From contig JBNJGV010000001.1 of assembly GCA_051819785.1 (NCBI GenBank), positions 1 to 51,953 on the forward strand: a stretch of DNA of 51,953 nucleotides, given 5' to 3'. The translations under genes were made by a program, and so were the position numbers. Origin of the DNA: Nanobdellota archaeon (GTDB lineage Archaea > Nanobdellota > Nanobdellia > Woesearchaeales > DSVV01). A model generated the notes under the pieces. It saw only the letters and a list, made by a program, of their open reading frames with translations. It had not been told where the DNA came from and made no database searches. This document shows, one piece after another, positions 1 through 51,953 of the stretch (positions are counted from its first letter, which is position 1; each line of letters begins with the position of its first letter).

Positions 1-74
1 GCTTCTTTAGCAACGCTTTCTGCTCCCTGAATTTTCAAGGCTTTTATATCTCTTAATAACTTTTTAAACTCCAT
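1..74 (-). CDS. N-terminal fragment of an eIF-2B-family protein (aIF-2B / ribose-1,5-bisphosphate isomerase-like). The gene continues past the window start.
   Basis: The reverse-strand ATG at 74..72 reads MEFKKLLRDIKALKIQGAESVAKEA. The I-x-G-A-x-x-[IV]-A pattern after a short helix is the usual N-terminus of this family. Only 24 codons are visible. Confidence 0.3.
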   Translation of the reverse strand, partial: MEFKKLLRDIKALKIQGAESVAKE

Positions 75-107
75 TCTAATTCCAATAAAAAAATAATTAA
101 GAAATAA

Positions 108-389
108 TTATCTTCTTTTCGTCTTTTTCTTTGATGTTTTCTTCTTTTTTGTAGAAGAAGCTTTTTTCTTACTGCTTTGAGTCTTACCTAGCAATTGCCT
201 TTCTATCTTTTTTTCTTCTCCCAAAATAGCATCTTCTTCCTTGCTCATTTTCATAACAATCTTTTCAAGATGTAATTCCATTTTGGCCATTCTTCTTTCC
301 ATAATCAAAACATATCTCAAAGCAATAACAATCGCTGCTAAAGTACCAATCACGACAGACATTAACACTGCAAAAAACGAATCAGCCAT
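108..389 (-). CDS. Small single-pass membrane protein with a Lys-rich C-terminal tail (hypothetical)
   Basis: The track ORF is 108..398. I prefer the ATG at 389 (MADSFFAVLMSVVIGTLAAIVIAL...), which is preceded by AAAGGAGGT (reverse strand of 399..407) as a Shine-Dalgarno. It has one hydrophobic helix, then SSKKKASSTKKKKTSKKKTKRR. Confidence 0.5.
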   Translation of the reverse strand: MADSFFAVLMSVVIGTLAAIVIALRYVLIMERRMAKMELHLEKIVMKMSKEEDAILGEEKKIERQLLGKTQSSKKKASSTKKKKTSKKKTKRR

Positions 390-516
390 AACAATCAACC
401 TCCTTTTATTATTACTTAAAATGTATGAATTATTATATTTAAAAATGTTTCTATATCCAAAAAAGAAAAATAAAGTAAAGTTATTAATTATTTTTATAGG
501 AAATCAATAAAGTCTA

Positions 517-545
517 CCCCAACACACCATAATTTCTTGTGGAAC
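517..545 (-). promoter_or_regulatory. ORB-like element (Orc1/Cdc6 binding box) at the left boundary of the AT-rich region
   Basis: The reverse complement is GTTCCACAAGAAATTATGGTGTGTTGGGG. The 12-nt core TTCCACAAGAAA is identical to the ORB at 17438-17460. The G-string is displaced. Confidence 0.55.
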
Positions 546-1140
546 GAATATATTGTTACTTTTTTGTTAGTATATGAAACTTTATTTGTTAATAATTGGA
601 TCATTATAAAAAAGTAAATACTGATTAACCTAACAATAAAAATTATTAATTTATTAAAAGTAAATAATGAATAAATAAATATGTAATAGCCCCTTTAGAA
701 GTAATAAAACATACAATTATAGTAAAGTAAAAAGTTTTATTTTAATATAATATAAATTACTTTTTAGTATTCCGTTTTATATAAATCTCAAACATAAAAA
801 GTATATTTATTGTTAAGTGCAATAATTAAATTTCTTAAAGTTAAACATAAGAAATAAAATCAAATTTTTTTATATATTAACAAATTCATAATTATTAATA
901 AAAGAATTATTTTTTATAGTTATTAAGCAATATCGTTGTTTTATAAAGTAAAGACAAAAGAAAATCTCTATGTTTAAAATATTCTATTAATTAATCATTA
1001 ATCACTTATATTAACTTAAAACTAATTTTCATTACATACTTTATTTACTTAAAGTTTTATGATTAATTCTATTCATTTATTAAATACTATTTTTACTTGA
1101 TTATAAATTATTGATTATTGATTACTGTTTATTGTTTATT

Positions 1141-1172
1141 TATTTTCTATATAGAAAATATATATATATATA
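1141..1172. repeat. Perfect 20-bp palindrome followed by a (TA)n tract inside the putative unwinding region
   Basis: 1141-1160 tattttctatatagaaaata is its own reverse complement. 1158-1172 is atatatatatatata. Confidence 0.9.
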
Positions 1173-1749
1173 AATAAAAAAATAAATTTATTGAAAATCT
1201 TGAAATTAATTGAATATAGATAAATATCTGTTTCATACTTAATTTCGTTCGTAGAGTGAGATGAATCTTAATTTTAGGTTTTAGATAATTTATAAGCAAG
1301 GATATTAAAACTCAAAATATTTTTTGCGGCCAGAATTTTTTTTCTCGCGAGTTAAAAATTACTGTAGATTTTTAAACTAGGATTGCAATCAATAAACCCA
1401 AAATTTTTGTTATTTAAACTTTAACTTATATAACAAATATTTAACTTATTATAGAAAAACCAATAATAAACAAATAATAACTTACTGTTATTTTAATATT
1501 ATTTTTGTAAATATTATCTATTTAATGAAGCTCATCTTATTTATAAATAATATTTTTACATTTTTTGTATTAATATTTGTTATAATTTTTTTTAGTTAAA
1601 AGAAATTTATGTTTATTCAAGAGTTTCAACAGAGCCCTAATTAATGTAATTGCGCTTTTTTAGTTTTATTAATTAATATACTGAATAATTATTATTGAAT
1701 AAAAAAGGTAATTTTTGAAAATGTTATGGACAATTTGAAAATTTTACGG

Positions 1750-1771
1750 GTTCCACAGGAAACAAAGGGGT
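1750..1771 (+). promoter_or_regulatory. Full ORB element (origin recognition box) with G-string
   Basis: GTTCCACAGGAAACAAAGGGGT matches the archaeal ORB pattern TTCCA-N3-GAAAC...GGGG. It lies 56 nt upstream of the orc1/cdc6 ATG. Confidence 0.8.
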
Positions 1772-1804
1772 CTGATGGCAGTAAAGGATAAAAATATTTT
1801 TAAA

Positions 1805-1823
1805 CCTTTGTTTCATCTGGAAG
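1805..1823 (-). promoter_or_regulatory. Inverted mini-ORB-like element abutting the orc1/cdc6 start codon
   Basis: The reverse complement CTTCCAGATGAAACAAAGG is 16 of 18 identical to the ORB at 1751-1768 and in inverted orientation to it. It ends 4 nt before the ATG at 1827. Confidence 0.6.
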
Positions 1824-1826
1824 TGT

Positions 1827-3038
1827 ATGGCGAAAGATAAACTTAATAATTTTTTTGAATCTTTTTTAGAAAAGGAACCTGTTTTTTATGATAAGAAAAT
1901 TTTACAGCCGAATTATATACCTGATGATATTGAACATCGTGATAAAGAAATTAACCTTTTGGCAAACATACTTGCGCCTGCTTTAAGGCTTGAAAGCCCT
2001 TCGAATATATTTGTCTATGGGAAAACTGGTACAGGGAAAACATTGTGCGCAAAACATACTACAGAAAATATGTTGAATGTTGCTAGAGACAGAGACATTC
2101 CCTTAAAAGTTATTTATCTTAATTGTAAGTTAAAGAGAGTAGCGGACACAGAATACAGAATTGTGGCTCAAATTGTTAGTGAATTTGGTATAGATGTTCC
2201 AGCTACAGGATTGCCTACTGATGAGATTTATAAGATATTTTATAATGTTTTAGAAAAAAAGGAGCAATTAGTTATTTTGATTCTTGATGAGATTGATCAA
2301 TTAGTGAAAAAAACAGGAGATGGCATAATTTATAATTTAACAAGGATGAACTCGGAGTTAAAAAATAGCCAGATTAGTTTTGTGGGGGTTTCAAACGATT
2401 TGTTATTTATAGACAATATGGACCCGCGTGTAAAATCAAGCTTAAGTGAAGAAGAGGTTGTTTTCCCTCCTTATAATGCTTTGCAGTTACAAGATATTTT
2501 AAGGACAAGAACTAAAAGGGCATTTAAGGAAGGGGTTATCCAGTCAGGTGTTATAGAAAAGTGCGCAGCGTATGCGGCAAGAGAACACGGAGATGCAAGA
2601 AGAGCTCTTGAATTATTAAGAGTTGGAGGAGAGCTTTGTGAAAGAGATGGAAAACAAGAAATAACTATGGAATATCTGGATAAAGCTGAACAAAAGATTG
2701 AAAGAGACAGGATTGGAGAGATTATAAGAACCCAACCAAAGCAACATCATGCAACTCTTTATTCGATAATTACTCTTTGTGAAAAATCAAAAAATCCTGT
2801 TTCAACAGGAGAAGTTTATAATGTATATAAAGATCTTTGTGACAGAATTAATTTAAGACCCCTTACACAAAGAAGACTTTCAGATATTTTGGCAGAACTG
2901 GATATGTTTGGAGTTATTAATGCCGATATTATTTCTAAAGGCAGATTTGGAAGGACAAGGGAGATATCTCTTTCAATCCCCTCTAATGCAATTCCTAATG
3001 TAAAAAAGATGCTTAAAAAAGGTCTTGACTTGGATTAG
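1827..3038 (+). CDS. orc1: Orc1/Cdc6 replication initiator (AAA+ with C-terminal winged helix)
   Basis: Walker A is GKTGTGKT and Walker B is LILDEID. The HGDARRALELLR sensor region and the N-terminal LxPxYIPDxxxHRDxE motif are typical of archaeal Orc1/Cdc6. Confidence 0.95.
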   Translation: MAKDKLNNFFESFLEKEPVFYDKKILQPNYIPDDIEHRDKEINLLANILAPALRLESPSNIFVYGKTGTGKTLCAKHTTENMLNVARDRDIPLKVIYLNCKLKRVADTEYRIVAQIVSEFGIDVPATGLPTDEIYKIFYNVLEKKEQLVILILDEIDQLVKKTGDGIIYNLTRMNSELKNSQISFVGVSNDLLFIDNMDPRVKSSLSEEEVVFPPYNALQLQDILRTRTKRAFKEGVIQSGVIEKCAAYAAREHGDARRALELLRVGGELCERDGKQEITMEYLDKAEQKIERDRIGEIIRTQPKQHHATLYSIITLCEKSKNPVSTGEVYNVYKDLCDRINLRPLTQRRLSDILAELDMFGVINADIISKGRFGRTREISLSIPSNAIPNVKKMLKKGLDLD

Positions 3039-3045
3039 GTGAACT

Positions 3046-4605
3046 ATGCAGGCCGAAGATAAAAAAAAAATTGTATGCGATTTTATGAAAGATGGTGTTT
3101 TGGTTAATCCAAGCTTTTTTGATGATGATATCTCTGAAAATCCAAGTGGTTTTTATGATTTGGTTAATGATACAGACCTTTCAATATTAAACTGTGATGC
3201 ATATAAACTACTTTCGCAAGGAAAAGAGTTTAATTGGAGAGAGCTTGAGAGATTGTGGGTTTTATATGAAAAAAAAGGTGATAAAAAACCATATGAAGCG
3301 ATGGTCAATTGTTTATTAGGATTTAATGAGGAAAAGAAAGATGATGAGAAAGAAAAGGTAAATGTTATATTTTCTTATGAGAAAGAAAACCTAAAAAAAG
3401 ATGTTAATAATTTTGTTAGTTATTTTAATAATAGGTATAAAGCAATTGAGAACATATTAAGAAGCAGACAGGAGTTAAGCGGACTTACTAGCATTGCAAG
3501 AGTTAATTCAAAAACAGATAAAGAAAATGTATCTGTTGTTGCTCTAATAAAAGAAAAAAGCGTAACTGCAAATAATCATATTATGCTAAAAGTTGAGGAT
3601 TTAACGGGCGAAACAAATGTTTTAATAAGTAAAAACAATCCTGAACTTCACGAGATTGCAAAAGATGTTGTAAATGATGAAGTAATAGGTATTTGCGGAG
3701 TATCGGGCAAAAACATTATTTTTTGCAATAATATAATTTTTCCAGATGTTCCTTTAAACAATGAAGTAAAAAAACACCCGCAAGAGATATATGCGGTTTT
3801 TCTTTCTGATTTGCATATAGGAAGCAATACTTTTTTAGAAGAAAAATTTGAAAAGTTTCTTTCTTGGATTAATGCAGATGTTGGAAGTGACAAACAAAAG
3901 GAAATGACTAATAAAATTAAGTATGTATTTATTGCAGGTGATCTTGTGGACGGGGTAGGCATATACCCCGGCCAGGAGGAAGAGCTTGTAATCAAGGATA
4001 TCTTTGAGCAATACAGAAAATGCGCTGAATATCTTTCAAAAATACCTCCTCATATAAAAATAATTGTTTGCCCTGGTAATCATGATGCAACGCGTCTTTC
4101 AGAACCCCAGCCCCCTCTACTTAAGGATTTTACGAAACCATTGACTGACATGCCAAATCTAACGATGGTAAGTAATCCTTCGATAATTAACTTTGCTTCT
4201 AGTAAAGATTTTCCGGGGTTTAATTTGTTGCTTTATCATGGATATAGTTTTGATTATTTTGTGGCGAACGTGGACAGTATCAGAAATAGTGGTGGCTACG
4301 ACCGGGCGGATTTGATTATGCAATTTTTGTTGCAAAGAAGGCATTTGGCTCCGAGCCATTCTTCGACTCTTTATGTTCCTGATGAAGAAAATGATAATCT
4401 GGTGATTTCTAAGATTCCAGATTTTTTTGTCTCAGGTCATATACACAAAGTTGCTGTATCTTCTTACAAGGGAGTTTCTTTAATTTGTGGTTCATGTTGG
4501 CAATCAATAACATCTTTTCAGGAAAAACTGGGTCATACTCCTGAACCTGCGAGAGTTCCTATTGTTAATTTGCAGACAAGAGATACTAAAATCATGAGGT
4601 TTTAA
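3046..4605 (+). CDS. polB: DNA polymerase D (Pol II) small subunit DP1, a calcineurin-like phosphoesterase/exonuclease
   Basis: Phosphoesterase motifs DLHIGS, GDLVDG and GNHD are present, with an OB-like middle region. It lies immediately upstream of DP2, and its stop abuts the DP2 start. Confidence 0.92.
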   Translation: MQAEDKKKIVCDFMKDGVLVNPSFFDDDISENPSGFYDLVNDTDLSILNCDAYKLLSQGKEFNWRELERLWVLYEKKGDKKPYEAMVNCLLGFNEEKKDDEKEKVNVIFSYEKENLKKDVNNFVSYFNNRYKAIENILRSRQELSGLTSIARVNSKTDKENVSVVALIKEKSVTANNHIMLKVEDLTGETNVLISKNNPELHEIAKDVVNDEVIGICGVSGKNIIFCNNIIFPDVPLNNEVKKHPQEIYAVFLSDLHIGSNTFLEEKFEKFLSWINADVGSDKQKEMTNKIKYVFIAGDLVDGVGIYPGQEEELVIKDIFEQYRKCAEYLSKIPPHIKIIVCPGNHDATRLSEPQPPLLKDFTKPLTDMPNLTMVSNPSIINFASSKDFPGFNLLLYHGYSFDYFVANVDSIRNSGGYDRADLIMQFLLQRRHLAPSHSSTLYVPDEENDNLVISKIPDFFVSGHIHKVAVSSYKGVSLICGSCWQSITSFQEKLGHTPEPARVPIVNLQTRDTKIMRF

Positions 4606-7600
4606 ATGAGTAAAGAAAGAGCCGCAAGCGAGGAAATGGAAAAATATTTTGGTTTATTAGACCATGAAGTCAAAGCTTGTTATAAAATTGCTTCTAAAGC
4701 CAGGAAGATGGGGTTTGAACCTGAGCAGGATGTTGATGTAAAATTAGCAAAAAATATGGCTGAGAGAGTTGAAGGTCTTATTTCAAGTGTAGCTCCACAA
4801 TTACTTGGAAGCGGCATGACTGATAGGATTATTGAGCTTGAAGAAAAATATGGTCCTCTGGACTGGAGAGTTGCTCTTGTGATTGGAGAGGAAGTTGCGA
4901 AACAAAAATTTTGTTCTTTTGAAGACAATAAGGAGGCTATAGAAGTTGGTATAAGGGTGGGGTTTGCTTATCATACAAGCGGTATTGTGGCCGCTCCTCT
5001 TGAGGGTTTAGTAGAACTGAAGATTAAAAAGAGACATGATGGTGGGGAATTTTTTGCTCCATGTTATGCAGGACCAATTCGTGGTGCAGGCGGAACTGCT
5101 TCCACTTTTTCATTACTTCTTGTGGATTATATAAGAAAGAAGATGGGCTATAAAGCTTGGGACCCTACTGAAGCAGAAATAGGCAGGGTAAAGTCAGAAA
5201 TTGCTGATTATCATGAGCGTGTTACGAATTTGCAATATTTTCCTAGTTCAGAAGAGCTTGATTTTTTATTGAGGCATCTTCCGGTTGAAATAAGTGGGGA
5301 CCCTACCGAAAAATTTGAGGTTTCTAACCATAAAGACATTGAGCGTATTGGCTCGAATAGAATAAGGGGCGGGGTCTGCCTTGTGCTTGCTGAAGGTCTT
5401 GCGCAAAAAGCCCCTAAACTATGGAAAAGATTGGAAAAATGGGGTAAAGAGTTTGGTCTTGAGTGGGGCTGGGTTAAAGAGTTTTTGGATATTAAAAAAA
5501 AGATATTATCTAAAGGTACCGGTAAATCTGAGGGAAACGAAAAAAAACCCAAGTTGGCTCCAAATTATACATTTATTAAAGATTTGGTTGCAGGAAGGCC
5601 AGTCCTAGCATTTCCGATGAGAGAGGGCGGGTTTAGACTTCGTTATGGGAGATCAAGAATTTCCGGGTTTTCTGCTGCGTGTATTCATCCTGCTGCAATG
5701 GTTTTGATGAATAGATTTATTGTTACAGGAACACAGCTGAAAGTTGAAAGACCAGGAAAGGCAGTTTCTGTTTTACCCTGTGATGCAATAATGCCCCCTC
5801 TTGTAAAAATTGATGATGGAACAATTATGTATGTTGATTCTGTTAGCAAAGCAAATGAAATTAAAAAAAGAGTAGAGGCCATTTTATATCTAGGGGATAT
5901 CTTATTTAATTATGGTGATTTTAGTGAAAATGGTCATTCGCTTGTCCCTTGTGGATATAATGAAGAATGGTATGTAAAGGAGATTCAGAAAAAAGAGGAA
6001 AACCCTAAAGATTTAGCAGAAAAAACTGGGATAAATGAGAAAACAGCCCATGCATTATTCGAAACACCAAATGATGCAGATTTAAGTTTTTTTGAAGCTG
6101 TAAAGATTTCCAAGGCTTATGGTATTGCGCTTTACCCAAAATATACTTTTTTTTGGACATTAATAAGTACTGAGGACTTGAGGATTTTATTAAAATGGCT
6201 AAATTCGGCAAGTGTTAAAAGAGAAGACAATAAAATAAGGAAGGTTATTTTTCCATTTCAAAAAGAAGCAAAAGATATCTTGGAGAAACTTGCTGTTCCG
6301 CATGTCTTTGTCAACAATGAGTTTATTGTCTTAGAAAAAAAAGTGGCGGAAGCCTTTTTATTTACACTTGGCTTTGATGAGAACAATGCAAATAAAGAAA
6401 TTCAACTTGAAGGATTAAGTGTTCTTGAGGAGTTAAGTAACTTATGTGGAGTTGAGATAAAAGATAAAGCAGGAACTTTCATTGGAGCACGAATGGGCCG
6501 TCCTGAAAAGGCAAAACACAGGAAAATGGCAGGCTCTCCTCATACATTGTTTCCTGTTGGAGAAGAGGGCGGTAGGCTGAGAACAATGCAGGCCGCTATG
6601 GAAAAAGGCTTTGTTGAGGCTGATGCGATTTTAAGATTTTGTCCAGAGTGTAAAAAATATAGCCTTTACTATGTTTGTGAAGAATGCAATAAAAGAACAG
6701 AGCAAAGATATTATTGTCCAAAGTGTGATAAAATTATGAATTCTAAAGAGTGCGAAACACATGGGCCCTGCCAAACTTTTATGAAACAAAAGATAGACAT
6801 TAATTATTATTATGGAAAGGCCACAAAGAGAGCAGGACTCAGAAAAGGACCTGAAATAATAAAAGGTGTAAGGGGTACCAGTAACAAGGATCATGTACCA
6901 GAACACATTTCTAAAGGCATATTAAGAGCAAAACATAATCTCTTTGTGAACAAGGACGGAACTATCAGGTTTGATATGACTGAATTACCAATAACACATT
7001 TTAAACCTGTCGAGATAGGAACTTCTATTGAGAAACTTATAGAAATGGGTTATGAAACGGATTGTTATGGTAAGGATTTAGTTGAAGAGACTCAAATTAT
7101 TGAAATAAAACCTCATGATGTAATTCTTCCTGCATCTACGGATGCGCTGGATGAACAAAGTGATAATGTTCTTTTTAGAGTAGGCGAGTTTGTTGATGAA
7201 TTGTTGACAAGCCTTTACAAAACAGACCCCTACTACAATTTTAAGAAAAAAAAAGATATAGTGGGACACTTGGTTGTCGGGTTGGCTCCACATACTTCTG
7301 CAGGAACTGTTGCAAGAATTATTGGATTTACAAATACCCAGGGATTTTTGGCCCACCCGCTAATGCATGCAGCCTTTAGGAGAGATTGTGATGGTGATGA
7401 GGCGGCCGTTGTTCTATTGATGGATGCTCTGCTTAATTTTTCAAGACAGTATCTTCCTAATTCAAGGGGCGCTAAAACAATGGATGCGCCACTAGTTTTA
7501 AGTTCAAGAATAATCCCTGCAGAAGTAGATGACATGGTTCATGGTTTAGATACAGTGTGGGAATATCCTCTTGAGTTTTACGAGGCCGCCAGTCAGTTCA

Positions 7601-8142
7601 AAATGCCTTGGGAAGTTGGTGTTACACAACTAAAAAAATACCTAAATACCGAAAGGCAGTACGAAAAAATCGGGTTTACTCATGATGTTACCAACCTCAA
7701 TATGGGAATTAATGTCTCAGCTTATAAGCAGCTTCCTTCTATGAAGGAAAAGCTGGATAGTCAAATGAATCTTGCCGAAAAGATAAGGGCTGTAGACGAG
7801 ATTGAAGTTGCCCAATTTGTGATAGAGAAACACTTTTTAAAAGACACTAAAGGTAATCTACGAAAGTTTTCAATGCAACAATTCAGATGTGTAAAATGCA
7901 ACCAGAAATTCAGGCGCCCTCCTTTAATGGGTAAATGTTCGGCCTGTGGCGGGAGGTTAATTTTTACTATATCTGAAGGATCAGTTATTAAATATCTTCA
8001 GCCGAGCATTGAATTATCTGAGCGATATAATGTTTCCACTTATTTGAAACAAACTCTTGAGTTATTAAGCCAGAGGGTTGAGGAGGTTTTTGGAAAGGAT
8101 AAGGAAAAACAAGAAGCTCTTGGCAAGTGGTTCGGTGCGTGA
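4606..8142 (+). CDS. polC: DNA polymerase D (Pol II) large catalytic subunit DP2
   Basis: 1178 aa. It has the conserved DP2 blocks (GPIRGAGGTAS, GGFRLRYGRSR, GARMGRPEK, RRDCDGDE) and several CxxC zinc modules, including the C-terminal CVKCNQKFRRPPLMGKCSACGG. No intein-like insertion is visible. Confidence 0.95.
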   Translation: MSKERAASEEMEKYFGLLDHEVKACYKIASKARKMGFEPEQDVDVKLAKNMAERVEGLISSVAPQLLGSGMTDRIIELEEKYGPLDWRVALVIGEEVAKQKFCSFEDNKEAIEVGIRVGFAYHTSGIVAAPLEGLVELKIKKRHDGGEFFAPCYAGPIRGAGGTASTFSLLLVDYIRKKMGYKAWDPTEAEIGRVKSEIADYHERVTNLQYFPSSEELDFLLRHLPVEISGDPTEKFEVSNHKDIERIGSNRIRGGVCLVLAEGLAQKAPKLWKRLEKWGKEFGLEWGWVKEFLDIKKKILSKGTGKSEGNEKKPKLAPNYTFIKDLVAGRPVLAFPMREGGFRLRYGRSRISGFSAACIHPAAMVLMNRFIVTGTQLKVERPGKAVSVLPCDAIMPPLVKIDDGTIMYVDSVSKANEIKKRVEAILYLGDILFNYGDFSENGHSLVPCGYNEEWYVKEIQKKEENPKDLAEKTGINEKTAHALFETPNDADLSFFEAVKISKAYGIALYPKYTFFWTLISTEDLRILLKWLNSASVKREDNKIRKVIFPFQKEAKDILEKLAVPHVFVNNEFIVLEKKVAEAFLFTLGFDENNANKEIQLEGLSVLEELSNLCGVEIKDKAGTFIGARMGRPEKAKHRKMAGSPHTLFPVGEEGGRLRTMQAAMEKGFVEADAILRFCPECKKYSLYYVCEECNKRTEQRYYCPKCDKIMNSKECETHGPCQTFMKQKIDINYYYGKATKRAGLRKGPEIIKGVRGTSNKDHVPEHISKGILRAKHNLFVNKDGTIRFDMTELPITHFKPVEIGTSIEKLIEMGYETDCYGKDLVEETQIIEIKPHDVILPASTDALDEQSDNVLFRVGEFVDELLTSLYKTDPYYNFKKKKDIVGHLVVGLAPHTSAGTVARIIGFTNTQGFLAHPLMHAAFRRDCDGDEAAVVLLMDALLNFSRQYLPNSRGAKTMDAPLVLSSRIIPAEVDDMVHGLDTVWEYPLEFYEAASQFKMPWEVGVTQLKKYLNTERQYEKIGFTHDVTNLNMGINVSAYKQLPSMKEKLDSQMNLAEKIRAVDEIEVAQFVIEKHFLKDTKGNLRKFSMQQFRCVKCNQKFRRPPLMGKCSACGGRLIFTISEGSVIKYLQPSIELSERYNVSTYLKQTLELLSQRVEEVFGKDKEKQEALGKWFGA

Positions 8143-8431
8143 ATTACTACCATGACATATTTACTTTCTTTCATTGTTTGTTTAAACAGTGAAAAACCTC
8201 TTTTCTTCATTTTTTGCTTTTAAGTCCTGAAGCTAACAGAAAGATATATAAATGAGAAATGGTTCTATAATTGTTGTAACAACTAGCCGGTGCTAATTGT
8301 TAATAACTTGGATTCAATGAATACCATATTTTAGTAAAAAAACGTAATATTTTAATAATAGGGCTCCTTGTTTGTCCTAACATAGAGTAACGACAGGTTA
8401 CTTCTTAGGGACAAAAAGGGGGGGTGTTTAA

Positions 8432-9250
8432 ATGATTGTAAAAGAAGACTTTTTGAACAAATTGAGGAGATATTTCTCGCTGAATTTATATGAAGTAAAA
8501 ATTTGGGCAGCATTATTGTCAAGAGGGGTTTCGACCGCAGGTGAGTTGTCTGATATTGCCAACGTTCCAAGGTCAAGAAGCTATGATGTTTTGGAAAGCC
8601 TGGAAAAGAAAGGGTTTGTAGTTATGAAACTTGGGAAACCAATTAAGTATTTGGCTGTCCCTCCTTCAGAGGTTGTTGAAAGAGTTAAGAAAAATATGAA
8701 AAAGGAAGCCGACGACAAGGTAAAGAAACTTGACGACTTAAAAGATACCGAGGTTCTTAATGAGTTAAACTCTCTTCATTCACAGGGTGTTGAACTGGTT
8801 GAGCCTACTGATTTATCTGGCTCTTTAAGAGGAAGGCACAATCTTTACAACCATCTTGAGTTAACAATCAGAAATGCTGAAGATAATGTTGTTATAATGA
8901 GTACAACCAAGGGGCTTATGAGAAAGATTGAAGGCTTGAAAGGGGCTTTTGAGAAGATAAAGAAGAGAGGAGTAAAAATAAGGATTGCTGCTCCTATTAC
9001 TAAGGAAGCAAAAGACGCCGTTAACGAAATAAAAGATGTTGCCGAAGTAAGGCATACTGAGTCTAAAGCAAGATTTGCAGTTGTTGACGGAAAAGAGATT
9101 ATTTTTATGGTTACTGATGATGCGGAGATTCATCCAACTTATGATATAGGAATTTGGGTAAATACTCCTTTCTTTGCAAATGCAATGTCTGAATTGTTTG
9201 AACTTGCTTGGAAAGCCATGAAGCCTGCAGAAAAAGTAATCAAGCTTTAA
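8432..9250 (+). CDS. TrmB-family transcriptional regulator
   Basis: The N-terminal wHTH is LNLYEVKIWAALLSRGVSTAGELSDIANVPRSRSYDVLESLEKKGFV, followed by a C-terminal TrmB-type effector-like domain. A strong SD (GGGGGGTG) precedes the ATG. Confidence 0.8.
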   Translation: MIVKEDFLNKLRRYFSLNLYEVKIWAALLSRGVSTAGELSDIANVPRSRSYDVLESLEKKGFVVMKLGKPIKYLAVPPSEVVERVKKNMKKEADDKVKKLDDLKDTEVLNELNSLHSQGVELVEPTDLSGSLRGRHNLYNHLELTIRNAEDNVVIMSTTKGLMRKIEGLKGAFEKIKKRGVKIRIAAPITKEAKDAVNEIKDVAEVRHTESKARFAVVDGKEIIFMVTDDAEIHPTYDIGIWVNTPFFANAMSELFELAWKAMKPAEKVIKL

Positions 9251-9621
9251 TTTTTTTAATTTATTTTCTTATCCCTTAACATATAATTTTTATTTTTGTA
9301 GCTTTTTATAAATTTGGAGAGGATAGATAGGCTGTTTTTTCTGACTAGTTTTGTTTTTTCTAGCGTGATTGTCAAAGATTAAACAGAAATTTAACAGAAA
9401 ATTGGTTTAAAGATGAAAATTATTGGTGCTGTTACGGAAACTTTTTGTTTTTCTAGAGAGAATTTTTTTAAAACCAACTTGTGTTGTATCTATAATGCAA
9501 GATTGACAGAGATAAAGACACAATAAGAAAGGGCTTAATCAATTTTTGTAAAGAGAACCTGAATACTTTCTTGCGAGTTGAAGTAAATTAATGATAGCGA
9601 TAGCTATGTAAAATGTGACAG

Positions 9622-10998
9622 GTGCTTGAAATTAATCAAAATGAAACTGATGAAGTCTTATCAGCAAATACATATAAGAAAATTTGTTTAGATAAATCTT
9701 CAAATAAAACACATCCTGTTGCTCATGAGACACAGGAAAGTTCCAGTTTGGAATTTTCAACTTTTAGAGCAATAAGTAAAAAATTTGCGTTAGGGAGGTA
9801 TTCTTCATTTTTTACAACTGCAAATAATTTGCCGTATATAATTGATGCAGATTCTGAAGTTCTTGATAATAAAGGAGATGGGCTAAATTTTGTAGAAAAT
9901 AAGCTAGAAGAGCAAGATGAGAATTGTAAAGGAAGGTTAGAGGAACTCGTAAAAAACGAACAACTAAATTTAAATCTTATTTTATCTATACCCCGGGCAG
10001 GTTCAACAATATTAAGGCATGTTGTAGGAACAAGCTCAAGTATTTCGAGTTCTGTTCACGAGCCTTTTATTGATTATGGTTACAGGAGCGGAAGGATTGA
10101 AGAAGGCTACAACGCTATTTTTGAAAAATATTATCATGAAAAAAACAGCTCCAAAGTAAATCTGTTAATAAAAGAAATGGGCCACTTTATCACTAGAAAT
10201 GGGGCGTATGATAATATTTTTGATTTAGTTAATTCTCCTGTTATTTTAAATGTGCGACACCCGTATCTTGCTGCAGAGTCAAGGATTAGAAAAGTCCTCG
10301 AAACCACACCTGATAAAGCTAGAATAAATACACAAAATTGGTTGTTTGATTATGCCGAACGGTTTTGTAACATTGGTTCAAAAATAAATGCGGAACCAAC
10401 ACCTGATGTCTTCTGTTTTGATTACAGAAAAGAATGGCTTTCTGAGGGCAAAAGATTGGCTGACAAGGAAGTTCAGCAAAAACTACTAGATTTTTATTCA
10501 AAAACAAAGGGGTACGGCTCTTGGAACGAAATGTTTGATTATGCTTTGGAAAATCATGATTATAGGTCTTTTACAGATCTTTTGGAAAGTCTGCAAGATA
10601 AACGGTTCCATGAAAGTGGTTTTGGATGGCAAGCAATGGGTGAAATATTGGACTATGTAAAAGTAAACGATATTGATGCAATTGTTATTGATAATACTGA
10701 TTTTAGAGAGCAGCCGGAAAATTTCGTAAAAGAGATCTCGAAAAGGACGGGGCTTGAATTTGATTGCAGGATGCTCTATTGGGAGAAAGGGTGTGTTGAC
10801 ACTGGCAATCAAACAAGAGAACATGAGAAAAAGTGGTATGACCAGGTTAACAATTCATGTAGGGTGGAGCCGGAAAAAAATTATTTTCCAGAGCGCATTA
10901 GATTTCCTGACTTTGTTCAAAGATATCTTGATAAAACTGCCATGCCTGTGTACAGAAAATTTCTTAAGAGTTCCAATAGGTTATTAAACTCTAATTAA
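9622..10998 (+). CDS. Sulfotransferase-fold protein (putative), paralog of the N-terminal domain of the next gene
   Basis: LILSIPRAGSTILRH resembles the sulfotransferase 5'-phosphosulfate-binding loop. NVRHPYLAAESRIRK resembles the 3'-phosphate-binding RxPxxxxxS motif. Both motifs recur in 11044..12852. It has a GTG start, and no in-frame ATG occurs before the domain. Confidence 0.4.
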   Translation: MLEINQNETDEVLSANTYKKICLDKSSNKTHPVAHETQESSSLEFSTFRAISKKFALGRYSSFFTTANNLPYIIDADSEVLDNKGDGLNFVENKLEEQDENCKGRLEELVKNEQLNLNLILSIPRAGSTILRHVVGTSSSISSSVHEPFIDYGYRSGRIEEGYNAIFEKYYHEKNSSKVNLLIKEMGHFITRNGAYDNIFDLVNSPVILNVRHPYLAAESRIRKVLETTPDKARINTQNWLFDYAERFCNIGSKINAEPTPDVFCFDYRKEWLSEGKRLADKEVQQKLLDFYSKTKGYGSWNEMFDYALENHDYRSFTDLLESLQDKRFHESGFGWQAMGEILDYVKVNDIDAIVIDNTDFREQPENFVKEISKRTGLEFDCRMLYWEKGCVDTGNQTREHEKKWYDQVNNSCRVEPEKNYFPERIRFPDFVQRYLDKTAMPVYRKFLKSSNRLLNSN

Positions 10999-11043
10999 TT
11001 TAAATTGCACATGTTGTATTCACAAAAAAATTAATTATTAAAA

Positions 11044-12852
11044 ATGAAAAACCAAAACAAGTTAAAAAAGAAAAAATCAATTTTTATTGTTATTTCGCCT
11101 CCTAGGTGTGGTTCTACTCTACTTGGAAAGTCGCTTTCTTTTGCTCCAATAATGAAACACTATTTCCACGAACCATGTTTTAATCTTAAATATAAAAACA
11201 AAAATAAGCTGGCTGTGTTTGATTCAATTCTTAATTTTAAAGATGAAAACGTTGTTGTTAAAGAGATGGCCCAGTGGGCAAATATTAGCGAAGCGTATAA
11301 AGAACTCTTTGCCATGACAAAAAACCCTGTATTGTTCTTGATAAGAAATCCATTCATAGCCGCAGAATCAAAAATAAGAAGAGCAATCTTAACTTACGAT
11401 AAGAGAGAAAAAACCCCGTTGAAGAATTTTCTTAAATCTTATTTTGGAAATGTTCATGACAATTCAACTCAAAACGAACTTCTTGATTTGTTTGCAAAGG
11501 GAAAGGGTTTTTCGTCTTGGGTCAAACTGGTAAACCATATTTTAAAAGAAAGAGACTATAAATATGTTGGGAAAATTATTGAAACGGATACAATTTTTTC
11601 TTTGTTTGATTTAGGTTGGGAATCTTTGGAAAAACAAATTGATTATTGCAAAAAGAAACAAATTGATTATAAAATAATCGATAATACTGACCTTCTTTTG
11701 TTTCCTGAAACCATTGCTAAATCAATATGCAACGATTTAAAAATAGATTATAGTCCAAATATGATTAATTGGGGGTCTAAAACTGAAGAGCTGCAAACTT
11801 CCGGCCAGGGGAAAAATTATCAGGTAATATGGTATGACACATTAAAAAAATCAAATCGGATTCTTGAACCTTCGGAAATCCCTCTGCCCTTGGATAATTT
11901 TCCTGATAAAATTAAATATTATCTTTTGGAAACTGCCCTCCCAATTTATGTTAGATGTTCAAATGATAAAATGAGGATTCGTTTAACTTCAAAAATCTCA
12001 ATTGATGAAAAAAAAGTTACTATTCCTTTGAACAAGCTTGCAATAAAAAGACTAAAAGAGGTTGGTACAATCTCATGTGATAATTATCTAGATGAATTGA
12101 AGGGGAAAAAAATATTTAAAGAAAAAGAGGAATTTAAGGAATTAATTTTTGATATTGATGAAAAAGATTCCGATGGAGTGGTTATGCCGATGATTGACAT
12201 GGATCCTGTTTTTTGTTCAATTAGAAATGAAAAACTTCTGTATAATCTGGCCTTTTTAGGGAAGAATCCTTCTTATAGTACCATATTTAATAGTATAAAG
12301 GAGATGGGGTCTGAAGAAAAAATAGATGTTTTAGATTATAATGGCAAACAGATTGGAATTAACAAAAAAAGGTCCGAAATCCATAGAGGTGGATTATGGC
12401 ATTGGGCTGTCCATGTTTGGATTGTTAATTCTAAAAATCAATTTTTAATACAAAAAAGAAGTAAAAATGTTGAAACTAGTTCTGGATATTGGACAATAAG
12501 TGTTTCCGGCCACGTTAAATCTGGTCAGAGAATTTTAAATGCTGCCAAAGAGGAGCTTAATGAAGAACTTGGAATAAATGTAAAAGAAACTGAACTTGAG
12601 TTTTTTTCAGAGTACAAAAAATCAAAATATCATCCTGAAACGGATATAACTGATAACGAATTTAATCACATATATATATTGAAAAAAGATGTCGAATCTG
12701 ATTGTTTTAATCTGGATTCAAATGAGGTTGAACAAGTAAGATTTGTTTGTAGCAAAGAATTGAAAAAAATGATTAAAAATAAATCGATAAATTTTAGGCC
12801 AGATAACCCCAAATATCATGAACTACTTTTTGATTTTTTTGAAAATTCCTGA
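11044..12852 (+). CDS. Fusion protein: sulfotransferase-fold domain plus C-terminal Nudix hydrolase domain
   Basis: The N-terminal part has FIVISPPRCGSTLLGK and LIRNPFIAAESKIRR. The C-terminal roughly 170 aa has the Nudix box GHVKSGQRILNAAKEELNEELGI, preceded by GGLWHWAVHVWIVNSKNQFLIQKRS (IDI/Nudix-like). Confidence 0.55.
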   Translation: MKNQNKLKKKKSIFIVISPPRCGSTLLGKSLSFAPIMKHYFHEPCFNLKYKNKNKLAVFDSILNFKDENVVVKEMAQWANISEAYKELFAMTKNPVLFLIRNPFIAAESKIRRAILTYDKREKTPLKNFLKSYFGNVHDNSTQNELLDLFAKGKGFSSWVKLVNHILKERDYKYVGKIIETDTIFSLFDLGWESLEKQIDYCKKKQIDYKIIDNTDLLLFPETIAKSICNDLKIDYSPNMINWGSKTEELQTSGQGKNYQVIWYDTLKKSNRILEPSEIPLPLDNFPDKIKYYLLETALPIYVRCSNDKMRIRLTSKISIDEKKVTIPLNKLAIKRLKEVGTISCDNYLDELKGKKIFKEKEEFKELIFDIDEKDSDGVVMPMIDMDPVFCSIRNEKLLYNLAFLGKNPSYSTIFNSIKEMGSEEKIDVLDYNGKQIGINKKRSEIHRGGLWHWAVHVWIVNSKNQFLIQKRSKNVETSSGYWTISVSGHVKSGQRILNAAKEELNEELGINVKETELEFFSEYKKSKYHPETDITDNEFNHIYILKKDVESDCFNLDSNEVEQVRFVCSKELKKMIKNKSINFRPDNPKYHELLFDFFENS

Positions 12853-12944
12853 TTTTTATTATATATAAAACACCAGGGTTGTTTACAATATATATTCAAA
12901 ACATTTATATATTATTTTGTGGGTGACAAGAAAAAGGGTTTAAA

Positions 12945-13109
12945 ATGACAAAAAAGAAACTTGATCTTTATTTTGGAATTGTTTTGATTATACTTGCGTT
13001 ATTTCAATTGCTAGGGATTTTTAGTATGTTTGGCGTGGGCTTAAGCCAAAGATTTTTCTATATTTTATTGGCTGTAACCGGAGTTTATCTTATCTTTAAA
13101 GGAAAATAG
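12945..13109 (+). CDS. Small (54 aa) two-helix membrane protein, hypothetical (not in the ORF track)
   Basis: The ATG at 12945 is preceded by AAAAAGGG and a TATA-like ttatatatt. The protein is MTKKKLDLYFGIVLIILALFQLLGIFSMFGVGLSQRFFYILLAVTGVYLIFKGK, with a TAG stop at 13107-13109. Confidence 0.4.
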   Translation: MTKKKLDLYFGIVLIILALFQLLGIFSMFGVGLSQRFFYILLAVTGVYLIFKGK

Positions 13110-13129
13110 AATTAAAATATGTAAAAAAA

Positions 13130-13537
13130 TTATTCTTTTTTTGTAGTTTTTTTGTCTTCTGTAGATGATGCAGGCTTTTCTTCTTTTTCTTGAATTGGTT
13201 CCTGTTTCTTTTCCTTTCCTTTCTCTTTTTTAGCCTTGGCAAGCTTTTCTTTCTGTTTTTTTTCCTTTACTGGTTTTTTTTCAGCACTTTTAGCTTTGCC
13301 TTTTTCTTTGACTATAATTCCTTCTTTTTTAAGAACATCTACAATTTCATTTTGGTCTGCGTCTTCAGCAATCTTTGCCTTCTTCTGTGTTGGTTCAAGA
13401 TGGCTTGTGTTTACTTCTCTTCTTCTCGTCTGGCCGTCTATAAGCACTTTGTTATTTTCAGTTTGCTTTACAATTACACAATACTTTCCTGCATCTCTTC
13501 CTGCTGTTTTAACACATATTCTTCCTGTTGTAAACAT
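13130..13537 (-). CDS. rpl14e: Ribosomal protein L14e (KOW domain) with a long Lys/Glu-rich C-terminal extension
   Basis: MFTTGRICVKTAGRDAGKYCVIVK is the L14e KOW signature. I prefer the start at 13537, which is preceded by GAGGTGA, over the longer track start at 13606, which would overlap L34e. Confidence 0.85.
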   Translation of the reverse strand: MFTTGRICVKTAGRDAGKYCVIVKQTENNKVLIDGQTRRREVNTSHLEPTQKKAKIAEDADQNEIVDVLKKEGIIVKEKGKAKSAEKKPVKEKKQKEKLAKAKKEKGKEKKQEPIQEKEEKPASSTEDKKTTKKE

Positions 13538-13547
13538 TGTGGTCACC

Positions 13548-13817
13548 TCAGATTTCTCTGGCTTTTTCTGTATGCTTTTTTCTTGAGCATCTGCTGCACA
13601 AGACACCGCCGAAGGCTCTTTCCGGCCTTTTTGACGACTTGCTCATGTTTTTCATCTTTGATGGAACTTCTCTAGCTGTTCCAGGCAATGGTTTTTTACA
13701 TTGGCTGCAGACGTGCTTTGACGGTTTTCTCCTTTTGAAAACTGTTTTATTTACTCCACCTGGAGTAGTTACTTTAATCCTTCTTAAACTTCTTGATCTG
13801 AATCTTGGTTCTGGCAT
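13548..13817 (-). CDS. rpl34e: Ribosomal protein L34e
   Basis: RSRSLRRIKVTTPGGVNKTVFKRRKPSKHVCSQCKKPLPG is the typical L34e N-terminal block with a Cys pair. Confidence 0.9.
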   Translation of the reverse strand: MPEPRFRSRSLRRIKVTTPGGVNKTVFKRRKPSKHVCSQCKKPLPGTAREVPSKMKNMSKSSKRPERAFGGVLCSRCSRKKHTEKAREI

Positions 13818-13902
13818 TTTGAATCAATCCTATAATCTTTAATTTTTTATGATGGTATATGCTATGTACGCAGAACTAATAGCTTATTTAAAAAGTTTGT
13901 TG

Positions 13903-14628
13903 CTAATCTAATAGTTTTAGCTTTCCTGGCCGAATTTCAAATGCTTCTCCATCCATTAGAAGATTATTGATTATATTTTCAACTTCTTTTTCATCAATCC
14001 CTGTTTTTTCTATTATTTCTTCCATATCTGCGCCTTCTCCTGTGTCAATCTCTTTAATAGTTTTTATTACCAAATCAAATGTATTTTTTGTGTTTTCTTT
14101 ATTTGTATTCTCTTCTTCTATGGGTTCTTTTGTATTACTTTCAATTTTTTCTTCTTTCGCGTTTTCTTCAATCCCAGGGATATTCTCTTCATTTATAACG
14201 GGGGTTTCAGACGGCACTTCTCTTTTTAAGCCTTTATAGAGTTTTTCAAGCTCTAGTTTTCTTAGTTCAGCCCATGCCTCTTTATTCTTTTCAATTGCTT
14301 TTATTATCTCGGGGACAATGTATATCTCTTCTGAGAATTCCCTTGGTCTTCCAACCAATAAAATAACCTCTCCCATTTTTGGAGGATAATTAAGTTCTTC
14401 GAAGCTTCTTACAGTAATTTGGCCGCTGCCGTCATCAATTGAAAAACTATTTCCTTCACTTTCACTGATGACACTTCCGATCACGTTAACTCTTGAGGCC
14501 TTTGTATTATAGGGCGTGAGGATGTAATTTGGCTCCCAATCCCCATTAGCCTTTATATACCTAGATTCCTTTATGTCCTGCACTTTTATTTTTACAGCTG
14601 TTTGTCTTTTAAAGCCATCATTTACCAT
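13903..14628 (-). CDS. OB-fold ssDNA-binding protein, RPA32/Rpa2-like, with a C-terminal winged-helix domain
   Basis: RVNVIGSVISESEGNSFSIDDGSGQITVRSFE is the RPA32/Stn1-type OB signature (V-x-G-x-V ... DDG[ST]G-x-I). The acidic linker leads to a C-terminal wH-like segment IIEKTGIDEKEVENIINNLLMDGEAFE. It lies directly downstream of mcm. Confidence 0.5.
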   Translation of the reverse strand: MVNDGFKRQTAVKIKVQDIKESRYIKANGDWEPNYILTPYNTKASRVNVIGSVISESEGNSFSIDDGSGQITVRSFEELNYPPKMGEVILLVGRPREFSEEIYIVPEIIKAIEKNKEAWAELRKLELEKLYKGLKREVPSETPVINEENIPGIEENAKEEKIESNTKEPIEEENTNKENTKNTFDLVIKTIKEIDTGEGADMEEIIEKTGIDEKEVENIINNLLMDGEAFEIRPGKLKLLD

Positions 14629-14666
14629 ATTCTCACTGAAATACTAATTTATTAATAAGTTTGTTC

Positions 14667-16709
14667 CTAAATTTTTGAGATGTAACCCCTTTTAGGTTCA
14701 AAAAGGTCTCCTGAACGTTTAAGTTTTTCTATCGTTTCTTCTATATCTTCTTCAGATAATCCTTTTTCTTCCCCTTCGGAGATAATGTTCTCAATTGATA
14801 TAGTTTTTCCTTCTTGCTGTTCAAGGTTGTTAATTATCTCCTTTACAACAACTATTTTACTCCTTTCAGAGGTGGTTATTCCTGTAGTTATCCTATCGAT
14901 GTCAATTTTTCCTGTATCTGGATCTAGGCCTACTTGCTCAAGACAGTATTGTAAAAGGGATATAGCAATTTTTGCATCCTTTTTGGTAACCTTTTCAGAG
15001 AGTCTTACCTTTGCTGAAGCTTCTGCAAGCCTTACTAGTGCTTCAAGCTGTCTTGCGGTGATAGGGACAGATTTCATAGAAGAGGCTTCGTCGCTTCCAG
15101 GAGAACGCATTTTTACATAATAGTTTTGAAGCTCTGTGATTGCTGCTTTTGTGAGAACGGGGCGTATCTTCTGTCTACAATATACAAAGTACTTTCTTAG
15201 CAAATCAGTATCAACAAAGTCTTCATTTTTATTGCTATTGTCTTTTCCTTCCATTGTTTCTTGGTGCCTGCTTAAAAGAAAATTTGCAAGCTTGCTGTCG
15301 GTATCCTCGTCAGGCAAGTCTTTGATGGTGAAAATCATATCAAACCTGTTTATAAGTGTGGGGGGAAGGTCGATTTGCTTGAAAATGGTTTCATACGGGT
15401 CGAATCTTCCAAATTTTGGGTTTGCTGCAGCAAGAACTGTAGTCTCGCACCTAAGTGTTGCCTGAATGTTCGCCTTTGAAATACTTATAGTTTGTTGCTC
15501 GAGACCTTCATGCATACTACTTCTATCTTCTTTATCCATCTTGTCAAGCTCGTCAACCATCAAAATGCCCCTGTTTGCAAGCACCAATGCTCCAGCTTCT
15601 AAGCTCCACCCAGATAGAAACTCGTCTTTTACTACGCTCGCGGTCAAGCCAGCACCAGATGTTCCTTTTCCTGAAACATATCTTGATTTTGGAGCAACAA
15701 CACTTGCCCTTTTGAGCAATTGGGATTTTCCTGCTCCCGGGTCCCCGATTAAAAGCATGTGTATGTCTCCCCTGCTTGAAACGCCATCTTTACTTAGTTT
15801 TTTTGAGCCACCGCAGAATTGAAGAACAATGGCTTCTTTAATCCTGTCATGTCCGTAAATTCCAGGCGCTAGGCTTGTTGCCAATTTTTTTAAAGGATTT
15901 TTTTCTTTAGCTATTTCTTCAATCTGTTCTTCATCTTCTTCAGTAATAACTATGTTTGTGTAGTCTTCCTCCATTCCTTCAGCATAATTGCCTTCAATCA
16001 TAAGATCGTATTTAGTTGACTGCCCCCCCGTTCTCAAGACAATTGGTATTTCTTTGACAATTCCAACAAGTCTCACGTTGCTTCCAGGGTTTGTCTTTTT
16101 TTCTGACATTGGCTTTACTAAATCACCTTTAAGAAGGACTTTCATTCTTTTTGGTTGTTCTCCTCCTTCAAGGTCTTTTGAAGCTTCTTCGAGAAACATG
16201 CCTTGTGCATCAATAAGCTCTTTGTCGACTAACCTGAATTTCCCTTTCCTACCACACCCACACCTTGTAGGCTCTTTGAATTTTTGGTCAAGTTGCAACA
16301 CATTTATTATATTTCCACAACTAGGGCATTCAAATTTTGCAGATGTTACTTGTGGCCTGACATCTGATTTTTGCCTGACTGTTCCTTCAACAGTAATCAG
16401 CTTATTTATGTGTTCTGCGCGGATATTACGAATAAGTATTTTTTGGTCTTCAGGCAAGTTAATGAGCCTTGCCTTAATGTTTTTAGTTTCATTTGGTAAA
16501 TCTATATTTGTTATTGCTATGTCTGCCGCTTTTAAGACTTCTTCTGGCTCTTCAAGAAGGAGCTCGCTAAGCTCCGGACTGAAGCTCGCCAATTCCATGA
16601 AATCAAAGACTATAGAACTTTCGCCTTTTCTTGCGATTTCCATCAGTTCGGCATAGTAATATCCTTTTATGAACTCTTCAAAGTTTTTTATCTGCTCACC
16701 GACTTCCAT
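14667..16709 (-). CDS. mcm: MCM replicative helicase
   Basis: The Zn finger is CPSCGN...CGCG, Walker A is GDPGAGKSQLL, Walker B is DELDKM, and the arginine-finger region is LINRFDMIF, with a C-terminal wH. I prefer the start at the ATG at 16709 (MEVGEQIKNF). The track start at 16739 adds 10 poorly supported residues. Confidence 0.95.
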   Translation of the reverse strand: MEVGEQIKNFEEFIKGYYYAELMEIARKGESSIVFDFMELASFSPELSELLLEEPEEVLKAADIAITNIDLPNETKNIKARLINLPEDQKILIRNIRAEHINKLITVEGTVRQKSDVRPQVTSAKFECPSCGNIINVLQLDQKFKEPTRCGCGRKGKFRLVDKELIDAQGMFLEEASKDLEGGEQPKRMKVLLKGDLVKPMSEKKTNPGSNVRLVGIVKEIPIVLRTGGQSTKYDLMIEGNYAEGMEEDYTNIVITEEDEEQIEEIAKEKNPLKKLATSLAPGIYGHDRIKEAIVLQFCGGSKKLSKDGVSSRGDIHMLLIGDPGAGKSQLLKRASVVAPKSRYVSGKGTSGAGLTASVVKDEFLSGWSLEAGALVLANRGILMVDELDKMDKEDRSSMHEGLEQQTISISKANIQATLRCETTVLAAANPKFGRFDPYETIFKQIDLPPTLINRFDMIFTIKDLPDEDTDSKLANFLLSRHQETMEGKDNSNKNEDFVDTDLLRKYFVYCRQKIRPVLTKAAITELQNYYVKMRSPGSDEASSMKSVPITARQLEALVRLAEASAKVRLSEKVTKKDAKIAISLLQYCLEQVGLDPDTGKIDIDRITTGITTSERSKIVVVKEIINNLEQQEGKTISIENIISEGEEKGLSEEDIEETIEKLKRSGDLFEPKRGYISKI

Positions 16710-16760
16710 TTTACAACATAGCAAGAGCAAGTTTAACAATAATAATATAAAAAAAAGCTA

Positions 16761-17327
16761 TTATTTTGTCCTAACCTTTTTTAGGTTTGCAATAAGTGTT
16801 TCAAGTGCAGAGTGCACTTCTTCTTCGTTTTTTGTTCCTGTGCACACAATTTTTCCATTTGAAAAAAGCAAAAATGTAGCTTTAGCATTTGGAAGCTTAT
16901 AGACTAGGCCAGGAAATTGCTCAGGCTCGTATTCTGTATTTTCAAGTTTCATAGCCAGAACGTTAAGATTTAAATCCATACCAATCCCGCCGCTCGCAAC
17001 GATGTTTTGGATTTTGATTTTTGGCTTGATTGTTATTTCGATCCCTATTTTTTTAAGGCTCTCAATAATTTTGCTTATGGATTCTTCAACCTTTTCAAGT
17101 GTTCTTGCGCCTGTACAAACCACCTTCCCACTTGAGAAAATAAGAGCAGATGTTTTTGGCTCCTTGATTCTAATCACAAGTCCTGGAAACTGTTCCGGAT
17201 TGTATTCTGTGTTGCTTAAAGTGGCTGCCATTTTTTCCAGAGGAATATCATGCTCTAGAGAAGTAGACACCACAATATTAACTACTTGGACTTCTTTTTT
17301 CATATCAGTATTTTTTTTGTTGGTCAT
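16761..17327 (-). CDS. tbp: TATA-box binding protein
   Basis: It has two direct repeats, each with the EQFPGL signature (YNPEQFPGLVIRI, YEPEQFPGLVYKL) and SGK[IV]VCTG. A strong SD (GGGGGGTG) is present. Confidence 0.95.
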   Translation of the reverse strand: MTNKKNTDMKKEVQVVNIVVSTSLEHDIPLEKMAATLSNTEYNPEQFPGLVIRIKEPKTSALIFSSGKVVCTGARTLEKVEESISKIIESLKKIGIEITIKPKIKIQNIVASGGIGMDLNLNVLAMKLENTEYEPEQFPGLVYKLPNAKATFLLFSNGKIVCTGTKNEEEVHSALETLIANLKKVRTK

Positions 17328-17437
17328 CTAAACACCCCCCAACGATGTATTTATAAACTATTTAAAAACATAACTTATTTATAAATACTTTCATTTTTAA
17401 ATGAAAATTTTACTAAATTTATATTATTGCAGTGAGA

Positions 17438-17460
17438 CCACCCCTTTGTTTCTTGTGGAA
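17438..17460 (-). promoter_or_regulatory. Isolated full ORB element in the intergenic region upstream of tbp-mcm (divergent with 17506 ORF)
   Basis: The reverse complement TTCCACAAGAAACAAAGGGGTGG is 19 of 20 identical to the oriC ORB at 1751-1770, including the G-string. Confidence 0.7.
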
Positions 17461-17505
17461 AATTTGGATAATTTTTTATAGTTTTTCATTGTTCTTAGGG
17501 AAGAT

Positions 17506-17862
17506 ATGCAAAAAAAAGCTGAGAATCTTATGGATAATTTTGAAGTTCAAACAAATAATTGGTGTGGTTGTAAGGATTTATTGGAGGAAATTTTGGATTC
17601 TTATAATTCTGCCAATAAGCAAGAGACCTTTTGTCAGGCAAATAATTTGAAAGGAAATGGTTTGTATCGTTCTTTGGATCCATTGTATGATGCGAGTGGT
17701 CTTGGGTATGATAAAACTGGCAAACCATTATGCCCAATTCACAAAACTCCTATGAATGTTTTTGGAATGTATGCAACGAAAGAAGGGGATTTTGATATTC
17801 TGGGCTGCTCGAGGGGCAGTTGTGGGGAGAAATACTTCCGAAAAAATTCATATAAAAAATGA
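17506..17862 (+). CDS. Small Cys-containing hypothetical protein, translationally coupled to the ThiI-like gene
   Basis: 118 aa with scattered Cys/His (WCGCKD, CPIHK, GCSRGSCGEKY). Its stop overlaps the next start (ATGA at 17859-17862). I recognise no family. Confidence 0.45.
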   Translation: MQKKAENLMDNFEVQTNNWCGCKDLLEEILDSYNSANKQETFCQANNLKGNGLYRSLDPLYDASGLGYDKTGKPLCPIHKTPMNVFGMYATKEGDFDILGCSRGSCGEKYFRKNSYKK

Positions 17863-18728
17863 TTCAGCCGGTTGGCGTTGTGAGAACAAGCGAAATTTCT
17901 TTGAAGGGCAAAAATAGGCATATCTTTGAAAAGAGGCTTGTTTCAAATTTAAAAAAGTCTCTTAAGGCAAAAGGTCTTTCTTTTCAGGCAATAAAGAGGC
18001 TTAGAGGGAGGATTTTGCTTTATTTTGATTCTTTGGAAGTTTTAGACCAAGCAGAGAAAGTTTTTAGTGTAGTTTTTGGTGTTGCCAGTTTTAGTAGTGG
18101 GGTTTTGTGTGTAAATAATTTAGATGAAATAAAAAAGGCACTCGATTTGTTGCCAAATCAGGAATCTCGCACATTCAGAGTAAGTTGTAAGCGCCAAGAC
18201 AAAAGCTTTTTCATGAGTTCTCCTGCTGTCGAAAAAGAACTTGGCGAATTTCTTGTAAAAAAACATTCTAAAATTGTTGATTTGAAAAATTATGAAGAAG
18301 AGTTTTTAATTGAAATTTGTGAGGAGGGGTCAATTGTCTCCAAGGGCAGCTTTTCTGGTCCAGGGGGGCTTCCAGTGGGCTCCTCTGCAAGGGTTGGAAT
18401 TTTTACAGACTATCAATTTGCTGAGTTGGCGGGAGTTTATATGTTAAAAAGAGGTTGTGAGGTTGTTTTTTTGGGTGAAATTGAAACAAGTTTTATCGAC
18501 GTATTTAACAATTTTAGAAAACCAATTAGTGCTGCGCCTACTGATTCTTCGGGAGTTTTAGGCACTATGGATAAATTCTCTTTGAAAGCTTTAGTAGCGG
18601 GCGGAGATATTAGGGATTTTCTGGAACTTAAAAGAAATTTTCCTGGATGCCTTGTTCTTTCTCCTTTGGTTGGGCTCTCTCGAGGAGAAATTGATAAAAA
18701 ACAAAAATTTCTTGCAAAAAATATTTAA
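17859..18728 (+). CDS. ThiI-like THUMP-domain protein with a degenerate/shortened PP-loop domain
   Basis: The N-terminus VVRTSEISLKGKNRHIFEKRLVSNLKKSL and FRVSCKRQDKSF match the ThiI ferredoxin-like and THUMP domains. The expected PP-loop SGGxDS is replaced by IFTDYQFAE. The later blocks VAGGD and LSPLVGLSRGEI are retained. Confidence 0.6.
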   Translation: MIQPVGVVRTSEISLKGKNRHIFEKRLVSNLKKSLKAKGLSFQAIKRLRGRILLYFDSLEVLDQAEKVFSVVFGVASFSSGVLCVNNLDEIKKALDLLPNQESRTFRVSCKRQDKSFFMSSPAVEKELGEFLVKKHSKIVDLKNYEEEFLIEICEEGSIVSKGSFSGPGGLPVGSSARVGIFTDYQFAELAGVYMLKRGCEVVFLGEIETSFIDVFNNFRKPISAAPTDSSGVLGTMDKFSLKALVAGGDIRDFLELKRNFPGCLVLSPLVGLSRGEIDKKQKFLAKNI

Positions 18729-18752
18729 CTTGTGTTATTAATCCTTCGCTTT

Positions 18753-19394
18753 ATGTACTATGATGTTGTGTGCCCTAATGGGAATGAAAGAGAATTTATA
18801 GAAATGGCTAAAAGGCTAGGGTATGGTGGTATTTGTTTTCTTTATGAAGAAAAAATTCCTACAAATCAAATTTCAGATGAAAGGGTTGTTATTTTTTCAG
18901 CTGTTATTGCCAGAGATTCACGAAAAGCTGAAAGAAAAGCAGATTTATTTTTTGCAAAAGAAGTAACGAGCATTAGGAATTTAATAGAAAAAGGTTTTTC
19001 AGGTATCATTTTAGGCGCAGAAAACCAAAAAAGAAAGGACTTTATTCATCAAAGAAATTCGGGTGTTGATCATATTATATGTGAGTTTGCAAAAAAAAAA
19101 GGGACGGCTTTTGGCTTTTCTTTTAATGATTTAATAACTCCTCCAGGTTCACGCTTTGTGGGGAGAGTTATTCAAAATATAAGGCTGTTTCAAAAATATA
19201 ATTTAGATGCTGTGATATGTTCTTTGGCCCAAAAACCTTATGAAATGCGCAATCCAAGGGATTTAATTTCTTTGTATGGCTGGCTCGGCTTAATTTCACC
19301 AAAATTAGCTTTGAGCAATCTTGGTAAGCTTGTGAAAACGTATAAGAAAAAAAGCAAGGATAAAATCTCTGAAGGAATTGAGGTGGTTGAGTGA
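18753..19394 (+). CDS. rnp3: RNase P protein component 3 (Rpp30)
   Basis: GVDHIICEFAKKKGTAFGFSF ... RNPRDLISLYGWLG closely matches the conserved C-terminal blocks of archaeal Rpp30 (GIDH..., R-x-PRDLISL). I prefer the ATG at 18753 (MYYDVV) over the GTG at 18732. Confidence 0.8.
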   Translation: MYYDVVCPNGNEREFIEMAKRLGYGGICFLYEEKIPTNQISDERVVIFSAVIARDSRKAERKADLFFAKEVTSIRNLIEKGFSGIILGAENQKRKDFIHQRNSGVDHIICEFAKKKGTAFGFSFNDLITPPGSRFVGRVIQNIRLFQKYNLDAVICSLAQKPYEMRNPRDLISLYGWLGLISPKLALSNLGKLVKTYKKKSKDKISEGIEVVE

Positions 19395-20386
19395 TTATAT
19401 ATAATCTCTCATTGTTTTTTATTGGTCTTTTTTTAGGGATAATTACTTCATATACAGATTATTATTTAGGCAAGATTAGAAATAAACATTTAGCTGTTTC
19501 TTTTTTTTTAATGTTGATAATCATCTTTTTACAATATTTTATTTCTGCTCTTCCAAGAGAAGAGTATGCGTTTTTAGTAATTAATCTTTTATTAACAACT
19601 ATTGCTTCAGTGATGTTATGGATTTTTGGGTTTTGGACTCCAGGGGATGCAAAATTGTTTATTGTTTTTTCCTTTTTACTTTCTAGTATTTTTCCAACCT
19701 CTAAATTTTCCGGTTTAGCTTGCATAAGTTTTTCCTTTTGTGTCTTTATCCCTTTATTTTTAGGTCTTGTATTAATGTCTCTTTTTAAGTTAAGTTTTGA
19801 GGATTTTAAGAAAGGGCTTAAATCGTCTTTAGATAAGAAATTTTTATTTTCAATCCCCGGGGTTTTTATAATTCATTGGTTTTTTTCTTTAGGTGTTCTC
19901 AAGTCTCTTGTTATTATTTTGATTTTGGCGCTTGTTTACTTTTTTTTCAATCGTTTTATTACTTACGCGATACTCTGCCTTGTTTTTTTGAGGTTTTTAT
20001 TAGACAAAGAAATTTTTTCGTTTTTTTATTTGAATTATTTTTTAATATTGATTTTTTTAATTTTTATATTCAGGTTTTTTATATGTGAAATTTTCTTTGA
20101 TGTTTTTTGTAAAGAGACCAAAATTAAGTCACTCAAGAAAGGTATGGTTCCAGCAGAAAAAATTGTTAAAAAAGGTTCAGAATACATCAAAGTGCCTATG
20201 AAAGGGAAGCTTTCAAAATCTTCTGAGTTTTTTAAGCCCCGGCCAGAGGGCTTGAACAGAACAGAAATTCTTAAGTTAAAACGAAACAAATCCGGAATTT
20301 CTTGTATAAAAATTTACAGGACAATTCCTTTTGCACCCTTTATATTTTTAGGGTATTTGTTATTTGTTTTCATCTCAATTAGCTAA
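19391..20386 (+). CDS. Polytopic membrane protein, A24-family type IV prepilin/preflagellin peptidase-like
   Basis: It has multiple TM helices. The first candidate catalytic Asp lies in SYTDYYLGKIRNKHL (D-x5-I-x-N pattern). The second lies in FWTPGDAKLFIVF (G-x-GD-x-KL pattern). The GTG start overlaps the Rpp30 stop. Confidence 0.6.
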   Translation: MIIYNLSLFFIGLFLGIITSYTDYYLGKIRNKHLAVSFFLMLIIIFLQYFISALPREEYAFLVINLLLTTIASVMLWIFGFWTPGDAKLFIVFSFLLSSIFPTSKFSGLACISFSFCVFIPLFLGLVLMSLFKLSFEDFKKGLKSSLDKKFLFSIPGVFIIHWFFSLGVLKSLVIILILALVYFFFNRFITYAILCLVFLRFLLDKEIFSFFYLNYFLILIFLIFIFRFFICEIFFDVFCKETKIKSLKKGMVPAEKIVKKGSEYIKVPMKGKLSKSSEFFKPRPEGLNRTEILKLKRNKSGISCIKIYRTIPFAPFIFLGYLLFVFISIS

Positions 20387-21107
20387 AAAAATTCTTTGGC
20401 ATATAGACAGTTCTACTAAAGCAGGAAAGGTCTGGTAATTTGTTTTCTTTTATGAAGTGGGTATTTCCGATAACTATTATTTTTTCTTCTATTTGTTTGT
20501 GGGTTATTATATAATAATCTTTTTTGCATTTTTTCCCGCAACTCTGCGGGTCGAAATTTTCATCAACCTTTTTATTATCAAATCCGACCATGCACCTCCT
20601 GCCTGTCGAAAGAAACATATAGGGGAAGTAAATAGAATAGGATAAAGAGTCGTCGCAAAGAATTTTTTCAGTGTTACTATTGTTGCTTATTTCACAGCGA
20701 AATATATTTTTTGATTTGAAAAAAGAGAGCGCTTCATTAGAGTTAGGTCTTAAATCAGGCAAGCCTTTTGTTAAGTGGTTTCCTATGATTCTTCCTAAGA
20801 CCGGGGTTATATTTTTAAAATCTGAAACTAGGTCAAGTACACCAAAATCATTTATAATAACCTCTGTATCATTAAACTCTGAGTCTAAGAAAGTAAACCT
20901 TTTTTTGAGTTTTTCAAGACCTTTTTCGGTGACATAGGGCGTTACAAAACTAAAATTTTTATTTTTGTCAAGTACATATTCAATTTTTTTCTTCAGTGTT
21001 TCTTCAGTATCAATTAGATTTTCACAAAATTCATTTCCTATGTATACTCTGTCATAATCATCAATCTTGTGTTTGAAAGGATCGTGGCAAAGAATTGTTT
21101 TTTCCAT
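20379..21107 (-). CDS. U32-related small partner protein (UbiV/YhbV-like), hypothetical
   Basis: RVYIGNEFCENLI resembles the U32 N-terminal block (VY-x-G-x-E-x-C). It lies 1 nt downstream of the U32 gene. C-terminal Cys residues (CMVG, CGKKCKKD) may bind metal. Confidence 0.35.
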   Translation of the reverse strand: MEKTILCHDPFKHKIDDYDRVYIGNEFCENLIDTEETLKKKIEYVLDKNKNFSFVTPYVTEKGLEKLKKRFTFLDSEFNDTEVIINDFGVLDLVSDFKNITPVLGRIIGNHLTKGLPDLRPNSNEALSFFKSKNIFRCEISNNSNTEKILCDDSLSYSIYFPYMFLSTGRRCMVGFDNKKVDENFDPQSCGKKCKKDYYIITHKQIEEKIIVIGNTHFIKENKLPDLSCFSRTVYMPKNFFS

Positions 21108-21108
21108 T

Positions 21109-22008
21109 TTAATAAAGGAGTTTTATTGTTTTTGCTTTGCATGAAAACACAAAGTTTTTCTTAGAGGGATTTGTGTTTAGTTTATCTTTCATATGCTTGG
21201 CGATTTTTATGTTTTTAATTTTTTGTTTAGTTGGTTCTTCCCTGTTGCCTAGTTTTATGCAGTTTACTCCTACTTTCCAATAATCATATATTGCTCCAAA
21301 AGGGTCTTGGTGGACAGGATACGAAAATATTCTTTTTGCTACGAGGCTGGATTTTTTCTTTTTCTCGGAGAAATGCTGTATTTTTTTAATGTTATCACAT
21401 GCATCAAGTGGGATTTCTCCTTTCCAGAGCTGTTTGTTATACGTGTAAAAACAAAACCCGTCAATATTTCTGCAATAATTTGTTCCAAAAAAAAACACTT
21501 CTGTTTTAATGTCAACCTTTTTTTTAATCTTTTTAATCTCGTCTGGGTAGAGATGTTGTGGAACAACAAATCTTTTTATTCCTCTATTTTTAAAGTAATT
21601 GGCTGCACTTGAGTTTAGGCAAGGCGTGACGCTGCTTAGCGTTAGGTCAGCTTTTAAGTTAATTTTTACTTTTTTAAGGGCTTCAATTAAAACAAGGTCA
21701 GAAATAATAAATCCATCAATTCCAATAGAATCAATTTTTTTAAGAACCTCTATGAATCTTTTTAAAGAAGAGAAAATACATCCAACTTCATTTATTACTA
21801 GGTTAATCTTTTTTTTGTATTTATGGGTTATCTTAATTGCCTTTCCCAATTCCTCTAAGTCTTTTAGGTTCATTGAAGAAGAATTTGGTCTGTGGTTTAT
21901 TGTTGGAAGTTGTTTGGTTTTCAAAAGTCCACAATAAACTTCATCAGCACCATTTTTAATAATGCTTTCTAACTCTTCTAAGTTTGAAAATGCGGCAACT
22001 ATTTGCAT
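21109..22008 (-). CDS. Peptidase U32-family protein (the family now known mainly as Fe-S RNA/quinone hydroxylases)
   Basis: The N-terminus VAAFSNLEELESIIKNGADEVYCGL ... LEELGKAIKITHKYKKKINLVINE follows the U32 consensus (APAG-x-LE-x-L-x-AI-x-GADAVY-x-G ... H-x-x-G-x-K-x-Y-x-x-x-N). Confidence 0.6.
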   Translation of the reverse strand: MQIVAAFSNLEELESIIKNGADEVYCGLLKTKQLPTINHRPNSSSMNLKDLEELGKAIKITHKYKKKINLVINEVGCIFSSLKRFIEVLKKIDSIGIDGFIISDLVLIEALKKVKINLKADLTLSSVTPCLNSSAANYFKNRGIKRFVVPQHLYPDEIKKIKKKVDIKTEVFFFGTNYCRNIDGFCFYTYNKQLWKGEIPLDACDNIKKIQHFSEKKKKSSLVAKRIFSYPVHQDPFGAIYDYWKVGVNCIKLGNREEPTKQKIKNIKIAKHMKDKLNTNPSKKNFVFSCKAKTIKLLY

Positions 22009-22114
22009 AATAGAGGTTATTTACTTGTATATTAAAATATTTTTATCTTTTTTTAAATCAATAAAACGAGGTTATAATCAGTTCTCAAATAATGTGTGAG
22101 GGTTTCTGGCGAAC

Positions 22115-22130
22115 AGAAAAATATATAAAT
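22115..22130 (+). promoter_or_regulatory. BRE/TATA-like promoter element for the His-Xaa-Ser-tailed protein gene
   Basis: AGAAAAATATATAAAT ends 21 nt before the ATG at 22152, which implies a leaderless or near-leaderless mRNA. The identical 16-mer occurs at 40343-40358. Confidence 0.45.
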
Positions 22131-22151
22131 CATCTTATCTATGAAAGGTTT

Positions 22152-22475
22152 ATGGATTTACCCAAGGTTAAAAAAAAAGTTAATGGTTTTCTCTTGAACG
22201 AAGATGGGAAAATATCTAAGCAGGCTGCAGTTACAGTAGGTGGTGCCTTGGGTGTTTTTGTTGGTTCTTCTCTTATAGATTTTAGTTTTGCAGATTCTAT
22301 CAAACATTCACCAAAGGCGGATTGTGATCCTGTAGTAAAAGGTAATAGTGATAGTTCTGGGCATTGTTGGGCGCATAATAATAATATAATTAATGATTTT
22401 AAGCAAGATGCAGTAAAAAGTCAACACCAGCACCATTATAATCATACCAGCCATAGCAGCCATGGCTCCTATTAA
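22152..22475 (+). CDS. Small TM/signal-anchored protein with a C-terminal His-rich His-Xaa-Ser repeat tail (HxsA-like candidate precursor)
   Basis: The 107-aa product from the ATG at 22152 is MDLPKVKKKVNGFLL...AAVTVGGALGVFVGSSLIDF...KSQHQHHYNHTSHSSHGSY. The last 10 residues contain HTS-HSS-HGS. It overlaps the next gene's start by 14 nt. The track start at 22092 lies upstream of the TATA element, so I disfavour it. Confidence 0.5.
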   Translation: MDLPKVKKKVNGFLLNEDGKISKQAAVTVGGALGVFVGSSLIDFSFADSIKHSPKADCDPVVKGNSDSSGHCWAHNNNIINDFKQDAVKSQHQHHYNHTSHSSHGSY

Positions 22476-24234
22476 AAAGGAAAAAGTTAAATACAAAAAC
22501 CAAGGCGTAGCTTTGATGACAAAAAGATTCTTAGATTTGGGCTTGAAAAACAATAATAAAAATTCTTTTTTTGGAAAAGGGAAAAGTCGTAAATTTGATA
22601 ATATTGTTGATGAAATCGAAGGATTTAATTCATGGGATTCTGTTGTAATCTTTGGTAGTGAACCAACTGCAAGAAACGATTTTTTTAAAATTATTTCAAA
22701 ACTTAAGATAAAGGGTATTAACAAAATTTCCCTCATTACAAACGCCCGAGCATTTAATTATTCGAGTTTTGTAGAAAGATTAAGAGGTATAAAAGAATTG
22801 AAGGTTTTTGTTGAGCTCATGGCCCCAACTTTTGAAATGCACGACAAGATTACTGGCACTCCTGGAAGCTTTACACAAACGATAAAAGGCATTGAGAAGT
22901 TGATTGAAAAGGAATTCGATCTTTCATTAATCTTTCCAGTAGTTAAAGATAATTCAGATTTGATTTCAGGGATGGGTGAACTTTCATCTGTTTATGATAT
23001 TAAAAATATAGTTGTTTTTAACCCTCCTGAAAAACTCTTGAATAGATTAATTGATGCTGGCAAGAGGCATCCTCTCTTATTTAGTGTAGTTGGTTTAAAG
23101 CCCGAATTAGTTCGCTCGCCTTTGGATTTTTGTTTAGATCTTACTGATTTGGAAGAACTAGACCTAGAAAATGAGCCTTTTTTAAGAGTTTTAAGAGCAC
23201 TTGAACGCTTTCATAATAATAGCTTGATATATGTTTCACCTGATGAGGTTTATTATATGTTTCATAAATTTTCAAAGGGATATGAATTTCTTGATTTTGC
23301 TCATGATTTTGGATTTCCTGTGCCTGTTTTGATGCACCTGTTTAGGGAGCTTGAAAAGGAAAGAATTGTGACAATTGATGGGAAAAGGATAAAGCTTGAA
23401 ATTGAGCCGTTGGTTATAGAAAATTCAAAAAGTTTTAGAGAACAAAGACTTGAAGAGATTCCTTCTATATGTCAATTGAGAGTTGATGAGGTTGCACTTT
23501 TGAAAAGAGCAGACTTTGTCACAGAAAGGTCCTTAGGGAGCAGCAGGATTGCAATTCTTGGAGACGATGATTTTTTTTCACTGATTCTGGCAAGCAAAAA
23601 GGTTTTTCAGGAGATTTTCGTCTTTGAGCTTGATGAACGGATATGTGAGAAAATCAAAAGTATTGCTGAAAAAGAAAATTATAATATAAGGGTTGTCAAG
23701 CAGGACTTGAGAAAAGAATTCAGTCCCGAACTTATTGGCAAATTTGATGTTTTTTATACTGATTGTCCTTATTCTGTTAATGGCTTTACTCTTTTCTTTT
23801 CCAGGGGGTTGCAGCTATTGAAAAAAGAAAGGAAAAAAAGAGGATTTATGTCTTTTTCACCGAATCTTCCCATTGAGAGTGTAGAGATGGGTGTTCAAAA
23901 AGTGATAAATGATTCCGGAGTTTTTATTGAAAAGAAGCATCTGGGCGCAATTAATGAAATGCCTGATTATATTAGGCAAAAATATGATGATTTTAGTGCC
24001 TTGAAGAAAAATCTTGATGATTATGAAAGCATCCCTCTAGATGATAGTTGGTTTCTCTCAAGTCTGGGAAGAGAAGAGCAGTTGTTTTCTTTTTTGACTA
24101 CAAGTATGACACGCCCCCTGATTAGGGGTAAATTCGACGGCGAAATATATTATGGTGAGAACCCTCTTGCTTATTATACCGATAAAGAAAGCATAAAGAA
24201 AAGCAAATCAGAGAATGACATGTTCAAGTATTAA
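22462..24234 (+). CDS. Fusion: Cys-less (degenerate) radical-SAM-like HxsC-type domain + winged-helix-like linker + BpsA/DUF43 aminopropyltransferase-like domain
   Basis: The N-terminal half aligns with the radical SAM protein at 31124..31957 (VVIFGSEPTA / VVLSGGEPTL, ITNARAFNYS / LSNARAFSNK, HDKITGTPGSFTQTIKGIEKLIEK / HDAMTRTKKSFKQAVTGLKKLISK). Where the partner has KCNNNCLCC this protein has LKNNNKNSFF, and there is no Cys in the first roughly 215 aa. The C-terminal half has ILGDDDFFSLILA and GKFDVFYTDCPYSVNGFTLFFSRG, which match the DUF43/BpsA motifs (GDDDLTS, DPPYT...G...F.SRG). Confidence 0.6.
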   Translation: MAPIKKEKVKYKNQGVALMTKRFLDLGLKNNNKNSFFGKGKSRKFDNIVDEIEGFNSWDSVVIFGSEPTARNDFFKIISKLKIKGINKISLITNARAFNYSSFVERLRGIKELKVFVELMAPTFEMHDKITGTPGSFTQTIKGIEKLIEKEFDLSLIFPVVKDNSDLISGMGELSSVYDIKNIVVFNPPEKLLNRLIDAGKRHPLLFSVVGLKPELVRSPLDFCLDLTDLEELDLENEPFLRVLRALERFHNNSLIYVSPDEVYYMFHKFSKGYEFLDFAHDFGFPVPVLMHLFRELEKERIVTIDGKRIKLEIEPLVIENSKSFREQRLEEIPSICQLRVDEVALLKRADFVTERSLGSSRIAILGDDDFFSLILASKKVFQEIFVFELDERICEKIKSIAEKENYNIRVVKQDLRKEFSPELIGKFDVFYTDCPYSVNGFTLFFSRGLQLLKKERKKRGFMSFSPNLPIESVEMGVQKVINDSGVFIEKKHLGAINEMPDYIRQKYDDFSALKKNLDDYESIPLDDSWFLSSLGREEQLFSFLTTSMTRPLIRGKFDGEIYYGENPLAYYTDKESIKKSKSENDMFKY

Positions 24235-25304
24235 GGTATTATTTCACACCCATTATATTTTGTGTATTCAAAATCATCTATGGAGACTACGCCTTTTTCT
24301 ATCATGTCTTGGATTTTTGGCTTTATTTCAATCAATTTATCTATAAGGTTTTTTACGGTTTCACATACCAGGTTAAAACCCTCCTCGCCCCATGGCTTTG
24401 TAAGGTTTGCGACAAGGCATCTCCCACCGCATAATCCATAATAGCTACATGAAGTACAAGGGGTTTTTACAAACAAGGAGTTTTCTAATTCAAAGGGTGT
24501 TTTTTGGAAGATTGTTCCTAGGATGAAATCTTTATCTCTTAGATTTGTGCAAGGGGCAATTGATCCATCGGTAAGTATATTAAAAAAGTTTCTTCCTGCG
24601 CCACATCGAAGCAAAGTATTTTGTTCTTTTATAATATTCTGCATGACTCCAATAAATGGATAAATTTTTTTCACATTCCCTCTTTCAATTTTTTCTAACC
24701 ATTCATCTACAAGCTTTCTTATTCCTGGGTTATATTTTTCATAAACCCATTTTTCTGGATTTTTCCATGTCTCTTTATCAAAAAAGCACATGTTAAGTTG
24801 CCAGTGAATAGAATCAAAAATTCCTACCCTTAATAGGTGATTAACTTGTTTATGTATGTCTGTTTTTTCATCAATTGTCATCCTTGCTATTAATTCACCT
24901 TCGAAGCCGTTTTGTTTTATCTGTTTTGCATTATTTATGACGGATTTGTAAGTTCCTATTCCTCTGTAATAATCCGTTAATATCTCGTCACCATCTATGG
25001 AAATGAGTATGGTATGCAACCTATTGATATAATTTCTTTTTATTTCTTTTAGAAGAATGCCATTTGTCTGTAGCATAAATTTTTTCGCATGTACACAATC
25101 CATTATTTTTTTGATTTGATTCTTGTTAATGAGGGGTTCTCCTCCATAAAAAGTAATATTGCACTCAGCGTCTTTTTCAAGGAATGATTTAAGATCTTCT
25201 AGATTATATGACGGGAAAAAAGGAAATCTTCTCCTTACTTTGTTATCTGCACAATATTTGCATTTCAGATTACAATTCATGGTTGTAAATATATTATAAT
25301 TCAT
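24231..25304 (-). CDS. Radical SAM enzyme with C-terminal SPASM-type Cys-rich domain (peptide-maturase-like)
   Basis: The CX3CX2C motif is at TMNCNLKCKYC, followed by FYGGEPL and QTNG. The C-terminal Cys cluster is CGAGRN...APC...CTSCSYYGLCGGRC. Confidence 0.85.
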   Translation of the reverse strand: MNYNIFTTMNCNLKCKYCADNKVRRRFPFFPSYNLEDLKSFLEKDAECNITFYGGEPLINKNQIKKIMDCVHAKKFMLQTNGILLKEIKRNYINRLHTILISIDGDEILTDYYRGIGTYKSVINNAKQIKQNGFEGELIARMTIDEKTDIHKQVNHLLRVGIFDSIHWQLNMCFFDKETWKNPEKWVYEKYNPGIRKLVDEWLEKIERGNVKKIYPFIGVMQNIIKEQNTLLRCGAGRNFFNILTDGSIAPCTNLRDKDFILGTIFQKTPFELENSLFVKTPCTSCSYYGLCGGRCLVANLTKPWGEEGFNLVCETVKNLIDKLIEIKPKIQDMIEKGVVSIDDFEYTKYNGCEIIP

Positions 25305-25347
25305 TCCAATAAGAAAAATTTAAATTATATTAAAATTAGGCGGTTTT

Positions 25348-26946
25348 ATGAAAAAATCATTCCTGAAAGTTTGTGATAAAAGCAATAATAAAAACACCTT
25401 TTTTGAAAATAACAGCATCTTATCTTTTAAAGATATATGTGAAAGCCATAATGTTGTAATATGCGGGGGAGAACCCACCTTGTTTTCGGGGTTTTTCAAT
25501 CTGATATCTAAATTATCTGGTTGCAGGAGCATTTCTGTGATAACAAATGCAAGGGCTTTTTCTTATTCTTGGTTTTCCAGAAAAATTGATGGCAATTCTT
25601 TTAATGCCTATGTTGAAATTCTTTCTTACGATGAATCTAGGCATGATTCACTTACGGGAACTCCTGGAAGCTTTAAGCAAACTATTGAAGGCGCCAGAAA
25701 TCTCTTAGATTCATCAATACAGCTCAACTTTGTAATGCCTTTTATTGGACAGGATAAAAACGAGATTATATTAACTAAAAAATTAGCTCATGACCTGGGA
25801 GCAAAAAGATTTGTGATTAAGAATTGCACCAATCGTAATTATCCTCCTTTTTTCTTCAAGGAGCTTTCAGACGATTTCCCTTTTGATATTGAAGCAATAG
25901 ATTTTGAAGATTTTAATTTGCCTTCCAAAATGAAATTATGTTTTGAAATTCAGGATCTTAACCTGATAACTGGCTCTACAAGAATAAAATTATTGAGGAT
26001 AATTAGGGATTTGATTTATCCAGTCCCTTTTTCTAATCCTGATGATCTTTATAATTGTTTTCATAATATAAATGAATCCATATTGGATTCAAGCGAAAAG
26101 ACTGGTCTGGGAATAGAGTCCATTTATGATATAAATTCTCTCGTTAAAAGGGAAGGGCTGGTTCAATTGCCTCAACCACCCTGTATAGGCAAATTGCCGG
26201 GCCCGGAATCTGATAATAATCCCAATCTTTGCCAATTGAGCCTTAATAAAGAACATTTAATGCATAGATTAAATTATCTTTTGAAAATAATGGTTCCAGG
26301 AAGCGATCTGGTTTTATTGGGTGATGAAGATAATATTTCAATTGAACTTGCCAAGACAGGGCACTTCAAATCAATTACTGTTTTTGAGTATGATTCTGAT
26401 ACAGTCAAAGAATTAAAAAAAAAAGGGAAAGATTACCCAATATTTGTTTATGAGCATGATTTGAGGAAAAAAATTCCTTGTAAATTTAATGGTGTTTTTG
26501 CTTATATGTATTGCGCACCCCCTCATAATCCTGAAGGGTTTAGGCTTTTTGTTTCAAGAGGCGTTAAGCTGCTAAGGGGTGTGTTTGCAAAAAAGGCCTT
26601 TGTTTCTTTTGACATGTCTTTTTTAGATAAGGCCCATGAAATAAAAATCAATAAGATTATAAACGAGATGGGCTTGTTATCAAAAAATATTGGTCTTGAA
26701 TGTGTGCCTGAATTTCCTAAATATTTGCATAGAAGGTACTCTGACCCTAAATATTTACGTGGTGCAATAACTGATCCCTTTCATATCAATAAGAATGATT
26801 TATGGCATTTATCAAAGACCGGAAGAGCTGAATCATGCTTTGAACTAATTGTTCCGACCGATTGCAAGCCGGCAGTTGAATCTGATATACATGAAAATGT
26901 ATGCTATGATGAAGATATTTTTGAAAAACTTAGTTATTTGGAATGA
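25348..26946 (+). CDS. Second fusion paralog: degenerate radical-SAM-like domain + BpsA/DUF43-like domain
   Basis: CGGEPTL, ITNARAFSYS and HDSLTGTPGSFKQTIEGARNLL are retained. The cluster-binding site reads VCDKSNNKNTFF, with no CX3CX2C. The C-terminal half has VLLGDEDNISIELA and FAYMYCAPPHNPEGFRLFVSRG (DUF43-like with an altered DPPYT). Confidence 0.6.
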   Translation: MKKSFLKVCDKSNNKNTFFENNSILSFKDICESHNVVICGGEPTLFSGFFNLISKLSGCRSISVITNARAFSYSWFSRKIDGNSFNAYVEILSYDESRHDSLTGTPGSFKQTIEGARNLLDSSIQLNFVMPFIGQDKNEIILTKKLAHDLGAKRFVIKNCTNRNYPPFFFKELSDDFPFDIEAIDFEDFNLPSKMKLCFEIQDLNLITGSTRIKLLRIIRDLIYPVPFSNPDDLYNCFHNINESILDSSEKTGLGIESIYDINSLVKREGLVQLPQPPCIGKLPGPESDNNPNLCQLSLNKEHLMHRLNYLLKIMVPGSDLVLLGDEDNISIELAKTGHFKSITVFEYDSDTVKELKKKGKDYPIFVYEHDLRKKIPCKFNGVFAYMYCAPPHNPEGFRLFVSRGVKLLRGVFAKKAFVSFDMSFLDKAHEIKINKIINEMGLLSKNIGLECVPEFPKYLHRRYSDPKYLRGAITDPFHINKNDLWHLSKTGRAESCFELIVPTDCKPAVESDIHENVCYDEDIFEKLSYLE

Positions 26947-26983
26947 TAGGAAGTTTTTTATTTACTAATCTATCACTTATTGT

Positions 26984-28009
26984 ATGAAAAATAGGTTTCT
27001 TGAAAAAGCAATGACCAAAAATGAAATACGTGTATTTAATCATGTTGTTTTCAACAATTTTCTTGATATCTCAGAATTGAGGGCTGAATTTAAGGAGTCT
27101 TTGGAAAATCTTGAAAAAAAAGGTATTTTGATAAAGAAAAATAATTTTTATTTTTTAGATAATCCTTCAAAGGTTTTTAAAAACCTAAATAAGATTCTTA
27201 AAAACAGTTCAATCGATAAGATAATAGATGAAAAGACAACCCACCAACATATTGAAGTGACAAAAATGGGCGATGAGTTTCTCTTAGAATTAAACAGTAA
27301 CCCGCAGGTTTGTTCTATTGATGAAGAAGAATATCACTTTTGTATTGGAACTGTTCCATGTTGCTTAGCAAAAAAATTAAATCGTGTTCTTATTCTTGGG
27401 GGTGGTGATCTTTTAGCTGCACGCAATGTCTTGCAATTTAATGAAGTTGATGAAGTTATTCTTGTTGAACTTGATAAAAGGATACTTGATATTTTTTGTA
27501 ATTTGAATTTTCTTGCTGATTGTAACAAGTTTGCTTTTTCTGATTCCAGATTGAAAATAATTAACGGGGATGCATTTAAATGGCTAAATGAGGACAGTGG
27601 GAATTTTGATGTAATTATTTATGACTGTGAAGAAACGTTTACTAATCAGGGTGAAGAATTCAACATGGTTTCATACCTTGGGTTTTATGAACTGATGTTT
27701 AATAAATTGTCAGAGGGTGGGATACTCACCTTTAATTGTTCCAATGATCCTGAAGAAGAAGAATATTTTGATTATATGTTTGAAAAAAATATCAAAAAAA
27801 ATCTCCCTACCCATATTAGTAATATTATTGAAAAGAAAAAAAAGATGCATCAAAAACAATGGCTGTTGCATAAATTTAATCACAAGAATGTTGTGCGCAT
27901 CGACCTGACTTCACCTGTTGTAGGGTTCCATTCAAATTGGTATTTTTCTAATGAAAAAATAACCCAAAGGCGTGGGAATCAATCCTTAGATAATTTTTTC
28001 ATAAGATAA
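26984..28009 (+). CDS. Spermidine-synthase-fold (aminopropyl/methyl-transferase class I) protein with an N-terminal wHTH-like domain
   Basis: RVLILGGGDLLAARNVLQFNEVDEVILVELDKRILD and NGDAFKWL...FDVIIYD follow the SpeE pattern (GGGDGG ... E-x-D ... GD-x-x-x-[FW]L ... [FY]DVII-x-D). Confidence 0.55.
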   Translation: MKNRFLEKAMTKNEIRVFNHVVFNNFLDISELRAEFKESLENLEKKGILIKKNNFYFLDNPSKVFKNLNKILKNSSIDKIIDEKTTHQHIEVTKMGDEFLLELNSNPQVCSIDEEEYHFCIGTVPCCLAKKLNRVLILGGGDLLAARNVLQFNEVDEVILVELDKRILDIFCNLNFLADCNKFAFSDSRLKIINGDAFKWLNEDSGNFDVIIYDCEETFTNQGEEFNMVSYLGFYELMFNKLSEGGILTFNCSNDPEEEEYFDYMFEKNIKKNLPTHISNIIEKKKKMHQKQWLLHKFNHKNVVRIDLTSPVVGFHSNWYFSNEKITQRRGNQSLDNFFIR

Positions 28010-29007
28010 AGGCAGTTTTCTTGCCCTGCATGCCTATCAAAGGTGCCCGTCTTTACTAATTTATCTGATACTGCAATTAACCTGCAACCTCCTTTGCATA
28101 TATTAAAATATTCACATGAAGCGCAGGGTTCTTTTATCTTGTCAAAATTAATCAAGTTGTTTTTTATATTGATGTTTTTACCATCGAAATTTCCTATGCT
28201 GAACTCATCTACTGCTGACATACAAGGACAAGGGAAAATTTTCATATCCTCCAGACGTATTGCAATATGATTTTTGCCTGCATTGCAATAATGGTTCTTA
28301 AGAGGAGGTGCGAAAAACCAGCATTTTCTTTTATTTTCAGGGTTGTCTGGACCCCAGATTGAATCCAACTCAATAGTAAATGAATATTTTCCATAGTTTT
28401 CTTTTATTTTTTTATATATCTCATATCTTTCTTTTCCGGTTAAAATAGAATCTTCTCCAAGATTTTTTTTGGCATTTCCTGAATAGCATAATGGGATGAG
28501 CTCAACAAAATTAATAGGTAGGTTTTTCTCAGCGAAATCAAGCATATCTTTAATGTGGTTTTTGTTTTTTTTGTTTACTACGAAGTTTACACCGATAGTT
28601 TGTATATGGTCTCTGTGGCTTTTTTTTATGTAATTGACAATCTTGTTGAAATCATTTTTGCCACTTGAATATTTATGCAGTTTTTGATTATGTCCATGAA
28701 GGCTTATGACAATATTTGTCTTAAGTGAGTTCATGTATCTCAAGTCTTTCTCATCCGGAGAAAATTCTGGATTGATGTTAAGCCATTCGGGGTTGCTTCT
28801 TTCAAATTGCTTTGTTTTTCTAAATATTTCTATGGATTCATGATTTATATTAAAATCAAACAGATGAACAAAGTATCCTTGTTTTTTTAGAATCTTGACT
28901 ATTTGGGAGATCTTTTTGTATCCAACCGGAGAAGACCCTCCATAACAGCAAATATTGCAGTTACGTTGGCAATTCTTGTGAACAAGAGTAATTGTTTTAA
29001 TTTCCAT
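27979..29007 (-). CDS. Radical SAM enzyme with SPASM-like C-terminal Cys cluster
   Basis: The CX3CX2C motif is at KNCQRNCNICC. The C-terminal Cys cluster is CNAGKNH...FPCPC...EPCASCEYFNICKGGCRL. Its 3' end overlaps the convergent gene by 31 nt. Confidence 0.8.
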   Translation of the reverse strand: MEIKTITLVHKNCQRNCNICCYGGSSPVGYKKISQIVKILKKQGYFVHLFDFNINHESIEIFRKTKQFERSNPEWLNINPEFSPDEKDLRYMNSLKTNIVISLHGHNQKLHKYSSGKNDFNKIVNYIKKSHRDHIQTIGVNFVVNKKNKNHIKDMLDFAEKNLPINFVELIPLCYSGNAKKNLGEDSILTGKERYEIYKKIKENYGKYSFTIELDSIWGPDNPENKRKCWFFAPPLKNHYCNAGKNHIAIRLEDMKIFPCPCMSAVDEFSIGNFDGKNINIKNNLINFDKIKEPCASCEYFNICKGGCRLIAVSDKLVKTGTFDRHAGQENCLYLMKKLSKD

Positions 29008-29052
29008 TTTTTTTCGAAAAGTATTAATATTATATTAAATTTTAGGAGGCGT

Positions 29053-30180
29053 ATGGAAAAAAAACTTTTTGATTTTCAGGCATTGCTTGATAATTTCTCT
29101 GTGCTTGATAAAAAGTGGGACATTTCTTTAAAGAGTGTAGATGACCTTTCAAAGGTTAAAGTTACAAAAAGAAATGATATACATAGGTTCTCAATTAATT
29201 CTTGCCCTGAAAAACCAGTTTATGTTATGAATACCTCGGGAACTCTTGGGACGCCCACGTTATTTTTCATTTCAAAGGGTGCCTATGAAACACATATAAA
29301 AAGGGTTGAAACCATGTTCAAAATATCCGGATACAATCCGCATGAAGTTGTAGTTAACATGACAGAAGACCCAATTGCAAATAGTGCTTTTGTTCGTGGC
29401 GGGCATACATTTATTCATACTGGAATGCTGATTGAACAAAACGCAGAAATAATTGCCCAGAAGATTTTACAGACGAGACCCACTTATATGTATACATATC
29501 TTTCATTGGCATATGATTTATTCAAGATGATAAATAAGAAAGGTGTTGTGAAAAATATCGTTGGTGTTGGTTCTCTTGTTACTAAAGACTTTAAAAATTC
29601 TATTAAGGAGCTTACTGGTGCAGATTTTAAGATGATGTATGGGACACAGGAGTTTGGTGCTCTTGGCATCCAGGAAAATGAAGATGACGAATATTATTCT
29701 CTGATTGATGATGGTCTTTATACTGAGGTCATGAATAAATCTGGTGAAATCTCCGAAAACGGTAGTGGGGCTCTTCTTATTACAGATTACAATAATTTTT
29801 CATCGCCTTTTATAAGATATTTTGTAGGTGATGAAGTTGAGCTGATGAGAAAAGATGGCAAAACTTATCTTAAAGTTTTAGGCAGATGTGATAATTTTAT
29901 AAAACTCCAAGGGGATGTCGATTCAAAGGAAGGCATAATTTCAATTATGCAAGGTATTCTAAAACATGATAATTTTTTGATAGAGGTTACAAATGATACT
30001 GGATTAAATGACTATATGACCATTTTAGTACCTTCAAAGGATTTAGAAAAAAGAAAACTTATTTCAGAAAAAATGATGGAGTTTTACCAAGTACCTTGTG
30101 TTGTTAAAGCTTTAAATTCTCCTGTACCAAAGACACAATCTGGTAAAAGAATTAATATCAATGATAAACGATTTAGCTAG
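29053..30180 (+). CDS. Adenylate-forming ligase, PaaK/CapK/F390-synthetase-like
   Basis: MNTSGTLGTPTLFF matches the AMP-binding motif (SSGTTGKPT). LKVLGRCDNFIKLQGDV matches the GR-x-DD-x-I-x-x-x-G block. I prefer the ATG at 29053, preceded by AGGAGG at 29044-29049. The track start at 28903 would overlap the divergent radical SAM gene. Confidence 0.6.
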   Translation: MEKKLFDFQALLDNFSVLDKKWDISLKSVDDLSKVKVTKRNDIHRFSINSCPEKPVYVMNTSGTLGTPTLFFISKGAYETHIKRVETMFKISGYNPHEVVVNMTEDPIANSAFVRGGHTFIHTGMLIEQNAEIIAQKILQTRPTYMYTYLSLAYDLFKMINKKGVVKNIVGVGSLVTKDFKNSIKELTGADFKMMYGTQEFGALGIQENEDDEYYSLIDDGLYTEVMNKSGEISENGSGALLITDYNNFSSPFIRYFVGDEVELMRKDGKTYLKVLGRCDNFIKLQGDVDSKEGIISIMQGILKHDNFLIEVTNDTGLNDYMTILVPSKDLEKRKLISEKMMEFYQVPCVVKALNSPVPKTQSGKRININDKRFS

Positions 30181-30193
30181 TTTTTTCTATATT

Positions 30194-31084
30194 TCAAATT
30201 GTTTCATTACATTTTTCTTTGATTATATTTTTATATCTTAAATAATCTTGTTTTGTTATTGTTTCGCATATTTCAGAATCAGGGGAGGGTAATGACCCAC
30301 ACATACTGGCATTACCTGTTTTGAAAGCATTAAAAAAAACAGAAATCTCTATACATGTGTTATAATTATTAAAATCATCATTGCTTTTGAAGTAATCACA
30401 ATATGTTGTGTTTTTTTCTGATATTGCTTTGCAATATGTTTTAGGAACTGCTTCCATGGAATCGCAGCTTGTTTTTTTTTTAAATAATAATTTACAAAGG
30501 CTCTTTTGTTCTTCTTTTCCAATTTTATTACACAATTTCTCGTCTTTATCTTTAAGCGCTTTTGAAGAGAAATAGACTGCTTTACAATAATCTTTTTCTT
30601 CTTTATTATCAATTTTATTGCAAAAATCAGGGTTGTTTTCAAATAGGGCAATAATAATAGGATCTTTATTCTCTTCATAACACTTCTGGATTTCCTCTTC
30701 AACAAACCTTTTGTTCCTTTCTCTGGTAAGTTCGTCCATTTCTTCATTTGTTAATTTTGTTTCTTTCTCTTCATTTATTTCTTCTTTCTCTTCAGGTGTA
30801 TCTTCTGTTGTGTCTGTGTTATTAGGTTCTTCTGAGTTAATTAGTAATAAAAACATTCCGACAATTAAAAGAACAATCATAATGACTGCAAAAATATATA
30901 CTTTGCCTGTATTATGTATTTTGTATTTTTCTTGCTGAAGGGGTTGATTTTTCTCGGCCTCTTTAAAGGCAAAATTAATTTTTTCTTTGTTATATCCTGC
31001 CTCAACTAGAATTTTTGTAATTTTTTCATCAGAGAAGCCCCTTTGCTTTTCTCTTAAGATATAGTTGGCTAATTGTTCGACCAT
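30194..31084 (-). CDS. Single-pass membrane protein with acidic linker and Cys-rich extracytoplasmic domain (hypothetical)
   Basis: The N-terminal soluble segment is ANYILREKQRGFSDEKITKILVEAGYNKEKI, and the TM helix is VYIFAVIMIVLLIVGMFLLLI. About 16 Cys follow in recurring C-[NK]-K-[IA] / K-x-x-C spacing. Confidence 0.5.
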   Translation of the reverse strand: MVEQLANYILREKQRGFSDEKITKILVEAGYNKEKINFAFKEAEKNQPLQQEKYKIHNTGKVYIFAVIMIVLLIVGMFLLLINSEEPNNTDTTEDTPEEKEEINEEKETKLTNEEMDELTRERNKRFVEEEIQKCYEENKDPIIIALFENNPDFCNKIDNKEEKDYCKAVYFSSKALKDKDEKLCNKIGKEEQKSLCKLLFKKKTSCDSMEAVPKTYCKAISEKNTTYCDYFKSNDDFNNYNTCIEISVFFNAFKTGNASMCGSLPSPDSEICETITKQDYLRYKNIIKEKCNETI

Positions 31085-31123
31085 CTTTTTATAATTGACC
31101 CCTTTCTTTATATTTTTTGTTAT

Positions 31124-31957
31124 TTACTTTACGGTGGTTGTAAAAGGTACGGGTTTTTCTCCTGAATGCTCAATGTAACCTTTCCAGAAACCGCAGCATT
31201 TTGATTTTTTTTCACACCTCCTGCATTCATTTGGGAAATATATGTCTTCTTCAGGCGCAGTTTTTCCTTTGGTATGCTTATGAAGTTCTTTTGGAAGAAA
31301 ACAAAGCGGCAGGTGTAAAATTATAGGCTTTATATTAGTTTTTTTTATAACCTTTGTTGCATTTTTTATTGGTTCTATTGTTTTTTTATAGCTAATAAAC
31401 AAATTGTTAATGTTACTTAATGCTTCACCATCAATTTTCATTTGTATAAATACAATCCTTTTAGCACCCTGAAACTCTTTTTTTATAAATTGAGAAATCT
31501 TTTCAAGTTTACTATAGTTAAGTTTTGTTATTATTATTCGTACTTCTGCGTTATATCCTTTAGATATTAGTTTTTTTAATCCAGTAACGGCTTGTTTGAA
31601 GCTTTTTTTGGTTCTAGTCATAGCATCATGTTCTGGCTCATTATCTGAATAAAGAGCTGTTGCTATTATGAATCTTTCTTTATTAATATTACAAGATTCA
31701 AATTTTTCAAAGAAATTTTTGTTTGAGAAAGCCCTTGCATTGCTGAGTATTAACCCAGATGAACCTGAATTATTAACGTCTTTTATTGCTTTGAAGAAAT
31801 TTTTAGAAAGCGTAGGTTCTCCACCCGAAAGAACAACCATCTTTTCTTTATCTTTTATTTTTGGGTAACTATCTCTTACTTCTTTTTCTCTTAACTTTTT
31901 CTCGGCAACACAGCATAGGCAGTTGTTATTGCATTTTGTTGTAAGTGTAATATGCAT
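31124..31957 (-). CDS. Radical SAM enzyme, HxsC-like (second maturase of a His-Xaa-Ser-type pair)
   Basis: The CX3CX2C motif is at TTKCNNNCLCC, with GGEPTL and NARAF blocks. The C-terminal Cys cluster is CRRCEKKSKCCGFW. It lies immediately downstream of the HxsB-like gene. Confidence 0.5.
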   Translation of the reverse strand: MHITLTTKCNNNCLCCVAEKKLREKEVRDSYPKIKDKEKMVVLSGGEPTLSKNFFKAIKDVNNSGSSGLILSNARAFSNKNFFEKFESCNINKERFIIATALYSDNEPEHDAMTRTKKSFKQAVTGLKKLISKGYNAEVRIIITKLNYSKLEKISQFIKKEFQGAKRIVFIQMKIDGEALSNINNLFISYKKTIEPIKNATKVIKKTNIKPIILHLPLCFLPKELHKHTKGKTAPEEDIYFPNECRRCEKKSKCCGFWKGYIEHSGEKPVPFTTTVK

Positions 31958-31988
31958 CTACATCACTTTGTGCTATGTTCTGTAAAGA

Positions 31989-33392
31989 TTAATCATAAAA
32001 TTTTATCCATTTTTCAAACACTTCTTTAGCAGACTCATCAAAAAGATATTTTTCAAAAATATAATCAAATTGTGCTTTAAATATCTGGCAATATGTTGTT
32101 TGTGGAACGTTTGCAACAATGCTGCCCTGTTCTGCGTAGTTAACTACTGGACAAAGCCCACAATATGGTTTATAGGGGCAATACTCACATATATCTGTGT
32201 CGTTAATTGATGAGGATATCAAAGAAGTACTTTCTTCGCAAGAAATAACTTCTTTAAATTTTTGATTCTTGACTGACCCAATTTTAAAAATCTCTTCTTC
32301 GAACATTCTCCCTTCATCACAGCAAAAAATGTCTCCTTTATGATTATATGCCATCTGACCGATGACTGCGCCACAGGGGCTTCGCATATCAAGAAACCCT
32401 GGGTCAACTTTCTGTAAAATCTTTTGAAGAATAATTGTTGTTCCTCTTTCTCTGAAAAAGATACCTTCTTTATTCTTTTTTATTATGTAATCAAGGCTTT
32501 TTTTCCAAAACTTAATAAACTCCTCAGGTGAATATTCTATCTTATCCTTGTTTTTATTTGCGTAACCCAACTTGTTAAAATATCTTAAATGAATTCCTTT
32601 TAATCCAAGGCCAAGATATTCATCTATGATTTCTTTAGGATATTTAATTGATTCTTTTGTAATTGTAACAAGAGCGTTCATTTGTGCATTTAGTTCTTTT
32701 TTTTTGTATTCTTGCTGGATTTTTTTAATCCAGCCCGTTACCAACTCATGGCTGGATTTTTTATATGGTCTGTTAAAGTCATGGAGTTTTTTTGGCCCAT
32801 CTAAGGAGGTACATATATCAATCTGATTTTTTATGCAGTATTCAAGTATTTCATCAGTCATTTTTGTAAGATTGGTAACCATAACAAAACGAAGATTCTT
32901 GTTATATTTTTTATTCACATTCTTGGCATAGTTTGTAATTTTTTTTATTATTTCGAAATTTAATAAAGGCTCTCCCCCCTGGAATTCTATTGTTACTTGT
33001 TTAGAAGGGCTCTGGAAAATATAATCAACTGTTTGTTCAGCTGTTTTCTCGTCCATATCGTAGCCTTTAGCATCTTTTTGAGTAGAAGAAGTCTGACAAT
33101 ATAGGCATTTTTGATTGCATCTTAATGTTATCGCTACAATGTGAAGAGAAGTGCCCTGCCTGAGAAAATTATATCTTGTATTATAATCGTTTTTTATTTC
33201 TTCTTTGTTGTTTTTTGTTAGAATTATCCCCTTTGATTCGAGTTTTTTGAAAAGGTTTTCTTCTTTAATGTTATCATACTGGAGATGTTCAAACTCTTCT
33301 TTGTTCAAAGCAATCCAATTGCCATGACTTGTTGTTACAAGATATTTGTCATTTATCTTTTTGAATCTGAAAGGATTTATAAGGTATTTCAT
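31989..33392 (-). CDS. Radical SAM/SPASM enzyme, HxsB-like
   Basis: 467 aa. The N-terminal PFRFKKINDKYLVTTSHGNWIALNKEEFEHL resembles the HxsB leader-binding-type N-terminus. The CX3CX2C motif is at LRCNQKCLYC, with FQGGEPLL. The SPASM-like tail is CGA...CCDEGR...CEYCPYKPYCGLCPV. Confidence 0.6.
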   Translation of the reverse strand: MKYLINPFRFKKINDKYLVTTSHGNWIALNKEEFEHLQYDNIKEENLFKKLESKGIILTKNNKEEIKNDYNTRYNFLRQGTSLHIVAITLRCNQKCLYCQTSSTQKDAKGYDMDEKTAEQTVDYIFQSPSKQVTIEFQGGEPLLNFEIIKKITNYAKNVNKKYNKNLRFVMVTNLTKMTDEILEYCIKNQIDICTSLDGPKKLHDFNRPYKKSSHELVTGWIKKIQQEYKKKELNAQMNALVTITKESIKYPKEIIDEYLGLGLKGIHLRYFNKLGYANKNKDKIEYSPEEFIKFWKKSLDYIIKKNKEGIFFRERGTTIILQKILQKVDPGFLDMRSPCGAVIGQMAYNHKGDIFCCDEGRMFEEEIFKIGSVKNQKFKEVISCEESTSLISSSINDTDICEYCPYKPYCGLCPVVNYAEQGSIVANVPQTTYCQIFKAQFDYIFEKYLFDESAKEVFEKWIKFYD

Positions 33393-33598
33393 TTTAGTAT
33401 TTTGGTCATTCCAAGCGTATAATTTTTGAACTCTTTAATTGTTTCTTCGGGGTTTTCTCTTTTGGTTTTCAGTTTAACTTTATGGGTTTCTTTATCTTCT
33501 TTTAAGTCCCCTTCGACAAAATCTTTAAAATCATTAATGGCTGCAAGGATTGCGTTTTTAGAGTATAATTCCTTTTCGAACCTAACTGTTTTCTCCAT
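33389..33598 (-). CDS. HxsD-like small protein, short paralog (69 aa)
   Basis: VRFEKELYSKNAILAAINDF...IKEFKNYTLGM aligns with the neighbouring 139-aa protein (FLDKELYPKDVLHTTAYVF...SKEFKNQLINYAHHM). Its stop overlaps the HxsB-like start (ATGA). Confidence 0.4.
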   Translation of the reverse strand: MEKTVRFEKELYSKNAILAAINDFKDFVEGDLKEDKETHKVKLKTKRENPEETIKEFKNYTLGMTKILK

Positions 33599-34001
33599 TT
33601 TTGTTATATTTTTCCTCCCACGGGACGAGAATTCCTTCAGGGTCTTCTATATCATCTTCCTGCTCAAAGTCGAATTCAAAACTCTCCTCTTCGTTATCGA
33701 TAAAATTGTATGCGAAAATCTCTTGGAGAAGCTTTTTCTTAACTTCTTTGTTTTTTTCATTCATTTGCATATGGTGGGCATAATTTATTAGTTGGTTTTT
33801 GAATTCTTTTGAAAGTTGTTTTGCGTCTTTGTTGTTTTTTGGCTCGAGTTCAACGATAATTTCGTTATCTTTACCCTTTTTCAAAAAGATATAGGCCTTT
33901 TCAAGGAAAACATATGCTGTTGTGTGAAGCACATCTTTTGGGTAGAGCTCTTTGTCAAGAAAGATTTCAACCTTTTCTTTCTCTGAGTTGGTCTTTTCCA
34001 T
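33582..34001 (-). CDS. HxsD-like small protein with acidic C-terminal tail (139 aa)
   Basis: EFKNQLINYAHHMQMNEKNKEVKKKLLQEIF resembles the LLNDYxLRE-type motif region that defines HxsD. I prefer the ATG at 34001 (MEKTNSEKEK) over the TTG at 34022. Confidence 0.4.
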   Translation of the reverse strand: MEKTNSEKEKVEIFLDKELYPKDVLHTTAYVFLEKAYIFLKKGKDNEIIVELEPKNNKDAKQLSKEFKNQLINYAHHMQMNEKNKEVKKKLLQEIFAYNFIDNEEESFEFDFEQEDDIEDPEGILVPWEEKYNKNGENS

Positions 34002-34071
34002 ACTTGCTTTGACTGGGGGCAAGATATTTAAATGTTACTAATCTTTCTAAAATGCAAATCCAGTAAAAAGC

Positions 34072-34090
34072 AAAAATTTATATAAAATTT
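34072..34090. promoter_or_regulatory. AT-rich TATA-like element in the divergent intergenic region (serves 34118 + gene; a second TATA-like atttaaatat at 34025-34034 faces the Hxs-like operon)
   Basis: AAAAATTTATATAAAATTT lies 28-46 nt upstream of the ATG at 34118, which also has a GAGGT SD at 34110-34114. Confidence 0.35.
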
Positions 34091-34117
34091 AATCCCAAAT
34101 TTTTAAAAAGAGGTACA

Positions 34118-37100
34118 ATGGTAAAAGGAAAGTATGTCTTGTTATTTTTAGTATTGGTTTTTTTAGTAGTTTTTGCGACTTCTGTTTTTGCAGGAGGTCT
34201 TGATACTGGATACGCAGATGATGAGACTGTAGCAATTGGTGGCGGTGAAGGTGGTGAAGATGATGAAGAAACAGGCATGAAAGGCAAAACTACAAATCTT
34301 TATATGAAAATTGGTCTGGCTTGTGTTCAAAACGAAAGGGATGCTACAGGCGGAACACCTACTACTGATTCTTCTTCTTTTACTTGGTTTGATGGTTGTG
34401 ATAATGTTGATGATGATAAGCCTGAAGGAAAGATAGGTTATTCTTTTGCCCAAAGATGGGTATATAATTCTGATGGAAGGATGAATTTTAACCCGTATGA
34501 ATGGAGCGAATATAAAAAAGCTGGTTATGAGCCATTTATAGAACTTGATTTGAATTGGAGTGACCCCCGCGAAATTAGATATGAAGGGGATTGTAAGGTG
34601 TATGTTTATTCAGCAAATACCAAGTACCCTGGCCAGTCCGAAGATAGCGATAAAAAATCCAAAGGGGGAAAATTTACCTATTACATTGGGAAAAACCAGG
34701 ATCCTGGGCCCGGGGAAAAGAAAAAGGTTTATGATTTTGATAGAAATATTAATTGGGATGCTAATAAGGCGGATTGTGAGCTTATAGGCGGGGAGTGGCT
34801 TGATGATGAAGTTGACAACCCTGAAACTTATGAGCACGGAACAAGGGGCTCTTATAGGTGCTGTGGAGACGATTGGATTTGGCTTTATAATAGGCCTATA
34901 AATTATGACTCGTCCATTGATAGAACAAACCCAAAAATTATAGAAAAAGTTGACAACCAAGAGCTTTGCCTCTATAATTTGAATAATTATGGAACACCAG
35001 TAGATGTTGAAGGGTTAAGTACAGAAAATCCTAATTATAGATGTCATAAGGCCTATGGCGGAGATGGGAATTCTCATGTTGCTTATGATCCTACTCTTGA
35101 GTTGGATGAGTTAACAAGAGAAGACCCAAATAGGGACGGCGTAATGGCTCGATCAGACGATAATTTTTTCTTTGCAGGTCCTTTAAGCTCGAGCTATGAA
35201 ACAGATATTGGCAAATGGTCTAATAATGACGCAAGCCAAGCAATGTTTTGTTATCATCAATTCAATACTTCTTCAGAAAATGGAGAGGATTTTTCATGGA
35301 TTTCTATTGAAAAAGCAGCCCAAAAAAATCAGCTTATATGTGAGGCATATTTAGGCTATAACTGGACTGGCAGTAATTGTTGTTTTGATGATATGACTTA
35401 TAATGATTCAGAAACCAGTTGTAATTCTAAGGAAATAATTTATGGTCTAAGTCCTGAGTTTTCTAGTCCGGAGTTTGAAGAGGACTTTTTTGAGGAATGC
35501 GATCTTGCAAGCTTCAGGAATCCTGCATGTTTAGAAGGAAGTTCTGTTGAAAACAATACTGCAGTAATCAGTAACGAGAGTAAAAGGGAAGTTTATAATC
35601 TAAATGGTGAATTATTCTTTTGTAACCGCACTCAAGGCAACCAGATTTATGAGGACTTTGAGCATGTCCCAAAATGCGCTCTTAAGGGTCCTGAAGAATA
35701 TCCTTTTATCTGCGCTTATCATAATGATTCTTGGTATGATACTTACAACGCGAATCAGCTTCTAGGGTGGCAGGACAATGGTTCCACGGGAGAACAGATT
35801 GAAAATGGCCTTGGTGTAAGCAGTCTTCCTGAATTTGAAAGTTTTCCTGATAATCTCGATCCTGATGTACAGCAAAAGGAATGTTGTTATTTTGGTTCAT
35901 GTTGGAACGGCACAAAATGCGTTAGCGCTCAAACTAACAATGGCTTTTACCAGGTAGTTGATAACCAGTGGGGCCCTATGATGGGCGGTGTTACTGAGGA
36001 CAAAAAAAACTTTATGTGTTTTAAAGGAGAGTGGCTGGAGCGTTCTCCTGAGTTTAATTGGTATTATGATACAAGCCCCCAAAGGGTTTCTTTATGCCCC
36101 GACACACATTCTTGCGCTTGCAGTGGTGGAGAAACAGCAGGGTATGATTATAGTTGTGGCGAGGAGAATGTAAACGAATTTGGATGCACGATTGAGGAAA
36201 ATTTTTACAAAGAAGACCATTTTTGTGAGGCGACATATGATGATTCAGATGAAGTTAAGGATTCAAGATGGACCTCAAGGACAAAGCTTATTGCCCTGCA
36301 GCTTAAAAGGCTTGCCCAGGGAAGCGACAACTATACTTTGTTTTGTGATGATATTGATTATGCTGTAAATTCACCCGGAAAATTAAAAACAGAGGCAATG
36401 CCTTATGATATTAATAAGGTGTGTGTTATTGAGTTTGATGGTAAAACGGCAATGGGGCTTTCTTTTAATGCAGATAAAGATTCTGAAAATCCTGTTGATA
36501 GTTTCCTTTTTGGTAATGGTGATGTTAATAATGGCTTTGCAAGAGTTGTAGAAAACAATCTCGAAGTGAACGGATGTGATTTTGGTGAGCCAAGCGATTC
36601 ATCAAGTGGAACTTACAAAAAATGTATTGGGGGAAACAACAAAATTTGGGCAAATAGTAAGACAAATTCAATCATATATTCAAAAGAAGGATTAAATATT
36701 GGCGATGGACAATTACCAAAACCTAGCCAAAACGGATTTGATAATTTGGTTCAAGAAATTGTGGATGTTGTTCAAAATAATGATGATTCTGATTTGCCTG
36801 AAGCAGCCTATCTTATCACTACAGCCTCTAATTTTAATAGGCTTTATATGTTAAAAAAAGGAGAAAAGGAGGCATTTGGCTTTATAGAAACGAGAAGGGA
36901 TCCTGCAATAAGTGCAGATGATGACACACCTCTTAGGAATTTTGTTGCAGTTAAATACAGTGGATTTACTAATGTCTGCAATGATATTAGCTTTGTAAGG
37001 GAAAGAGACGATATTCTTCTTTATTGTAATGAACAAGGAGGGGAGAATTTTGTGCTTGGCAGAAGCAGAGATGCTCATCCAGATTATTGGAAAAACCTGG

Positions 37101-37123
37101 CTCCGAAAATAAGGGTTATTTAG
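34118..37123 (+). CDS. Large secreted Cys-rich protein (1001 aa), hypothetical surface/adhesion protein
   Basis: The N-terminal signal is MVKGKYVLLFLVLVFLVVFATSVFA-GG. Many Cys are present, including CC doublets (YRCCGDDW, SNCCFDD, KECCYFGSCWNG). There is no C-terminal anchor. Confidence 0.75.
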   Translation: MVKGKYVLLFLVLVFLVVFATSVFAGGLDTGYADDETVAIGGGEGGEDDEETGMKGKTTNLYMKIGLACVQNERDATGGTPTTDSSSFTWFDGCDNVDDDKPEGKIGYSFAQRWVYNSDGRMNFNPYEWSEYKKAGYEPFIELDLNWSDPREIRYEGDCKVYVYSANTKYPGQSEDSDKKSKGGKFTYYIGKNQDPGPGEKKKVYDFDRNINWDANKADCELIGGEWLDDEVDNPETYEHGTRGSYRCCGDDWIWLYNRPINYDSSIDRTNPKIIEKVDNQELCLYNLNNYGTPVDVEGLSTENPNYRCHKAYGGDGNSHVAYDPTLELDELTREDPNRDGVMARSDDNFFFAGPLSSSYETDIGKWSNNDASQAMFCYHQFNTSSENGEDFSWISIEKAAQKNQLICEAYLGYNWTGSNCCFDDMTYNDSETSCNSKEIIYGLSPEFSSPEFEEDFFEECDLASFRNPACLEGSSVENNTAVISNESKREVYNLNGELFFCNRTQGNQIYEDFEHVPKCALKGPEEYPFICAYHNDSWYDTYNANQLLGWQDNGSTGEQIENGLGVSSLPEFESFPDNLDPDVQQKECCYFGSCWNGTKCVSAQTNNGFYQVVDNQWGPMMGGVTEDKKNFMCFKGEWLERSPEFNWYYDTSPQRVSLCPDTHSCACSGGETAGYDYSCGEENVNEFGCTIEENFYKEDHFCEATYDDSDEVKDSRWTSRTKLIALQLKRLAQGSDNYTLFCDDIDYAVNSPGKLKTEAMPYDINKVCVIEFDGKTAMGLSFNADKDSENPVDSFLFGNGDVNNGFARVVENNLEVNGCDFGEPSDSSSGTYKKCIGGNNKIWANSKTNSIIYSKEGLNIGDGQLPKPSQNGFDNLVQEIVDVVQNNDDSDLPEAAYLITTASNFNRLYMLKKGEKEAFGFIETRRDPAISADDDTPLRNFVAVKYSGFTNVCNDISFVRERDDILLYCNEQGGENFVLGRSRDAHPDYWKNLAPKIRVI

Positions 37124-37146
37124 TCAAGCTCTTTTTACTGATTAAA

Positions 37147-40100
37147 ATGAGATTAAAAAAGGGCCAAGTTATGATTTTTGTAATAATGGGGATGGTGGTT
37201 CTTTTAATTTTTGGTTTTCTTTATTCATTCATAAGTTCACTAAAAAAAGAAGGTCTTGAAAGTCAGCAAGAGGAAAAGGCCCGTGCACTTAAAATAAAAA
37301 ATGAATTTAAAAACTATGTGGGTTCTTGTTTTGATAATGCTGCTAAAGAAGGTTTGCTCTTAGTGGGCAGACAAGGCGGAGTTATATATGATTATCAAGC
37401 CGATAATGCTGCTAGATACAGGGGGCCGCCTAAACGTCCATATGGCGAATATATTCTCCCTTTTCTTGACAAGCAAGAAGATGTTATTTATAACGTTAGT
37501 TATGGAATTACAAAACCCTCCTTTGATGAAACACATCCTTCGCCACCATTATACCCTTACGGGCCCACAAAACTTGTTGAAGACCCAACTAAATATAGCT
37601 CTTCATATGTAAATGTTTTAGGAAACTATCCTCCTCCGGGCCCATTTGTTCCTCTTTGTGATTATAATGGAAGAAATGCTCCTGGCAAGGCTTCAATTGC
37701 GCACTCTTGTGAAACTTATGATAGCAGAAATGCTTTTATACACAACTCTCTTCAGGAATATCTTGAATTTTATGTGGAGAATAAAACTACTGCGTGTGTT
37801 AAACAAAATGCTTTTAGAGCATTAAATTCTACAGTTAATGTTACAAACGTCAACGCTTCTGTGATGTTTTCTAATGAAAAGGTTTATTTTGATTTAGATT
37901 TTCCTGCAAAAATACATACAGAGGGTGAAATAATAAACTCTGATTTTAAAAGGTTCAGCATTGTTGTGGAAAACAGATTGAAGCTTGTACATGAGTTGGC
38001 GTCCCGCTTAATAAAAGAAGATGTAAACAACATTTTTTTTGATATAGTTAAAGACGCTTATACATTAAACAGCTGTAGGGAATGGGGGCGCGATGGTAAG
38101 GTTTGTCTTAAAGAAGGAATGACTATAGAAAAAATCAGGAACCACTGTAAAAAAACAGAGGAGTTAAATTGTCCAAGTGGTGCCGATTATGATGATTTGC
38201 TTGTTATAAGAGATCAAGATTCTTTTTTGTATGGGGAACCCTTTGAGTTCTATTTTGCAATTGAAAACAGGCCGCCGGCTCTTGACTTGATACTTCAACA
38301 GAAAGGTAAAGTGGGCTTTATGTACGACTTTGTCTCCTTTGTTGGCGATGAAATTTTAATAGAACCGAAAGCCTATGACCCTGACGAGAGTTTTCATGGA
38401 AATAACAGGTATATGCAAAAAGGCTATGATTATGGGATGTGGAAGGAAGATTATGATGAAGCATATAATAAGTTTTTTTGCAGTGTGAATCCTGAAGAAT
38501 GTATTAGTGACCCTGGTGGAAAGGCAACGGTGAAACAACCTTCTTACAAACCCAATGCTTGGTCTTCATCCTCAGAATTTGAGAAAACAGAGCGAGCGGC
38601 AAATTATGTAACTCAAAAAAAAGATTGGGGAGCACATGAGGTAAAAGTAAAAGCATGCGATGATGAAGGCCTTTGTGATTATCAGAAGGTTACAATTTTT
38701 GTTGGTAATATATTTGAGAATCAAAGCTTTAATCCTTATTCAGATATTTCAAATAATTTTGCTTCAATTGAAGACCCTTACACAATTGTTTTTCCTAAAG
38801 TTGATTCTGGCTCTGAACCTGCTAAATATGAGATAAAATTAGATTCGCCTTCAGGAGAGAATATTTTGACCCAGAAAGATTCAGAAAGATTCCTTAATAT
38901 ACCATTAGTTGATACAATCGGCGAATTGTCTCCTTCCGAGTTAAGGAACAAGGTTGAAGAAGTTTTTTCTGACAAAGGGGTTTACAATATCGGATTTGAA
39001 TCATTTGATGCTTCCGATAATTTATTGTACTCTTCAGATAACAATGAATTAGAAGTTAAGGAATGCCTGCCGCATGATTCGGAAAATCCTCCGTATCCCT
39101 TTACCAAAGAGAATTACTTACAGGCAGACCATGCTTGTTGCTTGGGGGATGAAAACAATCCTTCAGGAAGCTTTTGGGGAACCTTTGCCGATAGTTCAAC
39201 TGTTTGTTATTCAAAAAAAACAGAGGGGTGTTTTGCTAATTTTTCTGTTCCTGAAGGTGTTGATTATAGTCTTCCTTCCCCTCCGACAGGCATGGATGCG
39301 AAAGATGTTTATGAATTTGACCTTGAAGTAAAATGCTCTGGAAATGAAGGGGTCAGTTGTACGGGTGACACTTCAGGGTCTGTAGAAAAAATACAAGAAT
39401 GCGGCCCTTGTCAGACATGCAAGGCTGGAAGCTCTGAATGCATAAATATGCCTTCGTATGACTTTGTCTGCAATCCTTCTTACGAGTGTTCGCTTGGTGA
39501 ATTTAAGCAATATAATGTAGGTGGGAACTACTCTTGCCAAGCTGCTTGTGATGAGGAAGGGAAATGTAATATTGCAATAAATTGTAGTTGTGATGCGCAG
39601 CATTGTTCTGCGGAATGCGACGATGGCTGGTATCAATGGGTTGGGAATGTTTGTAATTTTAACTGTAGTAACAATTGTGCCTTCCAAGAAAAAGATAGCA
39701 CTATTTGTTCAGCTCCCTCTTCTCCATCTAATTCATATGACTTTGGAAGTGGCTCTATTTTATTGGGTGAAGAAAGTGTGGGTTCCATCTTACAAAACGA
39801 TATAGAATTTGATGATACAAACTATGGATCTGTCTGTGTTCATAACAACAAGTGCCATGTATCCTCGTGTTATGAAGATGGTGTTGGTGAATATGAAGGA
39901 GATGATTGTTATCCTCCTGGTGTTGCCCAAGGCGAGAGGTGTTATACCTCGCCTGGCCCTGAATGCAATCTAGACGCTGAATGTACCAGTTATGATGTTT
40001 TGTCTTTTTATGGAAACAATCCATCAGGGAATACTTGCTATTATAATATTACTTGCCTTGATTCAGGATGGGATTATGAAATAGATACAAGCAAACCTTC

Positions 40101-40329
40101 TGGACACTACAAGGATGGGGGAAAATGCTATTATGGCTCCTTTTGCCATTCCTCTGAGGGTTGGAAAAAGCATTCGGACAGTACTAAACCCTCTCCAAGT
40201 GCAAGTGGAGGTGTGTGCCATTATGGCTCTTCTTGTACGAATTCAGGATGGTCCTATGCTTCTTCAGACAGCACCCAGGTTCCTGACTGCACTAACAAGT
40301 GTACAAATACTGGATGGAAGTGTATATAA
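37147..40329 (+). CDS. Giant pilin-like protein (1060 aa): class III signal peptide fused to a Cys-rich extracellular region; candidate pilus-tip adhesin
   Basis: I prefer the ATG at 37147, which gives MRLKKG-QVMIFVIMGMVVLLIFGFLYSFI (a basic stretch, G, Q at +1, then a roughly 22-aa hydrophobic helix). It has a PKD-like block (HEVKVKACDDEGLCDYQKVTIFV), a CC motif (HACCLGDENN) and C-terminal C-x3-[ST]GW repeats. Confidence 0.7.
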   Translation: MRLKKGQVMIFVIMGMVVLLIFGFLYSFISSLKKEGLESQQEEKARALKIKNEFKNYVGSCFDNAAKEGLLLVGRQGGVIYDYQADNAARYRGPPKRPYGEYILPFLDKQEDVIYNVSYGITKPSFDETHPSPPLYPYGPTKLVEDPTKYSSSYVNVLGNYPPPGPFVPLCDYNGRNAPGKASIAHSCETYDSRNAFIHNSLQEYLEFYVENKTTACVKQNAFRALNSTVNVTNVNASVMFSNEKVYFDLDFPAKIHTEGEIINSDFKRFSIVVENRLKLVHELASRLIKEDVNNIFFDIVKDAYTLNSCREWGRDGKVCLKEGMTIEKIRNHCKKTEELNCPSGADYDDLLVIRDQDSFLYGEPFEFYFAIENRPPALDLILQQKGKVGFMYDFVSFVGDEILIEPKAYDPDESFHGNNRYMQKGYDYGMWKEDYDEAYNKFFCSVNPEECISDPGGKATVKQPSYKPNAWSSSSEFEKTERAANYVTQKKDWGAHEVKVKACDDEGLCDYQKVTIFVGNIFENQSFNPYSDISNNFASIEDPYTIVFPKVDSGSEPAKYEIKLDSPSGENILTQKDSERFLNIPLVDTIGELSPSELRNKVEEVFSDKGVYNIGFESFDASDNLLYSSDNNELEVKECLPHDSENPPYPFTKENYLQADHACCLGDENNPSGSFWGTFADSSTVCYSKKTEGCFANFSVPEGVDYSLPSPPTGMDAKDVYEFDLEVKCSGNEGVSCTGDTSGSVEKIQECGPCQTCKAGSSECINMPSYDFVCNPSYECSLGEFKQYNVGGNYSCQAACDEEGKCNIAINCSCDAQHCSAECDDGWYQWVGNVCNFNCSNNCAFQEKDSTICSAPSSPSNSYDFGSGSILLGEESVGSILQNDIEFDDTNYGSVCVHNNKCHVSSCYEDGVGEYEGDDCYPPGVAQGERCYTSPGPECNLDAECTSYDVLSFYGNNPSGNTCYYNITCLDSGWDYEIDTSKPSGHYKDGGKCYYGSFCHSSEGWKKHSDSTKPSPSASGGVCHYGSSCTNSGWSYASSDSTQVPDCTNKCTNTGWKCI

Positions 40330-40342
40330 CTCTAATTACATT

Positions 40343-40358
40343 AGAAAAATATATAAAT
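40343..40358 (+). promoter_or_regulatory. BRE/TATA-like promoter element upstream of the 2070-aa surface protein gene
   Basis: AGAAAAATATATAAAT lies 34-49 nt upstream of the ATG at 40392 and is identical to 22115-22130. Confidence 0.4.
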
Positions 40359-40391
40359 TAATTATGGTGGTATTATGGTTGTTAGGATAAA

Positions 40392-43300
40392 ATGCTGATT
40401 AAAAAGAGGGTAATATGTAGTTTTTTGTTGTTTTTTGTTGTAGTTTTGTCTATTTCTAGCTATGCTGTAGAAGAAACAGGATATTGCTCAAATCCAATTA
40501 TTCAGTCTGTTTGCTCTGACGATTCTGTTTTAATTACTGAGTGCTGTCCTGAAAATTTTGAAGGATATGGGGGAGCTGGATATCCTAGTGGTGTTGAAGA
40601 TTGCAAAAATAATTATTTTGCTGCAGATTCAATTGATAATATTGAAAACTGTGAAAAGGGCAGTTGCTTTATTGATGGAGAAGCTAATTGTCTTAAGGGC
40701 GCGTATATAGCAACATGTTATTATGAAGGGGGAACGCCTTCAACGACTTCTTGGGATGAAAACCCTCAGTGTATGGAAGGTTGTTGTTGCTATGAGGAAG
40801 ATAGTGTCCAGGAGTCCTTGATAAGTACACAAGGGTATTGTGGTAATAATCCTTCTTCAACATTTTATTCAGAAATTGAAGACTCTGATGCATGTTCTGC
40901 TGAATGCAGTGCTTCTGACCCTGGTGAAGGCGAGCCCGGGGGGGACGATGATGACGACGAAACTCCAAGTGAAACTTCAGAATGCGGTAATATGCCCTAT
41001 TGTGAGATAGAAGGACCACTGGCAGGATCTTGCTGCTGTGATGGAGAGGTTTGCGAAAATGGAGAGTTCTGTTGTGAAGGATCTTGTTTTTCTGTTCCAT
41101 GTGATGAGGTATGTGAAAGATCTGAGCCGTGTGGAACTACAGATGAAAACGGCTGCCCTCTCTTTAAAAAATGCTTTCCTAATGGCTCACTTGCTAAAGA
41201 GTGTACTCCAAGGCCTTCTTGTACAAGTGGTTTTGAAGTCTGTGACACCCCTGAAGATGATGATGGGGATGGCAAAATAAATTGCCAAGAAGCTTTTTGT
41301 GATGGAATGGTTTGCGCTGAAACAGAAGCTGAAAAATCAGAAAATTGTCCGGATAATTCTTATTATGATGCATCAGAAGGTGTTTATAGGTGTTGCTTTG
41401 GTCTTGACCTTAATGATTGTGATGGGGAAGATGGCCCGGACACCTGTGGTGAGTGTAATTGTCTGGAGAACCCACGTTCACCTGTTCTTGACCCAATAGA
41501 GGTGGTTAGAGGGCAGAGAGGAGTGGACATAAGGTGGCACCTTAATTGTGAAGGCGTAAATTATAGGTTAATGAGATGCGAGGGAGAAGAAAATTGTGAT
41601 AATAATGTTTTTAACTTAAGGACGCAAACTTCTAAGTCTACTTTCTATGATGAGGGAATTAAAGAAAATACAAAATATTGTTATTATGTAAAAGCAATTT
41701 ACCCTAATGCAGGGGCAGAAGGCATGGTCATTAAAAAATCAGATGAGAAATGTTTTACTTCTGGAGATAGTGTTTGCATGGAAGTTTCAGGAAGTAGTTT
41801 TTGTCTGGATGAAACAGAGGGCTTTGCAGATAAGCTGGTTTTGAGAGCAACTTGTACACAGGAGAATGTTCTTTCCGTCCAAGAGAATTGTATTCAAAGC
41901 CATGACGAAAATTATGTATGTAGGGGGCCTTTCCCGCCATATGGACAAACGGATTGTGTTTACCAGTCCCCTTGCGAAGAATGCGGGAATCCTTTTGGTG
42001 TTTTTGCTGATTATGATGAGAGTTCTACTTCATTAGGGGAAGGAGGAGAGGGTTTTTGTAAAAATGCACAAACTTGTTATTTTGATTATACTCCTACTTC
42101 TATAGATAATTTTCAAAAGTGCAGCCAAGTTCAGACATGCTATGATTACAAAAGTAAGTCTGCTTGTGAAGGCCAGGCAAGTAAAGCCGAGGAGCAGGGT
42201 GGCCTTGGTTCAAATAATAAATGCCTGCCAAGAGATTGTAAATGGAAAGATTTTGAGGACCTTTCGACAGGAGGTATTTGTGTAGAAAAATCTGACGAAT
42301 TCAGAGATTGTCAAAGCTGCAATGAGGCCGAGTACAACGATATTTTTGGTGCTTGCAATGTTGATATGTGCTCTCTTTTTGGGGATTGTTATTTGAGGAA
42401 CGCCGATTATAAATGTGTTTCTAAAGATAAAATAAGCTGTAAGGATTACCAAACACCTGAGGAGTGCATGGGCGGCTCAGAGCTTCAAGTTGATGTAGAA
42501 TATGAAGAAGGTAGCCGGGTTTCCGGCACAAATAATATTGAGCAACAAAGCGGCGATACTCTGGGTTTTGGTGTGTGTAGATGGGACGATAGCAAAAATC
42601 CCTCATGCTTTAAAGATGCAGATTTTAATTCATTTAAGGATCCTTCTCCTGGCGGCTCGTCTTTTGATATGACTCCTCCTAATACAACAATTCTTTCAGG
42701 AAGATACACTAAGGATCTCAACTTGAGCTTTGAAGTGACAGATTTTAATCCAGATGGTTCAAAAGGCTCTGGTGTTGAGCATTGGGATGTTTTCTTTTGC
42801 AAAACCAAAAAAGGAGAAGCCCCTTGTTATCCAAATAGCTATCCTGAAAAATTAGATAACGGTAAAGGATGGGTTTATCTGGGGGGCGGCACAGGCGTCT
42901 ATGAGGTCTATTATTATTCCATGGATAAAGCGCACAACCTTGAAAAAGTTAAGAAAAAGGAGTTTGAAATTGATATGTCTGCTCCAGAGATTGAAATCTC
43001 TTCTTTTGTTAATGAAGATTTGTCTGAGTTTATAAATAGTGAGATAATGTTTTTTGTTAATACAAGCGAAAGCACCCATTGTTGGGATTATTTTGAACAG
43101 ACAACCGACTCGCAAATAACTGGTGATACTTGGGGGGATAAATGGACCACTAAATATTCTGGCCTTACCGATGGAACTTATGAGTATAAGGTTGTTTGCG
43201 AAGACAGAGCAGGTAACAGAAACCAGGAAGTTGTTTCAGTAAGAGTTAATGCTGATTCATTTATAGATAACACTTTACCTGAAGGAAAAATAGATTATTC

Positions 43301-46300
43301 AGATATTACTCTGATGGCTGAAACATTAAAGGATACCAATTGTAAATGGGGCCCTACTCCTAAGGATTATAATAAATTGCCATATACTTTTTCTAAAATG
43401 AAGGAAGTTGATGGGTATTTTCAACATACTTCTTCTCCTGATGTAGTTAGTGAAAGCAAAACATATTCATTTGATGTTAAATGCATGGATGGGGACAGGG
43501 TTTCTGATGACGAGATACAATTTGTCTATGATAATAAATCACCTGTCACAACGGTTGTTGATTCAAACAATAAACCAATTGATTTTTCTTCTTGGTATTC
43601 TGGCGCAGCAGCAAAAAATAAGTTTTTCCTCGCATGCAATGATTCACCTGAAAACGGGTTTGGCTGCGATGAAACATTTTATTGTATAGATTATAACAAT
43701 GATGTGTGTGTTCCTAATAAAAAAATCTCTCCTGATCAACCCCTTCCTCTTGATTTTTCTAATTCTGATTCTTTCAGGCTTTGCTATAAATCAACAGAAA
43801 ATGTTTTAAATGAAATGGGCGGAAAATCCGAGACCGCAGTTTGTAAAGAAATACAAATAGATACTAATCCTCCTGTTGTAGTGGTTGATTCTCTAAATGC
43901 ATATAAAGATCCTTCGAAACCAAAACAAATTAACACTCCTTCTTATACTTTAGAGGGTGAGGTTATTGACCCGGATGTTGTTAATGATGTTTCAGAAAAT
44001 TTTGTTGATATTGTTGTGGAACATAAAAAATCAGGTAATACTAGTGTGTATGATGATATTCCTGCCAATCCTGATTTTTTAAAAGATATAAGGATAGAAG
44101 AAGAGCTAAATGTTATTACTCTTTTTGCGACAGACAGGTCTGGAGCTAAATCTGGTTCGGTGAAGTATTATTTGTATTATACACCTTACGAAGGTGAGAT
44201 GATCTCTTTGAGCAGGCCTGCTTTTGGTGTTTCTGCTTCGAAAGAATTTGTTTTTGAAGTTGAAACCTATAGTAGCGCAGATTGCAGATATTCTTTGACA
44301 GGGCAAAAAAACGAAGCAATTGATATGGTTTCTTATACAGATAGTGGTAAGTTTTTACATAAAACTAAAAAGGATCTTGATTTGAGCTGGCTGAGTGAGA
44401 ATGTAAAGCATCCAGTGACGGTTTTTTGCAGTTTTGGGGGCAGAGAATTTGAAAAGGAATTTCAGATTTCATGGGACACAACACGTCCAGATATTACAGA
44501 TGTTTATCTTGAGAGAGTAAGAGAAGGAAATCCTCCTGCTTTGATAGAATTCCCTCTTGAATCAAATTTAGTTGTTAAAACAGATGATAAAGCAATATGT
44601 AAATATACAGAAGACCCTTCTTTAGAATACTACAACACTGGACAAAACACCTTTCCTGGTTATTATGATTCAAACTTTTCTAAAGTCAATAAGATTCTAT
44701 TAGATGATTTAGTTGATGGTAATTCTTATACGTTTTATGTACAATGTGAAAACGCAGTAACTGATGAATCAATTACTTTAAGTCCCAGAAAGACTTATAG
44801 GTTCAAAGTTGATACTTCTTTAAGTACTGGGATTGTTTTGGTTTCCCCGAAAGATCCTGTTTCAACTACTTCAATAGAGTTAAAAATAAGAACTACCAAA
44901 TCTGCCTCCTGGTGTGAAGCAGAGTATAATGGTGAAACAAAAAATATGTCTTCCTCAGGCGAGGAAGAGTTCTCTGCAACCTTTGAGAATGTTGCATTGG
45001 GTGAAAATGATTTCGATGTTTCTTGCCTTACTGCTGGCGAAATGGCCGAAGACCACTATAATATTCTTGTTGATACAACACCTCCTTCATCGCCTTCAAT
45101 TAATGATGGAAATGTATCTTCAAATTTGGAATCCCTGAGCGCCAGCTGGCATGCGAGCGACAACGAAACTGACGTGGTGCAATATAAATATGCAATAGGC
45201 AGTATGCCCGGCAGCGCTGATGTTTTAGGTTGGAAAAATACTTCTGATGATAATGCTGTAGCCGGAGGCTTGAATCTTACTAAAATGGAAACTTATTATT
45301 GGATGGTTAAGGCTAAAAATGAAGTAGGCTTGTGGGGTGATTCAAGTGTAAGTGATGGTGTGCTTTTGAATCCTGATTCAGACGATATCTCAAATAAGGG
45401 CTCTTCTGGAGATACAGGGCATTGTTCAAATGGAATACTTGATGAAGACGAAAGTGATGTAGATTGTGGTGGCAAAGATTGTCCGTCTTGCTCTTTTAAT
45501 TCAACTTGTGTATTAGACTCAGATTGTGCAAGCACCAATTGCGTTTCCGGCAAATGCGCAAAGCCAACCTGTGATGATAATATAACTAACCAGGACGAAA
45601 GTGATGTGGACTGTGGCGGGAATTGCAGTCCTTGTTCAAATGGAAAAGGCTGTAGTGTTGATAAAGATTGTGTCTCTGGTTTTTGTGATTATGGGACATG
45701 TTTCGAGCCAAATTGTAATGATGGTGTCAAAAACGGTGGCGAAGAAGGGGTAGATTGTGGTGGCCCCTGTAACAATTCATGTGAATCCATGCAACCTTCT
45801 ACTTGTGAAATAGATGGCAAAAAGGATACTGATTGTGATGGCATTCCTGATGAATGGGAGCTTAAGTATAGCGAGCACCTTGATATGCATAACGCTCAAG
45901 ACGCGAATTTGGATCCAGATGGGGACGGAAGAACCAATTTGGAAGAGTATATGGACGGCACAAACCCAACAAAAGCTGAAAAAAGCCAAGAAAAATCAAG
46001 TTATTGGCTTTTGATTTTGCTGATAATCCTTATTTTGCTTGGCTTTATTGTGGTTTGTGTTTTATCATACAAATATTTTTATTATAAAATTCCGCCTAAA
46101 TACAGGAAATATCTTGATGTGGTTGTGCAGCCAATTGCTAGTAGTATTAACAGAGCATTTGAGAAAATAAAGCCATTTTTGAATCGTGCTAAAACATTTT
46201 GTTCAAATATGCTTGAAAAATCTGGCCTTGCTCCATTTTTAAGAAAATATGGTATTTATTCTGATGCAAAAGGCAAGGCGCCTTATTCTTCTCCTGCTCC

Positions 46301-46604
46301 ATCACCTAAAATTACAAAAAAGTCTGTAGCATTTACTAAGGATGCCCAGAAACAAAAAGGTGCTTCTAAAGTGCCGGCAAAAGGACAAAAAACTAATCCA
46401 AATTTAGGAAATGATTATAAAGATACAGCGTCTACTAAAGAGATGATTCAACAAATCAGAAAAAAGCGCCAGGCAGAAAAACAAAAACAGAGACAAGAGG
46501 TGTTTTCGGAGTTTGACGAGAGTACGAAAGAAAAGCAAAAACCTAGAAAAAGGGGGCTTTTTGATAGAGTAAAAAAGGAATTTGATAAATATTCAAAAAA
46601 ATAA
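40392..46604 (+). CDS. Giant (2070 aa) type I membrane-anchored surface protein: Cys-rich N-terminal region, Fn3/Ig-like modules, tandem Cys-knot-like repeats, Ca-binding TSP3-like motif, TM helix, Lys-rich cytoplasmic tail
   Basis: The signal peptide is MLIKKRVICSFLLFFVVVLSISSYA-VEE. CC/CCC motifs include TECCPENF, EGCCCYEED, GSCCCDGEVCENGEFCCEG and YRCCFGLD. At least six module boundaries have the form D-x-[ST]-x-P (DMTPPNTT, DMSAPEIE, DNKSPVTT, DTNPPVVV, DTTRPDIT, DTTPPSSP). The TSP3-like motif is DTDCDGIPDEWE...DPDGDGRTNLEEYMDGTNP, the TM helix is YWLLILLIILILLGFIVVCVL, and the tail is about 190 aa and basic. Confidence 0.85.
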   Translation: MLIKKRVICSFLLFFVVVLSISSYAVEETGYCSNPIIQSVCSDDSVLITECCPENFEGYGGAGYPSGVEDCKNNYFAADSIDNIENCEKGSCFIDGEANCLKGAYIATCYYEGGTPSTTSWDENPQCMEGCCCYEEDSVQESLISTQGYCGNNPSSTFYSEIEDSDACSAECSASDPGEGEPGGDDDDDETPSETSECGNMPYCEIEGPLAGSCCCDGEVCENGEFCCEGSCFSVPCDEVCERSEPCGTTDENGCPLFKKCFPNGSLAKECTPRPSCTSGFEVCDTPEDDDGDGKINCQEAFCDGMVCAETEAEKSENCPDNSYYDASEGVYRCCFGLDLNDCDGEDGPDTCGECNCLENPRSPVLDPIEVVRGQRGVDIRWHLNCEGVNYRLMRCEGEENCDNNVFNLRTQTSKSTFYDEGIKENTKYCYYVKAIYPNAGAEGMVIKKSDEKCFTSGDSVCMEVSGSSFCLDETEGFADKLVLRATCTQENVLSVQENCIQSHDENYVCRGPFPPYGQTDCVYQSPCEECGNPFGVFADYDESSTSLGEGGEGFCKNAQTCYFDYTPTSIDNFQKCSQVQTCYDYKSKSACEGQASKAEEQGGLGSNNKCLPRDCKWKDFEDLSTGGICVEKSDEFRDCQSCNEAEYNDIFGACNVDMCSLFGDCYLRNADYKCVSKDKISCKDYQTPEECMGGSELQVDVEYEEGSRVSGTNNIEQQSGDTLGFGVCRWDDSKNPSCFKDADFNSFKDPSPGGSSFDMTPPNTTILSGRYTKDLNLSFEVTDFNPDGSKGSGVEHWDVFFCKTKKGEAPCYPNSYPEKLDNGKGWVYLGGGTGVYEVYYYSMDKAHNLEKVKKKEFEIDMSAPEIEISSFVNEDLSEFINSEIMFFVNTSESTHCWDYFEQTTDSQITGDTWGDKWTTKYSGLTDGTYEYKVVCEDRAGNRNQEVVSVRVNADSFIDNTLPEGKIDYSDITLMAETLKDTNCKWGPTPKDYNKLPYTFSKMKEVDGYFQHTSSPDVVSESKTYSFDVKCMDGDRVSDDEIQFVYDNKSPVTTVVDSNNKPIDFSSWYSGAAAKNKFFLACNDSPENGFGCDETFYCIDYNNDVCVPNKKISPDQPLPLDFSNSDSFRLCYKSTENVLNEMGGKSETAVCKEIQIDTNPPVVVVDSLNAYKDPSKPKQINTPSYTLEGEVIDPDVVNDVSENFVDIVVEHKKSGNTSVYDDIPANPDFLKDIRIEEELNVITLFATDRSGAKSGSVKYYLYYTPYEGEMISLSRPAFGVSASKEFVFEVETYSSADCRYSLTGQKNEAIDMVSYTDSGKFLHKTKKDLDLSWLSENVKHPVTVFCSFGGREFEKEFQISWDTTRPDITDVYLERVREGNPPALIEFPLESNLVVKTDDKAICKYTEDPSLEYYNTGQNTFPGYYDSNFSKVNKILLDDLVDGNSYTFYVQCENAVTDESITLSPRKTYRFKVDTSLSTGIVLVSPKDPVSTTSIELKIRTTKSASWCEAEYNGETKNMSSSGEEEFSATFENVALGENDFDVSCLTAGEMAEDHYNILVDTTPPSSPSINDGNVSSNLESLSASWHASDNETDVVQYKYAIGSMPGSADVLGWKNTSDDNAVAGGLNLTKMETYYWMVKAKNEVGLWGDSSVSDGVLLNPDSDDISNKGSSGDTGHCSNGILDEDESDVDCGGKDCPSCSFNSTCVLDSDCASTNCVSGKCAKPTCDDNITNQDESDVDCGGNCSPCSNGKGCSVDKDCVSGFCDYGTCFEPNCNDGVKNGGEEGVDCGGPCNNSCESMQPSTCEIDGKKDTDCDGIPDEWELKYSEHLDMHNAQDANLDPDGDGRTNLEEYMDGTNPTKAEKSQEKSSYWLLILLIILILLGFIVVCVLSYKYFYYKIPPKYRKYLDVVVQPIASSINRAFEKIKPFLNRAKTFCSNMLEKSGLAPFLRKYGIYSDAKGKAPYSSPAPSPKITKKSVAFTKDAQKQKGASKVPAKGQKTNPNLGNDYKDTASTKEMIQQIRKKRQAEKQKQRQEVFSEFDESTKEKQKPRKRGLFDRVKKEFDKYSKK
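45423..45785 (+). repeat. Three tandem Cys-rich repeats at protein level within the giant surface protein
   Basis: The repeats are CSNGILDEDESDVDCGGKDCPSCSFNSTCVLDSDCASTNCVSGKC, CDDNITNQDESDVDCGGNCSPCSNGKGCSVDKDCVSGFCDYGTC and CNDGVKNGGEEGVDCGGPCNNSC (the third is truncated). Confidence 0.85.
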
Positions 46605-46613
46605 GTGATAATT

Positions 46614-47117
46614 ATGTCTAAAGCCCAAATACCATCACAGATGTTTACATACATTTTAACTTTGCTTGTAATAGGGATGATGCTTTTTTTAGGGGTCAAA
46701 TGGCTGGGCTCTCTTATGGATAAAAGCGAAGACATTTCTATGGCAAAAACCAAGGTTGAGATGGAATCTGCATTTGAGAAGATAAAAACTAATTTTGGAA
46801 GCTGGGAATATAAGGAATTCAGGATTCCTTCTGAAGCAACAAGGGTATGTTTTCTTGATAGAAATTATGCAAAGAACGGAGATTATAAAAGCACCGGCAT
46901 TTGTACTGAAGGCAATAGTGATTATAACCCTATTATCTGCGAAGCATGGGGAGCAGAGACACAAAGTATAGTTTTTGAACCAATGGATGCAATGGAAATG
47001 ACTGTAGATGTTAATTATGTTGAGGTAGAAGGTGGATATATTTGCTTTAAAAACGAAAATGGTGTAATTAGGGTTAAGCTTACTGGTAAGGGCAACGCTG
47101 TTAAGGTTTCAGAATAA
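46614..47117 (+). CDS. Type IV pilin-like protein (class III signal peptide), candidate minor pilin
   Basis: MSKA-QIPSQMFTYILTLLVIGMMLFLGV. It starts 10 nt after the upstream stop. A GTG at 46605 is an alternative start. Confidence 0.6.
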   Translation: MSKAQIPSQMFTYILTLLVIGMMLFLGVKWLGSLMDKSEDISMAKTKVEMESAFEKIKTNFGSWEYKEFRIPSEATRVCFLDRNYAKNGDYKSTGICTEGNSDYNPIICEAWGAETQSIVFEPMDAMEMTVDVNYVEVEGGYICFKNENGVIRVKLTGKGNAVKVSE

Positions 47118-47118
47118 A

Positions 47119-48216
47119 ATGTTTTCTAAGAAAGGTTCAGTAGAGATACAATTTAACTGGGTTTTTATAATTATTGCAGGCTCGGTCCTGTTAATGTTTT
47201 TTGTGAAGGTGGCCGGCAATTACAAGTCATCTTCAGAGATGGAGATTGCTACAGAAGTCCTTGATAAAGTTGGTTCAATTGCTTCTATGGGCCAACTCAG
47301 TTCAAAATCGTCAAGCGTTATTACTGTGAAAGATTTAGAGTTGAGGACGCAATGCATTGCAAGCTCTTGCAATGAGTATGGCTGTGATGTTGATTTTGAT
47401 TTTCAAGATATGGGGCTCCCTTCGCCTGTGTGGATGGAAATGGAACCTGTGTTTTCCTCTAAGCATATTAAAGGTGGTGAGCTAATTATGTGGTCTCTTG
47501 ATTGGACAGCTCCTTATAAAGTATCCAATTTTTTGTACCTTACAAGCAATGGCCATAAATTTGTGTTTGTTTATGATCAAGATTCTACTGGTTCAGAATC
47601 TTTTGCAAGAAAAGCCTACCAAAAGTTTTCAGAAAATGAGTATGTAGATGCAGTATTGGTTGAAGAAAGCCAATTATCAACTGTTCCATATAATGCGGAA
47701 TATCTTGTAAAATTTTTACTCTTTTTTGACCCTTCTGAGAGCCTTTCACCCGACCCAGAAATTTTAAGACATCATTGGGACGTTGAATTTTTTCAAGGAG
47801 ATATGAAGTCAGGGACAGTTTGGTTCAGTAAGGACGAAGCCGATACAAAAGTCAGGGGAAAAAGCTATTCTTATTATGGCGCGCCTATGTTAATGGGAGC
47901 AATTTTTAGTGATAGTTATGAAGACTATAAATGTAATGTCAGAAAGGCAATGCTTAAATTTATCAAAATGAATTCTGTTTATTATAATCGAGCAGATAGA
48001 CTATATGATCATTTTTCTTCGATGGATTCAGCCAATCCTTCATCCCTTTGCCAGAACTATTTTGGCGCAGAATTGAAAAATTATATAATAGGAATTAACT
48101 CTTCAATAAATTCAAGCTATGACTTAGACGATGTTAGCGCGCTTGAGTCAAACCAAGACTATATTGAAGAAAAAAACCAACAAGCCTTGCAAAAGGATTG
48201 CCCGAGAATATATTAA
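47119..48216 (+). CDS. Type IV pilin-like protein (365 aa), candidate minor pilin
   Basis: MFSKKG-SVEIQFNWVFIIIAGSVLLMFFV. It starts 2 nt after the upstream stop. Confidence 0.6.
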   Translation: MFSKKGSVEIQFNWVFIIIAGSVLLMFFVKVAGNYKSSSEMEIATEVLDKVGSIASMGQLSSKSSSVITVKDLELRTQCIASSCNEYGCDVDFDFQDMGLPSPVWMEMEPVFSSKHIKGGELIMWSLDWTAPYKVSNFLYLTSNGHKFVFVYDQDSTGSESFARKAYQKFSENEYVDAVLVEESQLSTVPYNAEYLVKFLLFFDPSESLSPDPEILRHHWDVEFFQGDMKSGTVWFSKDEADTKVRGKSYSYYGAPMLMGAIFSDSYEDYKCNVRKAMLKFIKMNSVYYNRADRLYDHFSSMDSANPSSLCQNYFGAELKNYIIGINSSINSSYDLDDVSALESNQDYIEEKNQQALQKDCPRIY

Positions 48217-48217
48217 A

Positions 48218-48700
48218 ATGTTAAATAAGGCACAAATGAAGTCTCTTGAAACGATTTTTGTATTGTTCATTTTTTTTTTTATGTTAGTTTTTGGGTTTAT
48301 TTTTTATGCGGGTTTTTCTCAGCGGCAGGCTGGTGAAGATTATGAAAAAAAGGTGGCCTTGCAGGCGCTTGAATCTGCCCAGAGGGTACAATATTTACCT
48401 GAGTTACAATGTACAAAAGACGGGAAATATGTGGAAGCAGATTGCATTGATTTGTATAAATTAGAAGCATTTCAGGAACTAAAGGGCGTTTATAAAGATA
48501 CATATTCAAAGTATTTTCCAAATACGCTTATTACAATTAATCTAGTTTATCCGTGGAATAAGCATAAGGAATGGGTGGTTTATAATTATACAATAAATAC
48601 TTCAAAGAGTGGAACAAGATATCACATTCCTGTAAGCCTTTATAATGTAACCTCTGATAATTATTATTTTGGTTATGTAATGGTGGAGGCCAGATATTGA
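48218..48700 (+). CDS. Type IV pilin-like protein (160 aa), candidate minor pilin
   Basis: I prefer the ATG at 48218, which gives MLNKA-QMKSLETIFVLFIFFFMLVFGFIF. The track start at 48131 lies inside the upstream gene. Confidence 0.6.
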   Translation: MLNKAQMKSLETIFVLFIFFFMLVFGFIFYAGFSQRQAGEDYEKKVALQALESAQRVQYLPELQCTKDGKYVEADCIDLYKLEAFQELKGVYKDTYSKYFPNTLITINLVYPWNKHKEWVVYNYTINTSKSGTRYHIPVSLYNVTSDNYYFGYVMVEARY

Positions 48701-49233
48701 TGCAAAAAAAAGCTCAATCAGAGATTGTCGGTCTCTTGGTAATAGTTTTAATTATTTCGTTTATTCTTTTATTTGTTTTAAATTCTGTGGTTTTTGATGA
48801 GCCCGAATCAGTAAAAGGGATAAAAAATGAAAAATTGGCCTCTAGTATGATAAGTGCCATGCTTAATACTGATACCAACTGCACTCCCAATTCAAAGGTA
48901 AAAGATCTTCTTATTGATTGCGGCAAGTGGCATGCAATAGGTGCGACAGATTTAAGGTGTTATGATGGGAGAACCAGTTGTGAATATTTAAATGAGACAG
49001 GCGGAGTATTTGAAGTAATGCTTAATAAAACACTTGGAGAATGGTCCAGAACATATGAGTTTATAGTCACAGAGCCTCAAAACTTACACAATAAAATAAT
49101 CCACAAGACTGGCGGGAATTTAAGCGCTGTTGCTAGTGGAGGGCAAGCTGCTAACCAACCCTTGCCAGTTGGAAGAGGGTACGGGACAATGGTTATCTGG
49201 CTTTGTATGGGTGGATGTGGTGAGATAGCATAA
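48700..49233 (+). CDS. Type IV pilin-like protein (177 aa), candidate minor pilin
   Basis: MQKKA-QSEIVGLLVIVLIISFILLFVL. The ATG overlaps the upstream TGA (ATGA at 48698-48702 region). Confidence 0.6.
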   Translation: MQKKAQSEIVGLLVIVLIISFILLFVLNSVVFDEPESVKGIKNEKLASSMISAMLNTDTNCTPNSKVKDLLIDCGKWHAIGATDLRCYDGRTSCEYLNETGGVFEVMLNKTLGEWSRTYEFIVTEPQNLHNKIIHKTGGNLSAVASGGQAANQPLPVGRGYGTMVIWLCMGGCGEIA

Positions 49234-49286
49234 GTTTTATATATTAGTTTTAAGAATAGAGTAATATAATAGATGAGGTGATTTTA

Positions 49287-49523
49287 TTGGCAAAAGCACA
49301 AGGTTTATCACTTAATACGATAGTAATCGCGGCTTTGGTAGTTTTAGTTTTTGTAATTCTTGCAGCAGTTTTTATGGGCAGGATGAGCGTCTTTACAGGA
49401 CAGATAAGTGATTGTAAAGGGGTTTGCAGGGACGACCGTTGTGAACAGGGTGAATATGAGATTAGCGGTTCCTGTGGCGAAGACTATGAAGTATGCTGCG
49501 CAGAACTAGACAGTAATCGGTGA
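49287..49523 (+). CDS. Very small pilin-like protein with Cys-rich head (candidate major pilin)
   Basis: The TTG at 49287 is preceded by GAGGTGA (49275-49281) and gives MAKA-QGLSLNTIVIAALVVLVFVILAAVF, then DCKGVCRDDRCEQGEYEISGSCGEDYEVCCAEL. A GTG at 49278 is an alternative start. Confidence 0.6.
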   Translation: MAKAQGLSLNTIVIAALVVLVFVILAAVFMGRMSVFTGQISDCKGVCRDDRCEQGEYEISGSCGEDYEVCCAELDSNR

Positions 49524-49525
49524 AA

Positions 49526-49783
49526 ATGATTAATAACAAGAGCGCAGCAGAGATGTCTTTGAATGTTATTGTTGTAGCAGCGATAGTATTGATTGTTTTG
49601 GTTGTGTTAACTATCGCTTTTACTACAAAGTTCGGCGAGTTTAACAAACAGGTTGATGACTGTAATGCCAAAGGCGGCAAGGAAATGACTAAACAAGAAT
49701 GTCTTTCTGAAGGCGGGATTGTGATGTTTAGAATTTACAACGAAGAAGGCGATTCTACAAAGATGTATTGTTGTTCTACCTAA
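49526..49783 (+). CDS. Very small pilin-like protein with Cys-containing head (paralog of the previous gene)
   Basis: MINNKSA-AEMSLNVIVVAAIVLIVLVVLTIAF, then DDCNAKGG...QECLSEGG...MYCCST. A GTG at 49520 is an alternative start. Confidence 0.55.
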   Translation: MINNKSAAEMSLNVIVVAAIVLIVLVVLTIAFTTKFGEFNKQVDDCNAKGGKEMTKQECLSEGGIVMFRIYNEEGDSTKMYCCST

Positions 49784-49816
49784 AAATTTATAAAGCATTT
49801 TTTTTATAATTTGATT

Positions 49817-49945
49817 ATGTACAATAATACAGCAGCTATAAAAATGCCCCTTAATGTATTGATTGTTATAATATTTGTTATATTATTCCTTGTTTTTTTT
49901 GGAATCAGGTTCAGCCAAACCTTAAGCAAAATATTGAGTATTTAA
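49817..49945 (+). CDS. 42-aa pilin-like stub (signal peptide plus hydrophobic helix only; not in the ORF track)
   Basis: MYNNTAAIKMPLNVLIVIIFVILFLVFFGIRFSQTLSKILSI is paralogous to the N-terminus of 49526..49783 (NNKSAAEMSLNVIVVAAIVLIVLVVL). Its stop lies 1 nt before the next ATG. Confidence 0.35.
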   Translation: MYNNTAAIKMPLNVLIVIIFVILFLVFFGIRFSQTLSKILSI

Positions 49946-49946
49946 T

Positions 49947-50801
49947 ATGGGAAAAAAGAAAGGAATGGAGCAATCGGTTCTTGTAAAATTGATAGGTGTT
50001 GTGGCTTCCCTTATTGTTTTGGGTCTTTTGTTCAGGAATGTCTTTGATATAACATATGGAGAGACTGCTGAAAATATTTGCAGAATGTCTGTTATTAGTC
50101 ACTCCAAAACCCAGGTTGCCGGCTCGCCTATAATGAATCTTAAATGTCCCAGAAAATTTATCTTAATCGATAACGAAGGGTATAAAATATATTATGCAGA
50201 TGATTTACCTATAGATAAAGAAAAGCTTTCTTATAAAATCAAGTTTAATGAAAAAACGAGCTTTAAAAAGCAATTTTATGAACTTTTAGCAAATGAAATG
50301 GCCGAGTGCTGGTATAAATTGGGAGAGGGGAATTTAGATATTTTCCAGGAAGATATTTTTTTTACCAAATCTTCTTGCGTCATGTGTTCAGAGATTGGCT
50401 TTTCAAAGGAATTTGAGAAGTCAAGAGATATTGGTAATATTGGCGAGTTTAATGAATATTTAAAAACACATAATTTCACTAAATATGGTATTAATACTAG
50501 ATATGCCAACTTTTTATACAAAAATTATGACGCTTCTTTTTCCTTTTCTCATTTAGCTTATTTTATACAAGAAGACAGCATAAGTGTTTTATTTGATGAT
50601 GAAACTGGCTTTCAAACTGATGAATCATACTTAATCTATTTTAAGGGTTATAAGTTTGACAAAATTACCAAATCCTATAAATGGATTGGGGAAAAGATTA
50701 GTGGAGAAAAAATAGAAAAAATTTTTCCAAATGATAGGTATTTTGTGTTTTTTAGCGAACAGTCTGATGTTACTAAGGCTTGTTATATGATGGTGAATTG
50801 A
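49947..50801 (+). CDS. Pilin-like protein (284 aa)
   Basis: MGKKKG-MEQSVLVKLIGVVASLIVLGLLF. It shares ICRMSV, CP and W-x-x-[LM]GEG-x-x-[DE][IL]F blocks with the next gene. Confidence 0.6.
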   Translation: MGKKKGMEQSVLVKLIGVVASLIVLGLLFRNVFDITYGETAENICRMSVISHSKTQVAGSPIMNLKCPRKFILIDNEGYKIYYADDLPIDKEKLSYKIKFNEKTSFKKQFYELLANEMAECWYKLGEGNLDIFQEDIFFTKSSCVMCSEIGFSKEFEKSRDIGNIGEFNEYLKTHNFTKYGINTRYANFLYKNYDASFSFSHLAYFIQEDSISVLFDDETGFQTDESYLIYFKGYKFDKITKSYKWIGEKISGEKIEKIFPNDRYFVFFSEQSDVTKACYMMVN

Positions 50802-50803
50802 AA

Positions 50804-51700
50804 ATGGCAGAGCTTAACAGCACACTTGTGAAGTTTGTGATAGGAACTGTGGTGTTGTTTTCTCTAATCTTTCTTGTTACTAAGGAAGCCAATGTTTATG
50901 ATGATTCTATGGATAAGCAGATATGCAAGCAGGCGGTAAAGTCTATGGCGATAACTAATGTTGAAGGAAAGAATGCTCTTGAAATATTTAATAAAAGAGG
51001 AAATAAACAAGTGCAATGCCCAATCATTGAAAAATCAATTAAATCTTCAGAAAAAGATGTTATAAAAGAGAAACTTGCTCAGTATATGTATGATTCATGG
51101 GATATGATGGGTGAAGGAAGGTTTGAATTGTTTCCTAGTGAGGGTAGCGAAACTTACTGTATCTTGACTCACCACATAAAGTTTGAAGATGACGCAAAGA
51201 ATGTGGGTAAGGTTGAGGGGTTTGTTGATTATTTGATGAGCCATAAAATCAAGGGAGAAAGCAGGAAAAAAAGTTATTTTGATTATTTGAAATGCTATAA
51301 TACTCCTGAGATGAAAACCAAGACAAAAGATTTTGGTGGTGGTGTTAATGTTATCGAAACTACAAACGACTACGGGGTTATGTTTATTTATTCAAAAAAA
51401 GAGCATTTGCATAAAGTCTGGGCAGGTATGGAAGGAACCAAATATGGTACCTTAGCCGGTGGCCTTGCGAGTGTAGGTACTTTTTTAGTTCTTTTCCCTG
51501 AGCCTACAATGTCAACGAAAGTTGTAGGGAGCGCACTTTTAATAGGCGCAGGCGCAATTACTGGTGGAGTCGCGGGCTACACCACAGGTAGTGAGGTTTC
51601 TGCTGACTGGTCAGCTTGTACTATCTTGTTCCCGTATACAAAAGAATATCTTGATAAATTTCAGTGTACATATATGCCGGGTGTTCAGGGATCAAGGTAG
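50804..51700 (+). CDS. Paralog of the preceding pilin-like protein, with an extra Gly-rich hydrophobic C-terminal region
   Basis: I prefer the ATG at 50804: MAELNSTLVKFVIGTVVLFSLIFLV. It has ICKQAV, QCP and WDMMGEGRFELF blocks, and a C-terminal GTLAGGLASVGTFLVLFPEP...LLIGAGAITGGVAGY. Confidence 0.55.
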   Translation: MAELNSTLVKFVIGTVVLFSLIFLVTKEANVYDDSMDKQICKQAVKSMAITNVEGKNALEIFNKRGNKQVQCPIIEKSIKSSEKDVIKEKLAQYMYDSWDMMGEGRFELFPSEGSETYCILTHHIKFEDDAKNVGKVEGFVDYLMSHKIKGESRKKSYFDYLKCYNTPEMKTKTKDFGGGVNVIETTNDYGVMFIYSKKEHLHKVWAGMEGTKYGTLAGGLASVGTFLVLFPEPTMSTKVVGSALLIGAGAITGGVAGYTTGSEVSADWSACTILFPYTKEYLDKFQCTYMPGVQGSR

Positions 51701-51741
51701 AAACCGTAAATGTTTTAAATCCTGAAAAGCAAAGTAATCTT

Positions 51742-51888
51742 ATGGGTTTTGAGAAAAAGGCAGATATAGGTTTTTGGCTGGTTAAGCTTATTATTGCTCT
51801 AGTTACGCTTTTTATAATCATTATGATAATTTCACAGGCGAACTCGTCAAATATGGATTTTTTGAATTGGTTGAGGGATATCTTATGA
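51742..51888 (+). CDS. 48-aa pilin-like mini-protein
   Basis: I prefer the ATG at 51742: MGFEKKA-DIGFWLVKLIIALVTLFIIIMIISQ.... The track start at 51664 lies inside the upstream gene. Confidence 0.4.
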   Translation: MGFEKKADIGFWLVKLIIALVTLFIIIMIISQANSSNMDFLNWLRDIL

Positions 51889-51953
51889 AAAAAGGGTTTG
51901 TGATGAATAGCAAAATCATTGGGTTGGTGCTAGCCTTGCTTTTGTTGATTCTG
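51885..51953 (+). CDS. 5' fragment of a further pilin-like gene, continuing beyond the window end
   Basis: The ATG at 51885 overlaps the upstream TGA (ATGA). It reads MKKG-FVMNSKIIGLVLALLLLIL.... Confidence 0.4.
   Translation, partial: MKKGFVMNSKIIGLVLALLLLIL

What the first reader, a model, noticed from the sequence alone, without database searches (positions are those of the whole stretch)
22115..34036. 12-gene archaeal island combining His-Xaa-Ser-system-type radical SAM maturases with aminopropyltransferase-fold enzymes: a candidate undescribed peptide-modification pathway
Directly visible in the sequence:
- A small anchored protein ends in HQHHYNHTSHSSHGSY.
- Four proteins have intact CX3CX2C motifs (24231-25304, 27979-29007, 31124-31957, 31989-33392), and three of them have SPASM-like Cys tails.
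- Two large paralogs fuse a Cys-less radical-SAM-like domain to a DUF43/BpsA-like domain.
- There is also a SpeE-fold protein, a PaaK/CapK-like adenylating ligase, two HxsD-like small proteins and a membrane protein with a Cys-rich ectodomain.

Established knowledge: HxsB/HxsC/HxsD accompany a His-Xaa-Ser repeat protein (HxsA) in a bacterial four-gene system whose chemistry is unknown. BpsA and SpeE transfer aminopropyl groups from decarboxylated SAM to amines.

Inference: I know of no described pathway that couples these two enzyme sets. The density of SAM-utilising enzymes is unexpected in a genome that otherwise looks reduced. One possible logic is radical plus polar SAM-derived alkylation of His or amine side chains, followed by ATP-dependent ligation. 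That would loosely parallel diphthamide formation on His.
Basis: partly seen in the sequence, partly recalled or inferred. Interest (0 to 1): 0.9.

Follow-up and report, generated by a model that had tools for sequence, protein, structure and literature searches.

The report
Archaeal His-Xaa-Ser maturation island with aminopropyltransferases
A tiny symbiotic-type archaeon carries a relative of the bacterial HXS peptide-maturation (anti-phage) system in which copies of one maturase have lost their iron-sulfur site and become fused to a polyamine-type aminopropyl-transferring enzyme. This pairing recurs in related archaea and points to an undescribed way of decorating a His/Ser-rich peptide.

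Summary
All 12 genes exist as described.

- **Family placement.** HxsB, HxsD and an HxsD-like protein pass NCBI's curated cut-offs. HxsC and the small precursor (HxsA3-like) are the best hits but fall below cut-off.
- **Fusion proteins.** The two large proteins are HxsC-derived domains that lack the CX3CX2C cluster, fused to a complete BpsA-type aminopropyltransferase. One keeps the catalytic GDDD/Asp motifs and the other is degenerate.
- **Conservation.** The same fusion sits with Hxs genes in at least five other Nanobdellota (Woesearchaeota/Nanoarchaeota) loci. In five related loci a SAM decarboxylase gene lies next to or near it, which independently supports dcSAM/aminopropyl chemistry. The window itself has no SAM decarboxylase.
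- **Precursor family.** It has 240 or more clusters, with a conserved leader, His/Ser-rich tails and usually a C-terminal Tyr or Trp.
- **Accessory enzymes.** A positional ortholog in a close relative keeps the Hxs core but swaps the accessory enzymes. The aminopropyl module is therefore one interchangeable tailoring set.
- **Island extent.** The island probably also includes an A24-type membrane peptidase and a U32 pair, giving 19391-34022.
- **Prior knowledge.** Bacterial HXS is now a published anti-phage system (2026). I found no description of the archaeal aminopropyl variant.
- **Limits.** The acceptor, the product and the biological role are inferred, not shown.

The parts
19391..20386 (+). 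Polytopic membrane protein of the A24 (prepilin/preflagellin-type) aspartyl peptidase family. It is a probable leader or processing peptidase of the system.
   Evidence: Homologs lie inside the Hxs clusters of L005 and L042 and next to the core in L001 and L061. Asp23 and Gly85-Asp86-x-Lys88 are invariant. Pfam Peptidase_A24 matches one family member at E 2e-8, and Arc_PepC matches 3 of 4 members; the window protein itself reaches only E 0.07 on Arc_PepC.
20379..21107 (-). Cys-containing partner of the U32 protein, in a UbiV-like position. It is a possible accessory enzyme.
   Evidence: There is no family hit. It is 54% identical to the syntenic gene in L001, and a 27%-identical homolog sits next to a U32 gene and two HxsA3-like precursors in L062.
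21109..22008 (-). U32-family protein (UbiU/TrhP-like). It is a possible oxygen-independent hydroxylase-type accessory enzyme.
   Evidence: Pfam Peptidase_U32 scores 78 bits (cut-off 22.4), and the best NCBIfam hit is UbiU at 67 bits, below cut-off. It recurs with HxsA3-like precursors in L001 and L062.
22152..22475 (+). HxsA3-like precursor of 107 aa. It has a basic leader (MDLPKVKKKVNGFLLNEDGKISKQ), a hydrophobic segment, a Cys pair, and the tail KSQHQHHYNHTSHSSHGSY (tail at 22425-22472).
   Evidence: NCBIfam HxsA3 scores 26 bits on the leader (cut-off 65). Orthologs P0018 and P0019 carry the same tail. A profile search finds 240 clusters at E<=1e-3, with His/Ser-rich tails that mostly end in Tyr or Trp.
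22516..24234 (+). Fusion of a cluster-less HxsC-like domain, a winged helix and a BpsA-type aminopropyltransferase domain. The catalytic motifs are intact.
   Evidence: BpsA_C scores 95.5 bits and the N-domain's best NCBIfam hit is HxsC. The N-domain matches the island's own HxsC at E 5e-12. GDDD and the Asp225-equivalent (TDCPY) are conserved. In the structure model, BpsA structures are the top hits at E 2e-14.
24231..25304 (-). Radical SAM/SPASM enzyme of the TIGR04084 (AF0577) family.
   Evidence: It scores 357.5 bits (cut-off 225). Orthologs lie beside the fusion in L001, L005 and L058 and beside the SpeE-like gene in L056 and L057.
25348..26946 (+). Second fusion of a cluster-less HxsC-like domain to BpsA. 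Its catalytic motifs are degenerate (GDED, and Ala at the Asp225 position).
   Evidence: BpsA_C scores 52 bits, and HxsC4 and HxsC are the best N-domain hits. The alignment is, and the N-domain matches the island's HxsC at E 1e-13. No ortholog was found elsewhere.
26984..28009 (+). SpeE-fold aminopropyltransferase-like protein with an extra N-terminal region of about 75 aa that looks like a winged helix.
   Evidence: PF01564 scores 92 bits, but all NCBIfam equivalog cut-offs are missed. GGGD, ELD and GDA motifs are kept, and DCEE replaces DSSDP/DCTDP. A 53% ortholog lies next to an AF0577-type radical SAM gene in L056 and L057, and a 33% relative sits in L058 with a fusion.
27979..29007 (-). 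Divergent radical SAM/SPASM enzyme.
   Evidence: CX3CX2C is present. The SPASM domain TIGR04085 scores 42.6 bits (cut-off 27), and the best family hit is DynA at 57 bits, far below cut-off. No clear ortholog was found in other loci.
29053..30180 (+). PaaK/FlxY-like adenylate-forming ligase.
   Evidence: The family hits are weak (FlxY 46.8 bits, PaaK 31.6 bits). ANL motifs are readable in the sequence: TSGTLGTPT, YGTQE, VGD, GRCDNFIKLQG and PKTQSGK. A homolog (28% identity, E 6e-46) overlaps the stop codon of the fusion gene in L042.
30194..31084 (-). Single-pass membrane protein with a repeated Cys-x(n)-Cys C-terminal domain. It occupies the slot that follows HxsC.
   Evidence: There is no family hit. 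Homologs occur in L002, L005, L008, L058 and L061 by BLAST, and a protein of the same type in L042 was recognised by eye.
31124..31957 (-). HxsC-type radical SAM enzyme.
   Evidence: TIGR03977 scores 178.8 bits over almost the whole profile (cut-off 267.9), and the next family scores 77 bits. It is 42% identical to the HxsC part of a 728-aa protein in L061.
31989..33392 (-). HxsB radical SAM/SPASM maturase.
   Evidence: TIGR03978 scores 490.4 bits (cut-off 370), matched end to end. Orthologs of 38-58% identity occur in L005, L008, L042 and L061.
33389..33598 (-). HxsD-like small protein.
   Evidence: NF038315 scores 67.3 bits (cut-off 41). It lies in tandem with HxsD in L005, L008 and L061 as well.
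33582..34022 (-). HxsD.
   Evidence: TIGR03976 scores 53.6 bits (cut-off 50). Pfam HxsD (PF27806) is recorded for the L061 ortholog.

Best explanation
The island is the DPANN-archaeal, HxsA3-type version of the His-Xaa-Ser (HXS) maturation system, carrying an add-on aminopropylation module.

**Core (shown by homology and synteny).** It comprises a small precursor with a conserved basic leader, a hydrophobic segment and a C-terminal H-x-S tail. With it come HxsB, HxsC, HxsD, a second HxsD-like protein, a membrane Cys-rich protein and an A24-type membrane peptidase.

**Add-on (shown).** Two proteins each join an HxsC copy that has lost its CX3CX2C [4Fe-4S] site to a complete BpsA-type aminopropyltransferase. 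The module also includes a SpeE-fold enzyme, two further radical SAM/SPASM enzymes, an adenylate-forming ligase, and probably a U32 pair.

**Proposed mechanism (inferred).**
1. In the cytoplasm, HxsD-type chaperones present the precursor tail to HxsC-type modules.
2. HxsB and HxsC carry out the radical modification, as in bacteria.
3. The cluster-less HxsC domain of 22516-24234 serves as a docking module. It brings the same tail, or its radical-modified form, to the fused BpsA domain.
4. The BpsA domain transfers an aminopropyl group from decarboxylated SAM to a nucleophile of the tail (His imidazole, Lys, or a newly made group).
5. The SpeE-fold enzyme may extend that group.
6. The ligase may acylate the new amine or activate the conserved C-terminal Tyr carboxylate.
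7. The leader is removed at the membrane and the cationic product ends up on or outside the cell.

**Biological role (inferred only).** By analogy with bacterial HXS it could hinder entry of viral DNA. Metal binding or host interaction are equally open.
For: - **Hxs membership.** HxsB scores 490 (cut-off 370), HxsD 53.6 (cut-off 50) and HxsD-like 67.3 (cut-off 41). HxsC is the best hit at 178.8 bits. The precursor leader matches HxsA3.
- **Gene order.** The order is HxsD, HxsD-like, HxsB, HxsC, the same D-B-C order reported for bacteria.
- **Origin of the fusion's N-domain.** The best NCBIfam hits are HxsC and HxsC4. BLASTP against the island's own HxsC gives E 5e-12 and 1e-13, with GxEPT and NARAF kept and the cluster cysteines replaced.
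- **BpsA part.**
  - Pfam scores are above threshold.
  - GDDD and the Asp225-equivalent are conserved in 5 of 6 fusions. PMC12979288 names these residues as the ones that position the aminopropyl group of dcSAM.
  - BpsA crystal structures are the top fold matches.
- **Conserved association.** The fusion lies with Hxs genes in L001, L005 (= L040, Woesearchaeota), L008, L041 (Nanoarchaeota) and L042 (Woesearchaeota).
- **Specificity of the link.** About 45 other DUF43 loci have no Hxs genes, so the link is specific to the fusion clade.
- **SAM decarboxylase.** A gene for it lies next to or near the fusion in L004, L005, L008, L041 and L042. The L005 copy passes TIGR03330 at 98.9 bits (cut-off 75.65).
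- **Modularity.** In L061, HxsC-type domains are fused to B12-radical-SAM domains instead.
- **Precursor family.** It has 240 clusters with His-rich tails.
- **Bacterial precedent.** HxsC binds HxsD, HxsA is modified within an HxS repeat, its N-terminus is processed, and it is exported (PMC13128918).
Against: - No SAM decarboxylase is encoded in the 52-kb window.
- The acceptor is not known. The acceptor-binding half of BpsA (Glu259, Tyr290, Tyr316) and its C-terminal acidic carrier cluster could not be aligned.
- The second fusion has GDED and lacks the Asp225-equivalent.
- The SpeE-like gene, the 27979 radical SAM gene and the second fusion are not found in the more distant loci.
- HxsC and the precursor score below NCBI's curated cut-offs.
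- The structure model has only moderate confidence (pLDDT 61.6, four sequences).
- The positional ortholog L061 works without any aminopropyltransferase, so the module is optional.
- Nothing here measures a mass, an activity or a phenotype.
Confidence: 0.5

Rival explanations
1. The aminopropyltransferases build a free polyamine. The chain is either used as such or joined afterwards to the precursor. Joining could go to the precursor's conserved C-terminal carboxylate through the PaaK-like ligase, or in other lineages through a Hint-domain thioester. In this reading the peptide is never a direct substrate of the BpsA domain.
For: - SAM decarboxylase plus BpsA or SpeE is the canonical polyamine-synthesis set (PMC12979288).
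- Many ordinary DUF43 genes are fused or adjacent to SAM decarboxylase without any Hxs genes.
- The ligase gene overlaps the end of the fusion gene in L042.
- Five precursor-family members carry a Hint domain directly after the tail, which suggests C-terminal activation.
- Most tails end in a conserved Tyr or Trp.
Against: - This does not explain why the BpsA part is fused to an HxsC-derived domain in every Hxs-linked locus.
- The polyamine-binding residues of BpsA are not recognisable.
- The ligase is present in only two of the loci seen.
Confidence: 0.2
2. The island is a juxtaposition of separate systems. One is an Hxs core acting on the His-rich precursor. The other is an independent set (BpsA fusions, AF0577-type radical SAM enzyme, SpeE-like protein, ligase) that acts on another substrate, for example the Cys-rich membrane protein or a non-peptide molecule.
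For: - The Cys-rich membrane protein recurs in most loci and directly neighbours a fusion gene in L002.
- L058 has the fusion, an AF0577-type radical SAM gene, a SpeE-like gene and fatty-acid-type enzymes, with no Hxs gene on the 10.6 kb available.
- L061 keeps the Hxs core without any aminopropyltransferase.
Against: - The N-domain of the fusion is itself derived from HxsC.
- The precursor gene lies immediately upstream of the fusion in the window, L001 and L004. In L005 a radical SAM gene and the decarboxylase gene lie between them.
- Hxs genes accompany the fusion in six of eight loci longer than 10 kb.
Confidence: 0.13
3. The DUF43 and SpeE-fold domains are methyltransferases or 3-amino-3-carboxypropyl transferases that use SAM itself, not aminopropyltransferases.
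For: - The fold is the class I SAM-dependent Rossmann fold, and methyltransferases fill the lower ranks of the fold search.
- The Pyrococcus homolog 2qm3 is deposited as 'predicted methyltransferase'.
- The window has no SAM decarboxylase.
Against: - The acidic GDDD (fusion) and GGGD (SpeE-like) motifs that pair with the amine of dcSAM are kept.
- SAM decarboxylase genes lie beside the fusion in five related loci.
Confidence: 0.07

Closest known systems
Bacterial HXS anti-phage system (HxsA/B/C/D; TIGR03976-03979; PMC13128918, Nat Commun 2026)
   Same: It has homologs of HxsB, HxsC and HxsD in the same D-B-C order. The precursor has an N-terminal export or hydrophobic signal and C-terminal His-Xaa-Ser repeats. 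The maturation enzymes are predicted to be cytoplasmic while the product is extracytoplasmic.
   Different: - The host is archaeal (Nanobdellota).
- The precursor is a 107-aa HxsA3-like peptide with no peptidoglycan-binding domain, and its gene is not next to HxsC.
- There is a second HxsD-like protein, an A24-type peptidase and a Cys-rich membrane protein.
- Seven or more extra enzymes are present, including the aminopropyltransferase fusions.
- The published survey found 99.7% of systems in Pseudomonadota, nearly all with four genes. The paper mentions neither archaea nor polyamines.
[quoted passage not shown]
   Same: The winged-helix plus Rossmann architecture is shared. The GDDD motif and the Asp225-equivalent are kept. 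A SAM decarboxylase gene lies alongside in related loci.
   Different: - It is fused to an HxsC-derived domain.
- The acceptor-binding half and the C-terminal acidic carrier cluster are not recognisable.
- It sits in a peptide-maturation cluster of low-G+C DPANN archaea found in ordinary metagenomes (for example groundwater) and is not free-standing as BpsA is in thermophiles.
- The likely acceptor is a peptide, not spermidine.
NCBIfam variant Hxs families: HxsA3 (NF038309), HxsC4 (NF038332), HxsD-like (NF038315)
   Same: These curated models are the best or passing hits for the precursor leader, for the HxsC-like proteins of L005 and L061, and for 33389-33598. Variant Hxs families of this kind have therefore already been catalogued as protein families.
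   Different: - The precursors here score 22-41 bits against a cut-off of 65.
- The HxsC-like proteins are far below cut-off.
- No model or paper I could find covers the cluster-less HxsC::BpsA fusion or its link to SAM decarboxylase.
Aminopropylation of microcin C (MccD/MccE). This comparison rests on my own knowledge and was not checked here.
   Same: A ribosomally made peptide product receives a SAM-derived aminopropyl group.
   Different: - MccD transfers 3-amino-3-carboxypropyl from SAM and MccE then decarboxylates it.
- The enzymes are unrelated.
- The acceptor there is a phosphoramidate, not a His/Ser-rich tail.
Diphthamide and hypusine. This comparison rests on my own knowledge.
   Same: SAM- or polyamine-derived alkylamine chains are placed on a specific His or Lys of a protein.
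   Different: - The enzymes differ: Dph2 is a radical SAM-like enzyme with a cluster, and deoxyhypusine synthase uses spermidine.
- Each acts on a single housekeeping target.
- Neither has a precursor-peptide logic.

Membership tests
HXS (His-Xaa-Ser) system | HxsB radical SAM/SPASM maturase (TIGR03978) | tested here: met
   It scores 490.4 bits against a cut-off of 370, matched over the full length.
HXS (His-Xaa-Ser) system | HxsC radical SAM maturase (TIGR03977) | tested here: inconclusive
   It is the best hit at 178.8 bits over profile positions 29-290 of 292, but the cut-off is 267.9. CX3CX2C is intact.
HXS (His-Xaa-Ser) system | HxsD small protein (TIGR03976) | tested here: met
   33582-34022 scores 53.6 bits (cut-off 50). 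33389-33598 passes the HxsD-like model at 67.3 bits (cut-off 41).
HXS (His-Xaa-Ser) system | A precursor or effector with tandem His-Xaa-Ser repeats | tested here: met
   The tail HTS-HSS-HGS-Y is identical or nearly identical in orthologs. Family-wide, 99 of 140 short members have at least one HxS in the last 30 residues. The curated HxsA3 model itself is not passed (26 bits, cut-off 65).
HXS (His-Xaa-Ser) system | Gene order D-B-C-A, four genes | tested here: not met
   The D, D-like, B, C order is kept. The slot after HxsC holds a Cys-rich membrane protein, the precursor gene lies about 9 kb away on the other strand, and there are many extra genes.
HXS (His-Xaa-Ser) system | Anti-phage activity and a +8 Da modification within an HxS repeat | not testable with these tools
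   These are known only for the E. coli system (PMC13128918).
BpsA / DUF43 aminopropyltransferase | Pfam BpsA_C domain above the gathering score | tested here: met
   The scores are 95.5 and 52.3 bits (cut-off 27). BpsA crystal structures are the top sequence and fold matches.
BpsA / DUF43 aminopropyltransferase | GDDD motif and Asp225 (dcSAM aminopropyl positioning and acceptor activation; PMC12979288) | tested here: met
   22516-24234 has LGDDDF and TDCPY. 25348-26946 has GDED and CAPPH, so the feature is not met in the paralog.
BpsA / DUF43 aminopropyltransferase | Polyamine-binding residues Glu259, Tyr290 and Tyr316, and the C-terminal acidic carrier cluster | tested here: inconclusive
   The profile alignment to 5XNC stops at about chain residue 265-274. 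No obvious acidic cluster is visible in the last 30 residues.
BpsA / DUF43 aminopropyltransferase | dcSAM-dependent aminopropyl transfer to spermidine | not testable with these tools
   Only indirect evidence exists: SAM decarboxylase genes lie beside the fusion in five related loci, and none lies in the window.
Spermidine synthase (SpeE) family | Pfam Spermine_synth domain and the NCBIfam equivalog models | tested here: inconclusive
   PF01564 scores 92.2 bits (cut-off 22.9), so the Pfam criterion is met. All equivalog models are missed (126.7 against 472, 110.8 against 260, 85.1 against 249.55).
Spermidine synthase (SpeE) family | GGGDG dcSAM motif and the catalytic D-x-x-D | tested here: inconclusive
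   GGGDL, ELD and GDA are kept. The catalytic box reads DCEE(T) instead of DSSDP/DCTDP, so the first Asp is kept and the second is Glu.
Radical SAM superfamily | CX3CX2C [4Fe-4S] motif | tested here: met
   It is present in 24231, 27979, 31124 and 31989. It is absent from the N-domains of 22516 and 25348, where the cysteines are replaced (KNNNKNSFF and KSNNKNTFF). Those two are therefore pseudo-radical-SAM domains.
Peptidase A24 (prepilin-type) | Two catalytic Asp residues, the second in a G-x-G-D-x-K-like motif, in a polytopic membrane protein | tested here: met
   Asp23 and G85-D86-A-K88 are invariant in four homologs. Pfam Peptidase_A24 reaches E 2e-8 in one homolog, and the window copy reaches only E 0.07 on Arc_PepC. 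There is no PDB sequence match.

The most novel reading that the evidence does not exclude
A ribosomal peptide is aminopropylated once or repeatedly on its His/Ser-rich tail. The enzyme responsible was created by fusing an inactivated radical SAM maturase, now a substrate-docking module, to a polyamine synthase, and it is fed by a cluster-encoded SAM decarboxylase. This would be a new class of post-translational modification, a peptide-anchored polyamine. It would also be a new way of recruiting primary-metabolism enzymes into peptide maturation. It would give DPANN archaea a polycationic surface effector, possibly an archaeal counterpart of the bacterial HXS barrier to viral DNA entry.
Probability: 0.35. 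Interest if true: 0.85.

Novelty: new variant of a known kind. Interest (0 to 1): 0.72.

Why it matters
- **Reach of the HXS system.** It was shown to be an anti-phage defence only in 2026 and was reported as almost exclusively proteobacterial. This locus and its relatives show a large archaeal branch. The precursor family has at least 240 clusters, and named members include Nanobdellota, Altiarchaeota and Anstonellales.
- **Variable accessory enzymes.** The branch has a fixed core and interchangeable tailoring enzymes, a pattern typical of fast-evolving defence or surface systems.
- **Testable chemistry.** The HxsC-derived, cluster-less domain fused to a BpsA aminopropyltransferase, with SAM decarboxylase alongside in relatives, is a concrete prediction of peptide aminopropylation. 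I found no description of such chemistry for this system, and it can be checked with a single co-expression and mass-spectrometry experiment.
- **Evolutionary example.** It is a clear case of a catalytically dead radical SAM domain being reused as an adaptor.
- **Organism context.** DPANN archaea have very small genomes. Spending 12-15 genes on one peptide suggests a function important for their life on a host or against viruses.

Tried and rejected
- **First GTDB genome scan.** A scan with the single fusion protein found nothing. The six-sequence alignment was too diverse to search with. A five-sequence alignment worked.
- **Contig lookup.** Looking up the window's own product P0001 in the contig index failed. 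The remaining 21.7 kb of the NCBI contig could not be inspected for a SAM decarboxylase.
- **PADLOC (2023).** It gave only generic radical-SAM similarity to prokaryotic viperins and contains no Hxs models. It is uninformative for a defence role.
- **A24-like protein.** A PDB profile search gave only chance hits. Family assignment rests on Pfam hits in homologs and on the catalytic motifs.
- **Non-coding RNA.** Rfam and tRNA scans of the window were empty.
- **Structure model.** The AlphaFold model of the fusion has moderate confidence (pLDDT 61.6), and its N-domain was not used for conclusions. The fold search only confirmed BpsA.
- **Rejected idea: housekeeping polyamine genes lying there by chance.** The fusion to HxsC and the recurrence across loci argue against it.
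- **Rejected idea: the Cys-rich membrane protein is the HxsA equivalent.** It has no His-rich repeats.
- **Unresolved: leader cleavage.** I could not decide whether the precursor leader is a class III (prepilin-type) signal. The conserved GKISK(Q/E) junction does not fit the usual [KR]-[GA] cleavage motif well.
- **Literature.** Searches for aminopropyl with RiPP, radical SAM and archaea, and for DUF43, found no description of this system.

Full report
**Observation.**
- The small protein, read from ATG 22152, is 107 aa and ends in KSQHQHHYNHTSHSSHGSY.
- Four proteins carry CX3CX2C, and three of them have SPASM-type C-terminal regions.
- The two large paralogs carry Pfam BpsA_C (the former DUF43) at 95.5 and 52.3 bits, against a threshold of 27. 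Each also has an N-terminal Radical_SAM-like region without the cluster cysteines.
- The window comes from an archaeon. NCBI names the identical products 'MAG: Nanobdellota archaeon'. The flanks encode Cdc6, both PolD subunits, MCM, TBP and RNase P p30.

**Family placement.** NCBIfam gives the following scores.

| Gene | Model | Bits | Cut-off |
|---|---|---|---|
| 31989-33392 | HxsB | 490.4 | 370 |
| 33582-34022 | HxsD | 53.6 | 50 |
| 33389-33598 | HxsD-like (NF038315) | 67.3 | 41 |
| 24231-25304 | TIGR04084 radical SAM/SPASM | 357.5 | 225 |
| 31124-31957 | HxsC | 178.8 | 267.9 |
| 22152-22475 (leader) | HxsA3 | 26 | 65 |

- For 31124-31957, HxsC is by far the best hit although it is below cut-off.
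- The N-domains of both fusions have HxsC and HxsC4 as their best NCBIfam hits. They match the island's own HxsC by BLASTP at E 5e-12 and 1e-13.
- These N-domains keep the GxEPT and NARAF motifs, but the three cluster cysteines are replaced. They are pseudo-radical-SAM domains derived from HxsC.

**The aminopropyltransferase parts.**
- The middle and C-terminal parts of the fusion align with both domains of Thermococcus BpsA, the winged helix and the Rossmann fold. BpsA crystal structures are the top fold matches for a moderate-confidence model.
- The review PMC12979288 names the GDDD motif and Asp225 as essential for positioning the aminopropyl group of dcSAM and for acceptor activation.
- 22516-24234 has LGDDDF and TDCPY. 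The paralog 25348-26946 has GDED and CAPPH, so it may be inactive or altered.
- The acceptor-binding half of BpsA cannot be aligned. That fits a different acceptor, but it proves nothing.
- The SpeE-fold protein keeps GGGD, ELD and GDA, and has DCEE in the catalytic box. It misses all NCBIfam equivalog cut-offs.

**Comparative evidence.** The fusion is rare: only two close relatives appeared among 5.8 billion proteins. Profile-guided scans found it in several other loci.

| Locus | Source | Genes found with the fusion |
|---|---|---|
| L005 (identical to L040) | Candidatus Woesearchaeota ARS74 | HxsC-like, A24-like peptidase, HxsD, HxsD-like, HxsB, HxsA3-like precursor (tail GSHSHSPAHSQHVSHCSY), a radical SAM enzyme, SAM decarboxylase (TIGR03330 98.9, cut-off 75.65), the fusion, an AF0577-type radical SAM enzyme, the Cys-rich membrane protein |
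| L008 | metagenome | HxsB, HxsD-like, HxsD, a radical SAM enzyme, a third HxsD-like protein, SAM decarboxylase, the fusion |
| L042 | groundwater Woesearchaeota | the fusion, an overlapping PaaK-like ligase, a Cys-rich membrane protein, a precursor, SAM decarboxylase, A24-like peptidase, HxsB, HxsD |
| L041 | Nanoarchaeota MAG | B12-radical SAM enzyme and the fusion, with SAM decarboxylase and HxsD about 9 kb away |
| L001 | closest relative | syntenic with the window up to the contig end |
| L004 | short contig | a radical SAM gene fragment, SAM decarboxylase, precursor and the start of the fusion |

- Loci were found and cross-compared.
- About 45 other DUF43 loci, many with SAM decarboxylase, contain no Hxs genes. 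The Hxs link is therefore specific to the HxsC-fused clade.
- The window itself encodes no SAM decarboxylase.

**The precursor family and the variable accessory set.**
- A profile of the four precursors found 240 representative clusters at E<=1e-3.
- Among the best 149, the leader motif (E/D)xGK(I)SK is present in 133.
- In the 140 short members, His makes up 14% of the last 30 residues against 2.6% elsewhere. Ninety-nine have at least one HxS there, and 76 end in Tyr or Trp.
- Five members carry a Hint domain directly after the tail.
- Named members come from Altiarchaeota and Anstonellales MAGs.
- L061 is the positional ortholog of the island in a close relative (MCM 75% identical, TBP 91% identical).
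  - It keeps the A24-like peptidase, HxsC, the precursor (fused to Hint there), the Cys-rich membrane protein, HxsB, HxsD-like and HxsD, between the same flanking genes.
  - It has no BpsA, SpeE or U32 genes. Instead, its HxsC-type domains are fused to B12-radical-SAM domains.
- L062 pairs two precursors with a U32 protein and its partner.
- The system therefore has a fixed core and interchangeable tailoring modules, and HxsC-type domains repeatedly serve as fusion partners for tailoring enzymes.

**What is known.** PMC13128918 (Nat Commun 2026) reports the following for bacterial HXS.
- It blocks phage DNA entry.
- HxsC binds HxsD.
- Mature HxsA acts in the periplasm.
- 99.7% of systems are in Pseudomonadota, and nearly all have four genes.

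The paper mentions neither archaea nor polyamines. Other literature searches found no description of an Hxs-aminopropyltransferase system.

**Interpretation.**
- *Shown:* an Hxs-type core; HxsC-derived cluster-less domains fused to BpsA with intact dcSAM-side motifs in one copy; recurrence of this fusion with Hxs genes and with SAM decarboxylase in related archaea.
- *Inferred:* the dead HxsC domain docks the precursor tail, perhaps through the second HxsD-like protein. The BpsA domain then aminopropylates it. The SpeE-like enzyme and the ligase elaborate the product. The A24-type peptidase removes the leader at the membrane.
- *Role:* whether the product serves antiviral defence by analogy, metal binding or host interaction is open.
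- *Main rival:* the aminopropyltransferases build a free polyamine that is later ligated to the conserved C-terminus. This is favoured by the ligase and by the Hint fusions.
- *Weak points:* no decarboxylase in the window; an unknown acceptor; a degenerate second fusion; a SpeE-like gene outside the conserved core; sub-threshold HxsC and HxsA3 scores; no experimental data.

**Verdict.** It is best filed as a new variant of a known kind (an HXS-type maturation system) with a plausible new chemistry. The island should be extended to 19391-34022.

Noticed in passing
window 1-1826 (especially 1751-1822): A stretch of 21.7% G+C lies directly upstream of cdc6/orc1 (1827-3038), which is followed by both PolD subunits. 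It contains the inverted repeat TTCCACAGGAAACAAAGG / CCTTTGTTTCATCTGGAA, which resembles archaeal origin-recognition boxes. This is probably the replication origin. L008 also has PolD-small, Cdc6 and TrmB genes a few kb from its Hxs cluster.
   Followed up: partly
window 34118-46604: Three very large secreted Cys-rich proteins (1001, 1080 and 2070 aa) have no family hits. They directly follow the island. Their homologs flank the Hxs core in the same order in L061, and a weak homolog lies next to the fusion in L042. They may be linked only by synteny, or they may be functionally related surface proteins.
   Followed up: partly
L001 9644-9720: The precursor gene of the closest relative has an in-frame TAA where the window has Glu17 (MDFPKLKKKVNGFLLN*EGKISKQ...). 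The contig coverage is 4.9x. This could be a sequencing error, a pseudogene or a recoded stop.
   Followed up: no
proteins P0032, P0034, P0044, P0078, P0086; L061 10001-10819: Some members of the precursor family carry a Hint (intein/Hedgehog-type) domain that begins with CCFPAGT immediately after the His-Xaa-Ser tail. Self-cleavage there would leave an activated C-terminus on the tail.
   Followed up: partly
L061 10822-15372: Two proteins of 786 and 728 aa fuse intact HxsC-type radical SAM domains to B12-binding radical SAM domains. They sit in the positional ortholog of the island.
   Followed up: partly
L003 240-2563: This is a minimal two-gene version. A 74-aa HxsA3-like precursor (tail GNHTHHASY) is followed by a 697-aa protein with two radical SAM domains and a SPASM domain, and then by housekeeping genes.
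   Followed up: no
window 20379-22008: The U32 protein has a Cys pattern (C-x6-C-x17-C) like the iron-sulfur site of UbiU-type oxygen-independent hydroxylases. Its 242-aa partner has C-x18-C-x3-C. The pair resembles UbiU/UbiV and recurs with HxsA3-like precursors in L062.
   Followed up: partly
L058 1495-7535: A fusion homolog (572 aa) and an AF0577-type radical SAM enzyme lie with FabH-, FabA- and ketoreductase-like genes, a nitroreductase and a short SpeE-like protein. This hints at a lipid- or acyl-linked variant.
   Followed up: no
window 9622-12852: A 458-aa protein has a weak sulfotransferase-domain hit, and a 602-aa protein has a C-terminal NUDIX domain. Both lie between the TrmB-like regulator and the MCM region and were not examined further.
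   Followed up: no

What the first reader, a model, noticed from the sequence alone, without database searches (positions are those of the whole stretch)
22152..22475. Candidate precursor: an anchored 107-aa protein with three terminal His-Xaa-Ser triplets, 9 kb away from its predicted HxsB/C/D maturases
The C-terminus reads KSQHQHHYNHTS-HSS-HGS-Y. It has 8 His in the last 19 residues, with three back-to-back H-x-S units. A Cys pair lies upstream (DCDPVV...SSGHCWAH). The gene has its own TATA-like element and overlaps the first degenerate-rSAM/BpsA fusion gene by 14 nt, which suggests translational coupling with a modifying enzyme. The canonical Hxs-like genes at 31-34 kb have no HxsA next to them. 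This ORF is therefore the only visible His-Xaa-Ser candidate, and it is split from them.
Basis: partly seen in the sequence, partly recalled or inferred. Interest (0 to 1): 0.7.

Follow-up and report, generated by a model that had tools for sequence, protein, structure and literature searches.

The report
Archaeal His-Xaa-Ser precursor protein gene
This small gene in a tiny-genome (DPANN) archaeon is real and encodes the missing substrate protein of a radical-SAM "His-Xaa-Ser" maturation system. That kind of system has only recently been shown to block phage DNA entry in bacteria, and here it sits in a rearranged, enlarged archaeal version with extra polyamine-type enzymes.

Summary
The ORF at 22152-22475 (+) is a real, conserved gene. 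Three orthologs are each exactly 107 codons. In the 19-codon His-rich tail they differ by 11-12 synonymous and 0-1 non-synonymous changes, while the middle of the protein diverges freely.

The protein belongs to a large, unannotated family found mostly in DPANN archaea (240 clusters at 50% identity). Members share an N-terminal PKxKKK...EEGKISKQ region, a hydrophobic segment, and a C-terminal HxHH motif followed by (HxS)n. The family is homologous to the NCBIfam HxsA3 and HxsA4 models but scores below their cut-offs.

In 21 of 29 family lineages with enough flanking DNA, the gene lies directly downstream of HxsD, an HxsD-like gene and HxsB. The window is a rearranged exception: its HxsD/HxsD-like/HxsB/HxsC genes lie 9 kb away. 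Locus L038 carries the unsplit version. It includes the same Cys-less HxsC-like/BpsA fusion, an AF0577-type rSAM and an AdoMet decarboxylase.

Two details need correcting. The last 19 residues hold 6 His, not 8. The 14-nt overlap is an ORF-calling artefact, because the fusion gene starts at 22516.

Verdict: a new variant of a known kind, of moderate to high interest.

The parts
22115..22130 (+). Conserved archaeal promoter element (BRE/TATA-like), AGAAAAATATATAAAT, ending 21 nt upstream of the ATG. This spacing implies a leaderless or near-leaderless mRNA.
   Evidence: Invariant in the window, L001 and L003, while the DNA upstream of it is unconserved.
22152..22475 (+). HxsA-like (HxsA3/HxsA4-related) precursor gene, 107 aa plus stop.
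   Evidence: Orthologs in L001 and L003 are also exactly 107 codons. NCBI record ACQESF_00100 calls it a 'hypothetical protein'.
22152..22223 (+). Conserved basic N-terminal region (residues 1-24, MDLPKVKKKVNGFLLNEDGKISKQ). It is the family signature and a probable leader or recognition sequence.
   Evidence: Matches positions 2-53 of the HxsA3 profile. P4, K8, E17, G19, I21 and K23 are at least 90% conserved across 127 family members. Codons 1-36 show 17-20 synonymous and 6-7 non-synonymous changes in the window's two comparisons (14 and 6 between L001 and L003).
22224..22292 (+). Gly/Ala-rich hydrophobic segment (residues 25-47), ending in S-F-A. It is a probable signal or membrane-anchor segment.
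   Evidence: Hydropathy scan. G30 is at least 90% conserved. Its function is inferred.
22323..22382 (+). Subfamily core holding the Cys pair: C58 (DCDP) through C72-W-A-H75-N-N77.
   Evidence: C72 and H75 are invariant and N77 nearly invariant in the 11-member subfamily. H75 is at least 90% conserved family-wide.
22416..22472 (+). His-rich C-terminal tail KSQHQHHYNHTSHSSHGSY. It contains the H-x-H-H-Y-N-H motif, three tandem HxS units (22443-22469) and a terminal Tyr. It is the probable modification site.
   Evidence: 0-1 non-synonymous against 11-12 synonymous codon changes in the window's comparisons with L001 and L003. The HxHH plus (HxS)n pattern is family-wide.
22516..24234 (+). Fusion 1: Cys-less HxsC-like pseudo-radical-SAM domain joined to a BpsA-like aminopropyltransferase, with the GDDD motif retained.
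   Evidence: It lies directly downstream of the small gene in L001 and L003 and in the same gene array in L038.
24231..25304 (-). TIGR04084 (AF0577-type) radical SAM/SPASM enzyme.
   Evidence: 357.5 bits against a cut-off of 225. Orthologs lie next to the fusion in L001 (58% identity) and L038 (38% identity, E=9e-75).
25348..26946 (+). Fusion 2: paralogous Cys-less HxsC-like domain joined to BpsA_C, with a GDED variant of the GDDD motif.
26984..28009 (+). SpeE-like aminopropyltransferase.
   Evidence: Pfam Spermine_synth, 92 bits. NCBIfam polyamine aminopropyltransferase models match at E=8e-37 but below their cut-offs.
27979..29007 (-). Second radical SAM/SPASM enzyme.
   Evidence: SPASM domain TIGR04085, 42.6 bits against a cut-off of 27.
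29053..30180 (+). PaaK/F390-synthetase-like adenylate-forming ligase.
   Evidence: A PaaK-like domain is fused to an HxsC-like rSAM in L004.
30194..31084 (-). Cys-rich single-pass membrane protein occupying the 'HxsA position' after HxsC.
   Evidence: It has no HxS repeats. L038 has a homolog next to an HxsC-like gene (E=1e-10). L013 has a weak match (E=3.5e-4) to the protein that follows its small gene. The proteins following the small genes in L009 and L011 look similar in architecture but gave no window hit.
31124..31957 (-). HxsC-like radical SAM enzyme with an intact CxxxCxxC motif.
   Evidence: TIGR03977 is the best hit at 178.8 bits, below its cut-off of 267.9. The motif is KCNNNCLCC.
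31989..33392 (-). HxsB radical SAM/SPASM maturase.
   Evidence: TIGR03978 scores 490.4 bits against a cut-off of 370. It is 47-60% identical to HxsB genes that directly precede small-family genes elsewhere.
33389..33598 (-). HxsD-like protein.
   Evidence: NF038315 scores 67.3 bits against a cut-off of 41.
33582..34022 (-). HxsD.
   Evidence: TIGR03976 scores 53.6 bits against a cut-off of 50.
19391..20386 (+). Divergent archaeal A24-type (prepilin-peptidase-like) membrane aspartyl peptidase, a candidate leader peptidase.
   Evidence: D23 and D86 (PGDAKLF) are invariant in 7 homologs. Six of 7 hit Pfam Arc_PepC and 4 of 7 hit Peptidase_A24. Homologs lie just upstream of HxsD in L010, L011, L013 and L038 and near the small gene in L001 and L006.

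Best explanation
ORF 22152-22475 encodes the HxsA-equivalent substrate protein of an archaeal (DPANN) His-Xaa-Ser-type maturation system.

Architecture, as shown by sequence and conservation. A 24-residue conserved basic N-terminal region is followed by a roughly 23-residue hydrophobic segment and then a variable linker. Next comes a conserved Cys-pair/H-x-N core, and then a strictly conserved C-terminal H-x-H-H-Y-N-H-(HxS)3-Y tail.

Proposed mechanism, inferred by homology with the bacterial HXS system and from gene neighbourhoods.
1. In the cytoplasm the radical SAM enzymes HxsB and HxsC modify the His/Ser tail, helped by the small proteins HxsD and HxsD-like. These genes lie at 31.1-34.0 kb on the minus strand.
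2. Accessory enzymes encoded between the two gene sets add further modifications. These include two HxsC-like domains that have lost their Fe-S cysteines and are fused to BpsA-type, dcSAM-dependent aminopropyltransferase modules. The dead HxsC-like domain most likely holds the HxS tail so that the transferase domain can alkylate it.
3. The N-terminal region acts as leader and export signal. It is probably processed by the cluster-associated A24-type membrane peptidase (19391-20386). This would leave the polycationic, modified His-rich tail exposed outside the cell, either anchored or released.

The 9-kb separation from hxsBCD is a lineage-specific rearrangement of a cluster that is contiguous in most relatives.
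For: Real, selected gene. Three orthologs are each 107 codons. The tail shows 11-12 synonymous against 0-1 non-synonymous changes in the window's comparisons, while the middle shows 7-11 against 29-36. The promoter element is conserved.

Homology to HxsA-type models. HxsA3 (NF038309) matches at E=2.8e-6. Of 127 relatives, 124 hit HxsA3, 29 hit HxsA4, 14 hit HxsA and 6 hit HxsA2. Relatives that sit next to HxsB almost reach the HxsA4 cut-off, for example 50.6 against 55 bits over the full length.

Family-wide architecture. A profile search finds 240 clusters at 50% identity. HxHH and tandem HxS repeats are common, and 78 of 142 members end in Tyr or Trp.

Genomic association. Of 50 distinct family proteins with at least 1.5 kb of upstream DNA, 41 have an HxsB homolog on the same strand ending within 1.2 kb upstream. 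At about 60% identity that is 21 of 29 lineages. Explicit gene maps are in L006, L008, L010, L011 and L013.

L038 is the unsplit counterpart of the window. Its gene order is A24-like, HxsD, HxsD-like, HxsB, small protein, rSAM/SPASM, AdoMet decarboxylase, Cys-less HxsC-like/BpsA fusion, AF0577-type rSAM. An HxsC-like gene and a Cys-rich membrane protein gene lie divergently upstream.

The window's own Hxs genes. HxsB, HxsD and HxsD-like pass curated cut-offs.

The fusions. They lack all three radical-SAM Cys but keep the BpsA GDDD motif, which is indispensable in BpsA (PMC12979288). AdoMet decarboxylase genes lie next to the small gene or the fusion in L003 and L038.

Bacterial precedent. [quoted passage not shown] The mature protein is exported (PMC13128918).
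Against: - No expression or mass-spectrometry data exist for this or any archaeal family member.
- The protein scores far below the curated cut-offs of HxsA3 (27 against 65 bits) and HxsA4, and does not hit canonical HxsA (TIGR03979) at all.
- It lacks the peptidoglycan-binding domain of E. coli HxsA and has only three HxS units.
- In this genome the gene is not adjacent to hxsBCD, and HxsC is below its model cut-off.
- Eight of 29 lineages lack an adjacent HxsB.
- Some relatives instead sit beside B12-binding rSAM genes together with an HxsC-like rSAM/SPASM gene (L005, L007) or a double rSAM (L002). The partner enzymes are therefore not uniform.
- The window has no AdoMet decarboxylase gene.
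- The aminopropylation step rests on only three loci that carry the fusion.
- The A24 peptidase assignment is weak for the window protein itself (13.7 bits, E=0.072), and a profile search of PDB sequences found nothing.
Confidence: 0.75

Rival explanations
1. The small protein is the substrate only of the enzymes encoded next to it (the BpsA-type fusions and the AF0577-type rSAM/SPASM). The HxsBCD set 9 kb away is a separate system with another substrate, possibly the 296-aa Cys-rich membrane protein that occupies the canonical HxsA position after HxsC.
For: The pairing of small gene and fusion is conserved in the window, L001 and L003. The 296-aa gene follows HxsC, which is where HxsA sits in 99.6% of bacterial systems. 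Its homologs recur in related clusters.
Against: In 21 of 29 lineages the small-family gene directly follows HxsB. L038 has HxsB, the small gene, the fusion and the AF0577-type rSAM in one same-strand array. The 296-aa protein has no HxS motif. In L009, L011 and L013 the gene after the small gene encodes a similar Cys-rich membrane protein, so such proteins accompany the small protein rather than replace it.
Confidence: 0.1
2. The protein is an unmodified His-rich surface or metal-binding protein (for Ni, Zn or Cu), or a pilin-like subunit processed by the A24-type peptidase. On this reading its tail works through plain histidine chemistry and the neighbouring rSAM genes act on something else.
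For: The tail is His-rich and carries a Cys pair, as in metal-binding proteins. A charged N-terminus followed by a hydrophobic segment resembles a class III signal peptide. An A24-like peptidase is conserved in the clusters. No modification has been demonstrated.
Against: The spacing is strictly HxS rather than generally His-rich. The protein is homologous to the HxsA3/A4 models. It is adjacent on the same strand to HxsD and HxsB in most lineages, with up to seven HxsC-like rSAM paralogs downstream. In E. coli the HxS repeats need rSAM maturation to function. Metal or DNA binding could still be the final function of the modified protein, so this rival is only partly exclusive.
Confidence: 0.1
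3. The ORF is a chance low-complexity reading frame in AT-rich DNA and is not a gene.
For: It is short, the genome is 34% GC, and NCBI calls it 'hypothetical protein'.
Against: There are 240 homologous clusters. The tail is under purifying selection, with 12 synonymous and 0 non-synonymous changes against L003. The promoter is conserved. None of 200 shuffled windows contains (HxS)x3.
Confidence: 0.01

Closest known systems
Bacterial HXS system (HxsA-D). It was predicted in silico by Haft & Basu in 2011 and shown in 2026 to block phage DNA entry in E. coli (PMC13128918).
   Same: It contains an HxsB rSAM/SPASM enzyme, and the window's HxsB passes the equivalog cut-off. It contains an HxsC-type rSAM and HxsD. 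Its substrate protein has an N-terminal export or processing signal and tandem His-Xaa-Ser repeats. Maturation is presumed to be cytoplasmic and followed by export.
   Different: - The substrate here is 107 aa, against 214 aa in E. coli, and has no peptidoglycan-binding domain.
- The HxS units sit at the extreme C-terminus, after an HxHHYNH motif, and end in Tyr.
- The N-terminus is a distinct conserved PKxKKK...EEGKISKQ region.
- There is no hit to TIGR03979.
- The gene lies 9 kb from hxsBCD in this genome and after HxsB rather than HxsC in relatives.
- There is a second HxsD-like gene, an A24-type peptidase, a Cys-rich membrane protein, multiple HxsC paralogs or pseudo-HxsC fusions, and polyamine-type transferases.
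- The host is archaeal, and the locus lies among core genes (Cdc6, PolD, RNase P p30) rather than in a defence island.
- The function is unknown.
NCBIfam HxsA3 (NF038309) and HxsA4 (NF038313) 'His-Xaa-Ser repeat protein' models
   Same: The N-terminal region is homologous: residues 3-55 match profile positions 2-53 at E=2.8e-6. The overall architecture is the same, with a leader, a hydrophobic segment and an HxS-rich C-terminus. Relatives align over the full length of these profiles.
   Different: Scores are below the curated cut-offs: 27 against 65 bits for HxsA3 and 13.7 against 55 bits for HxsA4. None of the members whose scores were examined individually reached a cut-off. Across the 127 members the best HxsA3 E-value was 3.9e-13 and the best HxsA4 E-value 4e-12, with no bit scores returned, and every hit named by a source is called a hypothetical protein. 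This subfamily adds a Cys pair (C...C[WY]xHxN) and an HxHHYNH motif.
BpsA, N4-bis(aminopropyl)spermidine synthase (PDB 5XNC; PF01861). This is the closest match for the adjacent fusion genes.
   Same: The Rossmann-type C-terminal domain aligns at E=1e-11. The catalytic GDDD loop is retained in fusion 1 (LGDDDFFS against LGDDDLTS). A link to dcSAM is implied by AdoMet decarboxylase genes in L003 and L038.
   Different: The domain is fused to an N-terminal HxsC-like radical-SAM domain that has lost CxxxCxxC. It is encoded inside a peptide-maturation cluster next to its presumed peptide substrate. The paralog has GDED instead of GDDD. The acceptor substrate is unknown.
Class III (type IV pilin-like) signal peptides processed by archaeal A24 peptidases (FlaK/PibD type)
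   Same: A charged N-terminal region is followed by a hydrophobic segment. A dedicated GxGD-type membrane aspartyl peptidase is encoded in the cluster.
   Different: The N-terminal region is long (24 aa) and highly conserved, and it lacks the canonical [KR]-G/A cleavage motif. The peptidase assignment is weak, and no pilus assembly genes lie nearby.

Membership tests
HXS (His-Xaa-Ser) system | HxsB radical SAM/SPASM maturase present (TIGR03978). | tested here: met
   31989-33392 (-) scores 490.4 bits against a cut-off of 370 over the full-length profile.
HXS (His-Xaa-Ser) system | HxsC radical SAM maturase present (TIGR03977). | tested here: inconclusive
   For 31124-31957 (-) the best hit is HxsC at E=1e-52, but 178.8 bits is below the cut-off of 267.9. 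CxxxCxxC is intact.
HXS (His-Xaa-Ser) system | HxsD small protein present (TIGR03976). | tested here: met
   33582-34022 (-) scores 53.6 bits against a cut-off of 50. The HxsD-like NF038315 model scores 67.3 against 41 at 33389-33598.
HXS (His-Xaa-Ser) system | Substrate protein with tandem His-Xaa-Ser repeats. | tested here: met
   HTS-HSS-HGS lies at residues 98-106. It is conserved in orthologs, and the number of repeats varies from 2 to more than 40 across the family.
HXS (His-Xaa-Ser) system | Substrate matches the canonical HxsA model TIGR03979 and has a peptidoglycan-binding domain, as in E. coli HxsA. | tested here: not met
   No TIGR03979 hit even at E<=10. Pfam finds no domain.
HXS (His-Xaa-Ser) system | Contiguous gene order HxsD-HxsB-HxsC-HxsA. 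| tested here: not met
   In the window the small gene lies about 8.6 kb from HxsC and on the opposite strand. In relatives the order is HxsD, HxsD-like, HxsB, small gene (21 of 29 lineages).
HXS (His-Xaa-Ser) system | rSAM-dependent covalent modification and N-terminal processing of the substrate, and an anti-phage phenotype. | not testable with these tools
   This needs co-expression with MS and infection assays. PADLOC (2023) has no model that hits these proteins.
NCBIfam HxsA3 (NF038309) | HMM score at or above the curated cut-off (65 bits). | tested here: not met
   27 bits, E=2.8e-6, and only the N-terminal 53 profile positions align.
NCBIfam HxsA4 (NF038313) | HMM score at or above the curated cut-off (55 bits). 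| tested here: not met
   13.7 bits, E=0.087. Relatives P0233 and P0249 reach 50.6 and 53.7 bits.
Radical SAM superfamily (N-domain of the adjacent fusions) | CxxxCxxC motif that binds the [4Fe-4S] cluster. | tested here: not met
   KNNNKNSFF and KSNNKNTFF align with KCNNNCLCC of HxsC, so all three Cys are replaced. The same holds in L001 and L038.
BpsA / PF01861 aminopropyltransferase (C-domain of the adjacent fusions) | Pfam gathering score and the catalytic GDDD motif. | tested here: met
   95.5 and 52.3 bits against a cut-off of 27. GDDD in fusion 1 aligns with GDDD of 5XNC. Fusion 2 has GDED. Activity and acceptor were not tested.
Peptidase A24 (protein at 19391-20386) | Pfam A24 models and two catalytic Asp residues, the second in a GxGD-type motif. 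| tested here: inconclusive
   The window protein gives only Arc_PepC at E=0.072. Among 7 homologs, 6 hit Arc_PepC (best 7.9e-6) and 4 hit Peptidase_A24 (best 5.9e-4). D23 and D86 are invariant. No PDB sequence hit.

The most novel reading that the evidence does not exclude
The Cys-less HxsC-like/BpsA fusions are peptide-directed aminopropyl (or polyamine) transferases. The dead radical-SAM domain would hold the HxS tail. The BpsA module would use dcSAM, supplied by a cluster-linked AdoMet decarboxylase, to add aminopropyl groups to His, Ser or Tyr side chains or to the C-terminus. The PaaK-like ligase might instead couple a polyamine there. If so, this would be an undescribed class of ribosomal-protein modification. 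It would produce a super-cationic surface appendage that is conserved in many DPANN archaea and could serve in virus exclusion or in attachment to the host.
Probability: 0.25. Interest if true: 0.85.

Novelty: new variant of a known kind. Interest (0 to 1): 0.62.

Why it matters
1. It supplies the missing substrate for HxsB/HxsD genes that NCBIfam models recognise in DPANN MAGs. It also defines a family of at least 240 sequence clusters that current HxsA models miss, and whose members, where a source names them at all, are labelled 'hypothetical protein'.

2. The published survey placed 99.7% of HXS systems in Pseudomonadota (PMC13128918). This result shows a large archaeal branch with a different substrate architecture and an enlarged enzyme set.

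3. DPANN archaea have minimal genomes, yet they keep clusters of up to about ten radical-SAM genes around this small protein, in a core-genome neighbourhood. That points to an important role at the cell surface or in defence.

4. The chemistry of the HxS modification is still unresolved, even in E. coli. The short archaeal substrates, with a 19-residue invariant tail, are convenient for MS and enzymology.

5. The pseudo-rSAM/BpsA fusions, together with AdoMet decarboxylase, yield a concrete and testable hypothesis of peptide aminopropylation.

Tried and rejected
- **Chance ORF:** rejected.
- **Start at ATG 22092:** rejected. It lies upstream of the conserved TATA-like element, and homologs start at MDLPK/MDFPK.
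- **Fusion gene start at 22462 (14-nt overlap):** rejected in favour of 22516.
- **Another HxS or family ORF in the window, for example near hxsBCD:** none found.
- **Genome-contig scan with the fusion alignment:** returned one locus, L004. It is an Aenigmatarchaeota triple fusion (HxsC-like, rSAM/SPASM and PaaK-like) with no small protein, so it says little about the main question.
- **Word-indexed protein search with the fusion:** found only the window's own protein and the L001 ortholog. The fusion family's true spread is therefore unknown. L038 was found only through the small-protein scan.
- **PADLOC:** only generic viperin-like rSAM hits.
- **IMG/VR viral contigs:** no family member.
- **PDB profile search for the A24-like protein:** no hit.
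- **AdoMet decarboxylase in the window:** none.
- **Literature on DPANN Hxs systems or peptide aminopropylation:** nothing found.
- **Haft & Basu 2011:** not held in the library.
- **U32 peptidase-like pair (20379-22008):** considered as a cluster component. Apart from the closely related L001, only one other locus showed it nearby (L037, 8 kb away), so it was left out of the model.
Full report
**Source and observation**

The window comes from a Nanobdellota (DPANN) archaeon MAG. The ORF product is identical to ACQESF_00100, annotated 'hypothetical protein', on a 73.7-kb contig.

ORF 22152-22475 (+) encodes 107 aa:

MDLPKVKKKVNGFLLNEDGKISKQAAVTVGGALGVFVGSSLIDFSFADSIKHSPKADCDPVVKGNSDSSGHCWAHNNNIINDFKQDAVKSQHQHHYNHTSHSSHGSY

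- The tail reading, the three back-to-back HxS units (HTS-HSS-HGS, 22443-22469) and the Cys pair (C58, C72) are correct.
- The His count is not. The last 19 residues hold 6 His, and the whole protein holds 9.
- (HxS)x3 occurs nowhere else in the six-frame translation of the window, and in none of 200 Markov-shuffled windows.

**Start codon and promoter**

A 16-nt element, AGAAAAATATATAAAT (22115-22130), is invariant in the window and in two orthologous loci, L001 and L003. The DNA further upstream is not conserved. The element ends 21 nt before the ATG at 22152. This spacing fits an archaeal TATA box driving a leaderless or near-leaderless transcript (established knowledge of archaeal promoters). 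It also excludes the upstream ATG at 22092.

The claimed 14-nt overlap with the next gene exists only for the longest ORF, which begins at ATG 22462. Three lines of evidence place the real start at MTKRFLDLG, position 22516: the L001 ortholog (MVKRFLDLG, 36 nt after its small gene), the in-window paralog (MKKSFLKV...) and the NCBI protein (572 aa, P0251). That leaves a 40-nt gap.

**The gene is real and under selection**

The orthologs in L001 and L003 are each exactly 107 codons.

| Region (codons) | Synonymous changes | Non-synonymous changes |
|---|---|---|
| Tail (89-107) | 11-12 | 0-1 |
| N-terminal (1-36) | 17-20 | 6-7 |
| Middle (37-88) | 7-11 | 29-36 |

The table gives the window's two comparisons, with L001 and L003; the L001-L003 comparison is similar. 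It rules out a low-complexity accident.

**Family**

- A profile built from the four closest sequences finds 240 clusters at 50% identity among 1.84 billion representatives.
- Members share PKIKKK..FL..EEGKISKQ, a Gly/Ala-rich hydrophobic segment, a nearly invariant H-x-N, an H-x-H-H motif, and tandem HxS repeats.
- Of 142 members, 65 have at least two tandem HxS units, and some have more than 40.
- Of the same 142, 78 end in Tyr or Trp.
- The window protein belongs to a subfamily in which C72, H75, H92, H94, H95, N97 and H98 are invariant (C[WY]xHxN ... HxHHYNH).
- Named members come from Woesearchaeota, Nanoarchaeota and Nanobdellota MAGs, with one 'Omnitrophica' bin. All are annotated as hypothetical.
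- No member was found in IMG/VR viral contigs.

**Relation to curated Hxs models**

The window protein hits NCBIfam HxsA3 (NF038309) at E=2.8e-6. Residues 3-55 align with profile positions 2-53, and the score of 27 bits is below the 65-bit cut-off. It hits HxsA4 weakly and canonical HxsA not at all.

Of 127 family members, 124 hit HxsA3, 29 hit HxsA4, 14 hit HxsA and 6 hit HxsA2 at E<=1e-3. Members that sit next to HxsB align over the full HxsA4 profile at 50.6-53.7 bits against a cut-off of 55. The family is therefore homologous to the curated HxsA3 and HxsA4 groups but falls outside their thresholds. This explains why these genes are annotated as hypothetical.

**Window neighbourhood**

Downstream of the small gene:

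| Coordinates | Strand | Gene |
|---|---|---|
| 22516-24234 | + | Fusion 1: HxsC-like domain with all three CxxxCxxC Cys replaced, joined to a BpsA-like domain with GDDD retained |
| 24231-25304 | - | TIGR04084 rSAM/SPASM |
| 25348-26946 | + | Fusion 2: paralog with a GDED motif |
| 26984-28009 | + | SpeE-like aminopropyltransferase |
| 27979-29007 | - | rSAM/SPASM |
| 29053-30180 | + | PaaK-like ligase |
| 30194-31084 | - | 296-aa Cys-rich membrane protein |
| 31124-31957 | - | HxsC-like, below cut-off, Cys motif intact |
| 31989-33392 | - | HxsB, 490 against 370 bits |
| 33389-33598 | - | HxsD-like, 67 against 41 bits |
| 33582-34022 | - | HxsD, 53.6 against 50 bits |

Upstream lie a U32-like gene pair (20379-22008, -) and a polytopic membrane protein (19391-20386, +).

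**Comparative context, the decisive evidence**

Gene maps from five independent loci show the small-family gene immediately after HxsB. These are L006, L008, L010, L011/L012 and L013/L014. The order is A24-like membrane protein, HxsD, HxsD-like, HxsB, small-family gene, with intergenic gaps of 15-51 nt between HxsB and the small ORF. Several HxsC-like rSAM genes usually follow, up to seven, and all carry CNNNCxFC. Those HxsB genes are 51-60% identical to the window's HxsB.

A metagenome scan added 80 loci.
- Of 50 distinct family proteins with at least 1.5 kb of upstream DNA, 41 have an HxsB homolog on the same strand ending within 1.2 kb upstream.
- After clustering at about 60% identity, this holds for 21 of 29 lineages.
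- The window/L001/L003 lineage is one of the eight exceptions. L009 is another, with HxsB 9.4 kb upstream.

Locus L038 (15 kb) is the unsplit counterpart of the window. A Cys-rich membrane protein gene and an HxsC-like gene lie on the minus strand. Divergent from them, on the plus strand, are:
1. the A24-like gene;
2. HxsD;
3. HxsD-like;
4. HxsB, 47.5% identical to the window's;
5. a 93-aa family member ending ...HVSHCSY;
6. an rSAM/SPASM gene;
7. an AdoMet decarboxylase gene;
8. a 618-aa Cys-less HxsC-like/BpsA fusion, 39% identical to the BpsA part of fusion 1 (E=4e-74);
9. an AF0577-type rSAM, 38% identical (E=9e-75).

The fusions and the AF0577-type rSAM are therefore genuine accessory parts of Hxs-type clusters. 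The region 19.4-34.0 kb of the window is best read as one rearranged cluster.

**Mechanism**

Shown here:
- homology of HxsB and HxsD to the bacterial maturases;
- homology of the small protein to HxsA-type models;
- conserved adjacency in relatives;
- selection on the tail.

Inferred by analogy with E. coli. There, HxsB, HxsC and HxsD are all required for N-terminal processing of HxsA, a +8 Da modification was mapped to the last HxS repeat, and the matured protein is exported (PMC13128918). By analogy, the archaeal tail is modified in the cytoplasm by HxsB and HxsC with HxsD and HxsD-like, and the N-terminal region directs processing and export.

The cluster-associated membrane protein (19391-20386) has two invariant Asp residues: D23 in TSYTD and D86 in PGDAKLF. 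Its homologs hit Pfam Arc_PepC (6 of 7) and Peptidase_A24 (4 of 7). It is therefore a plausible dedicated leader peptidase. The evidence for the window protein itself is weak.

The fusions cannot be radical-SAM enzymes, because they lack the cluster-binding Cys. They do keep the BpsA GDDD loop, which is indispensable for dcSAM-dependent aminopropyl transfer in BpsA (PMC12979288). AdoMet decarboxylase genes lie next to the small gene in L003 and overlap the start of the fusion gene in L038.

The most economical reading is that the dead HxsC-like domain docks the HxS tail and the BpsA module alkylates it. This is an inference from three fusion-bearing loci only. The window itself has no AdoMet decarboxylase gene.

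**Biological role**

The role is unknown. By analogy it could be antiviral. However, the locus sits among core genes: Cdc6, PolD, MCM, TBP and RNase P p30. Similar synteny is seen in L005, L007 and L010. The family is widespread in DPANN lineages. Both points look more like a vertically inherited cell-surface function than a mobile defence island (inference).

**Comparison and novelty**

The system works like the HXS system and shares HxsB and HxsD. The substrate fails the membership tests for HxsA, HxsA3 and HxsA4 on score. It lacks the peptidoglycan-binding domain, and the cluster composition differs markedly.

The literature searches found no description of archaeal or DPANN Hxs systems, nor of peptide aminopropylation. 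The 2026 survey placed 99.7% of HXS systems in Pseudomonadota.

It is a new variant of a known kind, with a potentially novel accessory chemistry.

Noticed in passing
L001 9968-9976 (ortholog of the small gene, codon 17): The L001 ortholog has an in-frame TAA where the window and L003 have GAA/GAG (Glu): ...FLLN*EGKISKQ.... The rest of the 107-codon frame is intact and conserved. The contig coverage is only about 5x. It could be a sequencing error, a very recent pseudogene, or recoding.
   Followed up: partly
Family members P0009, P0011, P0157, P0158 and P0166; loci L062 (3-1256) and L085 (7608-8444): Some family members carry a Hint/intein-like domain (Pfam PT-HINT, Hint, Intein_splicing). 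It is inserted directly after the HxS repeats (...HSSHGSHGSHSS|CCFPAGT...LVHN|KGGWC). This suggests autocatalytic C-terminal processing, or ligation of the HxS tail.
   Followed up: partly
L047 9977-11554, L064 9956-11548, and L042, L048, L049, L071, L092: Giant relatives of about 500 aa have the same N-terminal leader. They carry 25-43 uninterrupted tandem HxS units followed by a conserved C-terminal domain (...SKGYYKKV). They also lie directly downstream of HxsB.
   Followed up: partly
L038 10972-11340 and L003 549-902: S-adenosylmethionine decarboxylase genes (49% identical to each other) are embedded in or next to the cluster. In L038 the gene overlaps the start of the pseudo-HxsC/BpsA fusion gene. 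No such gene lies in the 52-kb window.
   Followed up: yes
window 30194-31084 (-); L038 3709-4395 (-); L009 10426-11217; L011 10374-11174; L013 10360-11091: A single-pass membrane protein with a Cys-rich extracellular domain (spaced C...YC repeats) recurs in these clusters. It sits either right after the small gene or right after an HxsC-like gene. Only L038 (E=1e-10) and L013 (E=3.5e-4) show detectable similarity to the window protein; L009 and L011 share the architecture. It has no Pfam or NCBIfam family.
   Followed up: partly
window 34118-46604 (+): Three consecutive giant secreted Cys-rich proteins (1001, 1080 and 2070 aa) have essentially no Pfam hits. Homologs of the first lie within a few kb of Hxs clusters in L008, L017, L051, L080 and L085.
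   Followed up: partly
L004 1789-4800 (Aenigmatarchaeota contig QMZP01000068.1): A 1003-aa triple fusion joins an HxsC-like rSAM (CNNNCSFC), a second rSAM/SPASM domain and a PaaK/F390-synthetase-like ligase. This links the PaaK-like ligase of the window (29053-30180) functionally to HxsC-type enzymes.
   Followed up: no
L011 11247-12905; L013 14372-16189: Other HxsC-like paralogs are fused to class-I methyltransferase domains (L011) or to an AP_endonuc_2/xylose-isomerase-like TIM barrel (L013). Fusion of an HxsC-like domain to a second catalytic module is therefore a recurring theme, not only with BpsA.
   Followed up: no
window 20379-22008 (-): A pair of U32-family genes resembles the anaerobic hydroxylases UbiU/UbiV/TrhP. 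It lies divergently and directly upstream of the small gene and is conserved in L001. In the 90-plus other loci it was seen near the small gene only once (L037, 8 kb away), so it is probably not part of the system.
   Followed up: partly
window 1-1826, especially 1751-1822: A very AT-rich region (22% GC) lies upstream of cdc6 (1827-3038). It has an inverted pair of ORB-like elements (TTCCACAGGAAAC at 1751-1763 on the plus strand and TTCCAGATGAAAC at 1810-1822 on the minus strand), just before the cdc6 start. PolD genes follow. This is probably the replication origin.
   Followed up: partly
L005 and L007 (10410-13990); L006 2619-4790; locus of P0158: In several lineages the small gene is flanked convergently by a B12-binding (class B) radical SAM gene. 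In L005 and L007 an HxsC-like rSAM/SPASM fusion accompanies it, and no HxsB lies within 10 kb. The enzyme repertoire around this substrate family is therefore highly variable.
   Followed up: partly

What the first reader, a model, noticed from the sequence alone, without database searches (positions are those of the whole stretch)
22462..26946. Two paralogous fusions of a radical-SAM-like domain that has lost its CX3CX2C cluster site to a BpsA/DUF43 aminopropyltransferase-like module
Both N-terminal domains align block by block with the intact HxsC-like enzyme at 31124-31957 (GGEPTL, NARAF, HD...T...SF.Q...G...L). At the exact cluster site KCNNNCLCC, they read LKNNNKNSFF and DKSNNKNTFF. The 22462 protein has no Cys at all in its first roughly 215 residues.

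The C-terminal halves carry DUF43 hallmarks (GDDD/GDED, FSRG) with diverged DPPYT-type motifs (DCPYS, APPHN). A catalytically dead radical-SAM fold could act as a peptide-recognition or scaffold domain that delivers a substrate to an alkyl or aminopropyl transferase. I am not aware of this architecture being described.
Basis: partly seen in the sequence, partly recalled or inferred. Interest (0 to 1): 0.8.

Follow-up and report, generated by a model that had tools for sequence, protein, structure and literature searches.

The report
Dead radical-SAM domain fused to aminopropyltransferase
Two neighbouring genes in a tiny DPANN archaeon each join a radical-SAM enzyme fold that has lost its iron-sulfur site to a complete polyamine-synthase-type aminopropyltransferase, inside a cluster that matures a histidine-rich peptide. 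This points to an undescribed way of recruiting an alkylating enzyme to a peptide, not yet tested by experiment.

Summary
ORFs 22462/22516-24234 (Fus1) and 25348-26946 (Fus2) are full-length paralogues (28% identity, E 4e-66).

**Domains**
- The N-terminal ~185 residues are an HxsC-like radical-SAM barrel. The evidence is HMM hits, 31-33% identity to the window's own HxsC-like gene, and an AF2 model whose top 50 PDB matches are all radical SAM enzymes.
- The CX3CX2C site reads N/N/F in Fus1 and S/N/F in Fus2. Fus1 has no Cys before residue 206.
- The rest is a whole BpsA: N-terminal domain plus PF01861 catalytic domain.

**New findings**
- An exhaustive search of 1.84 billion representatives finds about 14 such fusions. 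None has the cluster motif.
- In three distinct sister loci an S-adenosylmethionine decarboxylase gene overlaps the fusion's start.
- The fusion travels with HxsB, HxsD, an HxsD-like protein, an AF0577-family rSAM/SPASM enzyme and a precursor ending in H-x-S repeats and SY.
- Fus2 is the odd member (GDED; Asp225 equivalent is Ala) and is probably a non-catalytic partner.

**Best reading (inferred)**
A dcSAM-dependent aminopropyltransferase is docked onto an archaeal HXS-type maturation pathway by a decayed copy of the pathway's own maturase. I found no paper describing this architecture.

The parts
22152..22475 (+). Precursor protein of the HxsA3 type. The ORF opens at 22092; the probable start is 22152. 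It has an N-terminal KLPK..KKK..FL..EDGKISK region, a hydrophobic stretch, and a C-terminal His-rich tail ...KSQHQHHYNHTSHSSHGSY.
   Evidence: NCBIfam NF038309 HxsA3 scores 26-27 bits, below its cut-off of 65. Homologous precursors in L001, L003 and L014 share the pattern H.H...H..H.SH.SY-COOH.
22516..24234 (+). Fus1, 572 aa from Met 22516 (ORF opens at 22462). It consists of a cluster-less HxsC-like barrel (aa 1-185, nt 22516-23070), a low-confidence linker (aa 186-220), a BpsA N-terminal-like domain (aa 221-300, nt 23176-23415) and a BpsA_C catalytic domain plus a family-specific C-terminal third (aa ~320-572, nt 23473-24234).
   Evidence: GDDD and the Asp of TDCPYS (Tk-BpsA Asp225) are kept.
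24231..25304 (-). AF0577-family (TIGR04084) radical SAM/SPASM enzyme with an intact CX3CX2C.
   Evidence: 357.5 bits against a cut-off of 225. It lies next to the fusion in the window, L001, L003, L014 and L016.
25348..26946 (+). Fus2, 532 aa, a divergent paralogue with the same architecture. The barrel is aa 1-~170 (nt 25348-25857). The Pfam BpsA_C match is aa 318-464 (nt 26299-26739). It has GDED instead of GDDD and CAPPHN instead of TDxPY.
   Evidence: The N-barrel is its best-conserved region against Fus1, at 37% versus 34% for the catalytic core.
26984..28009 (+). Spermidine-synthase-like aminopropyltransferase with an N-terminal extension.
   Evidence: PF01564 scores 92.2 bits. NCBIfam polyamine aminopropyltransferase models match, but below their cut-offs.
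27979..29007 (-). Second radical SAM/SPASM enzyme. It is not orthologous to the one in L003.
29053..30180 (+). Adenylate-forming ligase-like protein (PaaK/FlxY-like). The matches are weak, and it is not found in the sister loci.
30194..31084 (-). Single-pass membrane protein with Cys-rich repeats. It occupies the position downstream of HxsC where HxsA sits in bacterial HXS systems.
   Evidence: Homologues lie next to the fusion or HxsC in L002, L003 and L014.
31124..31957 (-). Intact HxsC-like radical SAM enzyme (CNNNCLCC plus a C-terminal CX2CX5C). It is the closest intact relative of the dead domains found in the window.
   Evidence: TIGR03977 scores 178.8 bits, below its cut-off of 267.9.
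31989..33392 (-). HxsB radical SAM/SPASM maturase.
   Evidence: TIGR03978 scores 490.4 bits against a cut-off of 370.
33389..33598 (-). HxsD-like small protein (HxsD_rel).
   Evidence: NF038315 scores 67.3 bits against a cut-off of 41.
33582..34022 (-). HxsD.
   Evidence: TIGR03976 scores 53.6 bits against a cut-off of 50.
19391..20386 (+). Polytopic membrane protein, a possible A24-type leader peptidase. Membership of the system is tentative.
   Evidence: Orthologues are in L001 and L003. The L003 copy lies directly upstream of HxsD and has an Arc_PepC hit of 26.5 bits. The window copy itself has no Pfam hit.

Best explanation
Fus1 and Fus2 belong to a small family found in DPANN-archaeal genomes and in metagenomes. 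In it a complete BpsA-type aminopropyltransferase carries at its N-terminus a decayed copy of HxsC, the radical SAM maturase of the His-Xaa-Ser (HXS) system.

**Shown.**
- The decayed domain keeps the (beta/alpha)6 barrel and the GGE, TNxR and HD..T..GSF.QT motifs.
- It has no [4Fe-4S]-binding CX3CX2C, so it cannot cleave SAM reductively.
- In the two window proteins the C-terminal Cys motif of HxsC is gone as well.

**Inferred.**
- The domain retains HxsC's non-catalytic role, docking the HxS-repeat tail of the precursor (22152-22475) and/or an HxsD-type partner.
- It thereby brings the BpsA module to the precursor while the real radical SAM enzymes (HxsB, HxsC-like, AF0577-type) process it.
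- The BpsA module transfers an aminopropyl group from decarboxylated SAM to a nucleophile on the precursor or on a precursor-bound amine. A His imidazole or an amine in the conserved H.H...H..H.SH.SY tail is the obvious candidate.
- Fus1 keeps the dcSAM-orienting GDDD and the Asp225 equivalent and is the likely catalyst.
- Fus2 has GDED and Ala at the Asp225 position, yet keeps its barrel better than its catalytic core. It is most likely a non-catalytic or altered-specificity partner subunit.
For: **Domain identities.**
- PF01861 scores 95.5 and 52.3 bits, and PF04055 matches only partially, starting after the cluster loop.
- The best N-domain models are HxsC and HxsC4.
- A family profile hits Tk-BpsA with both its N-domain (chain 19-96) and its catalytic domain, 106 bits in all. 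It hits SkfB with the N-domain at 2.3e-10.
- The full AF2 model (pLDDT 81.5) matches BpsA structures over about 360 columns at E about 1e-14.
- The N-domain-only model (pLDDT 88.4, pTM 0.87) has only radical SAM enzymes in its top 50 PDB hits, with TMq up to 0.71.

**Loss of the cluster site.** None of the 17 aligned members that carry N-domain sequence has a CX3CX2C. Fus1 has no Cys in residues 1-205.

**Constraint on the dead domain.** It is 24-54% identical across the family. In Fus1 versus Fus2 it is better conserved than the catalytic core.

**dcSAM as donor.**
- GDDD is invariant except in Fus2.
- Its role in holding the dcSAM aminopropyl group is described in PMC12979288.
- An AdoMetDC gene (PF02675, 100.9 bits) overlaps the fusion's start in L003/L013, L011/L012 and L014.
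- Other PF01861 proteins are fused to AdoMetDC.

**Peptide pathway.**
- The fusion is syntenic with an HxS-repeat precursor, HxsB, HxsD, HxsD_rel, an AF0577 rSAM/SPASM, a B12-rSAM and a Cys-rich membrane protein. This holds across loci whose fusion proteins are 33-59% identical to Fus1.
- In E. coli, HxsC binds HxsD, and in a docking model HxsC engages the HxS motif (PMC13128918).

**A different acceptor from BpsA.** The last ~70 positions of the PF01861 profile, the acceptor side, are not matched. They are replaced by a family-specific conserved region, W.L..LGR.E.LFHFLTT.
Against: - No experiment or interaction prediction links the dead domain to the precursor or to HxsD.
- The window itself has no AdoMetDC gene in 52 kb.
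- The acceptor atom is a guess.
- Fus1 has Asn where most of the family has the Glu that aligns (within one position) with Tk-BpsA Glu259.
- Eleven relatives keep HxsC's C-terminal CX2CX5C motif, so in those proteins the domain may still hold an Fe-S cluster and do more than dock.
- The family is small and comes mostly from metagenomes, so synteny rests on about six independent loci.
Confidence: 0.5

Rival explanations
1. The fusions are ordinary branched or long-chain polyamine synthases acting on free polyamines. The N-terminal domain is regulatory or vestigial. The polyamine is either a housekeeping product or is joined to the peptide later by another enzyme, for example the adenylate-forming ligase at 29053-30180 acting on the C-terminal carboxylate.
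For: - The whole BpsA architecture, GDDD and the Asp225 equivalent are kept.
- NCBI names the proteins bis-aminopropyl spermidine synthase family.
- A SpeE-like gene sits beside them.
- AdoMetDC plus an aminopropyltransferase is the classical polyamine pair.
Against: - Synteny is tight and conserved with the HxS precursor and four or five peptide-type radical SAM enzymes, across fusions 33-59% identical to Fus1.
- The N-domain derives specifically from the system's own maturase, HxsC.
- The acceptor-side third of PF01861 is replaced by a family-specific region.
- The ligase is absent from the sister loci.
Confidence: 0.2
2. The cluster-less barrel is a ligand-binding or allosteric domain rather than a peptide or HxsD dock. 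It would bind SAM, dcSAM, MTA or 5'-deoxyadenosine through the retained GGE and TNxR motifs. It could thereby couple transferase activity to the radical SAM reactions or channel the donor.
For: - SAM-contacting motifs of the radical SAM fold (GGEPT, TNARAF, HD..T..GSF) are the best-conserved parts of the domain.
- The cluster loop is replaced by a conserved polar motif (GG.xNN / K.NNKN), not by random sequence.
Against: - In radical SAM enzymes SAM is anchored by the unique iron, which is absent here (established knowledge of the superfamily).
- Several family members (P0003, P0035, P0036, P0038, P0040) have degraded these motifs yet keep the domain.
Confidence: 0.15
3. The C-domain transfers methyl or 3-amino-3-carboxypropyl from SAM rather than aminopropyl from dcSAM. 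This would be comparable to MccD in microcin C or to His-directed ACP transfer.
For: - The fold is a class I SAM-dependent transferase, and many methyltransferases appear among the structural matches.
- The window has no AdoMetDC.
- Fus2 has altered GDED and APP motifs.
Against: - The acidic GDDD motif that pairs with the dcSAM amine is invariant in all members but Fus2 (PMC12979288).
- AdoMetDC is translationally coupled to the fusion in three distinct loci.
Confidence: 0.1
4. The N-terminal domains are decaying remnants of a gene fusion and have no function of their own.
For: - The catalytic motif is lost in every member.
- Some members (P0003, P0040) have very degraded barrels, and the fragment records P0027 and P0039 lack most or all of the domain.
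Against: - The domain is retained in about 14 lineages that are no more than 50% identical to one another.
- It is predicted to fold confidently (pLDDT 88.4).
- It is the best-conserved part between the two window paralogues.
Confidence: 0.05

Closest known systems
BpsA, N4-bis(aminopropyl)spermidine synthase (Thermococcus kodakarensis TK1691; PDB 5XNC/5XNF/5XNH/6J26; Pfam PF01861)
   Same: Both BpsA domains are present: the N-terminal helical domain and the Rossmann catalytic domain. LGDDDF, DxD, DLRK, TD(P/S/C)PY and SRG motifs are shared. The predicted fold matches over about 360 columns. There is a genomic link to AdoMetDC.
   Different: An extra ~200-residue radical-SAM-like domain sits in front. 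The last third of the catalytic domain (the acceptor side, including the Glu259, Tyr290 and Tyr316 region) is not matched by the Pfam profile and is replaced by a family-specific conserved region. The genes sit in a peptide-maturation cluster, not a polyamine pathway. Fus2 lacks the second Asp of GDDD and Asp225.
HxsC, radical SAM maturase of the His-Xaa-Ser (HXS) system (TIGR03977; HxsC4 NF038332). The E. coli system was shown to be antiphage (PMC13128918).
   Same: HxsC is the best-scoring family for the N-domains. They are 31-33% identical to the window's own HxsC-like protein. The barrel motifs are the same. Eleven family members also keep HxsC's C-terminal CX2CX5C motif.
   Different: No CX3CX2C is present, so no reductive SAM cleavage is possible. 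Scores (44-50 bits) are far below the family cut-off of 267.9. The window's two copies have also lost the C-terminal Cys motif. The domain is fused to a transferase, not free-standing.
Bacterial HXS system (HxsD-HxsB-HxsC-HxsA), reported as 99.7% Pseudomonadota (PMC13128918)
   Same: HxsB and HxsD score above their curated cut-offs. The order D-B-C is kept on the minus strand. The precursor has His-x-Ser-type repeats.
   Different: The host is archaeal (Nanobdellota/Woesearchaeota). An extra HxsD-like protein, two or three extra radical SAM/SPASM or B12-rSAM enzymes, the fusion, and AdoMetDC in sister loci are present. The precursor is a short HxsA3-like protein with no peptidoglycan-binding domain. 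The slot after HxsC holds a Cys-rich membrane protein. The function is unknown.
Microcin C aminopropylation (MccD/MccE in E. coli; a dcSAM-dependent tandem aminopropylation in Bacillus subtilis)
   Same: It is a ribosomally made peptide product decorated with aminopropyl groups derived from SAM or dcSAM. For the B. subtilis work only the title was seen, in a reference list.
   Different: MccD is reported as a SAM-dependent methyltransferase-type enzyme (PDB 5FCD) and was not compared with PF01861 here. It acts on a phosphoramidate oxygen of a peptidyl-nucleotide. No radical-SAM-like docking domain and no HxS-type precursor are reported for that system in the papers read.
TIGR04347 'pseudo-SAM/SPASM' proteins (NCBIfam)
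   Same: By its name this is a curated family of radical-SAM homologues regarded as 'pseudo'. That is a precedent for cluster-less radical SAM folds being retained (name seen).
   Different: It is a weak hit only (21.7 bits for Fus1). It has a SPASM domain and is not fused to a transferase. I did not examine its sequences.

Membership tests
Radical SAM superfamily (functional enzyme) | CX3CX2C (or variant) three-Cys motif binding the SAM-cleaving [4Fe-4S] cluster | tested here: not met
   The motif positions read N/N/F in Fus1 and S/N/F in Fus2. Fus1 has no Cys in residues 1-205. None of the 17 aligned family members with N-domain sequence has the motif.
Radical SAM superfamily (fold/homology) | Partial (beta/alpha)6 TIM barrel with GGE-type and downstream SAM motifs; significant HMM match | tested here: met
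   PF04055 scores 42.9 bits for Fus1, above the 29.5 cut-off, and 19.5 bits for Fus2, below it. The AF2 N-domain model has pLDDT 88.4, and its top 50 PDB matches are all radical SAM enzymes with TMq 0.48-0.71.
HxsC (TIGR03977) | Score above the curated equivalog cut-off (267.9 bits) | tested here: not met
   The scores are 50.2 and 44.2 bits. HxsC and HxsC4 are nevertheless the top-scoring models.
HxsC (TIGR03977) | C-terminal Cys-rich (CX2C...) second cluster region, needed for function in E. coli HxsC (C342/C345; PMC13128918) | tested here: not met
   It is absent from Fus1, Fus2 and P0002, and present as CX2CX5CxG in 11 relatives.
BpsA / PF01861 | Pfam BpsA_C match above the gathering score | tested here: met
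   95.5 and 52.3 bits against 27.
BpsA / PF01861 | GDDD motif (Tk-BpsA G157-D160) that positions the dcSAM aminopropyl group | tested here: met
   Fus1 has LGDDDF. Fus2 has LGDEDN, so the feature is met only in Fus1 (residue roles from PMC12979288).
BpsA / PF01861 | Acceptor-activating residues Asp225, Glu259, Tyr290, Tyr316 | tested here: inconclusive
   Asp225 is kept in Fus1 (TDCPYS) and is Ala in Fus2 (CAPPHN). Glu259 aligns within one position of a family-conserved Glu that is Asn in Fus1 and Ser/Phe in Fus2. The Tyr290/Tyr316 region is not alignable.
BpsA / PF01861 | BpsA N-terminal domain preceding the catalytic domain | tested here: met
   Family profile positions 266-343 match 5xnc chain residues 19-96 at 22.5 bits. 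Foldseek aligns about 360 columns covering the whole BpsA chain.
BpsA / PF01861 | Aminopropylation of spermidine to branched polyamines (EC 2.5.1.128), ping-pong via C-terminal acidic carriers | not testable with these tools
   This needs an enzyme assay. An acidic stretch (..EEIYYED..) is conserved near the C-terminus, but equivalence to Glu339-Glu345 was not established.
HXS system (HxsA-D) | HxsB and HxsD present above curated cut-offs and adjacent to an HxsC | tested here: met
   HxsB scores 490.4 against 370. HxsD scores 53.6 against 50. HxsD_rel scores 67.3 against 41. The HxsC-like protein scores 178.8, below its 267.9 cut-off.
HXS system (HxsA-D) | HxsA effector with His-Xaa-Ser repeats | tested here: inconclusive
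   The precursor tail HQHHYNHTSHSSHGSY contains HxS/HxH units. The HxsA3 model scores 26-27 bits, below its cut-off of 65. The gene lies 9 kb from HxsC in the window but directly after HxsB in L003 and L014.
HXS system (HxsA-D) | Antiphage defence by blocking DNA entry | not testable with these tools
   PADLOC-DB gives no specific hits, only generic pVip rSAM matches. No relatives were found in IMG/VR.

The most novel reading that the evidence does not exclude
DPANN archaea make a surface or secreted His-rich protein whose HxS-repeat tail is first cross-linked by radical SAM enzymes and then decorated with one or more aminopropyl (polyamine-like) groups. The decorating enzyme is a BpsA-type transferase that finds its substrate through a dead copy of the pathway's own radical SAM maturase. 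This would be the first pseudo-radical-SAM domain acting as a substrate-recruitment module, and the first aminopropylated protein side chain made by a PF01861 enzyme. Fus1 and Fus2 would form a catalytic/non-catalytic heteromer.
Probability: 0.35. Interest if true: 0.85.

Novelty: new variant of a known kind. Interest (0 to 1): 0.66.

Why it matters
**Pseudoenzyme evolution.** If the reading is right, a pathway's own maturase was duplicated, stripped of its cofactor site, and reused as the targeting domain of an unrelated enzyme. RiPP biology usually solves this targeting problem with RRE domains.

**New chemistry.** It would add aminopropylation from dcSAM by a BpsA-family enzyme to the known chemistry of ribosomal peptides and proteins. 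The only precedent I found is microcin C.

**Reach of the HXS system.** It extends the recently characterised HXS system, reported as 99.7% Pseudomonadota, to a much more elaborate archaeal version. The hosts are organisms with tiny genomes, where a roughly 15-kb investment implies an important function. That function may lie in cell-surface or host-interaction biology.

**Annotation.** NCBI currently names these genes 'bis-aminopropyl spermidine synthase family protein'. That would lead to wrong inferences about DPANN polyamine metabolism.

Tried and rejected
- **Alternative Fe-S site.** I listed all Cys positions. Fus1 has none in the barrel. Fus2's N-domain Cys are not at the motif positions and are absent from Fus1. 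Rejected for the window proteins.
- **AdoMetDC in the window.** A six-frame motif scan and Pfam/NCBIfam scans of most large ORFs found none.
- **Profile search of the 5.8-billion-protein word-indexed database.** It returned only the two closest proteins. The exhaustive representative search was needed.
- **Metagenome scan with the 19-sequence alignment.** It failed for lack of a conserved stretch and worked with a 13-sequence subset.
- **Bacillaceae PF01861 hits (L005/L006) as possible microcin-C-type enzymes.** They are BpsA-AdoMetDC fusions beside a two-component system and an ABC transporter, with no peptide context. Not pursued.
- **Orthology of the window's second rSAM/SPASM (27979-29007) with the rSAM/SPASM upstream of AdoMetDC in L003.** They are not orthologous.
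- **PADLOC and IMG/VR.** No specific defence-family hit and no viral relatives.
- **Literature searches.** I searched for PF01861/DUF43 fusions, aminopropyltransferase + RiPP, and pseudo- or degenerate radical SAM domains. There were no relevant papers. The library lacks most subscription journals, so absence is weak evidence.
- **Mapping Tk-BpsA Tyr290/Tyr316 onto the fusions.** The region is not alignable.

Full report
**1. What is in the sequence**

The window is low-GC DNA (about 33%). It carries archaeal replication genes: Orc1/Cdc6, PolD small and large subunits, MCM and TBP. Its proteins are identical to products of a Nanobdellota (DPANN) MAG.

The two ORFs of the finding are real. They are paralogous along their entire length, at 28% identity and E 4e-66. 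The Met at 22516 is the likelier start of the first. It aligns with Met1 of the second ORF and of the closest homologue. It also gives the 572-aa product that NCBI annotates.

**2. The N-terminal domain is a radical SAM fold without its cluster site**

*Sequence evidence.*
- Pfam Radical_SAM matches both proteins, but only from profile position 21 in Fus1 and 46 in Fus2, that is, after the cluster loop. The scores are 42.9 and 19.5 bits.
- The best NCBIfam models are HxsC and HxsC4.
- Against the intact HxsC-like gene of the same window (31124-31957, minus strand) the two domains are 31% and 33% identical.
- They share GGEPT, TNARAF and HD..T..GSF.QT.

*The cluster site.* At KCNNNCLCC they read LKNNNKNSFF and DKSNNKNTFF. 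Fus1 has four cysteines in total, the first at residue 206. Fus2's N-domain cysteines are not at the motif positions and are absent from Fus1 at the aligned positions.

*Predicted fold.* An AlphaFold2 model of the isolated domain is confident (pLDDT 88.4, pTM 0.87). It shows six beta-alpha units. Its 50 best PDB matches are all radical SAM enzymes, including SuiB, DesII, BlsE, SkfB, GDGT-MAS, anSME, MoaA, viperin, PqqE and NifB. TM-scores normalised to the query are mostly 0.6-0.71.

**3. The rest is a whole BpsA**

- PF01861 matches at 95.5 and 52.3 bits.
- phmmer finds Tk-BpsA (5XNC) and the P. furiosus homologue 2QM3.
- A profile of the family also matches the BpsA N-terminal domain (chain residues 19-96). 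The fused partner is thus the complete enzyme, not just DUF43.
- The full-length AF2 model (pLDDT 81.5) aligns with BpsA structures over about 360 columns at E about 1e-14.

I fixed the numbering from the printed alignments: chain index minus 20 equals native numbering, checked on GDDD, Glu259 and Tyr290. Residue roles come from the 2026 BpsA review. On that basis:
- Fus1 keeps GDDD and the Asp225 equivalent (TDCPYS).
- Fus2 has GDED, and Ala at the Asp225 position (CAPPHN).
- The Glu259 position aligns within one residue of a Glu conserved in most of the family. It is Asn in Fus1 and Ser/Phe in Fus2.
- The last ~70 positions of the Pfam profile, on the acceptor side, are unmatched. A family-specific conserved segment replaces them.

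**4. It is a family, and none of its members has the cluster motif**

An exhaustive HMM search of 1.84 billion cluster representatives found the two window proteins and about 14 further full-length or nearly full-length fusions (356-508 bits). Scores then drop to fragments and single-domain BpsA_C or radical SAM proteins.

In the alignment:
- None of the 17 members with N-domain sequence has CX3CX2C. The site typically reads (L/I)GG.xNN.
- Eleven keep a PxC...CX2CX5CxG motif that HxsC also has. Mutating the corresponding CxxC of E. coli HxsC impairs function.
- Fus1, Fus2, P0002 and three others have lost that motif too.
- All members except Fus2 have GDDD and (T)DxPY.
- The barrel is 24-54% identical across the family. 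Between Fus1 and Fus2 it is the best-conserved region, at 37% versus 34% for the catalytic core. That argues for constraint on the dead domain.

**5. Context**

*The window, 19.4 to 34.0 kb.*
- An A24-like membrane protein and a U32 pair
- The His-rich precursor
- Fus1
- An AF0577-family rSAM/SPASM (357.5 bits)
- Fus2
- A SpeE-like protein
- Another rSAM/SPASM
- An adenylating-ligase-like protein
- A Cys-rich membrane protein
- The HxsC-like gene
- HxsB (490.4 bits)
- HxsD_rel (67.3 bits)
- HxsD (53.6 bits)

*Related loci.* These came from a GTDB genome scan, a metagenome scan and contig look-ups, and they show the same association.
- L001: fusion 59% identical to Fus1, with precursor - fusion - AF0577.
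- L003, a Woesearchaeota MAG, identical to L013: HxsC4-like, Cys-rich membrane protein, A24-like, HxsD, HxsD_rel, HxsB, precursor, rSAM/SPASM, AdoMetDC, fusion, AF0577.
- L014: HxsB, precursor, rSAM/SPASM, AdoMetDC, fusion, AF0577, B12-rSAM, Cys-rich membrane protein.
- L011/L012: rSAM/SPASM, AdoMetDC, fusion.
- L002, L015 and L016: partial versions.

The AdoMetDC gene (PF02675, 100.9 bits) overlaps the fusion's start codon region in three distinct loci. The precursors share the C-terminus H.H...H..H.SH.SY.

Ordinary PF01861 homologues in Asgard archaea and Bacillaceae lack this context.

**6. Mechanism**

*Shown.*
- The domain identities
- The loss of the radical SAM cluster site
- Retention of the dcSAM-orienting motif in Fus1
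- Degeneration of catalytic residues in Fus2
- Conserved linkage to AdoMetDC and to an HXS-type maturation cluster

*From the literature.*
- BpsA uses dcSAM, and GDDD holds the aminopropyl group (PMC12979288).
- In E. coli, HxsC binds HxsD, and a docking model places the HxS motif of HxsA at the HxsC active site (PMC13128918).

*Inferred.*
- The dead HxsC domain keeps a docking role and recruits the BpsA module to the precursor.
- The precursor is then aminopropylated.
- Fus2 serves as a non-catalytic partner.

The acceptor atom is unknown. The window's lack of AdoMetDC is unexplained.

**7. Comparison and novelty**

- The proteins are homologues of HxsC but fail its defining features, so they are not members.
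- Fus1 meets the sequence criteria of the BpsA family. Its acceptor half diverges, and its activity is untested.
- The cluster is an archaeal, much expanded relative of the bacterial HXS system, which was reported as 99.7% Pseudomonadota.
- Aminopropylation of a ribosomal peptide product is known from microcin C. There it is done by unrelated machinery on a phosphoramidate.
- I found no paper describing a PF01861/radical-SAM fusion or a cluster-less radical SAM domain used for targeting. The library is incomplete.

I rate it a new variant of known kinds. It has a well-supported anatomy and a plausible but untested mechanism.

Noticed in passing
window 19391-20386 (+); L001 5962-6954; L003 4812-5978: A polytopic membrane protein is conserved beside the HXS genes. 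The L003 copy has a weak Arc_PepC (archaeal peptidase A24 C-terminal) hit. The precursor N-termini (M.KLPKLKKK..FL..EDGKISK.. followed by a hydrophobic stretch) resemble class III (pilin-type) signal peptides. This may be the leader peptidase, and the product may be surface-displayed.
   Followed up: partly
window 20379-21107 and 21109-22008 (-): A U32 pair lies directly upstream of the precursor gene. One member has a Peptidase_U32 hit with a weak UbiU/UbiV/TrhP-like match, and a 242-aa partner has no hit. The pair is conserved in the close relative L001 but is not seen in L003 or L014.
   Followed up: partly
window 26984-28009 (+) and the whole window: The window encodes three aminopropyltransferase-like proteins (Fus1, Fus2 and a SpeE-like protein with an N-terminal extension). 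It has no S-adenosylmethionine decarboxylase in 52 kb, whereas sister loci place AdoMetDC right at the fusion's start.
   Followed up: partly
window 34118-37123, 37087-40329, 40392-46604 (+); L014 8681-10588: Three very large, Cys-rich, apparently secreted proteins (1001, 1080 and 2070 aa) have no Pfam family above cut-off (only a sub-threshold Ig-like hit in the largest). They follow the cluster. A homologue of the first also lies near the cluster in L014.
   Followed up: partly
window 30194-31084 (-); L002 135-1016; L003 2359-3045; L014 6935-7696: A single-pass membrane protein with repeated Cys-rich units recurs beside the fusion or HxsC. In the window it occupies the slot after HxsC where bacterial systems have HxsA. 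It could be a second substrate or an anchor.
   Followed up: partly
L001 9640-9720: The precursor gene of the closest relative appears frameshifted after an A-run, relative to the window's MDLPKVKKKVNGFLLNEDGKISK. This is either an assembly error or a real disruption.
   Followed up: no
L005 and L006 9914-11419: Lysinibacillus and Cytobacillus encode a single 501-aa polypeptide that joins BpsA (N- plus C-domain), a Cys4 zinc-ribbon-like segment and AdoMetDC. It sits next to a two-component system and an ABC transporter.
   Followed up: partly
window 9622-10998 (+) and 11044-12852 (+): A 458-aa protein has only a weak sulfotransferase-domain hit. A 602-aa protein has a C-terminal Nudix/IPP-isomerase-like domain and an unassigned 400-residue N-terminus.
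   Followed up: no

Follow-up and report, generated by a model that had tools for sequence, protein, structure and literature searches.

The operon at 31124-34001 on the minus strand of the DNA analysed here, a stretch of 51,953 nucleotides from a Nanobdellota archaeon that we call the window, probably belongs to a DPANN/CPR-type variant of the system that matures His-Xaa-Ser (Hxs) proteins. The variant is widespread and not an oddity of this genome; it is partly annotated already by NCBI models, and yet it is unstudied. An earlier note on the same DNA had read the locus as an Hxs-type operon in an archaeon with two unequal HxsD paralogs. That reading is supported by our analysis, and the features that the note flagged as odd turn out to be the norm for the lineage. 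The host, a Woesearchaeota-like DPANN organism with a tiny genome, is indeed an archaeon, since the window encodes an MCM protein with an archaeal winged helix and the RNase P subunit p30.

Four minus-strand genes make up the operon, with the sizes and order described earlier and confirmed by the list of open reading frames. HxsD (33582..34001) comes first; its reading frame, 33582-34022, gives 146 aa from a TTG and 139 aa from the ATG at 34001. It shares 17 nt (33582-33598) with the gene for a short HxsD paralog of 69 aa, called HxsD-like (33389..33598), which in turn overlaps by the 4 nt ATGA with the gene for HxsB (31989..33392), a radical SAM/SPASM maturase of 467 aa with its CX3CX2C motif at residue 92. 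Both overlaps are as noted before; between HxsB and the fourth gene there is a 31-nt gap and no overlap. The fourth gene (31124..31957) encodes an HxsC-like protein, a short radical SAM enzyme of 277 aa with CX3CX2C at residue 9. It is followed on the same strand, 39 nt downstream and with no T-run between, by the gene for a 296-aa membrane protein with a Cys-rich outer domain (30194..31084), which is a possible fifth member of the operon. A tRNA scan found none.

In favour of an assignment to the Hxs system, HxsB scores 490.4 bits against the NCBIfam model TIGR03978 (cut-off 370) and covers profile positions 2-466 of 466. HxsD passes the canonical model TIGR03976 only just, with 53.6 bits for a cut-off of 50, and HxsD-like reaches 67.3 bits against NF038315 (cut-off 41). 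The HxsC-like protein, at 178.8 bits, does not reach the cut-off of 267.9 set for TIGR03977, whereas a canonical HxsC used as a control scored 381.5 bits. The earlier note had proposed to give up the Hxs reading if the proteins fell below the trusted cut-offs of these models and matched generic SPASM maturases best, or if the small reading frames were not conserved; a score below the cut-off applies to HxsC and not to HxsB or HxsD, and both small proteins are conserved in dozens of loci, above curated cut-offs. That the locus consists of generic anSME-like SPASM/radical-SAM enzymes beside chance small reading frames, with no Hxs system at all, has practically no probability left and can be considered already refuted: HxsB does match many SPASM families, and the low HxsC score would suit such a reading, but the next-best family for HxsB stands at 152 bits, far from its full-length match to TIGR03978, and the conservation of the small proteins is at odds with chance.

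The HxsC-like protein lacks the N-terminal domain of about 110 aa found in canonical HxsC. Six canonical HxsC proteins are 378-405 aa long and have their CX3CX2C at 108-130; a short HxsC subfamily of 283-289 aa scores 164-208 bits with TIGR03977. The window protein is not HxsC4 either, with 77.6 bits against NF038332 for a cut-off of 500. The idea that HxsD-like could be the detached N-terminal domain of canonical HxsC was rejected because the hhalign probability is 0.1%.

The two small proteins are true paralogs, as had been proposed (hhalign probability 97.5%, E 7e-12 over 73 columns), and HxsD itself aligns with canonical HxsD at a probability of 98.9%. The short paralog ends after its EFxNYxL motif, just past the shared EFxN, which agrees with the earlier description; among 42 homologs Y12, E56, F57, N59 and L62 are nearly invariant. 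The acidic tail reported for the long paralog, whose C-terminus is DPEGILVPWEEKY, is present, but it is a family trait and not a peculiarity of this genome. In the family the tail ends in a conserved DPxGI-x-PWEEKY, and a PWEEKY-type motif occurs in 19/30 archaeal and 11/14 bacterial variant HxsD proteins and in 0/5 canonical ones. The AlphaFold2 model of HxsD (pLDDT 85.7) has a beta-alpha-beta-beta-alpha core, two long helices and the acidic linker. The HxsD profile matched no sequence in the PDB, and since the Foldseek matches of both models, the best being Pcc1 and Rpb11/RpoL, are non-significant (E >= 0.016), the likeness to Pcc1/Rpb11 is taken as resemblance only.

A protein of 69 aa that is translationally coupled to HxsB and carries a conserved C-terminal motif might also be looked upon as the precursor peptide of HxsB instead of an accessory protein. 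We regard this as very unlikely, given that the protein is homologous to HxsD, lacks a His/Ser/Cys-rich core, and is modelled as a confident, compact domain (pLDDT 96.4), a beta-alpha-beta-beta-alpha two-layer sandwich. Moreover, in three genomes, our own on contig C58 and those of two congeners, HxsB carries HxsD-like as a fused N-terminal domain, an arrangement that fits a domain partner and not a released product, and in 23/38 archaeal loci a separate, leader-bearing precursor gene comes directly after HxsB.

About 20 relatives from the host's order have conserved the cassette of HxsD, HxsD-like and HxsB, and in the synteny comparison the position between HxsD and HxsB is likewise occupied by HxsD-like. 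An HxsB-centred census found the variant across DPANN archaea, CPR bacteria, Omnitrophota, Elusimicrobia and Myxococcota. The core cassette itself is present in nearly all of the loci that were compared, among DPANN archaea as well as among bacteria of the CPR, Omnitrophota and Myxococcota. From more than 568 public loci the best 80 were used, 38 archaeal and 40 bacterial ones being scored; when its position was judged strictly, HxsD-like counted as present in 26/38 and 24/40 of them, respectively. The gene of an A24 (prepilin-type) peptidase lies immediately upstream of HxsD in 22/38 archaeal loci. A strict pairing of HxsD with HxsC, as in E. coli, misfits these loci because 22/38 have HxsD and no HxsC-like gene within about 6 kb. 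A GenBank protein, MBW2979898.1, is already named "HxsD-like protein [Candidatus Woesearchaeota archaeon]" through PGAP naming, and a second HxsD/HxsD-like-HxsB module is present on another contig of the same genome. The HxsD pair is thus no product of rearrangement or of tandem duplication at this locus, as had been suggested, but part of a conserved cassette with an NCBIfam model of its own. In one locus of the same genus (L016) the genes are rearranged with respect to the surface-protein gene next to them. In the window, HxsD would come to lie directly after the A24 gene if the segment 20.4-34.0 kb were turned round in one inversion; this is unsupported, as AT-rich chance pairs alone were found when inverted repeats were sought at the two boundaries.

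The phylogeny of HxsB bears on where the operon came from. The archaeal HxsB proteins form a single clade (SH-aLRT 100) apart from the canonical clade, and the window copy falls beside copies of the same genus, within its own genus and family. Its identity is 33-35% to canonical HxsB and 40-61% to DPANN copies, and HxsB is found above the cut-off in 19/61 genomes of the order. The recent horizontal acquisition suggested earlier is therefore not supported. In its full form, this explanation would have a canonical bacterial HXS antiphage system (HxsD-HxsB-HxsC-HxsA) recently acquired and then rearranged; it could draw on the plasmid-borne, mobile nature of the canonical systems and on HxsB and HxsD scoring above the canonical cut-offs. 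It is extremely unlikely, and largely refuted, in view of the tree, the identities and the spread through the order, as well as the lack of a TIGR03979 HxsA, the HxsC score below the cut-off, and the gene content: six canonical loci have neither HxsD-like nor the leader-type precursor nor the A24 gene.

As for the substrate, the operon had been described as having no adjacent repeat protein. This is literally true, and a genome-wide search for TIGR03979 HxsA (genome 88% complete) found nothing at E <= 1; however, it is misleading because a putative HxsA3/A4-type precursor lies in the same window, about 9 kb off, in the reading frame 22092-22475. Precursors were located by a regular expression together with a leader HMM built from relatives and from the genome's own copies on contigs C7 and C22. 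The window precursor is 107 aa long from the second ATG (22152..22475, plus strand). It combines the conserved leader (MDLPKVKKKVNGFLLNEDGKISKQ) with a hydrophobic segment and with a core whose last residues are HTSHSSHGSY, and it has three terminal H-x-S triplets only. It matches the leader HMM with 57 bits (E 1.3e-15); the match of the C7 precursor (E 1e-22) is partly circular, since C7 is among the seeds. The curated models are less receptive: with NF038309 (HxsA3) the window precursor gets 26.4 bits, on the leader, where 65 are required, and the C7 precursor gets 46.2 bits with NF038313 (HxsA4), whose cut-off of 55 is passed by the precursor of locus L022 with 96 bits. In L022 and L030 the gene directly after HxsB encodes a precursor with long SHGSHS repeats; in L026 such a gene lies about 1.5 kb downstream. 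The genome itself holds three leader-bearing precursors, one in the window and two others, with His-Xaa-Ser repeats, on other contigs. Judged by leader and core, a substrate gene probably does exist, with a candidate precursor in the window and others elsewhere in the genome.

The Cys-rich 296-aa protein has also to be weighed as the substrate, in the slot that HxsA takes in the canonical D-B-C-A order. Its strand, the short gap and the missing T-run would agree with this, a full-length homolog follows HxsB in another locus (L020), and Cys-containing substrates are frequent for SPASM enzymes. On the other hand, homologs among about 100 loci amount to the one in L020 (blastp) and weak phmmer matches in L080 and L102, and the protein, for which no family match was found, has neither an H-x-S motif nor an Hxs-type leader; Cys-rich surface proteins are, besides, common in this genome (34118-46604). 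We consider this proposal unlikely and weakly supported, and take the leader-bearing protein as the better candidate.

A second distant part is a divergent homolog of A24 membrane peptidases (prepilin-type, GxGD aspartyl), 331 aa, at 19391..20386 on the plus strand. It is 26-33% identical (blastp) to the family whose genes immediately precede HxsD in other archaeal loci, and in an alignment of this family that includes the window protein D23, N31, D86, K88 and L89 are invariant and G85 nearly so. Of the family, 19/21 members match PF01478 and 17/21 Arc_PepC; the window protein itself matches only Arc_PepC (E 0.072), so Pfam alone does not recognise it. The family profile gave only spurious membrane-protein matches in the PDB. 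A separate, canonical A24 peptidase is encoded elsewhere in the genome (C6:877-1230), which leaves the divergent Hxs-linked copies free to be dedicated to Hxs. From its sequence, the 19391-20386 protein is likely a dedicated leader peptidase. The leader of the precursor has no textbook class III cleavage site. The window also has a pilin-like operon, a possible alternative client of the A24 peptidase.

Between the precursor and the maturase operon there are about 9 kb of extra tailoring genes, which might belong to a different pathway. On the plus strand, two of them (22462-24234 and 25348-26946) each encode an HxsC-like domain without CX3CX2C fused to a BpsA_C aminopropyltransferase-like module; a SpeE-like transferase (26984-28009) and a PaaK-like ligase (28903-30180) follow. 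On the minus strand are a TIGR04084 rSAM/SPASM enzyme (24231-25304) and a further rSAM/SPASM enzyme (27979-29007).

We propose that the conserved core of the variant is HxsD, HxsD-like and HxsB, to which the window adds the short HxsC-like enzyme. The two small beta-alpha-beta-beta-alpha proteins would serve as non-catalytic adaptors for HxsB, with HxsD-like probably its closest partner because it is translationally coupled to HxsB here and fused to it in the paralogous module. The adaptors would bring a ribosomally made precursor, with its conserved N-terminal leader, hydrophobic anchor and His/Ser-rich C-terminal core, to the radical-SAM enzymes, which would alter the H-x-S region. The A24 prepilin-type peptidase would then cut off the leader at the membrane, and the modified product may remain at the cell surface or outside it. 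The parts of such a pathway would, in this genome, be dispersed over the operon, the precursor gene and the peptidase homolog. By analogy with the E. coli HXS system, the role may be that of an antiviral surface barrier. A bolder version, tentative and on balance doubtful, would have HxsD and HxsD-like form a heterodimeric, Pcc1/Rpb11-like adaptor, a kind of RiPP substrate-presenting element unrelated to PqqD-type RREs, with the DPxGI-PWEEKY peptide docking the radical-SAM enzymes in turn onto the membrane-anchored His/Ser-rich precursor. Cleavage by the dedicated prepilin-type peptidase would then yield a modified protein at the surface of DPANN archaea, which would shield them as a barrier that is antiviral or binds metal.

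The Hxs system has a large sister variant with parts of its own, namely a second HxsD paralog, an HxsD tail motif and leader-bearing, membrane-anchored precursors, to which the archaeal variant adds a probably dedicated prepilin-type peptidase. Its simpler three-protein modules could help in working out the radical reactions and what HxsD does in them. Modified, His/Ser-rich proteins on the surface may also serve ultra-small archaea as a defence against viruses.

Among the closest known systems is the canonical HXS of Pseudomonadota with the genes HxsD-HxsB-HxsC-HxsA, which was recognised as an antiphage defence only in 2026 (Li et al., Nat Commun 2026, PMC13128918). In that study HxsA homologs were counted among bacteria, with 99.7% of the systems in Pseudomonadota; in E. 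coli, the N-terminal processing and export of HxsA requires HxsB, HxsC and HxsD, and HxsD binds a radical-SAM partner (PMC13128918). The archaeal operon shares with it the SPASM radical-SAM enzyme HxsB and a small HxsD, both above the canonical cut-offs, a second radical-SAM enzyme of the HxsC type, and, as predicted on the archaeal side, a His-Xaa-Ser substrate that is N-terminally processed and bound for outside the cytoplasm. It differs in the extra HxsD-like protein between HxsD and HxsB, in the acidic linker and PWEEKY tail of HxsD, and in an HxsC of 277 aa, not about 400, that lacks the N-terminal domain and scores below the cut-off. A TIGR03979 HxsA and a peptidoglycan-binding domain are both absent here; instead, the precursor has a conserved leader and a hydrophobic anchor, a likely dedicated A24 peptidase is associated with the system, the canonical gene order is not kept, and the host is a DPANN archaeon.

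The NCBIfam families HxsD-like, HxsA3, HxsA4 and HxsC4 exist as annotation models only; the 69-aa protein belongs to NF038315 and the precursors of relatives reach HxsA4, whereas the window and C7 precursors are below the cut-offs and the HxsC-like protein is not HxsC4. Among the papers searched, none describes the variant, and PADLOC, which in version 2.0 has no Hxs model, returned generic viperin-like radical-SAM matches only. With the FlaK/PibD/EppA prepilin peptidases (PF01478 with Arc_PepC) the Hxs-linked membrane proteins share two catalytic-motif aspartates, D23 and G-D86-x-K-L, but they are a divergent paralogous family that sits beside HxsD and not beside pilin genes, and the leader of their presumed substrate lacks the usual [KR]-G cleavage context. 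A PqqD-type RRE is, like HxsD-like, a small non-catalytic protein adjoining or N-terminally fused to a SPASM peptide maturase; among the 50 PDB matches that Foldseek listed for each of the two small-protein models, none is of the PqqD type, and in place of the winged helix of the RREs both AlphaFold2 models predict a beta-alpha-beta-beta-alpha sandwich.

The earlier note had described a four-gene, Hxs-like operon on the minus strand of an archaeal contig, and this description was confirmed in its ORFs and overlaps. The genes are, in order, HxsD (33582-34022; 146 aa from a TTG start, or 139 aa from the ATG at 34001), its short paralog HxsD-like (33389-33598, 69 aa), the SPASM radical-SAM enzyme HxsB (31989-33392, 467 aa) and an HxsC-like protein (31124-31957, 277 aa). 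The first two ORFs overlap by 17 nt, HxsD-like and HxsB by a 4-nt ATGA, and a 31-nt gap separates HxsB from the HxsC-like gene; a fifth same-strand ORF, for a 296-aa Cys-rich membrane protein (30194-31084), begins 39 nt further on, and no T-run is found in either gap. In searches with the NCBIfam models, HxsB (TIGR03978, 490.4 bits, cut-off 370), HxsD (TIGR03976, 53.6 bits, cut-off 50) and HxsD-like (NF038315, 67.3 bits, cut-off 41) exceeded their cut-offs, but the HxsC-like protein, with 178.8 bits on TIGR03977, remained below that of 267.9. Two genes mark the window as archaeal, one for RNase P p30 and one for an MCM whose winged helix is of the archaeal type; the genome (1.44 Mb, 96 contigs, 88% complete) has its nearest public relatives among Candidatus Woesearchaeota / Nanoarchaeota MAGs.

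The two small proteins are paralogs, as the earlier note had it. Their profiles align over 73 columns with a probability of 97.5% and an E-value of 7e-12 (hhalign), the HxsD-like profile matches canonical HxsD with a probability of 95%, and the AlphaFold2 models have a common beta-alpha-beta-beta-alpha core. The model of HxsD-like has a pLDDT of 96.4; that of HxsD (85.7) is extended by two long helices, an acidic linker that is disordered and a short helix at the end. The pair does not, however, represent a rearrangement, as had been thought, because it is the rule among relatives. Of 61 genomes from the order to which this one belongs, 19 encode an HxsB above the cut-off, and about 20 loci retrieved from these all have HxsD ahead of HxsB, with a 68-85-aa ORF ending EFxNYxL between the two in all but L021 and L025; the suggested comparison of synteny in related MAGs thus finds the cassette in nearly every locus. 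One genome per species was then scanned more broadly, giving >568 HxsB relatives. Among the best 80, counted with HMMs built from relatives and strict positional rules, HxsD was found in 30 of 38 archaeal and 30 of 40 bacterial loci, and HxsD-like in 26 and 24, respectively, the bacterial sources including Parcubacteria/Paceibacterota, Omnitrophota, Elusimicrobia and Myxococcota. One such protein (GenBank MBW2979898.1) is already named "HxsD-like protein [Candidatus Woesearchaeota archaeon]". The acidic tail of the long HxsD, which ends in DPEGILVPWEEKY, is present as noted but is hardly peculiar to this locus: the tail motif occurs in 19/30 archaeal and 11/14 bacterial HxsD of the variant, and in 0/5 canonical ones. 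The canonical HxsD of Adhaeribacter (L116:3555-3917) and Leptospira (L117:3547-3930) end in SDPVGF; as this resembles the DPxGI of the variant tail, a docking peptide at the C-terminus may predate the variant.

The HxsC-like protein differs from canonical HxsC, which has 378-405 aa and its CX3CX2C motif at residues 108-130; here the motif lies at residue 9, and the first 28 positions of the TIGR03977 profile are not covered. A truncated pseudogene was ruled out, since only 31 nt lie upstream of the gene. The protein belongs to a subfamily of 283-289 aa whose TIGR03977 scores range over 162-208 bits, against 381.5 for a canonical control. Its members come from Iainarchaeota, Omnitrophota, Paceibacterota and another archaeon, and in locus L047 the subfamily also forms the N-terminal half of a longer protein, of 570 aa. 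In other DPANN loci, the radical-SAM genes right after HxsB are HxsC4-like and also below the cut-off. No HxsC-like gene lies within ~6 kb in 22 of the 38 archaeal loci; the minimal archaeal system therefore consists of an A24 prepilin-type peptidase, HxsD, HxsD-like, HxsB and a precursor.

As for the precursor, the earlier note saw no adjacent repeat protein, and TIGR03979 HxsA is indeed absent from the 88% complete genome, but the window does carry a leader-bearing precursor. In relatives, a small gene immediately downstream of HxsB encodes a conserved leader ([DL]-[FILM]-P-K-L-K-K-K-x3-F-L-L-x-E-E-G-K-I-S-K-Q), a hydrophobic segment and a variable, His/Ser/Gly-rich core with an aromatic final residue. 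L022, L026 and L030 have a long SHGSHS repeat as their core, and the L022 precursor scores 96 bits on NF038313 (HxsA4, cut-off 55). We built a leader HMM from ten relatives' leaders plus two copies on contigs C7 and C22 of the same genome, first found by an H-x-S regex scan, and ran it against a six-frame translation of the genome. It has three full members there: the C7 (1481-1771, E 1e-22, seven overlapping H-x-S) and C22 (E 2e-21) copies, both seeds, and the window ORF at 22092-22475 (E 1.3e-15), the only independent match, which likely starts at the second ATG, 22152, and ends in ...HQHHYNHTSHSSHGSY with three H-x-S triplets. On C7 (L011:440-2170), the precursor adjoins a different rSAM/SPASM gene with an in-frame TAG. 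After it come another leader copy, now degenerate (~1807-1995), and a fragment of an rSAM gene, so that the whole resembles a satellite locus in decay or one that was mis-assembled. The C22 precursor (L012:4340-4690) is an orphan amid apparent housekeeping genes and extends into a gap of Ns, its His-Xaa-Ser repeat having probably broken the assembly.

An A24-like membrane protein gene stands immediately upstream of HxsD in 22/38 archaeal and 0/40 bacterial loci among the same best 80 of >568. With D23, N31, D86, K88 and L89 unchanged throughout its alignment and G85 almost so, this family reads as a divergent A24 prepilin-type peptidase; PF01478 matches 19/21 members and Arc_PepC 17/21. The window homolog (19391-20386) has 26-33% identity to family members and is not recognized by PF01478 on its own. 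Because a canonical A24 gene is found elsewhere in the genome (C6:877-1230, 58 bits), the window copy and another on contig C58 can be dedicated to Hxs. An RNase P p30-like gene overlaps the A24-like start by 4 nt (18732-20386); such a gene is likewise found immediately ahead of the A24 gene in L027, and five more relatives have one close to their Hxs loci, a conserved synteny. A 242-aa protein and a U32 peptidase (20379-22008) are encoded in the interval from the A24-like gene to the precursor. Their families are neighbours in the bacterial Hxs locus L081 too (10725-12410), an adjacency suggesting that both are part of an extended system.

The interval from precursor to operon is occupied by genes for two fusions of an HxsC-like domain without CX3CX2C to a BpsA_C aminopropyltransferase-like module, for two rSAM/SPASM enzymes, one of them of the TIGR04084 family (357.5 bits, cut-off 225), and for a SpeE-like transferase, a PaaK-like ligase and the Cys-rich membrane protein. 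In L016, a locus from the same genus, plus-strand HxsD, HxsD-like and HxsB are followed by a convergent precursor and a homolog of the 1001-aa surface protein encoded in the window. Precursor and HxsB are convergent in the window as well, but, compared with L016, ~9 kb of genes are inserted and the block in its entirety has the opposite orientation with respect to the surface-protein gene; no inverted repeats were found at its boundaries in the window.

The second module, on the 7-kb contig C58 (L013:3978-7152), has an A24-like gene, a 197-aa HxsD with a very acidic tail, and a single ORF fusing HxsD-like (independent E-value 1e-17) to HxsB (631 bits), a fusion also found in two congeners. A histidine-kinase-like gene follows, and this contig has no HxsC or precursor. 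In a quick maximum-likelihood HxsB tree (108 sequences, including the best 80 of >568 loci; LG+C20, SH-aLRT), a branch with a support of 100 sets all archaeal rows apart, in a clade of 38 labelled and 22 unlabelled rows (21 of the latter from relatives of this genome), while canonical plasmid HxsB forms a separate clade among the bacterial rows. Window HxsB clusters with copies from its own genus and family (61% identity to L016), so the horizontal acquisition from bacteria raised earlier is not supported as a recent event on these sequences. Direction of any ancient inter-domain transfer is not fixed by the tree, the outgroup branch being very long (6.6). C58 HxsB sits in another archaeal subclade, and the two modules are thus old paralogs. 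Some submitter labels look unreliable ("uncultured Methanosarcinales", and "Saccharibacteria" from one MAG series). One Aminicenantes-labelled contig is nested within the archaeal clade (L075, JAFCCF010000004.1); with its archaeal-type cassette, A24 gene included, it is either mis-binned or an archaea-to-bacteria transfer.

In E. coli, HxsA needs HxsB, HxsC and HxsD, all three, in order to be processed at its N-terminus, modified by +8 Da and exported, and HxsD binds a radical-SAM partner (PMC13128918). By analogy with this and from the gene anatomy here, a four-step mechanism can be proposed. HxsD and HxsD-like would act as non-catalytic adaptors of HxsB, HxsD-like, which shares an ATGA with HxsB here and is fused to it on C58, probably being the closer of the two; together they may offer the precursor, leader included, to the radical-SAM enzymes; the H-x-S core would then be modified, and the leader cleaved at the membrane by the A24 paralog. 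The predicted folds of both small proteins are not PqqD-like; they resemble the small dimerising subunits Pcc1 and Rpb11/RpoL at non-significant levels (Foldseek, E 0.016-0.05, TM 0.46-0.62).

The 2026 HXS paper mentions archaea nowhere (0 occurrences; PMC13128918), and a full-text literature search found no paper on the DPANN/CPR-type variant; NCBIfam models already cover its parts (HxsD-like, HxsA3, HxsA4 and HxsC4). The window operon is real, one more member of this unstudied variant, and the traits flagged as peculiar in it are typical of the variant. All six canonical plasmid loci compared (Paraburkholderia, Aeromonas, Adhaeribacter, Leptospira, Calothrix and Methylobacter) differ from it in having a single HxsD without a separate HxsD-like gene.
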